A stretch of DNA of 54,936 nt, filler included, from Sphacelaria rigidula (GCA_964200075.2; 5 parts of 5 records of this genome joined end to end with filler, not necessarily neighbours in it); one strand, 5' to 3'. Positions 1 to 54,936 are shown, counted from the first letter of the whole stretch. The notes: generated from the sequence alone by a model not told the origin. Made by a program: numbers and translations.

Positions 1-74
1 AGATCGCTCCGAGAATTGAACCCACGCCCCAACCGTCAGAGGGTTTCGAGGTTACCAACTGAGCCACCGGGGCG
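1..74 (-). mobile_element. tRNA-derived SINE, 5' head only (cut by window edge)
   Basis: Reverse complement reads CGCCCCGGTGGCTCAGTTGGTAACCTCGAAACCCTCTGACGGTTGGGGCGTGGGTTCAATTCTCGGAGCGATCT, matching the heads at 11833, 21038 and 38895 with A and B boxes. Confidence 0.8.
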
Positions 75-1001
75 GGTAGGGGATGTGTTGAAAAACATAT
101 TCGATTACTTACACGGCGCTCCCCAATGATGATCTTTTCCGTCGCGCGTAGTTCCAATATATATTTTCGCGCTTGGGTCCCCTGCAACTAGCGCGGTCTA
201 TTTTGCCTGCTCGTCGGGCTTGTTTGCGTCCACCGTGGATTATGACCACCAGCCGAAACTCACCCCCCCAGAACTTGCAAAAGGCAGCCGTATCCCGTGT
301 TCCAGAAGTTACCGTCGTGAAAGAAGTAAGGTATCTCCAAGAATACCCGATGCGATCAATGCAAAAACTTGGAGTGAACTATTCTCCCCACAGCTATGGT
401 CCCAATGTGCGTTCATGATGGACATACAAAGGGTACAGGTTAACGCCTAGACCGCATTCCGTAACTGGGCTGAATCTAATCGGATTAAAACCTTGACCCG
501 GCATATATTTCCATGAGGAAAGACTTCAAAGTTTATTCAGAGAGTTTGTGTTGGCATCCCATCTGCTCTGGAAGCCAGCCTACTGCACCTGTTGGGAGAT
601 ACAAGCGCCTCAGCCGGGGTCACACAGGAGGAAGGTCAGCACTGCAGTGTTTTTTAGCACTCACCTTCCTTCTGAGGTCCCTTGTCTGTTTTCTATCGCG
701 AGAAGTGCGTCGGTTGAACAGTTCATCGTTCAAGTCAAAAGTGCAGAGAACACCAGTTTGCATGGCTAACGATATGCAAGGAAGCACACAATCTGGTCTC
801 AAATTGTTGTTTTGCAATGGGTTCGGTACACAGCCGCCAAAGGGTACCGTCACCATGCCGTATTTGGTGTCCGGGGATGGTGTGAAGAAATGAAGGTGTG
901 ATCAGAGCGCACGGCATCCAGGTTATCTACACGGCTGCAGGTAACCTACTTTTTGTGCTGCTCGTTGCTCCTGGCACTCCTATCTGCTCCTAAGACACAT
1001 T

Positions 1002-1122
1002 GGGGGAGCACCCAGTAATCATCTTGCATGCCGTAGTCATACTGTACGACCATTCACCTAGCATCCCTACAAAGTTGGGGTGAAGCATGCCGGGTCCCCG
1101 CCGGACCAGGCTCGCAATCAAT
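1002..1122. repeat. G-tract-associated structured short repeat, long variant
   Basis: Homologous to 32815-32922 and 34845-34955 (tcttgcatgccgtagtc...gaccatt...gcatccctacaaag...gccggg....gccggacc); ends in CAATCAATCA. Confidence 0.75.
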
Positions 1123-1346
1123 CACCGAGCGCGAAGCGCCGTGACAACAGCACCAGCTAGCAGGGTTCACAGGCACGCGCTCGTCCCACGTGCTCGACGC
1201 GCGTGATCGACGCGCGTGATGTCTAAAGAGGGGAGTTCGTTCCGTTCGTGTCTTGAACTTTTGTACCTCTTGACTCAAGCGTATCCCTGAACACTCGTAC
1301 GTCTCCTTCACCGACGATACTCGTTCTCACCTGTATCAAACATAAG

Positions 1347-1556
1347 TCGCTGGCACATGCAACGACGGTGCTATTGTTGGTTTGGAGTCGGATGATGATA
1401 ACTTCTGCTGCGATATCGGATGCGGCACATGTGGAGGCGACGATTGTGCCGTAACTGCCGCAGCGGCCGGCCTCGATGAGGGAGACTGTTGCACAGCACA
1501 GATCAACATCTCCGGGGACTACTGCGTCGACACCGATGAGGCACCGTGCATTCTGG
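1347..1556 (+). CDS. Exon: 10-Cys extracellular-type repeat 1 of a modular Cys-rich protein
   Basis: cataag|...|gtgagc, 210 nt, phase 1-1, open frame: AGTCNDGAIVGLESDDDNFCCDIGCGTCGGDDCAVTAAAAGLDEGDCCTAQINISGDYCVDTDEAPCIL. Confidence 0.85.
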
Positions 1557-2119
1557 GTGAGCTCCTACCAACGACCGTGTAGTATTACCAGTGAAGAAAG
1601 GGGGTCCTGGTGTGGTCGGTACATTGTGGTTGCGTGCTACAATAGTACACGAGGGCATGAGGAGCCCGTCCGGACACGGCGTGGCAAGATCATGGTTCCC
1701 TTATAAAGGTAACGCGGCACTGGCAGGACAGTCCCAGAAGGTTCGTTCAGCGTGGTCAACGTTATGGAGCTGCATATAAGGATCAAGAGTGCTGCACCGA
1801 ATTTGCCTTGTGTTCGAACACTGCATGTGGGGAGCGGGTTTCTCGGGACTGATCGGATAGACCACGCTTGCAGCTTTACTTGCGTATCCAATTCCTGGAC
1901 CTCAGACGGCAAGTGACTGGTGGTACAAGACTGGTTCGTCTCGCCCCTATTTAAACGAGTTTTTCGTGCTACATGTTCCATGTACATGTTTTCACATTTC
2001 CCGCCCCGTCTTGTGGTGTCGGGCAAGGAAAGAAGTGCTCGTCCCGTTTTATGTTTCGAAACACGCATACGCCCCGTCCACCAATGATTGTTTGGCGGTT
2101 GTGCGTGCTAAATCATAAG

Positions 2120-2323
2120 GGGAAAAACCTTTGTGCAGCGACGGCACTGTCGGAGAGGAGTCTGATGGCGCCTGTTGCTTGGCAGCATGCGAAAATTGCG
2201 GAGGATATGGTTGTGACAGCAGGGCCGTACTACTCGGCATCGACGCGACCGACTGCTGCACAACACTCATATATGAGGCAGGCGTCTACTGCGATGACAC
2301 CAATGAGGCACCGTGCATCCTGC
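2120..2323 (+). CDS. Exon: 10-Cys repeat 2
   Basis: cataag|...|gtgagt, 204 nt, phase 1-1: EKPLCSDGTVGEESDGACCLAACENCGGYGCDSRAVLLGIDATDCCTTLIYEAGVYCDDTNEAPCIL. Same Cys pattern as repeat 1. Confidence 0.85.
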
Positions 2324-4697
2324 GTGAGTGCCCACAATCGACGGTGTAGTACTCTAACTTGAAAAAGAAATCGATCTTACCGTGGTAGGCAGTACGTGAT
2401 GGTGGCGTCTTGGTCCTATGGTAGACAACAATTCATGGTGCGTTCATAAGGGTGCGAGGGCCGTATGTGGATACTAGTTGGGAGGGTAAACACCGCGCTC
2501 TCCTAAACAAGGGAGCACGGCATTGACGACAGTCCTAGGACCGTGTCCCTATCCCTCCCGGTCGTCCCGGCATGTTTTTCAGTCAAGGGTAGGCAATGAC
2601 GATGTGTGAACGAATCGCATCCCTTGACGGACCCAAGCCAGGGAAAGTACATCATGTGTGGTGGAGTGGGGAGCTCTCGTGAGGATTACAGAGCACCGTT
2701 TTTGGTGAGTCACAGTGTATGTGTCGTGAAGAGGATACTGTATCAATCCCTCAGATAGGCTGCGGGCGCGGGTCCCGTAAAAGAGGATTTCTGTCGTGGT
2801 CTGATCACGAGGTGATACTGGCGTCACTCTCAAAGAACACGCCCGGCCCGGGGTGACACGAGGTCAGCGGCTGGCCACATTGAACAATCGCAGTCGAGAG
2901 GAATGACCCTTGAGCTCGTGAGTAACAGACCATCGAGCCCGATAAGCACTGCATCGCAAGGCCAAGCAGGGATTCACTTTCACGTGCAGAAGAGGTGCTC
3001 TTGATTTACTTGCAAGCGAGATGTCTCCAAGTGGTGGCTGATAGCTCTGTTATTGATTAGTCTTAGCTAGGTAGCTAAACGAGAGTTTCTGGGTGATGGA
3101 AGTTCTGAGGGCGGTGGGCTCCGGCCAAGGACGCCCGATTGGAATACAACACCAACATACGAATGGAATAAGACCTGCTGCACTTGCCACGCGTACTGCA
3201 AAACGCCTACTACACATACAGTCGATATTTGCCGTAACATTTCCGTTGCCGGTGCAAGCCCCATTTTAGATCTTGATGTCAGCGGCGATTACAGTTTTGA
3301 TGTTTCATGGTTGATACATACATGTCTCACTGCCATTTTCTCGCCGACCGTTCCACACCGAGTATGAAGCTACAGAGGCGCATTGGGGTAATGGACGGAA
3401 CGGGAGATACAACATAAGTTCAGACAAGGAATCATGCAAAACACGAACTGGATGAATATGTGGTAGGCATCGTTTGTGTAGTAAATTTTAGAGGGTCCGA
3501 TTGCCCGATGTCGTCGGTTGGGTCCAATGCCCCGTGAAACACCGCTTGGGCATTTGCTGCGAAGATATGAGCCACAAAAGGGATATGAGCCAAAAAAGTT
3601 GATTGTCGTGTGACATATCGATATATGGTACCACTCGTGTCGTGCGATTACACGAAGATACACTCGTGGCTACATGCCCGCGAGACGTTTGGCTTGCTGC
3701 GTTCCGTTTTATTGAGTGTACTCTCAAGTGTTTCCATATTTCGGTAAATTATGACACACATCGCGGGTTGTAGGGCTGGACGCTGCGCGCTCGATCTCCA
3801 CTTCGTCGGTGCGAGTTACAGAACGCGTCGAGTATAATGGATGATAATGATTTTCAACGTCTTTAATGCGAAATGGGCAATTTCAAGCTGCCACTTTGAT
3901 GAATAAAGAGGGCGTAACACAAGATGGAGCGCAGTTAGTCCCTGCTTTGGTGTACCATGGCTCCGGCGAGGACCTACTCCGTGGTGTTGCTAGAGGCTGC
4001 TGCTCTTAGTTATAAATCGCTGTCGACTCCACTAACCTGACGCTGATAATCGTGGGGTTTGGTGGGCTGACATAGCTCGTTCACGGAACACGCTCGTTGA
4101 ACACATGTGAATGTAATGGCTCAACTTTGCGGTTGACTTTAGCTTAGTACGAGTTGTGTGTAGGCATCCCCTTTTTGGTTCCTTCTGTGCTGATGGAAAG
4201 GACCGGAATCTCCTGCGCCACGTGGTACATGAGATTTACAATACGCATGGAATCCATCAACGAGTAGCCATTTGCACAAGGGTTCTCGAGATTATATCTA
4301 TGCCACAAATGACACATCGCGACGGAAGTACACTGTTATACCATCTGAACATCGGAACCCAAACTTCAGGCATCAATGTGTAGCTGACGTTCCTGGTACA
4401 CAGCACGTGCCCAGCAGTGATTGTGCAGTGTTGCACTGACCTTCAAGCAGGATGACACTTTTGATCGATGTATTTTTCTTCATTCGTGGAATAATAAAAG
4501 TGGTTGTGCGTGTCTTCCGTGCTTCGTGAAGCAAAAGGTGTATCCTGTGGGTGCAGTACAAGGGCCAAACGGCTTGGGCCCGCCAGCAACAGGCGTGAAC
4601 GATGAAACCGCCGTCCTCACTGTGCTTATTCAAAGGAGTCTTTTGACCGCATCTTCTACAGGGCACCTGTTGAGACAATTCTGCGTGTTATGGTTTA

Positions 4698-4870
4698 ATG
4701 CGTGAGAGGACCGCGTGCTTAGAGGACCGCGCCGTGGTTCAGAACACCCCAGGATCGACGTTTTTCAATACCAATCGGGTCAGTTCCTGCAGGTACCACG
4801 CCCCTGACCCTGACCATAAGGGTGTTCAAATTCCTATGCGGTCCTCTAAGCACGCGGTCCTCTCACGCAT
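4698..4870. mobile_element. MITE, Tc1/mariner-type (TA TSD)
   Basis: Perfect TIR ATGCGTGAGAGGACCGCGTGCTTAGAGGACCGC at both ends, with TA at 4696-4697 and 4871-4872. Confidence 0.85.
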
Positions 4871-6306
4871 TACAATGGTTCAAGATGTGTCTGAGAACTG
4901 TCGAACTGATTCCCAACGTGAGGAATGTTGCTGCAAATGAAGGAGACAGCGAGGATGACACCACAAGGAGCAAAATTCACACTATCGCGCCAGGCTACGG
5001 AGACAACCTTGGCCTTCGATGTTGGCTGGTAGTATGTCGTACTCATTGTGATGGCATGTTTTATCGAGCCTTCCGAATCCACCGTGTCGTGTTTGTTGAG
5101 GAATGGATGGTGTAAATCATCGAACCAAAACAGGTGGAACATTCCAACATGGATCATGATTACTCCGGGTTGGGTGCGGAAGTTGCCTCGATGCGGCGCA
5201 CAGAACATTGGTTTCCCGCGTAGGTACCGCAGTCGTGCTCCGTATTATTTATACAGCACGCTTGAAAAAGCGCATACCAGGCAATACCAAGACATCGATT
5301 CCAACTTATTAACCTCTACCAGTCGTACCCCCGCCATCCAGGCACCGCCGCCGTGTACCGTCGTGATTCTGCCACGAATAAGCTTGACACGGGTACTATG
5401 CAATCCTTGTCCAAAATGAAGCTTCCGACGGGAAGCCTGGGGAACACAACTGTTTCATACGCACACTGATACACTTCTTGTTCACATTCGATATCATTTG
5501 TGGAACCAATCATCTTGTCGATGCGGTCACCAGTAGTACTACTCGAATTTTGGATGAGCCCCAAGTTAGTTTGTTGGGTAGCTCTTGATGATACAGGGCG
5601 TGGTGTGAACATATCCCAATCGTCGTCCTTGACGTCGTTAGTCATGTAACGGCAATGCCGGGACGTGGATGATATCATTCCGCCGTCCGACAAATCTGCC
5701 ACATGAAGGGGGAATGGTAGTTCATAACTCCTACAGGTAACTTGGAAACTACGCCAGAACGCTGATGGTGAGATGTCTCGGTCATGACAACGGCGGCGCG
5801 GCTGGCCGTGCGAAACGTAGTAGTAGGTGAACTCGACGGTTCTGATTGGTAAAAAAGGGAAGGTGAATTACTCACGTAGGAAGGTCTTCAACTGCGCTTT
5901 GCCCCGGCTTCTGTTTCGCGTCAACAGAACATGAATGATGCGTTAAAAAGCACGGATAGCGAAAAGCACGAAGATGACCACGAACGCATGGTCGCTCGCA
6001 GCGGAATGAACAGAGCGCCTCGGACGTTCGCAGGGTGCTCTCCGCGGTCGGCCACATGTGGTACATTGCGCGAATGGCTGCATAGAGTAGTCCCACAGTA
6101 GCGTGGGTGTTTGCCATGAACGATGTAGTGCTCAAAGGAGCCATTTCTGGGCAACAAGGATGGTCACCCCTCCGCATGGGATGGCTCTGGTTGCTATATT
6201 GTTTGATCACATTAAGTTTTGTGCCCAACTCGCTGCCCCATCCGCGCCGCTGCTCGTGTCTCGACATTCTGGCGGATTCGACCTACGCGCACCACGGATC
6301 CGACAG

Positions 6307-6342
6307 CTACGCCAGCCCCGATGCCAGCTATGACGCCAGCCC
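6307..6342 (+). CDS. Micro-exon: Pro/Thr linker (TPAPMPAMTPA)
   Basis: ccgacag|...|gtgagt, 36 nt, phase 1-1, just upstream of Cys repeat 3. Confidence 0.6.
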
Positions 6343-6591
6343 GTGAGTATCAGTATTTGCGTATTTCTCTACCGTGATGGCTTTTGTACGAGTGAACAGG
6401 CAGGGGGAAGTTCTGACGATATGTTTGATTCATCCAACCACATTCTTGATGTAGCTTTGAATGTGCGTTAAGCATAGTCAGCGAAAGTCCGGGATTTTTT
6501 TGAGAAAGCCCATGACCGATTGGTTCAAAAATACATATACCGTCCCCCTCTTACGCATTTTCGTCCGTGGCAACGTCTGTTCCCCATGCAG

Positions 6592-6780
6592 CAACGGAGT
6601 ATGACTCTTGCACGGAGTACGACGGCATCGGGTTCAACCGAGCGTGCTGTCCGGAGGAATGCGGAGATTGCCAGGGCGAATTCTGCGAGTCTGTCGGGGA
6701 CTATTGCTGCTACGACAGCGTGTTGGAGACCGGACTCGTGTGTGGTTTGGACACTGACGTTGCTCCCTGTTATTTCGCTA
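6592..6780 (+). CDS. Exon: 10-Cys repeat 3 (more divergent)
   Basis: catgcag|...|gtaagt, 189 nt, phase 1-1: TEYDSCTEYDGIGFNRACCPEECGDCQGEFCESVGDYCCYDSVLETGLVCGLDTDVAPCYFA. Confidence 0.85.
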
Positions 6781-7334
6781 GTAAGTCTTACCGGCATCGG
6801 TACCAACGTACCACCTGGGGATTAAAATTTGCTGAACTATGCCATTGCGTATTCGCCACAAGCTGCTGCCCCATGGCCGTTGTGAGGTATCCATACTCCC
6901 TGTATCGTTTTCCGTTGTAGTATGAATGAACGGCTACGAAAGATGCCTGGATCGGTTGTCGTTGTGGTAAATGGGCTGTAAAACCGTAGAAAGATAAACA
7001 ACGCGAGCATGAGTGGCCGGAATTTCGTATTGACGTGTTTCACATCACCAGTACGACCCTCGCTATCCTTGCCGTGTCATCGAGACACCCCACGCTGACA
7101 GGGGGGGGGAGTAGTTTCATCACAGTTGTTACACGAACGGAGGAGGCACTAGGATGCCCCTTCTAGCGGTGACGACTTCAGAGAATGCTTTTCTCGTCTT
7201 CCGTCGCAAATATGGGTGTAGAGCGATCGTTCCAACTTTGATCTTCTCATATTTGTGTGTCCGATCGCCTCCTTCGTCTCCATCGCTGCCCGTCGTTTCT
7301 ACTTTTCGGCGGATTGAATGTGCGTGCGTGACAG

Positions 7335-7395
7335 TCCCGACGCCTGCGCCCCTCAACCATGATGACGGTTCCGACTAGTCAACCACCTCCATCCC
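7335..7395 (+). CDS. Pro/Thr linker exon with an apparent +1 frameshift (pseudo-exon, terminal exon or sequence error)
   Basis: gacag|...|gtgagt, 61 nt. Removing one C from CCCC (7349-7352) gives a phase 1-1 exon PTPAPSTMMTVPTSQPPPS; as written it reads PTPAPLNHDDGSD-stop. Confidence 0.5.
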
Positions 7396-7867
7396 GTGAG
7401 TTTGGCTCTCGTTACGCAGTAAATGTTGGTCTTCGCCACGAGTTCAAGTGCCAGGTAGAGACATGCGTATCCGATTTGGTACACACGACCAAAATGGAGG
7501 AAATGAGTTGCTGCTTTTCTCGTGTGAACTACGACTCACGACACATCAACGCCCTCGAACCAGATACTGTACCAGTCACAACCGCCGAGTTGTCCGCCCA
7601 ATCGCAATACGACTTGGCCCCGAGGTTCCACATCTTGATAGAACATCATGAACGCGTCGCGCGCTCGATGTGCTCTAGTCCGAGACTCCGACCGCTGACA
7701 ATGCTGCCAGTTCTGTAGTATGATCATGACGTAGGCGTAGGTTGCTACCAGGTAGGCTCTATGGACGCTGGAATAGCCATGAAAGGCCAACGTCACGTCG
7801 TTATATATTTCACAAAATGGATGTCCCACTATAAACGCGATCACGATTATTATACTGCGCTCTACTG

Positions 7868-7975
7868 TAAAAAAATAACTCCTCTGTTGACCTTCCTCCG
7901 GTGTGGCAACAGCTGATGCGCCCACATATACCGAAAGGTGTAGACCGGCGTCCAGGATAGATGGGACGACAACAC
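7868..7975 (+). mobile_element. SINE 3' fragment (5'-truncated)
   Basis: gctgatgcgcccacatataccgaaaggtgtagaccggcgtccaggatagatgggacgacaacac matches the 3' ends of the SINEs at 21038 and 38895. Confidence 0.75.
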
Positions 7976-9042
7976 CGTCGAAAGTCACTGTCCTGAGACG
8001 GTAGTACCGTTGGTCGCGACTCATGCACGAGGACCTTAGACGAGTGGACTATGCGTGGCATAGGCCTTCCCGTGTAGGCGTTGTCCCTCGAGTAGAAGCA
8101 GCTTTACCCTAACCCCCAGCAAGAAAGAGGAAAAGGCACCTACTTGCGCTTGGTCGTGTCTACGGGATGAAAACACTTATCACCCATGAACCCAGGCATA
8201 TACGAAAAGTCAGGAACTTGTCGCATGAGGAATAATACAAATTACGCAATCTGAACTTTCGTGCGCTCCGTCCAGAACTGCTCGCGGCCTGGAGCTACGC
8301 GCCTGTTTGGAAAGGCGCGCGCGGCAGACAGCGATGTCGCCTCTGCATAGCTATAAACGTGGATCCCAGCAAGGAAATACCCAGTGTCTATTTGTGTATT
8401 GGGGTGTGGGGAGTGAGAACCCAAAAGTGTGTTCAACGTACAGGGTGGCTGCGCCTGGGGGGGCGAACGCCTCATGGTGCGGCGGGTACCCGAGGCGATA
8501 TAGAGTAACGGGTGTCCAAAGGTCGGCGATAAGGTTCGCATCCAAGGCGATTGGGGGTAGGGAGACCAGGCAAGAGGAGTGTGATGTTCTAAAGCGTGCA
8601 AGGTTCAGTGTGTATGGCGATCACTTTGGATAGGGCAAACAAGCCGATATTGGATCGTTCAGGGACCGAGAGTGATTTGATCAGTATTCATGATAAAGGA
8701 GAGCTTGTGGTCAGGTTCGTCAGGCGAAAGTGTGCCGTGGGCACCCACACACCCCACGTGGAAACTACACGTTCACGGACGCCCCCGACACGCCGATAAT
8801 GGCAATAAATCCCGCCGCGTGTATCTGTCAAAACACATATGCTTCCTTGCATTGTACCCTCTCCCAAGTGTGGTATATGGTGTGCTGTTATGTGATGTTT
8901 TGGTCCGTCTAGAGAATTTGTGCGTATGGCTTTCCCTCTAGTGTCTCTGCGTTAAGCGGAGGTATGCCCAGCCGGTGAAAACCCGACATGGAATATATCA
9001 GTATTCTGGGGATGTGGGATGTGGGATACGTTGTTTTTGTCT

Positions 9043-9521
9043 TAGAATGGAGTGTACCAGTAACGTGTGTGTCTTGGTTTCGGGACCCCCCACGTATGCG
9101 TAGATACTATGGTACTGTACCGGAGGGCCCCCGCCCCCCCGGTGGGCGCGGGGACCCGAATCGCAAGCGAGAGCACGGCGGTGAAAATTGGATGAAAAAG
9201 AAAACAAACGTAGTTGAAAGCTATTGTTGAGAATATGTCCCTGTGCGCGGTTGAGAGTGAAAATGCGAGGCACGGCGTAGTGCGTAGTGACCGCGCGGGT
9301 ACACGTGAAGGTGATGAAGGCTTTGCCCAGAAGGAGATTGTTTTGTGGAAATGCCATCTAAGAACTATCCGATAACGCATGGAGGCTGCAGAATCCGAAG
9401 AAAGCATGCAGAAGAAAAAACAAAACACTACTAACAATAGAGAGGTTCGGAAAACGTTTCTTCCCATCTCAGAGTCAGAGTGGAAGGAAAAATAGCCGGT
9501 AACGGTACACACTCCACTCTG
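9043..9521. mobile_element. Degenerate non-autonomous TIR element (possibly hAT-like)
   Basis: Imperfect TIR: TAGAATGGAGTGTACC vs reverse complement CAGAGTGGAGTGTGTACC. No clean TSD. Confidence 0.4.
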
Positions 9522-10908
9522 ATTGTTTTCAGGGCGATTGTTTTAGAGTGAGAGTGCCGTTTGCACCACTTCACTATGAAACCTGATATTCCTCGTCAGA
9601 GTTTGTAATGGAATGCAGAAGAACCATGGTCACGTCCAGTCCATTGCCAATACACCCCAAGGAAGGGCCTCTATTATCGAGAAAAGGAAAAAACAATGGC
9701 AGAAGGTCTGAAATTTCGGCAATCGCCTGAGGCCCATTATTATGTAGATCGAGTGTCGCTGTTAGATATCTCATCGCAGTGATCTCGTTGTTTGCTTGCC
9801 TTCGCCGGCAAAAAAAAGGACAGGGTTGTGCTACCTGCCCGTGTACGACGTTCATACCTGTGGTGAACATCTTTCTCACTACCTCTTTGTGACACGGGGA
9901 GGCTGTCGGACAGGCTAGGGCGTGATCGACCGACTCTTTCGGGATGCTGCAGCAGCACACGCGAGGAAAAATGTCACGGTTCCATACTTACCGTCTGGGG
10001 GTGTGAGGTGCCAGTTCATGGGCACCTTGGCCGTTGCATCCAAACACAATCAAGTGTATTCACCCGTCGAGCTCGACTTCACCAAGTGCGGAGTCAACCC
10101 ACGTTCGCAGCGTCGGGCGGCATAGTACCCGTGAGCCGCGCAGACGACAGAACAACAAAGGTTGCATGGAGGTCAGGCTCACATTGTGAAAAGACCAGAG
10201 ACCCCTCTGATATCGCAGTCCGTGATGGCGTAGATGCTCTTGCAATATCGGCGAACAGGCTTACTGCTGCTTTGCCAGTTGAGATGCTAGTCCCAAAACG
10301 TTGTAACACATGGGCGCAGACAGCCCAATTCTACCACACAATGTAGTATGACCCATCAGGTACCAAGCATGACAAAGTATATCACATGGAACCCAGTCGA
10401 CTGGAAAATGACCAATGAATCTGTAACATCCCCCTAGCCTTATATATAAGGCCAAACGAAAAATTATTGGAGGGCTGGAAGGGCCAGAACAAAAACAAAA
10501 GCATTTGCATCATACGCCTGGAGGTGAAACGAAAAACCTGTTGAGTTACAGTACAGGGGGAAAATCGTTGCAGATCTAATGAATAGTAGGTAAACCCTGA
10601 TGAGCAGGGGGAAATCCTATCAGTTAGGAACGGGAAAAAAACTATAACGCCCTTTCCAACGACAGAAAATTCAGACAAGTACAGTCGCTATCGTTTTCCC
10701 AGGATCCGTTAGACTGGAGAACGATCGGCTAGTTAGCTTAATCGGGCGTCGACACCCCGGAGCAGTTACACTGGGTTCTGGGGTAGAGCGGGTCTTAAAC
10801 CACATCTAATCATTTCTTGAAGTGCTAAAAATAACCTATACCAACAAATTGTGCGAATTGGGGTTTAACTCCGAGATGAGGTTCAAGCCTAAAACAGTGC
10901 ATTCCCCA

Positions 10909-11008
10909 NNNNNNNNNNNNNNNNNNNNNNNNNNNNNNNNNNNNNNNNNNNNTTAATTAATTAANNNNNNNNNNNNNNNNNNNNNNNNNNNNNNNNNNNN
11001 NNNNNNNN
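10909..11008. other. Scaffold gap with TTAATTAATTAA linker (assembly artefact)
   Basis: N44-TTAATTAATTAA-N44; identical at 21916-22015, 32923-33022 and 43930-44029. Confidence 0.97.
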
Positions 11009-11072
11009 AGGGATGCGTGGTCGAGGGTCAAACAACTAAGGCAAGCAACACATGAGAACGCCCCCCCCCCCC
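11009..11072. repeat. G-tract-associated structured short repeat, short variant (opposite orientation, cut by gap)
   Basis: agggatgcgtggtcgagggtcaaacaactaaggcaagcaacacatgagaacg plus poly-C is the reverse complement of the 35776/39367 type. Confidence 0.7.
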
Positions 11073-11443
11073 TCCCCCCTCCCCTGTAATTATGTTGGTC
11101 AAAACCACACCCTGACCCTGGACGATACATTTCTTATTTTCGATAGTGCAGGCAATACTCGTACATTTCTTGCCGACGAAATTCTGTCGGGCGCACCCCG
11201 TCGGCCACCTACTTAGCGGCCATCTAGGCCTCCACTATTGCCACTATGCATCAGCGGGACTGTGAGATCTGCCAGTTTGTCGCGGGCGTTGGAGGGCCTG
11301 ACCGTTTGAACGCCAGGGTGAGAAACTCTTGAATCAGAAACACAGCCACCCTCCAGTTATTGTAGTAGCCGCCCATTCATGGGGATATATTTTTGCTTCT
11401 TGTAGTGAAAACATATATTCAATGAGTCAGGGAGGGGATATAA

Positions 11444-11708
11444 GAATTTGTACGTGAATAATGGTTGGAACTATGGAGATGCCGCCAACCCTCAGGCAAG
11501 GGGGTGCAGAGTGTTCCCGAGGCAAAGGGTGCTTTGCCAGAGCTCAAATCGACGCCTTTCAGCCGATTTTGGACCAAAACACGTTCTGGACGAGCTGGGT
11601 CTACCGCTCACCACTGCTCCCCTTCCCCAGACCATGAATTTTCTCAGAACTCTATTCAGTGTGAAATCAAGGAAAATCGAGTGCCAACCATTGTTCACGT
11701 ACAAATTC
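11444..11708. mobile_element. MITE of the shared-core family, PIF/Harbinger-like 3-bp TSD
   Basis: 29-bp TIR GAATTTGTACGTGAA(T/C)AATGGTTGG(A/C)ACT with 2 mismatches, flanked by TAA/TCA. The interior is the reverse complement of 51540-51842. Confidence 0.85.
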
Positions 11709-11832
11709 TCAGATCTACTGGAGCCAGATGCCCTTCAGTAAGGAATATCGGGTATCTACCACAAATAAAATGTGGGCTTTGTAGTGGCTTCTGACTTCTG
11801 TAGCGAAAATGAAATCATGTCAGTAATCTCGA

Positions 11833-12122
11833 GCCGGTCGCCCCGGTGGCTCAGTTGGTAACCTCGTAACCTTCTAATGGTTGAGTTGTGGGGCTCGATT
11901 CCCTGAGCGATCTGAGATTTATTCTTACACCATGCCCAACAGTGGAGAGCGACTATGTCGTGGGTACACTAAATTTTGACTTAACGGTTCGACGAGGGAA
12001 AGGGACTGCTGACCTCTCGCGATTTAAAAAAATGGCGAGCACTGCGGAAGGAAGGTGAAGAAAAAGCTCCTGTGTGACGCCGGCTGATGCGCCCAAAATA
12101 AAAGGGACGACAACACACACAC
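11833..12122 (+). mobile_element. tRNA-derived SINE
   Basis: A box TGGCTCAGTTGG, degenerate B box GGCTCGATTCC, shared body, CA-rich tail; possible TSD AATCTCG/AATCTTG. Confidence 0.85.
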
Positions 12123-12464
12123 AATCTTGTGTTATCTCACGCCCATGAAATGCGACCTTATTGGTGAATCGTGTACAAAATGCTTGCGATTGGCTCGCAG
12201 ACTTGAATCACACCTGGAGTGTACGTACTACAGTGCATGGACGTGTAGTCGCGATGAGACGGGCAGAGCATCAATAGAGAACCGTAGCAGCAAGTAATCA
12301 AACAGACTGCTGATGGTACATTACCGCCGCAGGGGGTCAGTGCGATGCTCGTGCATCGGTTTATTGCGATCTTGGTATGGCTGGTTGCGTCTTTCCGTGG
12401 CCGCGAGCCCTTACGCCTGACAGCAGCAGCGACCGGCATGCTGACGGGTGCGATGAGTAAGTAC

Positions 12465-12623
12465 CTTGGTGATGCAGTGTACCCGCGCTGTGCTGTGGAC
12501 TACTCCTTTCATCGGAGCAAGGGGTCTGGCCCAGCCGGTCGAGCGGTGTATACCGGCGTTGATTGTTTATCTTTCCCCAGTCATGTTCAGCATCTCGCGT
12601 AAATGACGGGTCTGGGCAGCGCA
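12465..12623 (-). CDS. Exon of minus-strand unknown gene
   Basis: ttttgtag|...|gtactt, 159 nt, phase 1-1: RCPDPSFTRDAEHDWGKINNQRRYTPLDRLGQTPCSDERSSPQHSAGTLHHQ. Phase fits the exon at 14575-14660. Confidence 0.45.
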
Positions 12624-13139
12624 CTACAAAATGATTTTTTCAACAGTTATGTGTAGACAGCACTGCGTGCCGACTGACATCATTTTCTGCCGAGACAAAC
12701 ACAACAACAATATCGCAGCTGTGGCAATCCCAGCGGAGACCAAACCATCGGCGTCGGGCCTAAAATCACCATGATACAGTGATAGCTACAGCACAGGAGA
12801 GAGGGCAGGATCGTGTTTGTGCCGCAGTACTGTAAAACAGCAAGTCGGAGGGGTTGTTGAGCCCACGAACAGTGTCTGGGCTGTTGGACAACATGTTTTC
12901 ACTTGATTTTAAACCGGCCCTTGATGTTGGCCGGGTGCCGATTTTGAACGCTCGGCCATAATCTCTTTACGCACGAATAACTCAATCCACTACAAAATCA
13001 TCTCCATATGTGGGTCCGAAGCCTTCAGGTAGGTGTCCGCCGGTGAACATTTGGTGCTCACAGGCGAATCGATGTTTTTTTATACTGATGTTACGAAGAA
13101 CTGTTGTTGATGAAGGGACAACGGCCACAGGAAAAAAAA

Positions 13140-13312
13140 AAACATGCTTACAGAACTGTCGGGTAACGGTATGAAAGTCTTCCAAAGGTTACAAAACTGT
13201 CGGGCATGGGTATGAAAGTCTTACAGAAGTCAAGGAACCGTCGGGTATTGTAAATACCCGAGAAAATCCCCCGGACATACGAAAAACTGTACCCTACAGG
13301 AGACAACGTTGG
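13140..13312. mobile_element. Partial copy of the 34003-34322 MITE family
   Basis: Tandem acagaactgtcgggtaacggtatgaaagtc sub-repeats and terminal gtaccctacaggagacaacgttgga. Confidence 0.65.
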
Positions 13313-14574
13313 AATTGTGCACATTGAAAATAAAGGAGTAGGGCCCAAGCTAAATCACAAAAAAAGCAGGGCGGCGCGTGCACTGCGCCAAGTTGACAAT
13401 GGCTTCTAGTGGATCGGACCTCCACACTGCCGTACTGCCTTGAGCAAAATTCTCCGAACGCTCGAGGCGGCTACCCCTCATAATTGCCGCGAGGCGGTCT
13501 AGCCACGAACCCACTTGCGGGTTTACAGTAGTGTTGGATCGGGTTTCATCCTTCCTTCAAGGAAATAATCATGGTAATAAATAGGCCGGAGCATGACTGC
13601 CGCGAGGCAGTCTAGCCGAGCCTGCAGGTGACCGGCGCACGAATCCGCTTGCGAGGTAAGTGTTGTGTCGGGCTCCCTCCTTCCCTCGAGAAACAAATAT
13701 ATATATATATATATATCATGAGCCGGAACCAGCTGCATCGCCGTCACACAAGTTCACACAGTACAGTGTACCCTTTTGGTGTTCGCCGGCGAACCCACTT
13801 CTTTCTTCGATCGGGGTTCGGAATTACTGCTATTGATTGAGGGGTGTAGTTCCTACATTTATTGCGCGTCATGATTTGGTAAACCACTTGGACTCGTGGC
13901 CGGAACCAACGACATGACCGTCTTATCGTCTCGACCAAACAGTGCCATGCATTATTACATCAGCTGTAATCGCGACGCCGGGAGTCCATGCGTATGTACA
14001 ACACAAACAACTGTCTGTTCCTTGCTGAACAGGTGAAGGGCACGGCGTATCACGGGTGGGTGTAGGTGCGGGTGTGGATGGGTGGAGATTTTGGGCCGGA
14101 CGTTTCCGAAGTCCCTCTCCCCCCCCCCCCTCCCCGCGCAGCTGATTGAAGCAGGATGAACACATGTTTATACGCACATAGGCAAAACGCATAAAACCGC
14201 AGTGAAAAGTTTGCCTTACTCAAAAAATACCTCATCCATTAGCGGTTGTTTGCTATTGATTCTTCGACAGACCGTACCTCTAAACCTCCCAACCCTCCCT
14301 GTCAACTATGTCGAGCTGCAATCCTACTGTTCAACGCTAGAACACGAAAGAGATCCTGTCGAGAGCCCGAACGGTAACTATTATGAAGGCTATCTTCCCC
14401 CGCGCAAGTATATTGCCAGACTCCAACCAAGAAGCCGGCGGGACCGTCAGATGTGCCATTTGATCGTGGGTGCTAAATGATAACGTAACTGCCATTTTTT
14501 TCAAGTGAAGATGGTGCCGATGTAACAAATCAACCACCCTGGCGGTGGAAGGGTTACTGCCACCTGCAGCTCAC

Positions 14575-14660
14575 CGGGTATGGGTTTGTTTCGCGGTGCA
14601 CGAGGACGGCCGGCCGGAAGGCTCGTGCTTTGTCTTTCTGCCTCGACAATCACGGACGCC
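14575..14660 (-). CDS. Exon of minus-strand unknown gene
   Basis: gcacag|...|gtgagc, 86 nt, phase 2 to 1: ASVIVEAERQSTSLPAGRPRAPRNKPIP. Confidence 0.45.
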
Positions 14661-16990
14661 CTGTGCTACGATTTGCTCCCGGCACCAAGCAACATCATGC
14701 TTGTGACGGGATTCCTTTGGTGTACATCTTGGTGAACACGCTATAGCGTGTTCGGGGTACGGCCATCAGTGCCGCAAATGCTACGCCACTCTATAATAGC
14801 CTTACTCAGCCCTCCCTCGCTGTCCTCTTGTTCCGCTCATGTCCGCGTTGTTGCTTCATTTGTTGGCCGGTGATGTGGCAGGCGCATGACCCTCGAGGAA
14901 GCGGGAAAATCCTGGCAGCAGGCGGTGCGCGACCGTAGCCCAGCTTCAGATTTGACCTCGCTCCAGATGCCAACCCCGGCCTCGTGAGGGTACTGTGGAA
15001 ACGAGCTTGAGCTGGTTAATTGTGGTCGGGTATATCCGGTTCGATGTTTCGCTAATCTGTGCATCTTGATGACATGACATGATGGATCATCGGTGAACGT
15101 GGGTTTTTGCTTGAAGAAATGAGGTCCATTGCTGGCCCCCCCTTAGAGTGTTGTTCTTCCCTACTCGACTGATGAAAAAAAAAAAAAAAACGTGTGGAGG
15201 TTTCACGGGAATTGAGGTGATACGGGATGAGATCTGAGTCCCGTCCATAATCCTCCACAACTTTAGATTTGTTGTGTGTTGGAGTGACGTTATGACACCA
15301 CTATTTTTGGCCATGCTCCATGTCGCGATGCCCGGCATGTGCAGTACTAGTTGCAGTACTCGTACACGCTCCTCTTTTCTTTTGGAAAAGACGCTTTGTT
15401 GTTTTCGTGTGTATGTTTTTGTCTGTTCAGGTCCGGGAGTTGAAGGGTTAATGTCATGTATGAGATGAGGAGATACTGGTTTGGGTCGAACTTTATATAT
15501 ATTTTCTTTTTTTCTTACTTTACACCCTCATTGGGCAAAAAAAAAAGAAGAGGTGAGCGGGTTTCTTTTTTTTCTTCTAGTCATGTGTTCCTAAAACCTC
15601 ATTCTGTTGTCTAGAAGAGACGTTTCCAGGATATTAACGAGTGACTACTGGCTGTTGCGATAGAGGTGGGCGGCATGCATTGCATGAAGTTGCTAGCTTA
15701 GGGAAGGACCACTTGATACTTGGCTACGAGCCTATGAGTTTTTTTTGTTCCATATAGTGCAGTACAGGACAGGGGAAGTGGCTTATGGGGTCACCCAATG
15801 TTCGCGTTATCTCATTGGACAGCGGACAACCAGTTTCGACAACCTCTTCCCTCAGGCGTCGCACTGACCTTCCATTCTTGAACACATAGTGTCCCTTTAT
15901 CGCTGTACAGTACACTGCGTGTAGAATATATATATATATATATATATTTCGTGTGTTGTGGCATGCCTATTTACATTACGTGTATTTTGGCATGCATTAC
16001 GAGAAAAATAAGAAGGCCCGCAGCTGAAGGCACGATCGGTCGCATCAATCTAACAGTCGGGTTCGTTGCTGTGCGTCTTTTGCTATTCCTCGCCGCTAGC
16101 AAATGATCGTACGCGAAATGGACCCCGTGTTTGGTGGAATCTGAATCTGATAGTCGACAGATGAGAAGATTAGTCCCAGACACGATATCCTTTACCGTAT
16201 ATCCTGCCGTCTAAGCAAACCGCGAGGCAGGATAGGAAGGAGAGACAGGAATACTTTCGTCGCGACTCTTGTGTATCGCATTGATTGCTTGTTCCTCCCG
16301 ACGAACTGAGGATCGATCCTGACTGGGTCTCAAGTTGTGGGCAGAGTATTCACGTACCGTGACATACGTTATTTTCCTTGGAATATTGTGTTTTACGAGT
16401 TTGCTGAGGACGTACTTGAGTCCATGCAGCACTGTTGTTTTTTAGAGATGACGCTCGCGGGTGTAAGAGTCGGCGTTGCGAGATCCCTTTTGGTTCGTGG
16501 AAACGGACAACACGTGCACTTTTTCTTGGTTTGTGAGTACGGACGCGGAATCCTTTTTGGTTCGGTTCGTGGATGGGGAACCTTTCTGGATGCGGTTTCG
16601 GCGTGTTGTTGTCGAACAAGGTCCTACATTCCTTCCCTGAATATTTTTTTCACCGGTTGGCCTCCCAGTTGTGGAGCGTATCACCATGACTGGGTCATGT
16701 TCACCTTGTACTTGACGTTGAGCCTCTCGTGCCTACTAAATTCTGCAAGTGTTCGCTTAACGGGCTATAGTACGGCTTATTATTATTTTATTTTCACGTA
16801 GCACAGCAGCACAGTCCTTCGCCGACAAATTGGTGGTGGGTAGTTGGCTTGCTTTCATTTTTGGCGACTCAGTTGGTTGCAAATAGACAGCAGGAGAATA
16901 TGACTGACGGTGTTGATGCCGTGACGGACGTGTGCACCCCCCCTCTCCCCTTCCCCGTGGCGTGTTTGTTCTTGCAGCCCAGTAGCTTAC

Positions 16991-17102
16991 CCTGCTGCTC
17001 GTGGGTTGTGTATGGCGATATGTTTGATGATATCTTGATTTGGATTATACCACCCAAGACGTGGGAAAGACTTGCTGTTCCTTCCAAGGGAATCCCAGCG
17101 CC
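16991..17102 (-). CDS. Exon of minus-strand unknown gene
   Basis: ctacaag|...|gtaagc, 112 nt, phase 1 to 2: RWDSLGRNSKSFPRLGWYNPNQDIIKHIAIHNPRAA. Bridges the phases of the neighbouring exons. Confidence 0.4.
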
Positions 17103-18107
17103 CTTGTAGAATGTTTCGTACGCTCCCCCGCCTCACTTTTTGAGGAATCATTGGTGGTTTGCGTACAACCCGCAAAATATCACGCCCCCGTTAGTATCCC
17201 TGTCATCTCTTGGGAATGCGACTTCGGCCGAAATCGAAACTGAACTTACACGTACAGTGAACGGATATCCGGGGGGGGGGGAGGCGGTGGAGGGGGTGTA
17301 CCTTCCATGATGTATAGCTTACTTGATTTTGAGTTTTCAGGACCGATTTAATCGGGAAATGGTAAATGCAGTGACATCTATTTTTGTTCCGTATCTTCAC
17401 TCCGAGAGTTCTTTTTGCTTCACGTATCACTATTGTACGGGGTGTTATCGTATCGTGTGTACTCAGTTGTCGTTTTTCTCGTGTCAGAATCACGCGTGCC
17501 TACAATGAACAAATCGGCCAGCTTGCTAAAGTCGTTATTTCCCGGAGGACGCATCATTTCGGATTTTCGTCGGATAAAAAAAGACTGAATATATTTGTGT
17601 GTTGTGGTAGTTGCCCGAGTATATAGGGGGGAAAGGGCCGCGGAGCGGCGTCGATGCGTGCGCTGGTCTATATGTTCCATGGTCATTACGTGTTGTTGTG
17701 TAAGGCAGCGGGTACATTTCGCTCAGCGGAGGATCGGACAAAGGGATAATGCGCTTTCTTTTTTCAGAGTCAGTCAGCCCCCCGTTCCGCTTGATATCTC
17801 CTTCCTTTTCTTTCTTGGCGGTAGCTTCTTTGGTGAGTGTATAAAAGCTAGCCCGTTTTTTTTGTGTTTGGCAGAGGACAAGCTCAAAACACTATACTAT
17901 CCCGATCGAACAGTTACAGTAGCTTGACACAGACATGTACGAGAGTGAGTGGGTACGTTTGTACCAGAGTTATGCTTCATATACAGACAGAATGGGCAAA
18001 GTGGTACGCATGAAGAATCACAAATAGGTAGCAAGCTGCGAACGCTTTGTCCCGCAAATAGGAAAATGATCCCCGTAGGTTCAGTTCAGAAGAGTTCTCC
18101 ACGCACC

Positions 18108-18414
18108 CGGGGTCCCCGAATACATGGTTGCAAATATTTGGTTTTGGTGTGAAGCGTCATATTTAGGTCTTTTCAGGGATTGCAATCCCAAGAACTTGCC
18201 CTGCGTGCTTCGCGCGAGTTTCGGCTTATGGCGCCGATTTTGGCTCCGCCAACGCACGCTTCGCCTACGTACGAAAATTACTGTTACGTACCCCCGCCCC
18301 TCCCTCCCCCGCTCCCTCTTGCTTGAGGGCTGTGGATGTACCTTCGGGGGTTGGGGTGAGGGTTGGGCTTAGCGGTATGGGTATGGTCTGATCAACCACG
18401 GATTCGGGGAGCCG
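18108..18414. mobile_element. MITE of the shared-core family (different TIR)
   Basis: TIR CGGGGTCCCCGAATACATGGTTG vs CGGCTCCCCGAATCCGTGGTTG; core ggcgccgattttggctccgccaacgcac and a degenerate GGGTTRGGG tract as in the 51540 copy. Confidence 0.65.
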
Positions 18415-18572
18415 TATTGGGGAGAACCCCCCTAGGTAGGTAGGTTTTGTGTCGATGTCAGGCAGATGTTCTCTGCGTGTGTGCGTGTGTGCGCGTGCGC
18501 GCGTGCGCGTGCGTCTACGTTTGTCTTATCGTTTCGTGTTTGCCGACTCGGAAGAAGTCATGGTTGGATTTC

Positions 18573-18760
18573 GTTGATTGGTGATTGATTGATCGATTGA
18601 TTGATTATCTCACATGAGCTGATAGCAACAATATAGCCTGTGGTCAGGAGCAGCAAAACAAAACAAAACAGGATAATGAAAGAAAAAAAAAACAGAAAAA
18701 TACAGAAGCAACGGCCTCATGGAGGAAAGAAGGAAGGAAGCAGCGATTATTATGGAATTA
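18573..18760 (-). mobile_element. LINE-type 3' end with (TCAA)n tail
   Basis: Reverse complement ...gaccacaggctatattgttgctatcagctcatgtgagataatcaatcaatcg, preceded by a pyrimidine-rich tract. Confidence 0.55.
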
Positions 18761-19560
18761 TTATCGGGCAGAGACAGTTTGGCGTATTTCGGGCAGATAA
18801 CTTTTTGTTGAATCCGAGAAACACGAAAGGCGTTGGTACCACAGCATATGAAGTGCGGCGGTGGATGAAGAAGGGAGAGGGTGTTGGATGCCGAGACGGA
18901 CGGAGTGAGTCATGTTTCATGAGGATCCTGGATAATGGTTCACCGGCTCGACATGCGCTCTGAAGGAGGCGGGGGTGAGGGGGTACTCATTGGACCGTTG
19001 ATCATGCACGCATCCATTTCGAGACGGGGGGGTATCGTTTCTACCCGATCTGAGCTGGGCGGGGAATTCATGTCTGAAATCCGAGAGACATGGATTATTT
19101 GCACGGAAAGGGAGACAGTTCTTCGGGGCGTCCTTAGTTTTGTTGCTGGTGCGGAGCTGCCTTTGCCTCGTCGGACCGACCGCGCGCATTTGGTTTGTGG
19201 CCACGACGGGCTTCTGACCTCTTGGCTGCAGGATTCGGCTACGTGTTATTAAGCGTGAATTGAGGTCGGCGTACGTACGTCGAGTGAGGGAAGTGTGTCC
19301 TGGGAACGCTCATTATCTCATGTTTTATTTCTCGCACGCAGTTCTGCCGAGGCGGTTGTTAAGAATCGTACCGTAGCCTGCATACACAGTATCTTGGAAT
19401 CCATCTAGTTAGTTTTCGTTTGTTCGTTTTTCCATTTTTTTCACTTCCGCGTCGTTTCCTTCATCAAACATATGATTTTTTCTTGCACTTGATCTTTGAG
19501 ATCTCAAATAGCTGTGATGCCAAGCGCACACTACTTCACCTCCTCTCCTCTCTCGCTCAC

Positions 19561-19711
19561 CATCAATGTACCCCAGGCCGGGCGCCGTGCATGAAGATGG
19601 CAGCGCTTGCGACTTTTGATGGGAATATACTCCCTCGCGTCCTAAAGCGACTTCGCGAACGCCCCAGTTTGTATAAGCGGACTCGCGATGCCGTCTTGCG
19701 GGTGCCGTGTG
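19561..19711 (-). CDS. Exon of minus-strand unknown gene
   Basis: cgcag|...|gtgagc, 151 nt, only one frame open, phase 0 to 1: HTAPARRHRESAYTNWGVREVALGREGVYSHQKSQALPSSCTAPGLGYID. Confidence 0.4.
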
Positions 19712-20214
19712 CTGCGCTGCTGAGCACGGGACTCAGATGTTGGAAAACAAGACAAAGTACGTACAGGTAGTCGATGTGTCTTGTTTGTGTGAATTTCAGA
19801 CATTATATAGGAAATGGAGGTACAAATTGCGACGGTTCAACGAAGTATTTTTTTATTCACGTACTGTTCAGTACGTACCTTTGACGTTACACTTGGGGAA
19901 GAAAAAAGTACTCGGCATATTTACGATGAATAATCTGCCCACACAGGAGTTGCCGTCGGACAGTGTACCTGAGCAACTAGGATGTGTGAAAGCTGGCGCG
20001 ACTGACGCGTCAGCAATACGTTGAATTGGATAATCCAATCTGACTTGCGGTGCGTCCAGTGACTCGGAGTTGTTTTGTATCTTGCGAGACATGAAGCAGC
20101 TTGGGAGTGACGATCCTCACCTCCCCCCTCGCCCCTCACTTTCCGACATTTCTCTGCGTTCGAAGGAGAGGAAGTGTTTTATTCTGTCTTGCGCAAATAG
20201 GCGCCAGTGAACAC

Positions 20215-20341
20215 CGTTTCTACTTTGCTTTTTACTGCGGGAACAAGTGAGCCTTGCAGCCGCTGTACATCTTCCGCAATCTTATCCAGTGAGAAGAGGT
20301 TGCCTCTTGACACTACCGCATCACACCAGCGTTCCCATGAA
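20215..20341 (-). CDS. Exon of minus-strand unknown gene (donor position uncertain)
   Basis: actag| phase 2 entry, open frame SWERWCDAVVSRGNLFSLDKIAEDVQRLQGSLVPAVKSKVET; only weak phase-0 GT donors available. Confidence 0.3.
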
Positions 20342-20799
20342 CTAGTTCTTGTGGCGGTACTTCATCTACCCGCGCACTTTAAGTGACGAAGTAGGTGTAC
20401 GTGCTAAACATTGTTGGCCATCACGACGTGGAGCTTGCTATGAAGCCAGCTCGAGTTACTATCCATTTGATGGCGGCTTTCTTGGGAACAATCTGGACCG
20501 CGATGCCTTCACGACCATCGAAAATGTTCTAATGTTTTTTATGCATTTACACCTGATGATCATACTAAGTATGTGACCGTTTCGACATATTCCCGCGCAA
20601 CATGGTCGTAACTAGGGCCTGATCACATGGTGACTGGCGTCACGACGTGATTCATGCCGCGATGTTCGCCAAAAACAAGAATTGCAGCCCCTATCGTAGC
20701 ATTGGCTGATCCCGAGAATAAAAGTGGCTGGTTTGGGGATACAAGATCAAGATCTATACATGAGAAGCACAATGACAACAGCCTCGGCGAGCACACCGA

Positions 20800-21027
20800 G
20801 CAGCTGAGAACTCCCATGCTGGGGACTATTTTCGCCAGTATCGCCCATAATATGAGGCGCTTCATGCTGTATATGAAACTAGCTATCATACTCTGTATGA
20901 CGATTCTCCTCGTGACATTTTGGGGATGGGTTGAAGGGCGGGTGGTTATCGCGATATCACGCATGTGCATTCTTCATGTGTCCATATTCCTAGACCGGTT
21001 AACATGATGTGGGGTTATATTAGGTCA
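20800..21027. repeat. Dispersed repeat (unclassified TE fragment)
   Basis: 20935-21027 recurs at 21545-21630; 20810-20930 resembles 29160-29290 (cgccaRtatcgcccat...gaggcgct.catg). Confidence 0.55.
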
Positions 21028-21037
21028 AGTATCTACG

Positions 21038-21402
21038 ACCGGTCGGCCCGGTGGCTCAGTTGGTGACCTGAAAACCTTTTTTTGACGGTTGGGTCATGGG
21101 TTCGAATCTCGGCGCAGTCGTACGATTTGGGATTTTTTCCAACAGTGGAGAGCGTCTACAGCATGTCGTGCGTACACAAAAATTCGACTTCACGGTCGAG
21201 AGGGAAAGGAAGTGCTGAACTCTCTCGCGATATTGAAAATAAGGCAAGCACCGCAGAAGGAAGGTGCAGAACCAAAACAAAGAAAAAAGAAAAAAAACTC
21301 CTGTGTCGACCTTGCTCGTGTGTGACCCAGGCTGGTGCGCCCACATTTACTGAAAGGTGTAGACTTGCGTCCAGAATAGATGGGATGACAACACAACAAA
21401 CA
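21038..21402 (+). mobile_element. tRNA-derived SINE, full length
   Basis: A box TGGCTCAGTTGG, B box GGTTCGAATC, shared body, tail ACAACACAACAAACA. Confidence 0.9.
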
Positions 21403-21676
21403 TTTACCATCATGTTTCTTCGGAGATTTGAAAAAAAATCGGACTTTCCAAAGATTTTCCGAATTATTGCGTTCAGACTGTCCGAAAAAAAGCAGCTTGA
21501 TCTTCTCTCCAAAGCTTCGTTTCTGGAGAAGTCCGACAAGTTGAAGGGGGGTGGCTATCGCGATATCACGCACATGCCTTCTTCGCGTGTACACGTTCCT
21601 AGACCAGTCAACATTTTGTCGTATTAGGTCCCTTATTTTCGACAGTGTTTCTTCGGAGATTTCTGCTTTCCGAACT

Positions 21677-21860
21677 AATAACGTTTTCGTGAAATAGAGA
21701 GTTGAAGGTACGATTGAGTGTGAAAAGCGGTCAAATAGTGAATAAGCCGTTTCAGTTCCGAAAGGTACCTCCACCAGGCCCAATATTCTCTCTGTAGTAG
21801 CTTGCCACTGAGGCCATCGATACCCCTGAGGGTATCAACGTGTAGCTGTAAGAACATGTG
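21677..21860. mobile_element. Partial inverted copy of the 25636-25946 MITE
   Basis: gttttcgtgaaatagagagttgaaggtacgattgagtgtgaaaagcggtc... is the reverse complement of 25760-25945. Confidence 0.7.
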
Positions 21861-22434
21861 TGGGAGATATCCTTTGCAGTGACATATCAGAGACTGATGT
21901 CACACATGTATACAGNNNNNNNNNNNNNNNNNNNNNNNNNNNNNNNNNNNNNNNNNNNNTTAATTAATTAANNNNNNNNNNNNNNNNNNNNNNNNNNNNN
22001 NNNNNNNNNNNNNNNGGGGGGGTGGGGGGGGGGGGGGGGGGGGGGGGGGGTCTCTCCGCGGAGCTTCGGAGAAACTCACGGAGTCAGCCATGTGTGTTTG
22101 GAAGTTTCTCGCCGAAGATTATGAGCCGTGCACGAGGCCCGTGTGGTGCGGGATGACTATTCTGACCAATCACGGTCGTCAAAATGAGCAGTTTTGTTCC
22201 GGTAGAGGTAGACACCTGGTAGACGCATTCGCCGTCTACCCTCAAATCTCGTGTTGATCATGTCAAATCAACCATAGATTATATAACCAAAAAACAAGTG
22301 TTGGAGCATCTTCGGTACACTGTGCGTGTCTGTCTGTTCAGTACTGCCTGAGCGTCCGACTAGCTCCACACCTCCATCTGGTATAAAACGTCATGGCACA
22401 ACACGCGAGCGGCGGCCACGAGTATCCTACGCAC

Positions 22435-22589
22435 GTAGATGTAGACAAGTACTTCGACGGTGAGGCGACCGCCATCGCCGAGAAATTTGCTTCATGGTAG
22501 TCAGGGGCGTTCGCGGCGGTAGTCATGACGCCATATCCAAACGCACGATGCGTACACTCGGCACGTTCAACACCGTAAGATCCAGTACA
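22435..22589 (-). CDS. Exon of minus-strand unknown gene
   Basis: gtctgcag|...|gtgcgt, 155 nt, only frame 0 open, phase 0 to 2: CTGSYGVERAECTHRAFGYGVMTTAANAPDYHEANFSAMAVASPSKYLSTS. Confidence 0.45.
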
Positions 22590-22913
22590 CTGCAGACCGC
22601 ACGAGCAGCCGCGACACGATACACGACAGACTGCACAGCGAAATATGAGGCGTAATGATCAGGTGGGCGACAACGACACCACCGTCTGTGTTATGACTCT
22701 CACAACTATGTGCCTCTTATGCACTCCCGGTCCCTTCCGCCGTGGAGTAGGCGTTTTGAGTTGTGACAAAGGAATGATTCTGAACCCAAGAAGTGGAGTG
22801 TCTACCTCAGTCTACCAGCGGGAGGGTCGCCGTCTAAGGGTTAACTAGTAGAGTCTTCCTTACCAGTTTGCTCTTCTGTACAACTTGACTGTTATTTGAA
22901 TACACGAGCTCTC

Positions 22914-22983
22914 CAACATGCGACCACGGCTGGACCCCTGGTGGGTCAGTTGAAGTACGACAATCAATCAATCAATCAATCAA
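22914..22983 (+). mobile_element. Severely 5'-truncated RTE LINE 3' end
   Basis: aacatgcgaccacggctggacccctggtgggtcagttgaagtacgacaatcaatcaatcaatcaatcaa, near-identical to the LINE end at 48560-48615. Confidence 0.8.
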
Positions 22984-23239
22984 GCTCCAGGAAATCGGCA
23001 CAAGAGCCCGTCCGCGGGGTGAGTATTTGAGGGGGCTTTCCTTCTTCCTTCAGCGGAGGAAAGAAAAAAAGAAACACCATCGACTACTATTACTATAATG
23101 ATCGGAAGGTAGAAGCTGCAACTTTACGCTGTAAATAAAATAACAACCAAGCATGGTAGACGAGGACTTGGGTACAGAGTTGTCTTCTTCAAAATATTTT
23201 TTCGGAACACCCACAATGGCCAGGCCGACAGAAGGCCAC

Positions 23240-23417
23240 CTGCACGACTGGGCGGTGGATGGGTGAAGCCCGTTCATCACCACGGTGGGTCATCCGGGTG
23301 TGGAAGGCTTTTTTCAAGCGGAGATGATGCTGATTCAACGATTGGCCCACCCTGGCCGTCAGAACGTGAAGAACCGGTCTGAGAAACTGCTCTTTTTTGA
23401 GATTCCGATGACACCAG
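23240..23417 (-). CDS. Candidate exon of minus-strand gene overlapping a piggyBac-like MITE relic
   Basis: cctgtag|...|gtggcc, 178 nt, phase 2 to 0, which fits both neighbours: WCHRNLKKEQFLRPVLHVLTARVGQSLNQHHLRLKKAFHTRMTHRGDERASPIHRPVVQ. Donor is weak. Confidence 0.4.
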
Positions 23418-23686
23418 CTACAGGTATACGAGTAGAGCAGCACATATGACAACAGGCAGACTGTGGTAGCGACACAGACTGTTGGGGTAGATGCCACACC
23501 GTGAACAAGGAGAGTGATTTGGCGATTTCTTGTAAAACAATTGCGTCCGTGCAGAAAGTGCAAGCAAGCAGCAACCTCGTACCAGCCATGCCTTACCCGG
23601 CGAAACCCCACATCGCACATTACACACACAACCCCCCCACAGACAAGATATCCACACACGCTTCAACGAAACACACCGGAACGTAC

Positions 23687-24396
23687 CTCGACGAAGTGGA
23701 GGTGGTGCTATGCAACGACAACTCCGGCTGTGTGCTGCGAGGCCCCCCATACCCTCGATCACCACCGTATGCCGAATCCGCCATTCCCGGTGGATGCAAT
23801 GGCGACGAAGCGTGTGACTCTTGACTACGCATGAACTCCTTTTCTCTGGTTGCCTTGTGGGGAGTACTGTCCGCGCTACTGCCTCCGCTAATGTCTCCGC
23901 CGTGTGAACAGCCCTGCCTGTACGGATGCAGCGAATGGCCGCCCGGTTGCAGCGAACCACCGCCTAGCTTATGCTCATGACGATGTTGCTCTCCTTCCGT
24001 ACCTACCGACGAACTCGGCATCAGACAGCACCCGTCTCTTTCCGCAGCCGCATGCATAGAAAGCACTGCTAGTGTCCCCACCGCAGTATGCCCCTCAACC
24101 TCTTGCTGAGCTTGCTCCTCCTGCGGCAGATGCGGATGATTTGTGCAGACAGAGCCAGAACCGCCATTATTGCTGTTGCTCCTCGAAATGATGCTATCGT
24201 TTCCGTTCCTAGTGAAGTCAGCATCATCCCATGCCTCACCACTACCACCCCTCACCACAAAACTCTCTTTTCCCCATGCTCCCCCCATGCCACCCAAGCT
24301 AAAGCGCCCCTTCCTTGTTGAGCCTGCAACACCATTTACTTCCCGAGTTGCCATGACCGTCCCACGCTCAAACATCAATACCTTTATGTTTCGCCT
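23687..24396 (-). CDS. Large exon of minus-strand gene; Gly/Ser-rich, predicted disordered, unknown function
   Basis: ctaccgcag|AGG...TCGAG|gtacgt, 710 nt open (overlaps ORF 23620-24378), phase 0 to 2. Confidence 0.6.
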
Positions 24397-24782
24397 CTGC
24401 GGTAGTTGACGGGGTATAACACCCCCGGTGCAGAAGATTTTTAAACCCTACTCCCTCCGGCACTACTAGGCCCACGTCCGGACCTCGCGTCCTACACCGC
24501 AGGATGCCAACAAATTTATGCCTAGAAGAGTAAACCTCGTTGATATCGTTGGGATACAGCGAAGTCTCTCGGCAAGTATAGGGACCGAGGAAAGCACGAA
24601 GAAAACGCTATCCCGCGCGAACGATCCGCAGACAGGAGCAGACCGAGAGTCAAGCTAAATATTCTACACCTGCGGCAACGGCACCGACAGTTGTACTACA
24701 CTCTACGACAGCCTCTATCGATCTCCTTGTTTCCCGGCGTGTGGTCGATAGGACAGCGTTTTTGTGCTTGCTGTATCGTTAC

Positions 24783-24908
24783 TCGCTGTTCCTGCCCTAG
24801 CTGCTCCAGGTGTTTCTTGAGTTCGATGGACGTGTTGCTGTACCTTGCGGGGAATTGGGTGGGGGGGGAACTCGTTCCAGCTACGCTCCTTGGCGAAGGT
24901 GACAGTGC
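24783..24908 (-). CDS. Possible upstream exon of minus-strand gene
   Basis: tgtttag|...|gtaacg, 126 nt, phase 0-0: ALSPSPRSVAGTSSPPTQFPARYSNTSIELKKHLEQLGQEQR. Confidence 0.3.
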
Positions 24909-25427
24909 CTAAACAGTACAACAACAGTACCAGTGTTCAAGAAAATATCCTCGGGCCTGCGGGTCTTCTAAGCGTTGACGTGTGAAGCACGGCTGCCCCA
25001 AAACAGCAACCGCATACGCAGCAGCACCACTGCGCAACACTGAAAACAACGTACCAAAGCCCGCACAATCAGTGAAATATTTGTCCGTCGGCGAGCAGCA
25101 CAACCCTGAACAGCGATGTCCAAAATCATGGAACAACCACAGCGGACCTGGTAATGATCCAGATTGTGAAAAAGACCCCCTATGGCAGCGGCCAGTTTTG
25201 TCGAACGGCCCCCACAATGTGTATCAAACCTCAGTACTCGTAATAAAAGTCTGGCAGACGTGCGCGTCCCCTTTTGTGTACAGTAGGTGGTCCCAGTTAT
25301 CGCGCACTGTATAGCAAATTGCACCGATATAAACCGGTATCTTACATGCATCACGTAATGCAGTCATATATACACTATAGATCACCTAATATAAGCATCA
25401 AATGGTCCAGTATCATCTGATATAGAT

Positions 25428-25507
25428 AGGCCTACATATAACCCGACATAGGCCTTTATATCACCCAATGTAGGCCTATATATCACCTGATATAGACCTA
25501 TATATCA
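25428..25507. repeat. Minisatellite, 22-nt unit, about 3.6 copies
   Basis: Units resembling aggcctatatatcacctgatat start at 25428, 25450, 25472 and 25494. Confidence 0.75.
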
Positions 25508-25635
25508 TATACCATATATCATATACCCTTCAAGTCACATTTTTGCTGAAAAAGCTCCATATAGGGTATATGATATAAAGTTGTGAAAAATATCATTTCA
25601 TATCATATACCCTCCGAAAAAACATGACTAAGGTA

Positions 25636-25946
25636 TAACAGTGTTTTCGTGAGATTGAGAGTAGATGATACGATTGAGAGTGGCTTTGATCATTCGCTTT
25701 AAATGAGTGATTTTTTTATTCCACGTGTGCTTTTCTTCACCTCCATCACTTGCTGCGTGTGCTTACAGCTACACGTCGATATATCTTACCCAGGGATATT
25801 AAGGGCCTCAGTGGCCAACTATTATTGCAGAAAGCATGTTGGGCCTCGTGGAAGTGCATTCCGGAACTGAAACGATTCATTCACTGATTGACCGCTTTTC
25901 ACTCTCAATCGTATCATCTACTCTCAATCTCACGAAAACACTGTTG
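25636..25946. mobile_element. MITE, Tc1/mariner-type (TA TSD)
   Basis: Perfect 46-bp inverted match AACAGTGTTTTCGTGAGATTGAGAGTAGATGATACGATTGAGAGTG; TA at 25634-35 and 25947-48. Confidence 0.9.
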
Positions 25947-26248
25947 TATATGAAATATCGTATAGTATAGGGGGGTATTTATAGGCCAGGGGTATATCTA
26001 TACCAGGCTCTACCCGTACCCATGAACTTGGTGCCGTCTGGCTATCAAAGCTCTCATTGAGAGACTGTCAAGGACAGGAGATTTACTCGGTCAGTTTGTT
26101 TCAGAGTGCCGCATGCATCGCATTCAGCCCCCAGCAATTCGCCAGTGGTGCACTGGATTCTCGACGACGGAAAATCAAAACGTGTCTGCCTGTCTGTCCG
26201 TGTGTCCGTGTGTCTGTGTGTCTGTCTGCATGTCTGTATGTCCACGTC

Positions 26249-27355
26249 GAGGGGCCCCATATCGGGAAATCCATGCACCACCGCTACCCGCGGTTGAGAA
26301 TGAGGAAAATGCTAAATCAATTTGGGAAAACCTTATTCTTCCTATTTCTCCACTAGCATGCGGAATTGAAGGATCATTTAGATATCTCCGGGTTCGCGTC
26401 AACATGAGCAGCCCAAAACCGAGGAACTTTGGTGTGTCAGGAGTTGTTGTGGTGACAGGACATCAGGGAGCAAATTTGCCGCTGGAAAATGACTTTGAGT
26501 CGCGGCGATCACTGGATAATGAATATTAAGTCCCGCTGGCTTTTGCAAGACCGGTTGTTACCGACCTGGCACCTGGCACTACCGTTGTTCCAGTGATACG
26601 ACCGCCAGCCTGAGGAGGGCGATGTACGACGAACAGTTCTGTACTGCTACTGAATGACTGAAATATATATGCAGTAAGTTGACTGTGCGGTGTTACCAGC
26701 CGATACGAGAATGTTATGATATTATACAAGAGCACAGTATGTGAGGTGCACGTGATCACGTACTTTGCCCGCATTTGGGCAGACAGCCGTGTTCATACAA
26801 CGCGTACATCTACATACAGCATCGCAATTTACATTGCATTGCGACACAAGAGAGGGAGAGGTTGCAAAGGGGAATGTTATGGCCATGGTGTTGCGAAAAA
26901 TAGTATCAAACATTACGATTGCGGCAGTCATGAAATGTAAGGCGATATCATTATTGTTGTGCCCGCAAGCGCAGATCCATGCCAACTCCTGGTCGCCAGG
27001 CGTGCGCGCCCACTTCACGTTAACCCCTTGCAAGACTCCTGGAATCTGGGGCACATTTCCAGCGCCGGTACCTTCAGCGCTTTGATCTTCACTCCCTGCT
27101 TATACGGACATCTTCTCTATTTGCTTCAGCTTACCCCTACCACCTACCGTTTCGGTACACCCGACGCAGGCCGACGTTACCCGCAAACACGTGCGGTGTA
27201 GTACAGCAACTAACTACTATCGCCATCCTCCAGCGATCGGGGGGTACCCCCCCGTGGAATCGGATACCCCCCCTCCCCCCCCCCTCCAACCCCAGAATGA
27301 GGTTTTTGCGGCGAGGGGGGCGGTGGTGCATGGATTTCCCGATGTGGGACCCCTC
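26249..27355. mobile_element. Non-autonomous TIR DNA transposon, 1.1 kb, 3-bp TSD GTC
   Basis: 36-bp TIR GAGGGG(C/T)CCCA(T/C)ATCGGGAAATCCATGCACCACCGC; GTC on both sides; inserted in a (TGTC)n tract. Confidence 0.85.
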
Positions 27356-29451
27356 GTCTGTGTCTGCAATCTATACCAAGCTAGTACAATAACAGTAGTA
27401 GTAGTGTCTATCTCCGTCCAACTCATTCAGTGTTGAGGCCTAACCGTTACCAATCATTCAATATTTTTAGATCTTGTTACCGCTCGCATTTTACTCACAT
27501 ACGACAACGGGTACCGACAGCCATTACACAAGCGCACGGCCTTGGCCAAATCCCATCTCCTGGGGTAGCATCTGTGTCGACTTTTCACATTTTACTGAAC
27601 TATCTATCCTAAGGGTTGGTATTATTCAGCCACGGACCACCACGTGAATATGCAGCACAGCCATAATATATCACGCGCCTTTTCATCGTGTGTGCCGACG
27701 CCTCACACCCGATTGAACTTCCTCAATCGAGTTTCCCAAATATCAAATTGGTAAAGAATGACTCACAAAAACAACCACTTACGCAGCTTTGATATTGTCT
27801 CGGACGATATCACCGAACATTTTTTGTCTCTTCAACTTTGACGACTAAAACGACTATATATATATATATATACAGTAGTATTATGCTATAATAATACAAC
27901 GTCGTGTAGAACAACCATCACCATGCGAACCCTCGGCCTGGGTTGGTGTTGACTTGTTGTCATCATGTTGTTGAATAGACCAAGTTTAATCGAGGGGGGT
28001 ATTGGATGAGAAATTCACGTCCCGACCCCTCCGCGGCATACACGGGCTACCAACTGCGCTGTCTATGTATATGCATTAATACAGCCGTTAAGGTTAGTCA
28101 TTATTATTAATTACGAGCTGGGCCAGTCGCAAGGCTCCGTCGCCTCCGTCCACAGGCCTGCATGCGCAACGCAAGTTTTCGCATTTCGAGGTGAGATCTT
28201 CCCAGCAGAGGAACAACACATAATGCATAGCAATACACTTTCGAGATCAGACCAACTCTTAATACGTGTCTTAGCTCATAATTAGTTTTCCATCGAAATT
28301 GTGCGGTGGAGAACAAAACCCCCGATATGACAGGTCGTAATTTCAACCTTCATCGTTAATTTTAAAGATGGTTGAAATCATGACCAATCAGATCGGGAAT
28401 TTAGGAAACTGTCAGAAACCTCATCACCTGAAGGATATTGCTGAGAAATGCAAGATTGGCGAAATGAAAAAACTGCCACCAGTGGGGCACGCAAAGTTGC
28501 GCGGTTCGGGCGAATCATCGCCGGTTTGACTAACCGAATCCAAGATTTTCAGGCCTGATAGCTTGAAAGAGCAAAAAGTTGACCGCTGGTCAAACAGGTT
28601 CCCACGCCATTTTTAAGCCACCCCAGGTGCGTTTTCTTCGTGAGGTTGAGAGTTGAGCGTTGCACCCTCAATGTTTGGAAAGTGAAGTATAAGTCGTTCT
28701 CAGGCGATATGGATCGCTTGGCCGTCTTCTCACCCGAATAATGCTTCCGAAAGGCTAAACTTTTCGCCCTTTTTGGTCGGTTTGGACTGTGGTCGCCAAA
28801 CGAAGTGATCTCATCCCTCTATTTCTTCATATACTTCGTACATCAGGTCGATCAATGAGGAAAAAACAGCGAAGAAAAGTTGGGAAAATACATGGAGGTA
28901 CAACATGCACATAACCTATCACTATCCTTTAGTTGTAAGTCGACACTCTGAAAATACAGCAGATGAGATGCGTGATGGTGCTCAAATGTTCGGGGTTGAC
29001 GGGTGAGGTTCCTTGTGTTCCCCATGCATGGTCACAACCATGTCGTGCCGACACTTTTTACGATACCCCCCCCCCCCCAAAAAAAGTGCCTGGTTTGCGG
29101 AGGCGAAATCTTCACGTAAATCGAAATGGAAAAAGCCGGTGGGGCACAACGAACAGATTGGAATCCCTACGCTTGGGTTCTTTCTCGCCAATATCGCCCA
29201 TGTGAGGCGCTACATGCACAGCCTGAACCCAAACATCAGGCGCTACATGATCATTTTTTTCGTGACACTTTTGGGCTGGTTTTGGGGGGTGGGGGGGTAA
29301 TCGTAGACAGTGTCTGCCATGAAATGAGTCTAGGGTCGATTGTAACGCCGCCAAAAAAAAAGCAAAGGGTGAAGCAAGCCTTCAAAATCAGGACGTTGAT
29401 TGGTCGCCGCGATATCATTGCTTCTTGATTTTGGTCTCCTCCAGTTATCCT

Positions 29452-29731
29452 GAACCTCAGTTCGTATTCCCAAATCCATGGTTGACAGTTGCTTGGAAGT
29501 AACGCTGACCTCAAATTCCCCCCTCACCCAAGATGCAACCCTCGGGCAAGGGCGGTGCAAGGGGCGCGCTGGCAGACCTCAAATCGGCGCAGGCGCCGAT
29601 TTCGACAAGAACGGACTCTGCGCACACAAGGAACACGAGGGAATGCCGGCCCCATCAACGATCGGAATCTCGGCGATTACACTGACATCAAGTGAGTTCC
29701 AAGAGTGGATTTGGGTATACGAACTGGGTTC
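29452..29731. mobile_element. MITE of the shared-core family (different TIR)
   Basis: TIR GAACCTCAGTTCGTATTCCCAAATCCA vs GAACCCAGTTCGTATACCCAAATCCA; core gacctcaaatcggcgc...gccgatttcgacaagaacg. Confidence 0.75.
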
Positions 29732-31398
29732 GACGCCACTACGTACCATGATCATCGCTAGGGCCTCGGCCGTGTGTGCGAAGTAGAAGACATATATCAA
29801 GTGAAGAGAGGCTGGATGTCGTGAGCGAACGTCCCTCTTCATCCTCGCAGCATTTGAAGTATGCTGAGTCACGAAGGACACGTGCACATTTCTGCAACAC
29901 AAGCGCAACATTTTGGGGGCGAATCCTTACACGAACCTACACTTGAATTGATCCATCGCTGCACAAGGAAATACATGAGCGCAATCTGAAGCGAGCCACA
30001 GCATTCGCTTGCTTGTCCACATTTTCACCCACATACTTTCATATTTTTCAACATTTTCCCGCATTGACAACCAAACACGAAACGAAGAAACAGCAACAAA
30101 CGAAACGCATCACACACAGTAAAGTGAACAAACACCACAGCATGGCACACTCGAGCAAGGGACCCACCACGTGGCATGCAGTCGCTCTAATCCACCATTC
30201 GGGGATGAACCCGCGGTACAGCGTACATATACATACCGCAGATACCCTGTACGTGGCCAAGAAGTGCGAACCTCTTCATCTGCTCCCTTATAGCTAGTGA
30301 TACCAGACATTCAATGAGATATCAAGCCTGCTGTAGTATCGTTCGTACCCGCATGGCTACAGCTCCAGTTCCCAACACACAACACCCTTTCCCCTACCCT
30401 GACCTTGCGACTTCCAAAACCTTCCACTTGGCATGGCGGTCCGTAGGGACAGATGCACCATGTGGGGGTGAACCAATCAGCCAACCCAAAACGAGATTCG
30501 CGACGCGATACGAGAGGGAGTAATAGCTTCGTGACGAAATTGACATGCTATTACGTAAAATGCGCTGAACTGAAAAAGACTGGGTCCGACGCATCTCACG
30601 TCCTGCTCAGGCTCGTTTCATGCCTAGAACCAAAGAAGCGCGACACGACGAATGCCCTCCCAAAGGGAATACGGCCAAGCAGAAAATGGGCAAACCCCTC
30701 CAGTAGACAGGTATGTACTCGGAAGTCGCACGGCATAACGCCTGAGGGTGAGAACACATCTCAGAGACAACACACAACATTGGCATCAACATTACCAGGG
30801 GTCGGACGAAGTATGGCCGGTTCCCATCACTAAATCTGCGATTTGAGTCCAAAGAGAGAAATAGCTTCGACCGCGGGTGGAAGAAGTCTCGACGAAAATT
30901 CTACGCTACTCCGCATTCCTGGGGTGCAACTTTGAAAAACAAAGCCCAAGGATTTATTCGTATGTACGAATGAATCAACAACACCACAAGCGAGTTATTT
31001 CCAGACGAATCTCCATTCGTCCGACCTTTGAATACTATGTACACATTCCAGAAATAGCTGCGGAAACCGGCCAACTTATCGGAAACCTCTCCGCTACAGG
31101 CCCAGACACGTCAGTCGATGGACCTCCTGTGGTGACCCTGGCAACGAAAGCATGCTAGCGGCACCTCAACAAAGCCAGCCGGGGTGTGTTGGGGTAGAGG
31201 GAATACCCGAGCATTCACTCTCTCGAACTTCGCGTCACGATGGTCCGACCTATAACCTTCACGTAAATACTGGGTGAAGTTAGGTACGATGGCAAATACT
31301 CTACCCCAACATCTGGGGGCTGTTGAGTACGATCTCGATACTCTACCGAAGTACTGGGTGCTCAGGCCGGATGTTATGGCAAACAGATTCTTGGCCCG

Positions 31399-31816
31399 CG
31401 GATTGTTCACTTTTTGGACGTTTGATCCACTTCTTGACCCCCAAACAGGGAAAATCGCCAACACACGTCTCGTACACTCTGCATCACTCCACGCAGAGAA
31501 GCCTAGCTTACTTTTCAGATTCGCTGGGCTCTGAGGTTTCGAGTTTGGCTGCTGAACAATAATCCAGGTGCAATAATTTGTGCTTGCCAACATACGGCAG
31601 TTTGTCCAATAATCTGTGGAGATCTCCCTAGATTTCAGTGCACATGGATTATTGTTCAGTGGCCACTCTCGAAACCTTGGAGTCAAGCGAATCTGGAAAG
31701 TGGGCTGGCCTCCTCTCTGCGGGGTGATTGATGCAAAGTGTCCAAGACGTGTGTTGGCGGTTTTCCTTGTTTGGGGGTCAAAAACTGGATCAAACGTCCG
31801 AAAAGTGAACAATCCG
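31399..31816. repeat. Long inverted repeat / foldback
   Basis: Arms 31399-31572 and 31639-31816 are largely reverse-complementary around a 66-nt spacer; weaker pairing extends to about 31180/31880. Confidence 0.9.
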
Positions 31817-32766
31817 GCTTCAGAGTACCATTTTTCAAAATACTCGAGATGTACGAAATATTCCACCCAACACACGCTTGAAAGCCGGACTCACCGCGCT
31901 GCGTTTCAAAAGTATGCACGGCGCCGATGCGGGTGCACGATACGGTAAGCCCCACGCCAATGCAGGCATGGACTCCACGTGCGACAATATCCACAAACAG
32001 CTTTAACGTGAGCAGACACCGTCCTTTCGTCCTTGGAAAATGACGATACCAAGGAAGAAGACACCGAAACTCAACCCCCTCTTCTCATCCTGTTCCTATT
32101 CCGATTTCAAAAAGAGAGGAAATGAAGCCTATCGCCGACAAAAGAAATTCGGAACAAAAAATGGAAGTCCCTACGAACAAGACGTTAAACAATCCAACAC
32201 GATCGGAGAAACAACGAAGGAAAAAACTTCACGCGAACGCTCCGTCACACACAAAGAATCCGTTTTGCGCACAAGACGTCGTTAGAGCGCTTGGCAAAAA
32301 CTTCCAGGTGCATAGACAAGATATATTGGACATTGAACGAGTGATCTAGATACGCTGGGCGGGCCCAAAAAGAAATCTTGGTCCCCAAGCAGAAACGATT
32401 CAGCACTGAGTCATGCGAATTTACACCTAATTTCACCGTACTCCACCCGAACTAACTCTTCGGCTCCTTACGGCTAGTTTCGAACATCTCTATCCACGAA
32501 GGGCCATGCCGCACTCTAGTAACCACCCTTCGTGAACGTCACGTCGTAGTCGGGGTAAGCCGCACGGCACATGTCAGCTACACGTGGCAGGTCGGCCGGA
32601 CCGAACTGCATGCTGTACCTGTCGAAATAAAAACGACAGGGTCATGGGAAGAAAGCCAGAAACACACGAGCGAAAGGGGCAGGAAAAAATAGCTGAGTAA
32701 ACAGGATGTCGAAAAACACACATATCATGGACGCAAAATCGCAAAAATATACCAAGGTTAAGAGAA

Positions 32767-33080
32767 GGGGGGTGTACCCATTTGTTGCTTGCTCTAGTCG
32801 TTCGACCAATGACTGGGGGGTGTACTCATGATCAGGCATGCCATAGTCATCAGACCAATGACCTCGCATCCCTACACAGCCGGGACGGAGCACGCCGGGC
32901 TTGCGCCGGACCAGCCTTCCACNNNNNNNNNNNNNNNNNNNNNNNNNNNNNNNNNNNNNNNNNNNNTTAATTAATTAANNNNNNNNNNNNNNNNNNNNNN
33001 NNNNNNNNNNNNNNNNNNNNNNTTAGTCGTGTGACCATTGACCACGCATCCCTTTCGAGACGGAGCAGAGAGAGGGGGGA
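32767..33080. repeat. Cluster of three G-tract-associated structured repeat segments spanning a gap
   Basis: Short-variant 5' half at 32767-32814, long variant at 32815-32922, short-variant 3' half at 33023-33066. Confidence 0.75.
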
Positions 33081-33214
33081 GAAAAAACATTATCCACACA
33101 TCACATGTGAAAAGATGTAAAAGGAAAGAGAAAAATATGTAGGCGTGAACATTCCTCATCTAGTTCGTTTATATTATTTTCGATCAGTCTCTGCTTGACT
33201 TGATTATTTTCTTC

Positions 33215-33580
33215 ATTGAATGATTGTCGCACTTCAATTGACTCCCTAGGGATCCGGCCGTGGTGACATGATAGACGTACCCGAGACAAAACAAAACTGA
33301 CACACTCGCTCAAGAAAAAAGAAGGAACATAAAAGGTGTAACTGAAGAAGATAGTAGACTAAAACGTGAAAACCAAAGCATGAGAGAAAAGAAAAGGAAA
33401 GAGAAAATAGCCGGTCTTTGCCACATGACGTACTCAAGAATCGAAACTCCACTCCAGTGAAACATCTACATGTGCATTCATGTAAGAAATAGTAGAAGTA
33501 GTGACGGTACTGGGAAGGCGAGTCTACGTTTGTGACCATGGGTTCGAGAGATCGGGCAAATGTGCAATTCCAATTGCACA
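33215..33580 (-). mobile_element. RTE LINE 3' UTR fragment
   Basis: Reverse complement gtacgtctatcatgtcaccacggccggatccctagggagtcaattgaagtgcgacaatcattcaat, and tgtggcaaagacc, both match 48400-48615. Confidence 0.7.
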
Positions 33581-34002
33581 TGTGTGTGTGTGTGTGTGTG
33601 TGTGTGTCTCCAACACTTGCGCTGCTTGGGAACCCGGCACATCATTCACCGTAAAGACGAAGAAAACCAAGAACACACAGAACCTGAAGAAACAAAACAA
33701 AACAAACAAAACAAACAAAAGAAACAAAATAGTACTTTTTTTTTCTTTAATTCCGTTTTTTTTTTGTCAACACCACCCTACAGCAGCCTCTCTCCTCAAC
33801 TAACAACCCTCTCACCTTGCAAAGCTTGCGGACCTTCTCATAGCCGACACCAAACACTTTGCCATCCCGGAACGTGAGATAAATCTGCTGCTCCACCTCC
33901 ACCCGTTCGCCGTTGGGTTGATACGTCACTACACCGAGCACGTCAAAAGCGGAAGAGGGGCGAGATCAAGAGGCACTTTTTTTTTCCAAGTCGAAAAAAA
34001 CT

Positions 34003-34322
34003 TCCAAGGTTGTGTTTTGTAGGGTAAGATTTTTTGTGCATCCGGGTATTTGCCGGATGTTACCCGTAGCCGATAGTTCTGTGAGTTCTGCAAGCCTCTC
34101 ATACCGGTACCCGACAGTTCTGTGATATCTGTACGAAACATTTACCCATACCTGGGGTACGGGTATACCCTTGTAGAAATACCTCGGCACAGGTAAGAGT
34201 TTCTGTACAACTTCCATGCCGTACTCGACATGTTCTGTAAGTTCTGCAAGATTTCCGTACCGGTACCCGATCGTTCTGTAGGTTCTGCAAAAAACTTGTA
34301 CCCTACCAGACACAACCTTGGA
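34003..34322. mobile_element. MITE with internal tandem sub-repeats
   Basis: TIR of about 34 bp: TCCAAGGTTGTGTTTTGTAGGGTA vs TCCAAGGTTGTGTCTGGTAGGGTA; internal gttctgtRRgttctgcaa / taccggtacccga repeats. Confidence 0.8.
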
Positions 34323-34844
34323 TGATCACGAAGCAGTGACGGCAGGAAGACGTCAGAAAGAAAAAAAATTATGGCTGTGTAGCTGCCCGACATTACCTCC
34401 CCTCCCCCAATACACGAAAAGTGCTAGTATACACACGAAATGGAAATGTTGTTCATAGACTCGGGATTGTTTGCGCCAAAACAAATTTATTCCATCAATT
34501 TTCTCGATTCTTCATTTTTCATGTCATCTAGTGAGCTCGCCGTTCCGGACCCCAGCATACTGAAGCCAACTGACACTTGGTCAAGTAATGTCAACCCCAA
34601 AACATCGCCAAATGTGGGGGTATTTCACTAAAAAAAACATTTACGTCAGTTGTAGTCAATCCATTGGGATAAGGGAAGACGTCGTCATCCGTTATACGAG
34701 AAACAGAAATTGGCAAATAAATACTCCGGAATAGTTGGTACATATTCTACGCAAAATGCTTCATACCCGGGTGAAGGGAAGGTTGTGCGGTGAGTCCACC
34801 GGTACCATATTACTCCTAATTTAGTTGGTAGCTGGGTGACTGGG

Positions 34845-34955
34845 CCGGGGGTGGGGGGATCATGATCTTGCATGCCGTAGTTATATGACCATTGCCCTCG
34901 CATCCATACAAAGCTGGGATGGAGCACGCCGGGTTTTCGCCGGACCACGCTCGTA
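34845..34955. repeat. G-tract-associated structured short repeat, long variant
   Basis: Homologous to the 1002 and 32815 copies. Confidence 0.75.
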
Positions 34956-35427
34956 GCGAGGAGGGAGGGGAAATGATACATAGATCGACCTCCCAAACGA
35001 ACGGATGTGTTGGAGAGGACTATCTTGCACCTTTCATAGATTCTAGATGACAACAAGGCACTACACAGTGCTGCACTCACTGTATTGTTACATCCAAGCA
35101 CACGACCTATTTGGACCGCGAAGGCGACCTGATTAAACTACTCCAACACGTGGCCAAGAACTTTCTTGATCCTCTACATCGCAATCCACATCGTATAGTT
35201 ATTTATTTATACTGATTGTATCCACCAAAATTAGGTACAGTACCTTGTACAGGGTCACCACTACAACTCTACAGCATACATACAACCATGCTTTACTACC
35301 AGACGGCTGCTGTTACAGGTCATAGCCTCCCGTCAAAGTCACTTTTTGCTCTCTTCGGTTTCTCCAGCGTTCACTCCAGCAGGTGTACTTCCCTCCGTGT
35401 GTCCACTTTTGAGGTACACCTCCTCTC

Positions 35428-35487
35428 AACACGGCGGGATTCGAAGCGGACCCCTTAATGTGCGATAAATCCGTCAATCAAACCAAT
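35428..35487 (+). mobile_element. LINE-type 3' end
   Basis: acacggcgggatt...atgtgcgataaatccgtcaatcaaaccaat after a pyrimidine-rich tract. Confidence 0.45.
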
Positions 35488-35775
35488 GTACCTTTTCTAG
35501 GGCACACGACTGACTTACGTGTCCAAAATCTTTCCTCCCCCTCAGGCAGTTCATCCGTTCGCAGCGGGTCCTCATATTTCGGAACCACCAGCTGCGGTGG
35601 GTCAGAGGGCGACGCTCTTTTCAGGAATCTCTTGCTGCAGATGAAGATACGAAGAAGAAACGAATGAAAGGCAACGACAACAAAAAAACAGTAGCGAGTT
35701 GACCAACTCCTCAACGCCCAGATGCTTTGTAGTTGGACTTCAGTTACTTGGACTTCAAGAGAGGAGGGGGGAGGC

Positions 35776-35862
35776 GGGGAGTGTACTCATTTGTTGATTG
35801 CTCTAGTCGTTTGACCATTGACCACGCATCCCTTTCGAGACGGAGCACCCGGGGGGGGGGGT
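35776..35862. repeat. G-tract-associated structured short repeat, short variant (best-preserved copy)
   Basis: ggggagtgtactcatttgttgattgctctagtcgtttgaccattgaccacgcatccctttcgagacggagcacc followed by a G run. Confidence 0.8.
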
Positions 35863-36799
35863 TCGGAATCGTCCTGCCGGAGGAAGAGGCAACGCCCACG
35901 GACAGACGAGAGGTGGCGCATCGACAGCAACCGTAATTGGGGTAAATGAAGGTCTGGCGGATGCAGCTATCGTGCCGTTACAGATCCGGCAGCACACTGT
36001 GCAGAATGATGCATCGAAGACGATCCATGACATTTGTCCCCCTCGACCACTGCATCCAGATGATTGGCTGATCGGTTTTACGACGCATGAAGTGATTCGC
36101 CAATCCAGCCGGGGTCACAAGGGTGCCAAAAGATCCAAGTAGAATAATTCTCGCCTGCAGCCTACACTACGGAGTCTTCCTCAGCATTAATGACTTCGCA
36201 GAACCCTCCACAATCTGTTGACATTGACTCCCCCCTGCACGGCTACAGCCACGCCAACTAAATCGGAACAGTTAGCATGGGCTCCCAAACGGCCAATCGA
36301 CTCGGCGCCAGTTGTTGTGCCCATTTATGTGTTGAATCAGCATCGTTTTCACTTGAAAAACGACGATCAGACCCAGTTGTCAATCTACGAGCGCTCAAAA
36401 GGAGTGGTTATTTATTTCGACACGTAGGACGACTCTCGTCAGTTGTACGGGTTGACGCCTCGCGAATGTCGAGTGACAGTTGTGAGCCAACGTGGAGTCA
36501 CTGCGGGCGTATCCGTGTATGTATCACACACACATGAGGAGAGGCAAATGCATGTCCGCAGTAGTATCGCACGAATTACGAGCGGGATTCTGTGCAGCAT
36601 GACTCGTGTAAAATTTGAATATGGACGAATGAGTCATGACAACAACAAATCAAGATTGAGCAAATATGTACGACCTCCTTGTCCGAATCTATGCGATAGG
36701 GGGCGGATATTCTTTTCCTTGTTCTAATTGAAGCTACTACTACCTACTATTGCCATTACCAACGCAAATATTGGCACATATTTGGGCCGGGACGAGATC

Positions 36800-37063
36800 T
36801 ATCTTCCGATTTTCTCCTTTTCTTTCTTTTCTTTTCCTTCTCTCAACTCTTCCTTTTTTCATGATCTTACTTTTCGCATTCTCCTGTATACTCCATTATT
36901 TTTCATCTCTTGCTCTCGCTTTCATGTTTTCCCTTTCCGGAGTTTCCTTTGGCAAGCGTGTCCGTTCCATTCGCCATGGATGCATCCAACCCATAAATAC
37001 TTGGGATTCCCGGGGAAACCATTGCGTCATGTGCGACAAGGAATCAATCAACCAATCCAATCA
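36800..37063 (+). mobile_element. LINE-type 3' UTR with (CAAT)n tail
   Basis: T/C-rich tract ending catgtgcgacaaggaatcaatcaaccaatccaatcaa. Confidence 0.45.
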
Positions 37064-37602
37064 AGGAAAATAAAATCAACTATATATTGGCAGACACACA
37101 CTACTCACCTATTTGGCCACTTGAAGCTCTCGGACGTCACAGGCCTCTTGCTTCTGCACATCTTGTAGCAGCAGCAGAACACTACATTTTGGGACAGCGG
37201 TCAACAGCGGACACGCACAAGAATGCACTATTAATCAACACACCTCCCCCCGTCTACCTCGTACATACACATACCTGTCGAACGCACAAATGTGATGGGG
37301 TTTCCAGACACCCCGCACGCCAACACGGCATGCTTCGACCCGCTCTACTGACTTGTCGGGGTCCCAACAAGTGCACCTTGGTAAGGACGACTGCCCAGTG
37401 CACATGTACATCGCCAAGGGACACATGGGCAACGTTCCTGTGCTGTAAAACTCTTGTTCCCCGCACAAGGATGTTGACACTTCGCGGATCTTAGAAGTAC
37501 ATGATCAAAAGTGTTCCCGCTCGGTGTTCCGCTGAAGCGATCGGATAAGGCCATCGACCGAGGTGAAATCGAGCGACCTCGTTGATCCTTCGACAGCGAG
37601 CT

Positions 37603-37950
37603 TCAAACCGGAACAGTATCGCCGACTGCTTGATGGGGTGGAGGGGAGGGGGGGGAATCCTGAGGGGGGAAGAATGCGGGTCCCCAGCTCCGAGGGCGTG
37701 TCAGAATGGGTACACCCGACATTGTTATATTTTGGAAGTCGCACATCACTTGCCCGAGTCGGTCACAATGGTAACAGCGCTGGGCTGGCTGCTGCTGTGG
37801 CCATGAGTCGGATCTCCACTCTTCAAAATGCCAAAATATAGACTCTACCCTACCCGACCTGCCCATGCCCAGCTCAATCAAAGCACCTTCCACCATCAAT
37901 CATTAGGTTTCCAGGGATTTGTTCTTCAGGTCGAGCAAGGGGTCCAGTAC
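37603..37950 (-). pseudogene. Decayed gag-like fragment with degenerate zinc knuckle (possible LTR retrotransposon relic)
   Basis: CYHCDRLGQVMCDF fits CX2CX4HX4C with H to Q (CAA) and C to F (TTC), each one base from consensus; in-frame stops upstream; Pro-rich downstream. Confidence 0.35.
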
Positions 37951-37967
37951 CCAGTATAGTTTGCTAC

Positions 37968-38270
37968 TTGGGAAGGTGCTGTGGATGTTTTTCAGTTCGA
38001 CTTGATTTTAGTGTGGACAGCGAAATCCGGATCTTTGCTGAGGCTGTGCTCCAAGCGTGCTCTTGACGTGCATAGAATGCGTTTTTGTCGAAATCGGTGC
38101 CTGGAGCGCCGATTTGAGGGCTGGCAATGCCTACGTTGCCTAGGCACCAATGTGTGCCTCCTTGCCCGAAGGTTCTTGGCGTGCCTTCGTTGGGGTTAGG
38201 GTTAGGGTTAGTGTTGGTGTTATAGCTTGTTCGAAATCATAATTTTTCGAGAAATTTCTCACCTTTCCAA
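37968..38270. mobile_element. MITE of the shared-core family carrying (GGGTTA)3
   Basis: Core gcgccgatttgagggctggcaatgc...ttgcccgaaggttcttgg matches 51680-51760; GGGTTAGGGTTAGGGTTAG at 38193-38211; short TIR ttgggaaggtg/cacctttccaa. Confidence 0.6.
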
Positions 38271-38894
38271 ATGGTAATCTAACCTCGTACTCGTACAACC
38301 CACAGAAAAAGGACAGCCCAAAAACCGTAGCATTCGAATCGTTTCACAAGGAACGAAAGGCTGGTGGAATTCGCCACGAACGGTGATTGAGTCCGCAGCA
38401 CTTGCGGCCGTGTGTGGAGGGAGACCATACAAGTTGTCGCCTACAGGTAAGCCTCAGTGTGTGGTGTCACATTCGGTGGGTGCCAACTCAGAAATATCAG
38501 CTAGTGAATGTCAAGGGCATAACCCCCGCTACGTGAGAGTATCACAAGACACTTACAGTCAGTCACGTTGGGCGAATCTCACGAGTTTCTAGAAATAATC
38601 ACGCTGAGCATCCATATCCAACTGGCGTCCACTTGCGCCACCCCATGTCTACATATCATCTTCTACACCCTGGGACTGTAAATTCCTTTTCCCGTAACAG
38701 TGTATGGTAGTTGGACGCTGAGAGGGTCATGCCTGGCACTCAGTTACTTTTCGACCCCTTGGGCGCCAGATGGTCCACGTCGCCCCGCTATCGACCACGG
38801 AAAATATGTGAAAAACAAAATCTAATTCTTTTATGGAATTCTTTCGGTATCAAGCATCTCCAAGACACTGACAAATTGTACTTAGCTGAGAACC

Positions 38895-39255
38895 GCCGGT
38901 CGCCCCGGTGGCTGAGTTGGTAACCTCGAAACCTTCTGACGGTTGGGTCGTGGGTTCGAATCTCGGAGCGGTCTGGGATTTTCCCCCACACAGTGCTCAA
39001 CAGTGGGGAGCGATCATGTCGTGGGTACGCCAAATTCGACTCAATGGTCGACGAGGGAAAGGGAATGCTGAACTCCTCTCGCGATAAACAAAGAAAGGTA
39101 AGCACCGTGCAACGACGATCGTGAACTACAATAAATCAAAAGAAAAGTGAAGAACTCCTGCGTTGGCCTTCCTCCTGTGTGACCCCGACTGGTGCGCCCA
39201 CATATACCGACAGGTCTAGACCGGCGTCCAGAATAGATGGGACAACACAACACAC
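38895..39255 (+). mobile_element. tRNA-derived SINE, full length
   Basis: A box TGGCTGAGTTGG, B box GGTTCGAATC, shared body, tail ACAACACAACACAC. Confidence 0.9.
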
Positions 39256-39366
39256 TTGGCATGTTTTCATGCAGTTATCGTTGGGTTTCTCCTTCTTTTC
39301 ATCCAATAGTTGCGTCTCAGTACCGGCTCATCAGACCCGCGCACGCGTGGAAGGTTGACACAAAAT

Positions 39367-39457
39367 GGGGGGGGAGGTACTCATTTGTTGCTTGCCTTAG
39401 TCGTTTGACCATTGGCCATGCATCCCTTCCGAGACGGAGGGGGGGGAGGGGGGGGGC
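39367..39457. repeat. G-tract-associated structured short repeat, short variant
   Basis: gtactcatttgttgcttgccttagtcgtttgaccattggccatgcatcccttccgagacgga between two G runs. Confidence 0.8.
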
Positions 39458-39969
39458 ACGGATCGGCCATCGCTTACTTACTCCTTGCACATACACACCA
39501 GTGCAGCGTGCGTCAGTGCAGACAGATACCAAATAGTCACCCTCATGCAGCAGTCTCGTTCTAGCGTACAGCCACCGTTGGTAGGACCCAGAGATGAAGT
39601 TACACGATCTGCATTTTCCTCGTTCCCTTGCACGTTCAACCCCTCCCCTTCCTGAAGACGAGTCCGTGGTTCTGAAGGGATCAACCCATCTCCCCCCGGT
39701 ACATTCCTGATATCTCGCCATCGCGGATTGGATCTTGACCTGCACTACCGCCGCTTGGACTCTCGTCAAACGAACTATCTTCGCTGCTCACGTCCTCCAG
39801 CCTTCAACGACGAGAATCAGATACTGTACTTCAAGGAAAAAGCCAAATGCATCTGGCAGGGATCGCACCTGCGTTCTTCCCACCCTAATGGTGTCCGTCA
39901 GTTGCACGATCAGACAGACCAACGGGGCACGGCGGCGTATTTGCAGAGTAGATATGAACGCAACCTACA

Positions 39970-40026
39970 AATGGCGCTGTACAAGTACTGCGGTAATGGC
40001 GCTGTACAAGTACTGCGGTAATGGCG
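39970..40026. repeat. Perfect 25-bp tandem duplication
   Basis: AATGGCGCTGTACAAGTACTGCGGT twice, followed by AATGGCG. Confidence 0.9.
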
Positions 40027-40269
40027 GTGCTATCGGTCCATACGAAACGCCGTGAGCTTGGCCAAACATAACTTCCGCTCGGACATTCACATCCTTATTT
40101 TCCCGTACTTTAAATTGAAAATGCCATCGACGGCTCCTTCATCTCCGCACCGACATTGCAGCAGAACCCCAACAATGTGGGCGTGTACCGTGGGATGACC
40201 GTGGCCTCGTATTACTCTTCCCACCGTCATAACCCAAGCTTACTTTCGGCTAGCGGGGCCTGATGTGTA

Positions 40270-40451
40270 CTGTGCTGGAAGTGTGCGTTGGCGGACCTCA
40301 AACCGGCGCTTGCGGCTCCGATTTAGGACGAAAACACGTTCTGACGAGCTAGGAGCACTCAGGATTGTCAGCCCCTCTAAAGATCCGGATATCGATGTTT
40401 CCTCTGAAATCAAGTAAAATCAAGTATCAACCATTATGTACGGTCTATGGG
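40270..40451. mobile_element. Partial MITE of the shared-core family
   Basis: gacctcaaaccggcgc...ccgatttaggacgaaaacacgttctgacgagct...gaaatcaagtaaaatcaagtatcaaccatt parallels 11540-11695. Confidence 0.65.
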
Positions 40452-40691
40452 TAAGGTCCATGTCTATTGTTGTAGACACCCACGTGACTCGCAGCGTGTT
40501 TTTGGCGCGCGAAAAAGTGTCCGTCCTCAACCAAATGGCTGTTCGCCAAACAAGTTATCCCGAACCCCCGGCTATACGAGTGGAGGGGGGGAAAAAATCC
40601 TGCTGACCGCTAGTTGGGCCGTTCAGGCACCCAACAGATCCCCCCCTGCCGTGTTAGTTTTATAGTTTTGACCAATAGGGTTGCAGCTTAA

Positions 40692-40789
40692 CCCTTGGAC
40701 CGCGAACGTAGTCCATCTGGACTAGGCATACTTTTTTCAAGTGAAATTGATGCCGATTCAACAGATTGTCTACTCTCGCCGTCCAAGGG
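40692..40789. mobile_element. 98-bp piggyBac-like MITE
   Basis: TTAA|CCCTTGGACCGCGA...TCGCCGTCCAAGGG|TTGA. Related relics at about 14495-14556, 23265-23370, 36330-36360 (reverse) and 43765-43820. Confidence 0.7.
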
Positions 40790-43700
40790 TTGAGGGCAGG
40801 TTGGGGCTTTCGTAACACGGGCCTCCCGAAGGCCCGGCATCCAACAGCCATTGATGGAACGATGAAAGAAAAACTTCGTGGGAGGGACAAGTTCACCGCT
40901 GCAGTATGTGTGTGTGTGCGTGTGTGCGTCGACTTGTGTTTCTTATCCTCGGCTGGACGTTGGGAATGGGGGATAGAATTCTCGGAAAACCTCCAGCCCA
41001 AAATCACAGCAGAGCACCACTAAACCATAACCGTAGACGCCACCTGGAGCATGTACACCCCCCACCCACCAAGTGCGCCCCGCCCTTCGGCTGTTCCGCA
41101 GAAGAAAAAGTTTAGCTATGTGTCTTGGCCGCATCTATGAACTAACTACTGTTTTATACGGTTTCAAATTGTGATGCTGTATGGCAATGCGGCTGGCCTC
41201 GGCCTGAGCACAAACACAAAATTGTCTGTGCTATATACGGTGCGCGCGCATGTGCGTGGCATGACAACGGATTTTTCTGCGCAGGCGTTGCCTCGTCACC
41301 GACAATAGCTGTTTGGGACCTTCGACTGGAGAAAAAAAAGGGGGGTCACGGTGCCGCGGGGCCCCGAAGGAGCTGATGCAGACACACTATACAGTGTAGA
41401 AGCCTTGATTGTATCATTACACTTGCGGTGAGTTCATGTTCAACATTTCACTGGAAGACAATATTTTTTTCCTTGACAAATCAATGCAGACCCAGATGAC
41501 CTACAGTGCACTGGAGTCGAAGGAAGAATCAACTGTGCTACTATACAGAAAGGATATCGCGGAAAGGGCGGAGTATTCCTGGCCGTTGACTCTAAACCAA
41601 GGGCAGCTTTCCTCTCAAATGGTCCAGGCCCCATCGGCGCGCGTACTGGCTGTACATGCGCACCAAGATCCGCCCGGTGTTGAGAGTGCTGATCGCGTGA
41701 GTCGCGACGACAGGCTGCCATAAGACAACACATCATTCTTCAAGGACAGCTGTGTAATCCCTTCGGGGACAACGGTCGCAAAAGTATGTCTACGGTGCGT
41801 GCGTTCCTTAGACGGATGAAAGGACATTCAGCATGTAACGGTACATGGGTAGCATGGCGGTTGCTGGATTTTGCTCACGTGCTGCTGTGAGGTACTGTAT
41901 CTAAAACCTAATGGCAAGCTGGGCATTGGCAGCATTTGCACATTTGCACATGCTTCTTCAAACGCCAACATGATGACAGACGTGGAGTGGTTGCTCGTTG
42001 CTTTATTGTTGTATTGCGGTGCTACCATCTACCGCGCGGTGGTGTCTGTGGTGCCACTGTACTGATTATGCTGTACTCACGGGAATGCGCTGGGCTCGGT
42101 GACTCTATACTCAGAACAGATTTTCTCGTGACTCCAGTTGACCCAGCGCACCATAGGTACTGACCTACGGCAGTGGTACTCTTCAGTGGCTGGGTGAGAA
42201 AAACTCACCGCATATGATACAGCACAGGGACACCGCCACCACGATGACCAAACCATATTCGTTGTTAACGATGAAATCCTGCAGGAGGTTCAAGCAGCTC
42301 AGGAGAACATTGCCCATCTTCCGCGCTGATCAGAACTCAGAGCCCCTGCACCTGGGTGAACAGACGACGCCGTCGCCGTCGATTCCACAACTCGGGGTAT
42401 CTGTTATAGAAGACTCTGGAGTTACGCCCTGGCAAGATCTTCAAAAGAATAGTTCGGCAGAGAAGGGAGTACCGTTTCTCGGAGTTGCGGGGCCTCGCTT
42501 CTCGAGAGCAGCAAGTTAGGATTCACGAACTACACGTACCCACACCCGACGGGTGTTATCCTCCGTAGGCGACCACTTGGTATGATATCTGGACACCCAG
42601 TTGGCCACTGCGTTGCGGCCGAACCTCGCTCGATGTGCGGTCCGGCTTTGTTGTGTTGTACCACTCAAACCCACAGCCGATCCACGGCGATCCTCTCCCA
42701 CCCACCAATTCCCTGGTTTCGCTTTGTCGCTTCCCTGGTGGGCTTCTATGCTGGTATGGGGCCAGGGGTAGTCCGTTTGCGTGCGCGCCAAGGGCAGGTA
42801 ATCCTACAGGGAACGAGATTGTCCCGGAGCCAACCTTGAAGCCGAGAAATATATCCTTGACTGGTGTTCACCCTGCTTGCAGCAATCTCTTGTTGCACAC
42901 AGCAGGTCGCTATTGACTATATGATCACTACTATTTGTGTGTGCAAGGGGCTCTCCAGCTTTGAGAAAGAGAGCAGACCTGGCTAACCACTGCTGTCCAG
43001 CTGGAGCAAGTACCGGTCTGTCCTTGTCTGTATCGTCGTATTGTCTGTTCTGATTATGATTCCAATATCTCACATGCGCTTCATGAGCAGACCCGTGGTG
43101 AACTTCAAGTCTCAGTATATCTTCAGCCTCAAGAAGAATAATGCTTTATGGACAGATCGCGCCTTGGGGGTTGTCTACCACGATTTGTAGTCCACTAATA
43201 CCCTCAGCTGCATATATACTGCTGTGATCGCAATAAAATGTCCTCCCTCTCGAACTTGCTGTTCTTTTTTTTTGATGATGCTATAAATTCCGAATTTCAT
43301 GATTATAATAATAATGGGGTCATGATACACGACAGCATCTTGTTCACCACGACGAGTGCTTATCGTACTTCAGAATAGTAGTATACTACCGTATCATTAT
43401 CGAGGAAAAGGAGTAGACCACAGGTAGACTTTTGTGCATGTACGAGCCGCGCCGGCCGAGGCCTCGTCGCCGCAGGTCGCAGGTCATGCGCGGCGCAATT
43501 TTTCGAATTTCTGGGTGAAATTTTGACACCTCGGAGAGACAAAAGGGATACGTTCATTTGGCTAAAAGTCGCCGCGGTTGTTGAGATATGATTTGTGGAA
43601 GGAATATCCGTTTCATCACGGCGACCCAGCTAGTAGACACTGGTACTGTCTGGATGTGTTGTTCAATAGTCGATGCGCGATGATCTGGGGGCTCACAACT

Positions 43701-44289
43701 TGGCCGCCAGGGCGGGTCAGTTGGGTCTCAAATAAATTCTTCGATTGAAAATTTGATCATGAATGAATAATGATGCCGATTCAATAAAAAATTGACCCTA
43801 ATCGCATTCAAAGGGGTTAAGCTCTCCACAATATTTTTGTGGGGTACAGTACAGTACCGGCCCGCTGGTAAGAAACGCGTCAGTAAGAAAATCAGCCTCA
43901 AGTTTGAGACAAACTTAAGAAACGGCCCANNNNNNNNNNNNNNNNNNNNNNNNNNNNNNNNNNNNNNNNNNNNTTAATTAATTAANNNNNNNNNNNNNNN
44001 NNNNNNNNNNNNNNNNNNNNNNNNNNNNNCTGTAACCGTAAATGCGATTTCAGCCGTTTTCCCCCCTAATTCCGCGGCACATGCCACCCTCAACTCTCTA
44101 CACTTCGCAGCTGACTACAGTTTGGTATTTCGTTTGAGGGTAACTCGTCAGATCGCAGTGCTAGGTGAAGTGAAAGACGCGCGTTGTTTTGCAGGTTACC
44201 ACGATGTGTCACAGTAGGCACAAATCGCGATAGATCGTCAGTTATACCCGGCTGAAGGAAAGTCCACTTCTTAGGCGACCCAGCCTGTA

Positions 44290-47200
44290 GCTACAAACTT
44301 TGTCGGTGTAGTCTTGTGTGCCGCTGGAAAGGTGGTACCCCGTCTGACCAGGAAGCCACGTTTACCGGAATGGTTCGAGGATGCTGCCATCCGAACGGAG
44401 TTCAAACAGGTCTGAAATTACAGGGAAGGGGCGAGATCAACGGTGCGACTGGGGCCATCACGTGATGAACCCGCACGGTGGAAATTGCGGGTAGCACGCA
44501 AAAATGTGCAAGAGGTGATCCAAGTTGGGGGGGATAAATATATGGACGTGTACCACAAAGAGTTGGAGTATACTCGAGCGGGGGGCATGAGAGGATGGTA
44601 CAGGCACCTCAAAGGAGGCTGAAGACTGTCTAAACGACAAATCGAGAGTGAGCAGTACATTCGAGATGAGGACGGCAATATACTGCGGGACAAAGGCTTG
44701 ATCAGTGAGAGATGGGGACGGTACTTCTCCACGTTGCTGAACGCCATATCGACAACTATCGACCGAAACGTCATCGATTGCACAGCGACCAACAGCGCTG
44801 TTACTAGGAGAACCACCAAGCCCAAGTGAAACTGAGGAGGCTCTGAGAGCTACAGGCTGGTTCAGGTATATCACCCCAAAAACACTCATCGGCAAAACCT
44901 CACGTCGTTTCAAGGAGTTGGACACTGAAATTTTGCACAGATGTGCTATGGGGGAATTACGCACCTTTCGAAGGTCGAGGTTTTTCGATTTTTCGACTTT
45001 TTCACCGTTCCGTGGGGGTCCCAGTTTTTTTCCGGGAAACATCGATCCAATCGGACCCCCGTAAAACGGTAAAGAAGAAAAATTAAAAAAACCTCGTTCA
45101 TCCAAAGTTGCGTAATGACTCATAGCATAGCTGTGAAAAATGTCAGGGCTTCAACTCCTTAAAACGGCGTGAGGTTTTCCGCTTTTGTGCGATGAACTTT
45201 GACGTGCCGCGGTGAAACCGCGAACCACTTGATTTTAGAACGAAAACGGCGTTTTTGGGCCTTCTTTGACGTGGACATGTAAATTCAAGCATCAGTTGAT
45301 CGAGTTTTGCGACGAGAGTTTGTGGGACCCTTTCTCGGATCATGCAGGGACAGCTCGCTCACGAAAAAATGAAAAAAATATCGTCGTGCCGGTTTCACCG
45401 GGTCCCAGAATGTAGACTACTCCAACAAAATGACTTGGACCCCTGCGGGACCCCCGAAAAACGGTTAAAAACTCGAAAAGTAAAAGAACACGATCAATAG
45501 AAAGTTGCGTAATGATGCATAGCATGTTTGCGCAAAGTGTTAGGATCTAACTCCTAATAACGGCGTGAAGGTTTGCGCGTTTGCGGATGACGTGGGCTTG
45601 AAACGTGCGACTCCGAACTACCTGGTTTTAGTATTGAAACGTCTTTTGAGGTGAACTTTACGTCAAGGCAAGAAAAACTGTATGAGGTTTTCGATTTTCT
45701 CCACCAAACTTTGTACATGTGTTTCTTGGACGATCCCAGGACGCATCGTCTCATTATTTTTCTTTCAGGGCATTCTGTACCGCCTTCCGGGGGTCTTCAT
45801 ATTGGGACTCTCGGGAAGCCGGTAGAGAAGGGAGAAAACATGAAATATTGTCAAGAACACAATTTTTCCATTTGGAGTGTCAATACCTACGGAACTGCCG
45901 AGTTTGAGGGCGATCTGAGCTCTTCTACAACAGATATAGGGGACACCGTCGCGAGGCTCCCTCGATCTTTCGTGCGTATCATGAATGGAAATTAGACAAC
46001 GCCAACACCCGACATCACCGAGACATCACAGTTTCGGGTATAATTCGACCCCGTAGTAACCGTTTTCAACTATGTGTTTTTCGTTAGATTCCCGAGCCGA
46101 TGACGGTTACTAAGATTTCAAGCATGTGGAGATTGGGTGGAAATTTGGCTTGGAATTCGTAATTTGGATCTCGGCACAATTTGACGGGCGCTGATTGGTC
46201 GATAGACCTTTTCGCCCTTAGCGCTACCACTATGGCCTTACACTTAAATCCGGCTATGTCACGCTCTTCAGCTGCCCATGGCGGTCAGTATGATATCATG
46301 TACGCGACTATTAGGTAGGTATTGCGGAAGGCATTTGCTGATGACACAATTTTGGGTGATAAGCGTGAACCAGCCTGTATGTCGAACAGCAAAGCAACCT
46401 GTCCGGATGGTCCACCTGCTAAAATCTTGAAGGTTAAACTGAACGAGGAGGCGCCGGACAATCTGTACCACTTCCGCAGTGTCGTCTCTGCGGTTTGAAC
46501 ATCTGGTGAGGTGCCACGGGAACAGAAATATGTCACCATCAACGTACTGCACAAAAAAATATGGGAACCAGTGTGTGGTAACTACAAAAACATTCAACTT
46601 GTGGCACATGCTGCTGGAATTATCCTCAAAAACGTAGCCAACAGGCTCGGTAATGTATGGGAGGAAATATATGTCTTCCCGGAAGAGCAGGGGGGATTTA
46701 GGCGCCAACAATCGACCACAGACATGATGTATGTGGTACGCCGACTTCACGAGTTGGGATGAGCGAGCAACGTCCCACAAAACATGGGCTTTATCGACCT
46801 GCAAAAAGCCTACGATTCCGTAGACTGCACGCTCTTGTGGGAAGCGCTTGTTTGGTTTGGAGTCCCGCCGCGAATGATCACAATCATCCGTATTTCACGA
46901 CAGCATGCGAGCTCGGGTACAGCTAGATGATGGCGAACTATCAGCGTGGTTCCACGTCTGCCAGGGACTCAGACAAGGTTGCGTTTCGTCCCCGCTGTTG
47001 TTCAACATCTTCGGAGCAGCCTTGGTCGATGTGATCGTTCAGCGGTTCGCGGCGGATCCAGTCATCGTCGCAGACTTGGTATTTCTAGATGATGCGCCAA
47101 AAGGTGACAGTGGTGAACCCCTGGAAGAGACACCGCTGGAAAAGGTACGACGCGCGGTGTGGGCAATGCTTCATGCGGACGACGCTGGCATAGGTCTCGA

Positions 47201-48615
47201 GGACCTCAGAAGGCCTTGCTCGAATGATGGCCGTAACAGTCGTGACCTGCCAGAAATTCGGTCTGATGGTCTCCGAGAGCAACACAAGGCCCATGCGCCT
47301 TGCGGTCAGCCCCCAGTCCCACAGAGGCCGCCCTGGAAATCTAAGCTGCCGGTCAACGGTTTAAGCAGACGGGGACGTTCGTCTACCATGGTGGCGCTAT
47401 AAGCGCGGCGGGGGCGCGTGTTCGAAAATATAGCTTTCCTCGAAAATCCGGCCGCCTAAAGCGGAGGTGGTGGAATCTCTGTAGTATGGATGTGCCACAT
47501 GATTGTTTCGTTCTGAGGACTTCGACAGTCTGCGGACTGCCCATCACGAGCTTTTGCTGCGGTTGTTGGATTCCGCAGGAAAAATCGGAATGGCTTTAAG
47601 ACTCTTCCGTACAAGGTTGTGCTCGAGATGACCAAGTGCGAACGTATCGAGATGACTATCGGCAAACGTCAACTCTGGTTCGCAGGAGCCCTTGTACGGC
47701 AGAAGGTAACACGCCTTCCTAAACGGACGGTCAATTGCACGAGGACCCGAGGAGGCCGGCCGCCTCACCAAGCTATGGGTGGGAAACCTCCAGGAGAACC
47801 TACGTGCACTAGGGGCTGTTCCGCACAAACGAGCACGACGGAAATTGTTCGTCTACGGTGCAGAGGTTAACGATGCATACGATTGGGTCACTGCGGCGAA
47901 GAACATGCGCAAATGACATGGCACGTCGAAGCGAAAAAGGGACGGAAGAGTTTAAGAATGCGTGGCGACGCGCGGATAAGCGAGAATCAGACCGCCATCA
48001 CAAACGAGAGGCTGCTGCGTCGAGGACCACCAATCAAAAGAATCCCGTCTGCTCATATCAGTTGTCGATTGTCTTCCTAGTCGGTGGCTTCGCGGTGCTC
48101 CCTGGTGTGTGTCTGTATTTACTCTGCTGCCCTGACGTTTTTTCTTCTTCACTTCTGTAGTCTCCTCCCCGTTCTCCCTCATCCCCATATTTCTCTTCGT
48201 GTATGTTTTCTTTCCTGCTGGTGTATACCAGGGCAATGTGGCACCTCGCTTCATTGTCTTTCTTCGTGGATGAGAAGGCCCATTCCCAAAATAGAGCGCT
48301 TGTAGTAGACGAGCTGCGATATTTTCCTTTCCACGGTAAATCTGTCTCCCACGACTGGGTATGAGAGTGGCTCTGCACAAGACCTTGTACGCTGAGGCCG
48401 TGTGGCAGAGACCTGCCATTTATTTCTGTGCTTTCTTCTCCTTCTATTTATTTTCTTCCGTTTGTTTTGTGCGTCTTACTCTGCCATGTCGTTCAGTTTT
48501 ACTCTAATTTTTGTTTCTTTCAGCAAGTGTTTCAGTTTTGTTGTGTCTTGTGTACGTCTAACATGCGACCACGGCTGGATCCCTGGGGGGTCACAAAGTG
48601 CGACAATCAATCAAT
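44290..48615 (+). mobile_element. Decayed RTE-clade LINE (reverse transcriptase pseudogene, 3' UTR, (CAAT)n tail), interrupted at 44853-46377
   Basis: YIRDEDGNILRDKGLISERWGRYFSTLLN; PEEQGGFR; FIDLQKAYDSV; QGLRQGC..SPLLFNI; VWAMLHADDAG; RQLWFAGALVR. Contains in-frame stops (e.g. 46760-62) and frameshifts. Confidence 0.92.
44853..46377. mobile_element. 1525-bp non-autonomous TIR transposon (TA TSD, Tc1/mariner-type) nested in the LINE
   Basis: CAGGCTGGTTCA...TGAACCAGCCTG with TA at 44851-52 and 46378-79. Excision restores the LINE frame EEALRAMSNSKATCPD. Confidence 0.92.
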
Positions 48616-49997
48616 TCAGGTTAAATCCATTTTTCTCCGCCTAATCGGATACTGTATATGTATATAGTGAGCCTAACCTGTTATTATCATGTGCTTTTTG
48701 ATACTATGGTTGTGATATCCTGTATATGCCGCACCATACGTTACATCGAAGACCTTGGTAAGAGGCCTCAATCTGGAATCTTGACAATCACAATCGTCCA
48801 TGATGTTTACAAATGGCCGAAATAACGACATTCGGAAGTTCATCTGCCATACTGCACAATCCAGGTGCTAACCTTCTGCGGAACATTTTCGTGCGGATTT
48901 AATGTATACAGAGTACCGGGGAGAGATGGGTTGATCCGTTGAGACCACGGACTCGTCTCGAGGAGGGGGGGGGGGGGGGTCCCATTTGTTTCCTGCCCTA
49001 AGCCTTTTGCCCTTTGCCCCCCCTTCCCTTCCGGGCGGGGCCCCCTTTCCTCTCCNNNNNNNNNNGTTTGCGGGACGCTGGGGTTGCGGTGGGGTGGATT
49101 CGCTTCTTAGGAGGGGAGGGGGGGGGGGGGGGGGGTTAAAGTGCGACAAGAAAAAGAAAAAAGTGCGAATATTTGAACGACAGTATTCACGCAAAGCAGC
49201 AGCGTCCTCCTCTCTGATTTCGGTCGTTTTGGGACCCTCTCACATGGGATATCTCAAATCGGTCCGCAGTCAAGCCTTTGTTCTGTTTCAGACGGCACAG
49301 AATCACAGCCACTTAGATTCGAAATCGTTTCCTTCTCTTGTCTGTTTCGCCTTCCCCATGTTCAGCAATAGTCAGGACTCTCACCTGCATGGTAACTACT
49401 GCTGCAACCGACCACGGTCTACTAACAACCAAAAGGCCTGCACGGGCGAGTGGTTGCTAGCTGCAATATAGTCACGTCATGGCAAATCACCAGTGAGCAC
49501 TACCGTCGACTTGAAGCTCGATTTATAGTTTGTATGCGCGACCAAATAAAATAGCTCTGAAGTTGAACACATCAACAGTGCCACCACTTCTCGGCTGGAC
49601 ATTTGGCGAACAACATGGTATTCGCAGACTACCTCATGACCACGTCTCGCTCCCGGTATCATGTCTGTACAGCAGCGACGGCGTATGTTGAGATTATGTG
49701 GTCCACGTCAAGCATCGTGTCTACGGCCACAGTGCGTGTCGCTGCTGTCATGTTTTGGCCACAGAGGGCGGGATGGCCGGGTAGGCAGCCAAAGCACGCT
49801 TCTCATCGATGGGCACGTATGCTCACAAGGCATCCGTCGCTTGTTTGGCTTCTCTGCATATACGAGATGCGGTCGGAGGGTGGCACAAAGGAATTCTTGC
49901 GTGCGCCAATGAAGGCTACTGGCAACCGCTAAGACTGGAGCTAACCGTGACGCTGCCTACTACTGCGTACGCTTTTAACATTGGCTGCTCGGAGTAC

Positions 49998-50066
49998 GGG
50001 CATACTCATTTGTTGCTTGCCTTAAATCATGGGGCCAAGATCACGCATCCCTTTCAAGACGGGCGG
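49998..50066. repeat. G-tract-associated structured short repeat, degenerate short variant
   Basis: tactcatttgttgcttgccttaaatc...cacgcatccctttcaagacggg. Confidence 0.65.
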
Positions 50067-50707
50067 ACAGACGGGCGGACGGGCGGATGGGGTATACTTC
50101 GTTATTGCCGTGTCAGTCGGTATTTGCGTGTTTGCCCAGCTCTGGTGTGCCCTTTCCCCTCGTTGTGACATGCACTGTACCCACACTTTTGCGATCTCAG
50201 TACTTTCGGGGCAGTGCTGACAGATCTCGTGCATGCTTTGATGGTGTACTGAATGTCACCTCGTATCAACTATGCTGTACCGTACGGACTTCCTTCACGA
50301 GCGGCCGAAAACACGATACAGAACAAGGAGTGTATCAGTAACTGCCGCACGCAGTTCACGCTGCAGCTCCAATCTCTGCATCGTGTTCTATACCAGCGTG
50401 AATCCATTTCGACAATAAAACAGCGGGGATGAAGGTAGAAAAGACGGCGCAAAAAGCAAAGAACACCCACGTTTTCTTGTGCTTGAATCGCGTAGCAATA
50501 CTCGTACGTCGCTACAGAAACAGTTCAAACACACAGCTTAACCTCCGAGAGAGGCGAAGATGGTCGATCTGCACGAGAACATTGTGTACCATTTGGCCAG
50601 GAAAAACGTCGCAACGGCCACTGACCTGCCTGAGGTTTCCGTTCGGACCAGATTTTTACTGAAAGCACGTATGGTTGACCTGCGGAGCTTTTCGGTTGAT
50701 CTGGTAA

Positions 50708-51391
50708 GGGTCCTTCTTAACGAAGGAGGTTATCCCCTTTTTCACAATCCCCTTTTGACAGGGGGCTGACCCCGGAAGGACCAGTCCCGAGTCCTTTCGA
50801 CAAGCAGTTTTGTACAAATTGGAACCGCGATCTGCACGCAGATTGAGGAATGCGGCGGGTCTGGAAGTGGTCGTTAGTCCAAGCAGGCCCAAGGTCTGTA
50901 TAATGCTGCAGACAAAACACAAGACAACACAACACCTACACACCCAGCCCCGAAAAAAGACGCACAGACACTCACCACTCACGCGCATTAGTTTCACTGC
51001 TAGGCCTTGCTAATCTACACACGGCAGTCTTTGTTTGACAGGAATCCGTTCTGTATTGGATGAATGGCGGCCGCATGCGTGTCAAAAACAACCGAAAACG
51101 TGTCACTGTTGAACGTTTTGTAAGCGTGTGCTGCATGCGCGTCTCACAGAAGTCATCATTTCTCAAAGAATTCTGAACAGATTCGAGCAAGGTCACGCAC
51201 AACGTGCACAGCTGATGAGCAGCTAGGGCTTGAGCTATGTGTTTTTGGTTTGCGGGGCCACCAGGTTCCTCAGACTCAGCTCTGATCGTGTTAGGCTGTG
51301 TGGTAAGCCTTTGCATGTGCCCCCGTCAACCGGACACGCATGTTCCCCTTCGAGGTGTCCGGAAAGGGGATTTCTGTGCACGTTGAAGGGA

Positions 51392-51422
<31 letters not shown>

Positions 51423-51501
51423 TGGTTGGGGTTAATTACCTGTTGTTTTTTAAAAGGGGTGTTGTATAAAAGGGAATGTCTCCCTTCGTTAAAAAGGCCT
51501 C
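50708..51501. mobile_element. Non-autonomous PIF/Harbinger (Tourist-like) element, TAA TSD
   Basis: Imperfect TIR of about 50 bp (GGGTCCTTCTTAACGAAGG... vs GAGGCCTTTTTAACGAAGG...); TAA at 50705-07 and 51502-04. Confidence 0.75.
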
Positions 51502-51539
51502 TAACTCGCACTATCCATTCCTTTCATCAGTAGACCTCA

Positions 51540-51842
51540 CGAAATGGAAGTAGACAATGGTTGGTACTAGATTTTACTTGATTTTAGACTGAAGAATGTT
51601 ACGAAAAAAATTATGGTCTGGGTCAGGCGAGCAGTAGACCCAGCTTGTCCAGAACGTGTTTTGGTCCAAAATCAGCTGAAAGGCGTCGATTTGAGCTCTG
51701 GCAACGCACACTTTGCCTAAGGTATACTTTGCACCTCTTTTGCCTGAGGGTTCTCGGTATGCCTTAGTCGGGGCTAGGGTTAGGGTTAGCGTCGGGGTTG
51801 GCGGCATCTCCATAGTACTGACCATTGCTTACGTACATTTCC
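51540..51842. mobile_element. MITE of the shared-core family, TCA TSD, telomere-like tract
   Basis: TIR CGAAATGGAAGTAGACAATGGTTGGTACT vs GGAAATGTACGTAAGCAATGGTCAGTACT; TCA on both sides; GGGCTAGGGTTAGGGTTAG at about 51771-51789. Confidence 0.8.
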
Positions 51843-54391
51843 TCAGCTCCCCTCCTTTTCATGGCCGAAACTATGAGCCCAAGATTATGTTCCGAGACGA
51901 AGCTCAAAGTCAAAGAGTGAAGGCCAGTCCCCCCCCCCCCTCTTCATCAACTGAACGCTCAATTTCCTATTTACGAGTACCGAAATAGTGAGTTGTATCT
52001 TCACCCTTCATCCCATAAAGCGGTGTGTATCGTCAGGATCGTACTTCTCGTATAAAATTGCGGCTTATAGCGGTTTCCCCGTCATCCTGCAGTGACACCA
52101 TCCTGTCTTGTGAGGACGACGCTGAAACTACGTACCATTATAGTGCTATGGAAAGGTGAAAATCATGTGTCAAAACATGTGTCAGAAACATGTGCACTCA
52201 GTCTGGGCACCCACTACAACTCAGCAAGGCCGAAGCAAAGAGGACCAAACCCACCTGGTACACCGTCTATCATTGAAACGGAACAGGACATGCTCCTCCT
52301 ACCATCCGCGGCTGCCACCGGCGTCGCCACTCCGGCCCCGCAGCTCCTCCGCGTAACCCACCCAGTAGTTGTAGGCCTGGCAGCTCCTACAGCCTCTGAT
52401 ACTGATGTACCGGTTCCAGTCGGAAATACACCACCCCAAGCAGCAACGGTAGTGAACATCGAAGCCCTCGCTAACAGCACGCAACATATCGGCAGTATTA
52501 CCCTCGACGATGATGCCCGCACCTGTTTCCGTGGCCGTTGCTGTCGTGGTGGTGCTGGTTGATGTCTCGTTCTGCCGATGCCCGGCGCATCGAGGCCGCC
52601 CATTCTATTGAAGTTTGAGGGGTGATATAATAGGAACGTATACAGCACCCCAGTTGAGCGTCACAGGCGAAAAACGCAAGTTATATGAACAGAGAGGCAA
52701 TTGAGGTTCACGGGCGAGCCAGTTCCCACTTGGTGGTGTAGATGTAGCCCCGCAATCGAACAGCAGACGGTGGCAGACAAATCCGACCCGCAATGTTGGA
52801 GTACGACAATCTCACAGTATTTGGATAAGGACACAACTTGTTGCGACATAAAAGTGGGGACGACGCGTTTGATGTTTGTTTGTAGTGTTGTGGTGAACAG
52901 TCAAGAACATCTACAGTAAGTAGATTTAATGTACAAACTCGATGATATTGATTCTTCATAACTTATGGTAGTGTTGTTTTTGACAATGATTTTTCAATTA
53001 TTGCCGAGAAAGGTGGTGGAAATGAGGAAGGAGGAGGGGCGACGTTCTACAGGTCTACACGATGACCGACGGGATTTACCTACGATAAGTTGTAGGTGGC
53101 AAAAACAATGTCAAAATATTGATATTGGTGAAGAGGGTGGAATTCACCATATGCCGAACCAGATAGCTGGCCCCGTGCCCACCAGCTGTGAGACGCCTGT
53201 TCTACCGACCCGCATTGATTGACGAAGTTGAAGGAGGATCCGCTTCATTTTCGATTCAGTCATCAGCATCTCACTGTTGATGTTGAGATTTTGTGCGGTA
53301 CGCAGGAAGGATCAGTGACGACGTTCCTTTCGCAGAAAACTTGGTGTATCATCATGAAGAAGAAATAAAGAAATAGAGTAATGAATCATTATATGTGAAT
53401 AAAATATTTAAGAAATAGTAAATGAAATATAAAAAAGCAATGGATAATTAATTTATAATTGGTTGGTTGTTTTGTATCTATTTTTTGGACAAGGGAAAGA
53501 CACAAACAAATTAAAATTTTCGAATGCCCAACTTGTCATCGTGTCTTCATGCTAGAAGCGCGCCTCGTGAGGGAATACTGCCAGAACGCCACAAGGACGC
53601 GAACAAGACGCATAAAGCACGCATATATTGCGCTACAAAAATATTCAGAACGAGGGGAGAAAAAACGCGCATACGGAGCTGAAGTCCATCTTTGTGTCAA
53701 AAGTTAACCTTTGTGTGACCAACAGGAAGCAATGGAGATCCGGTCCAATGTGAATGCGAAAAACACATGATCACTAATGATCTCAGCATTACCCAATCCG
53801 GCGGCGGGCCCATGGGTACGGGCCAAATTATATAACCCGTACACTAATTTCAAGTAATTTAATTCAAGTTATTACCAGTCCCTCTACATTATATAACGCA
53901 TTATATAACGCAAACTTTATTTTAGTATTGACTCCGTCACACTCGTGATCACGGGCCTTCTGGTCCCCGCAGCCACTGCAGCCACAGCAGCCACAGTACA
54001 GGACTGTACTGTGCTGCGGAAAGATGGTATCCAGGACACCAACGGCCCCACAAGGAGTGCTTTGTCTTTCTGTATACGGGTTGGTGTCCCCAACGTTTAC
54101 TATGAGCCTTGTCGTGCCTGCGGTATCGTTGCGGTGGCGGGGGTCGGCGTTGCAGTCTCCATTTTTGCGCTGAGCTAGCTTTCGCCTCCTGTACCCTGCA
54201 CGGCTTTGGATACGGGGCAGGCGGTGCTATTGTTGTCGTTGTGCGTTGTTTCATGCTCTCTGATGGCATAACCCCAGAAAAGGACTGTATCGGCATTAAG
54301 GCTGCTACTGCAGCTCTCTACTGTACTGTTGGCCGTCGTGCTTTTGTTCGGGATGGCTCGTGTTGAGCTGTGCCGTACAGACAGCACTCAC

Positions 54392-54520
54392 GCGATGCCG
54401 ACCGCCTGGCCAGGGTTGACGCATCTTGCGGTAAAGATACGGTTGGTACCGCGACAGAAATTGTTTGGAGATGCAGTGGTGAAGACGACCGAATACTCTT
54501 ACACACGGGACATCAGACAG
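54392..54520 (-). CDS. Isolated candidate exon of another minus-strand gene
   Basis: acgttag|...|gtgagt, 129 nt, phase 0-0, only one frame open: LSDVPCVRVFGRLHHCISKQFLSRYQPYLYRKMRQPWPGGRHR. Confidence 0.3.
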
Positions 54521-54936
54521 CTAACGTAAACATGCATTCCTCTTGCATGTGTGATCCCGTGTGCCAGAGCACCGCCCTCTTTCCAAGGTATACCGTATGA
54601 GCTCGTTTCATGATGACATGGTGCCTGCGAAGATATCATCGATGTACTGAACTGTTCTGGGCTGTAGCCAGCTAGCGGAGGGAAATGAAGCCCAGACCGG
54701 GCCTGGACAGAAAAAAACCCAAACAATTCAATCTTATTGCCCTCTCTGCGGCACGTGGAGCTTGAGTAGCGCACGTGTGTCCATCAACATAGACATCCAG
54801 GGTTAAATCCGTTCGAGAATCATGGGAAACAACGAAAAGATCGATGATTTTAGTTTAATTATTATATAACGACCCGTACCCATGAACTCGGTGCCCCCTC
54901 AAGCGAAAACTTTCTTCGAGGCGTATAGACTACACC

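Follow-up and report, generated by a model that had tools for sequence, protein, structure and literature searches.

The short repeats dispersed in the DNA analyzed here, a stretch of 54,936 nt from Sphacelaria rigidula (hereafter the window), are very probably the 3′ ends of a poly-C-tailed LINE (family A), together with those of a second element that shares its 3′ module (family B). The 87-nt finding at 35776-35862, previously put forward as a candidate structured RNA or ribozyme-like mobile element, is for the most part the end of a coding sequence followed by the tail of this LINE. The evidence comes from the copies in the window, from an intact ORF that runs into the module in public contigs, and from the sequences that continue beyond the module in public sequencing runs.

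Repeat copies in the window

The window joins five contigs of about 10,907 nt each (1-10908, 11009-21915, 22016-32922, 33023-43929 and 44030-54936), connected by spacers of the form N44-TTAATTAATTAA-N44 at 10909-11008, 21916-22015, 32923-33022 and 43930-44029. The earlier note had listed nine copies of the repeat. Blastn searches using the best copy and a long-variant copy as queries recovered all nine places and also 48962-49045 and 18984-19027, two copies that had not been listed, which brings the total to 11 (Table 1). Five near-complete copies and the structure proposed in that note were used to build a covariance model, which gave 13 matches with E ≤ 0.02, 10 in the window and three in public contigs. 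Those in the window cover eight of the nine places, the ninth one as two matches (32776-32821 and 32822-32893), and 48978-49043; the copy at 18984-19026 has a model E value of 0.43. A 33-nt core, searched with at most 3 mismatches, occurs three times in the window versus not once in 100 shuffles.

Table 1. Copies of the repeat in the window, with their scores and their matches to the sense strand of the intact LINE copy L124
Position	Strand	Type	Score (bits)	L124 sense match	Details
35757..35862	-	Family A; the 87-nt finding	96.1 (E 1.1e-25)	5085-5165, 90%	C11 run at 5′ junction, 35851-35861; 66-nt LINE 3′ module, 35783-35848; C-rich tail, 35757-35782
39367..39456	-	Family A; 5′-truncated at nearly the same point as 35757..35862	77.4	5089-5161, 92%	C8 tail (plus-strand G8, 39367-39374); C runs at 5′ junction, 39439-39456
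33023..33067	-	Family A; 3′ part lost at contig start	46.7	5087-5131, 96%	G-rich plus-strand run beyond 5′ junction
11009..11084	+	Family A, opposite orientation; 5′ part lost at contig start	20.1 (E 0.003)	5101-5164, 91%	C12 and C-rich tail, 11061-11084
32762..32813	-	Family A; only last ~47 nt and tail	29.5	5112-5158, 85%	C6 tail
32815..32922	-	Family B; cut by contig end	48.4		Module with 9-nt loop 1; upstream CCGG-CGCAAGC-CCGG hairpin
34845..34953	-	Family B; 5′-truncated at 34953, where other genomic copies go on	29.9		
1002..1145	-	Family B; longest in window	18 (E 0.014)		1018-1114 matches 34862-34953, 80%; C5 tail; 9-nt loops in both hairpins; CCGG-CGGGGAC-CCGG hairpin; CAATCAATCA... 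extension
49998..50068	-	Divergent family A-like; different hairpin-2 region	36.9	85%	No C run
48962..49045	-	Degenerate; absent from earlier note	33.2	74%	C15 tail; beside N10 gap
18984..19032	-	Short, internally deleted; absent from earlier note	12.9 (E 0.43, weak)	74%	Between G runs

The description that had been given of the copies proved accurate on several points. G runs lie beside them, as seen in the copy sequences and in the homopolymer count, the sequence quoted for the best copy is exact on the minus strand, and the copy sequences show the listed loop variants and, in the long variant, the 5′ CCGG...CCGG hairpin. As had also been stated for four stem positions, G-U or U-G is the commonest combination at four of the 17 pairs, and some copies have G-C or A-U there.

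On the C-flanked strand, which is the sense strand of the LINE (see below), a C or C-rich run follows GAGTAC in the copies and a second C-rich run is found at the 5′ junction in most of them; the tails of the window copies are C5-C24 or C-rich. As regards target-site duplications, the C-rich sequence found on either side of the copies in the sense orientation obscures the limits of any exact duplicated word. In the sense direction, the copy 32762..32813 immediately follows the tail of 32815..32922, in a head-to-tail arrangement. Three of the eight inner contig ends lie inside LINE-tail copies (those at 11009, 32815-32922 and 33023, which are cut there) and one (22016) in a G run. Assemblers tend to break at high-copy repeats, which would account for the LINE-tail copies cut at three contig ends.

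Runs of at least 7 nt amount to 18 G runs and 14 C runs in the window. A sequencing artefact was considered as the source of the G runs flanking the elements and was rejected since the same C runs are found in independent public contigs; this rejection concerns the element-flanking runs, and the G27 at contig start 22024 may be such an artefact. Homopolymers of C or G of 12-27 nt without any adjoining element body were also observed at 14119-14130, 29066-29078, 49118-49135, 51398-51422, 51929-51940 and 22024-22050. Such runs may have arisen as insertions of the tail alone, may be favored targets of the LINE or may be partly due to sequencing artefacts.

The LINE, its ORF and its tail

Public contigs were searched with a core pattern and true copies were then judged by blastn. 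The metagenome scan gave at least 119 stretches, with two true copies among those listed (L031 and L058), and the scans of viral and genome contigs gave four stretches, including one true copy (L122, whose whole contig of 5259 nt is L124). In all three (L031, L058 and L124), LINE sequence continues past the 66-nt module; beyond the G run, L031 and L058 share 89.6% identity along 1071 nt. A frame of 351 aa (P0001), whose 5′ end is open, is present on the C-flanked strand and ends with ...AACAAATGA within the module; the frame end reads ...GAPSRKGCVVNGQMTKASNK-TGA, and the stop precedes the C run by 7 nt. On its own, P0001 gave no Pfam match, being located C-terminal to the RT domain. Its longer relatives include P0003 (1360 aa, 86% identical), which harbors RVT_1 and Exo_endo_phos domains. 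The sole relatives of the ORF assigned to a named organism are two unnamed Ectocarpus sp. proteins, which are 70% and 47% identical to its 351 C-terminal residues.

The contig L124 carries a complete version of this gene. P0003 aligns with it at 88% over residues 1-1360, in a 1382-aa frame devoid of stops, and the ORF, single and intact, encodes 1333 aa from the first ATG. Its product has an RVT_1 domain (E 6.7e-32, 111 bits for a cut-off of 29.6; E 9.8e-31 for that of P0003) and, N-terminal to the RT, at residues 192-436, matches to Exo_endo_phos (E 8.1e-11) and Exo_endo_phos_2 (E 1.4e-07). Its best relatives of solved structure (PDB) are LINE-1 ORF2p and R2 proteins. Family A is an APE-type LINE with a single ORF encoding endonuclease and RT and with a poly-C tail. 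The ORF encoding the endonuclease and RT domains enters the element on the C-flanked strand, which is therefore the sense (RNA) strand of the LINE. The earlier proposal of a mobile element that is copied through a single-stranded RNA is thus supported, and the strand chosen for it, the C-flanked one, was right.

L124 ends with ...AACAAATGAGTACG followed by C12, and the tails of L031, L058 and L124 are C8-C12 after GAGTACG. The protein tail APSRKGCVVNGQMTKASNK, or a close variant, was found by a motif scan in 26 of 157 related proteins. The family A module thus contains about 20 codons from the end of the ORF, together with the TGA stop and the 7 nt that precede the (C)n tail. When L031, L058 and L124 are compared, their last 66 nt have the lowest divergence among 16 non-overlapping windows (summed differences of 4, versus a mean of 16.8), and 39 of 997 overlapping windows are as little diverged.

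Comparison of L124 with the window by blastn gave 10 matches, all of them included in positions 5074-5165 of its sense strand, i.e., in its last 92 nt. Likewise, the tblastn matches of this LINE in the window, with P0003 as the query, are limited to the 17-20 C-terminal residues of the ORF product, at 35790-35849 and 39384-39434. The module at 35783-35848 holds the last codons, GAPSRKGCVVNGQTTRAINK, and the TGA (tblastn with residues 1341-1360 of P0003, 85%). Every copy in the window is a severe 5′ truncation of the LINE. The evidence for the full-length LINE comes from the three public contigs and from the contig consensus described below, the window itself being devoid of a full-length LINE.

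Two side observations concern L124. This intact eukaryotic LINE (L122-L124, G001:C43) lies on a contig filed in a prokaryotic metagenome-assembled genome, presumably a contaminating algal contig. Furthermore, upstream of the LINE ORF, at 4741-4799 (+ strand of the locus), a weak match to the tail module was detected in the opposite orientation (11.5 bits, E 1.1), which may be an older inverted insertion marking the 5′ boundary of the LINE.

Abundance of the family in public sequencing contigs

Nine public runs, none of them recorded as RNA and one labelled an algae metagenome, contain part of the region 34000-40000, and the contigs of four of them (X3-X6) were aligned to the fourth contig of the window. 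The summed contig depth in X3, which is not a copy number, is 3.3e5-9.3e5 in the bins that hold copies versus 9-44 in repeat-free bins, which shows that the repeat family is very abundant. Behind 35849, 698 (X3), 556 (X4), 218 (X5) and 93 (X6) contigs diverge from the window (consensus agreement of 0.56-0.69). Their divergent consensus is the sequence found after the module in L031, L058 and L124; therefore, in the source organism too, many genomic copies are longer fragments of the LINE. Before 39367, the consensus consists of the G run and then, upstream, of non-conserved sequence, indicating that the element ends there. Eight X3 contigs join 35847 to 34860 with a G run between them, and joints of this kind point to head-to-tail arrays elsewhere in the genome.

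Family B, a second element with the same module

Three copies (1002-1145, 32815-32922 and 34845-34953) match L124 in the module only (sense 5086-5158). Upstream of the module, they have the CCGG...CCGG hairpin and an extension beginning with CAATCAATCA..., which is common to other genomic copies, as found in 156 (X4), 90 (X5) and 37 (X6) contigs behind 34953. Family B has 5 more nt in loop 1 than family A and, therefore, the two families read the nucleotides that they share in different frames: GGGATGCG.GGTCA.TGGTC reads G-C-V-V-N-G in family A and, in the frame keeping the preceding A-P-S, R-D-A-R-S-L-V-stop in family B. This means that protein coding is insufficient to explain the nucleotide conservation in both families. 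Family B is a second element, in which this ~70-nt 3′ module sits on a body of unrelated sequence. The search for family B gave no stretch in viral contigs and no match in genome G001, its peptide was not found among the 157 related proteins, and neither translation nor tblastn detected a LINE-like protein upstream of the 1002 copy. Most likely, family B is a non-autonomous passenger that uses an enzyme of the family A type through the common module.

Predicted fold of the 3′ module

The earlier note had proposed an RNA fold specific to the C-flanked strand. When isolated, the 66-nt core folds on the sense strand into the proposed closing stem and two hairpins (MFE of -17.3 and -17.1 kcal/mol, z of -2.0 and -1.8, with 9 of 200 shuffles folding as well in each case), and the antisense strand folds poorly (z of +1.0 and +0.4). 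The boundaries of this isolated core were chosen to fit the fold. The comparison of the strands rests on MFE folds, the energy of the mirrored antisense structure having been discarded as it scores non-standard pairs. With the natural flanks, z ranges from -0.64 to +1.44 for the sense strand and from -0.68 to +1.95 for the antisense strand. The strand-specific fold is thus recovered for the isolated core, on the sense strand only, but its stability signal is gone once the natural flanks are included.

Indels between copies fall in loops. In the model-fitted alignment, 90.2% of the cells are paired versus 87.9% after shuffling (reached by 13 of 500 shuffles) and the covariation score is 0.127 versus 0.097 (reached by 8 of 500), these fractions not being probabilities for related copies. 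One cell of the two hairpins is changed on both sides; the other two-sided changes lie in the closing stem and are due to the forced alignment of truncated or degenerate copies. RNAalifold found compensatory changes at none of three pairs in the model-fitted alignment and at none of 14 in the cleaner set of eight copies, sequences that are too alike to give power. Regarding one-sided changes in the two hairpins, seven cells keep the pairing versus six that break it; by our own reasoning, such similar counts are what transition bias in dead copies would give. That the structure is conserved beyond the sequence was not confirmed, as neither the alignment nor RNAalifold provided compensatory covariation.

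The stems are plausible as predictions. As conserved 3′ modules are recognized in stringent-type LINEs, the module is, by analogy, probably a cis signal recognized by the LINE protein. The exact three-helix fold of the earlier note may be the one that the RNA adopts, although we would rather lean against it.

Proposed insertion mechanism, 5′ ends and alternative explanations

From what is known of LINE biology, the following mechanism can be proposed. The LINE would be transcribed and its protein would bind the 3′ module of the RNA, of which the predicted hairpins are a plausible recognition structure for the enzyme. The endonuclease would nick a C/G-rich target, the nicked G-rich strand then priming on the C tail. 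Reverse transcription would mostly abort early, leaving short “dead on arrival” copies that are C-rich on both sides, and new copies would often land in the tails of old ones, which would generate head-to-tail arrays.

The seven 5′ ends of family A copies that lie inside the window correspond to positions 5085, 5087, 5089 and 5091 of the L124 sense strand and to 5074, 5077 and 5112. Four of the seven are thus clustered within 7 nt (5085-5091), which simple random truncation does not predict. This clustering could possibly result from microhomology of the G-rich cDNA end with C-rich targets, from stalling at the hairpins or from a template RNA limited to the tail. The last of these causes corresponds to another reading of the ~80-nt family A copies, namely a discrete “tail-only” mini-retroposon whose short RNA, produced by processing or internal initiation, would be mobilized in trans by the LINE enzyme. 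All seven family A copies with a 5′ end inside the window begin in the last 92 nt of the LINE, the four clustered ends are at the foot of the closing stem, and the isolated core folds as noted on the sense strand; furthermore, a very short non-autonomous partner of RTE-X elements, RTEX-N2 (188 bp), is described in Ectocarpus (PMC12477816). However, this concerns seven copies only, their 5′ junctions are not identical, and, at two of these junctions, CTCC of the element may have microhomology with a C/T-rich flank, which would cluster truncations without any discrete RNA. Moreover, many genomic copies continue into the LINE. We therefore regard such a mini-retroposon as unlikely. A more specific combination, in which the module is a true RNA recognition structure laid over the last 20 codons of the ORF and the template is a ~80-nt tail-only RNA with a defined, perhaps processed, 5′ end, seems quite improbable; if true, it would explain the clustered 5′ ends and would place this ~80-nt unit among the smallest retroposons known.

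Truncated LINE and passenger 3′ ends remain the preferred explanation when set against the two readings of the earlier note. One of them, a new self-cleaving ribozyme or free-standing structured noncoding RNA carried by a mobile element, would fit the sense-specific folding of the isolated core, the confinement of indels to loops, the GNRA loop of hairpin 1 in family A and the clustering of 5′ ends at the base of the fold. Nevertheless, the family A module is the end of a conserved ORF, RNAalifold gave no compensatory pair, and the stability signal vanishes with the natural flanks. Besides, Rfam searches gave no match in the whole window at the gathering score, and the five matches with E ≤ 10 in 32700-35950 include no ribozyme and overlap no copy. 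With a module that is mostly coding, no Rfam family over the copies and no compensatory covariation, the ribozyme-like element is not supported, all the more so since a LINE 3′ end explains everything, and we consider it very improbable. The other reading, a tRNA-Ala-like SINE on the G strand, is in our opinion hardly credible at all, and so is the end of a MITE or DNA transposon. The G strand, with GGGGGTGTA..., faintly recalls a tRNA acceptor and D arm, and a true tRNA-derived SINE family, unrelated, exists elsewhere in the window. Yet the LINE ORF lies on the other strand, to which the G strand is antisense, no tRNA-like gene is called by ARAGORN in the window and no tRNA match is given by Rfam, the earlier note had itself recorded that a B box is lacking, and the copies agree at their tail end and differ at the other, as expected from 5′ truncation and not from two defined termini. 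In addition, no terminal inverted repeat was seen by eye in the copy sequences.

Comparison with known elements

A 2025 curation of Ectocarpus TEs (PMC12477816) describes RTE-X LINEs such as RTEX-1_Ec32 (“single EN-RT ORF; (C)n 3′”, with a “C-rich” TSD), of 5.5-5.9 kb, and two related elements: RTEX-N1, a 607-bp non-autonomous element that is the most abundant family, with “60 bp 3′ end 83% RTEX-1/RTEX-2”, and that “can be present in tandem”, and RTEX-N2 (188 bp), with a “similar 3′ tail”. The other LINE groups tabulated there have (CAA)n or (CA)n tails. As far as these descriptions go, family A resembles RTEX-1_Ec32 and RTEX-2_Ec32 by its single EN-RT ORF, its (C)n 3′ tail and its C-rich flanks, the Ectocarpus curators likewise giving the TSD only as “C-rich”; the elements of the window also resemble RTEX-N1 and RTEX-N2 by a very abundant partner that shares only the last ~60-100 nt and by their tandem arrangement. 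However, they come from another organism and form another family, whose nearest Ectocarpus protein is 70% identical, and they are likened to RTEX elements by their descriptions. Furthermore, the intact copy is shorter than the lengths published for RTE-X, the start of its ORF being ~4.1 kb from the tail in a 5259-nt contig where the 5′ end is undefined. From these common features and the Ectocarpus protein relatives, we infer that the family probably belongs with the RTEX-N elements and RTE-X LINEs of Ectocarpus.

The repeats represent, in another organism, a type of element that has already been well described, namely an RTE-X-like LINE with a poly-C tail and its likely passenger; they are ordinary transposon debris and not a new RNA gene. 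The short G/C-flanked repeats that break the assembly at three contig ends should accordingly be annotated as LINE and passenger debris. For transposon biology, the interest lies in a 3′ module located inside the ORF, in two families that keep this module in different frames and in an isolated core that folds on the sense strand only. The module would be a compact candidate RNA signal for RTE-X enzymes; the main text of the Ectocarpus TE study (PMC12477816), in the parts considered, does not mention any stem-loop, hairpin or secondary structure.

Other known systems share some of these features. “Dead on arrival” LINE copies generally have a common 3′ end and tail and a varying 5′ stop, as here. 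Unlike the usual ones, the copies of the window show an extreme truncation (all ≤92 nt) and clustered ends, and they are flanked by C runs and not by an A-rich target. Ribozymes are known in retrotransposons, either HDV-like at the 5′ ends of LINEs or as hammerheads in Penelope-like elements and retrozymes. The module likewise would be a structured RNA, here a predicted one, in the transcript of a retroelement, but it has a 3′-end and coding position, no Rfam ribozyme match and no identified catalytic core. The eel pair UnaL2/UnaSINE1 belongs to the stringent-type LINEs and their SINEs. In two other stringent-type LINEs, ZfL2-1 and ZfL2-2 of zebrafish, the ORF2 protein recognizes a stem-loop of the 3′-tail RNA that is common to partner SINEs (PMC4176376). 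As in the stringent-type LINEs thus described, an autonomous LINE has in common here with a second element a short conserved 3′ module that precedes a simple-repeat tail, and hairpins are predicted, in our case on the sense strand only. Unlike in these LINEs, the module lies over the end of the ORF and not in a 3′ UTR, the tail is a C homopolymer and the fold is devoid of covariation support.

Other elements in the window

Few genes are recognizable in the window. None of its five ORFs of at least 200 aa has a Pfam match. Among the 83 of at least 110 aa, one (46878-47399) has a weak RVT_1 match, below the cut-off. This match belongs to a degenerate RT fragment of a different, distant LINE, found at 46532-47105 (+) with 28-41% identity to P0003, P0004, P0006 and P0007 (tblastn).

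The Ectocarpus TE curation (PMC12477816), in the part considered, reports no SINE with a known pol III head. In the window, a tRNA-derived SINE-like family of ~360 nt was observed at 38895-39252, 21038-21398 and 11833-12062 (+) and at 1-74 (-). Its head contains an A-box-like GGTGGCTCAGTTGG and a B-box-like GGGTTCGAATC, and ARAGORN calls no tRNA in it; its bin has the highest summed contig depth of the fourth contig (1.03e6 in X3). Finally, TTAGGG-like repeats (GGGTTAGGGTTAGGGTTAG) are located at 38162-38221 and 51740-51799, inside another dispersed repeat family (D19).
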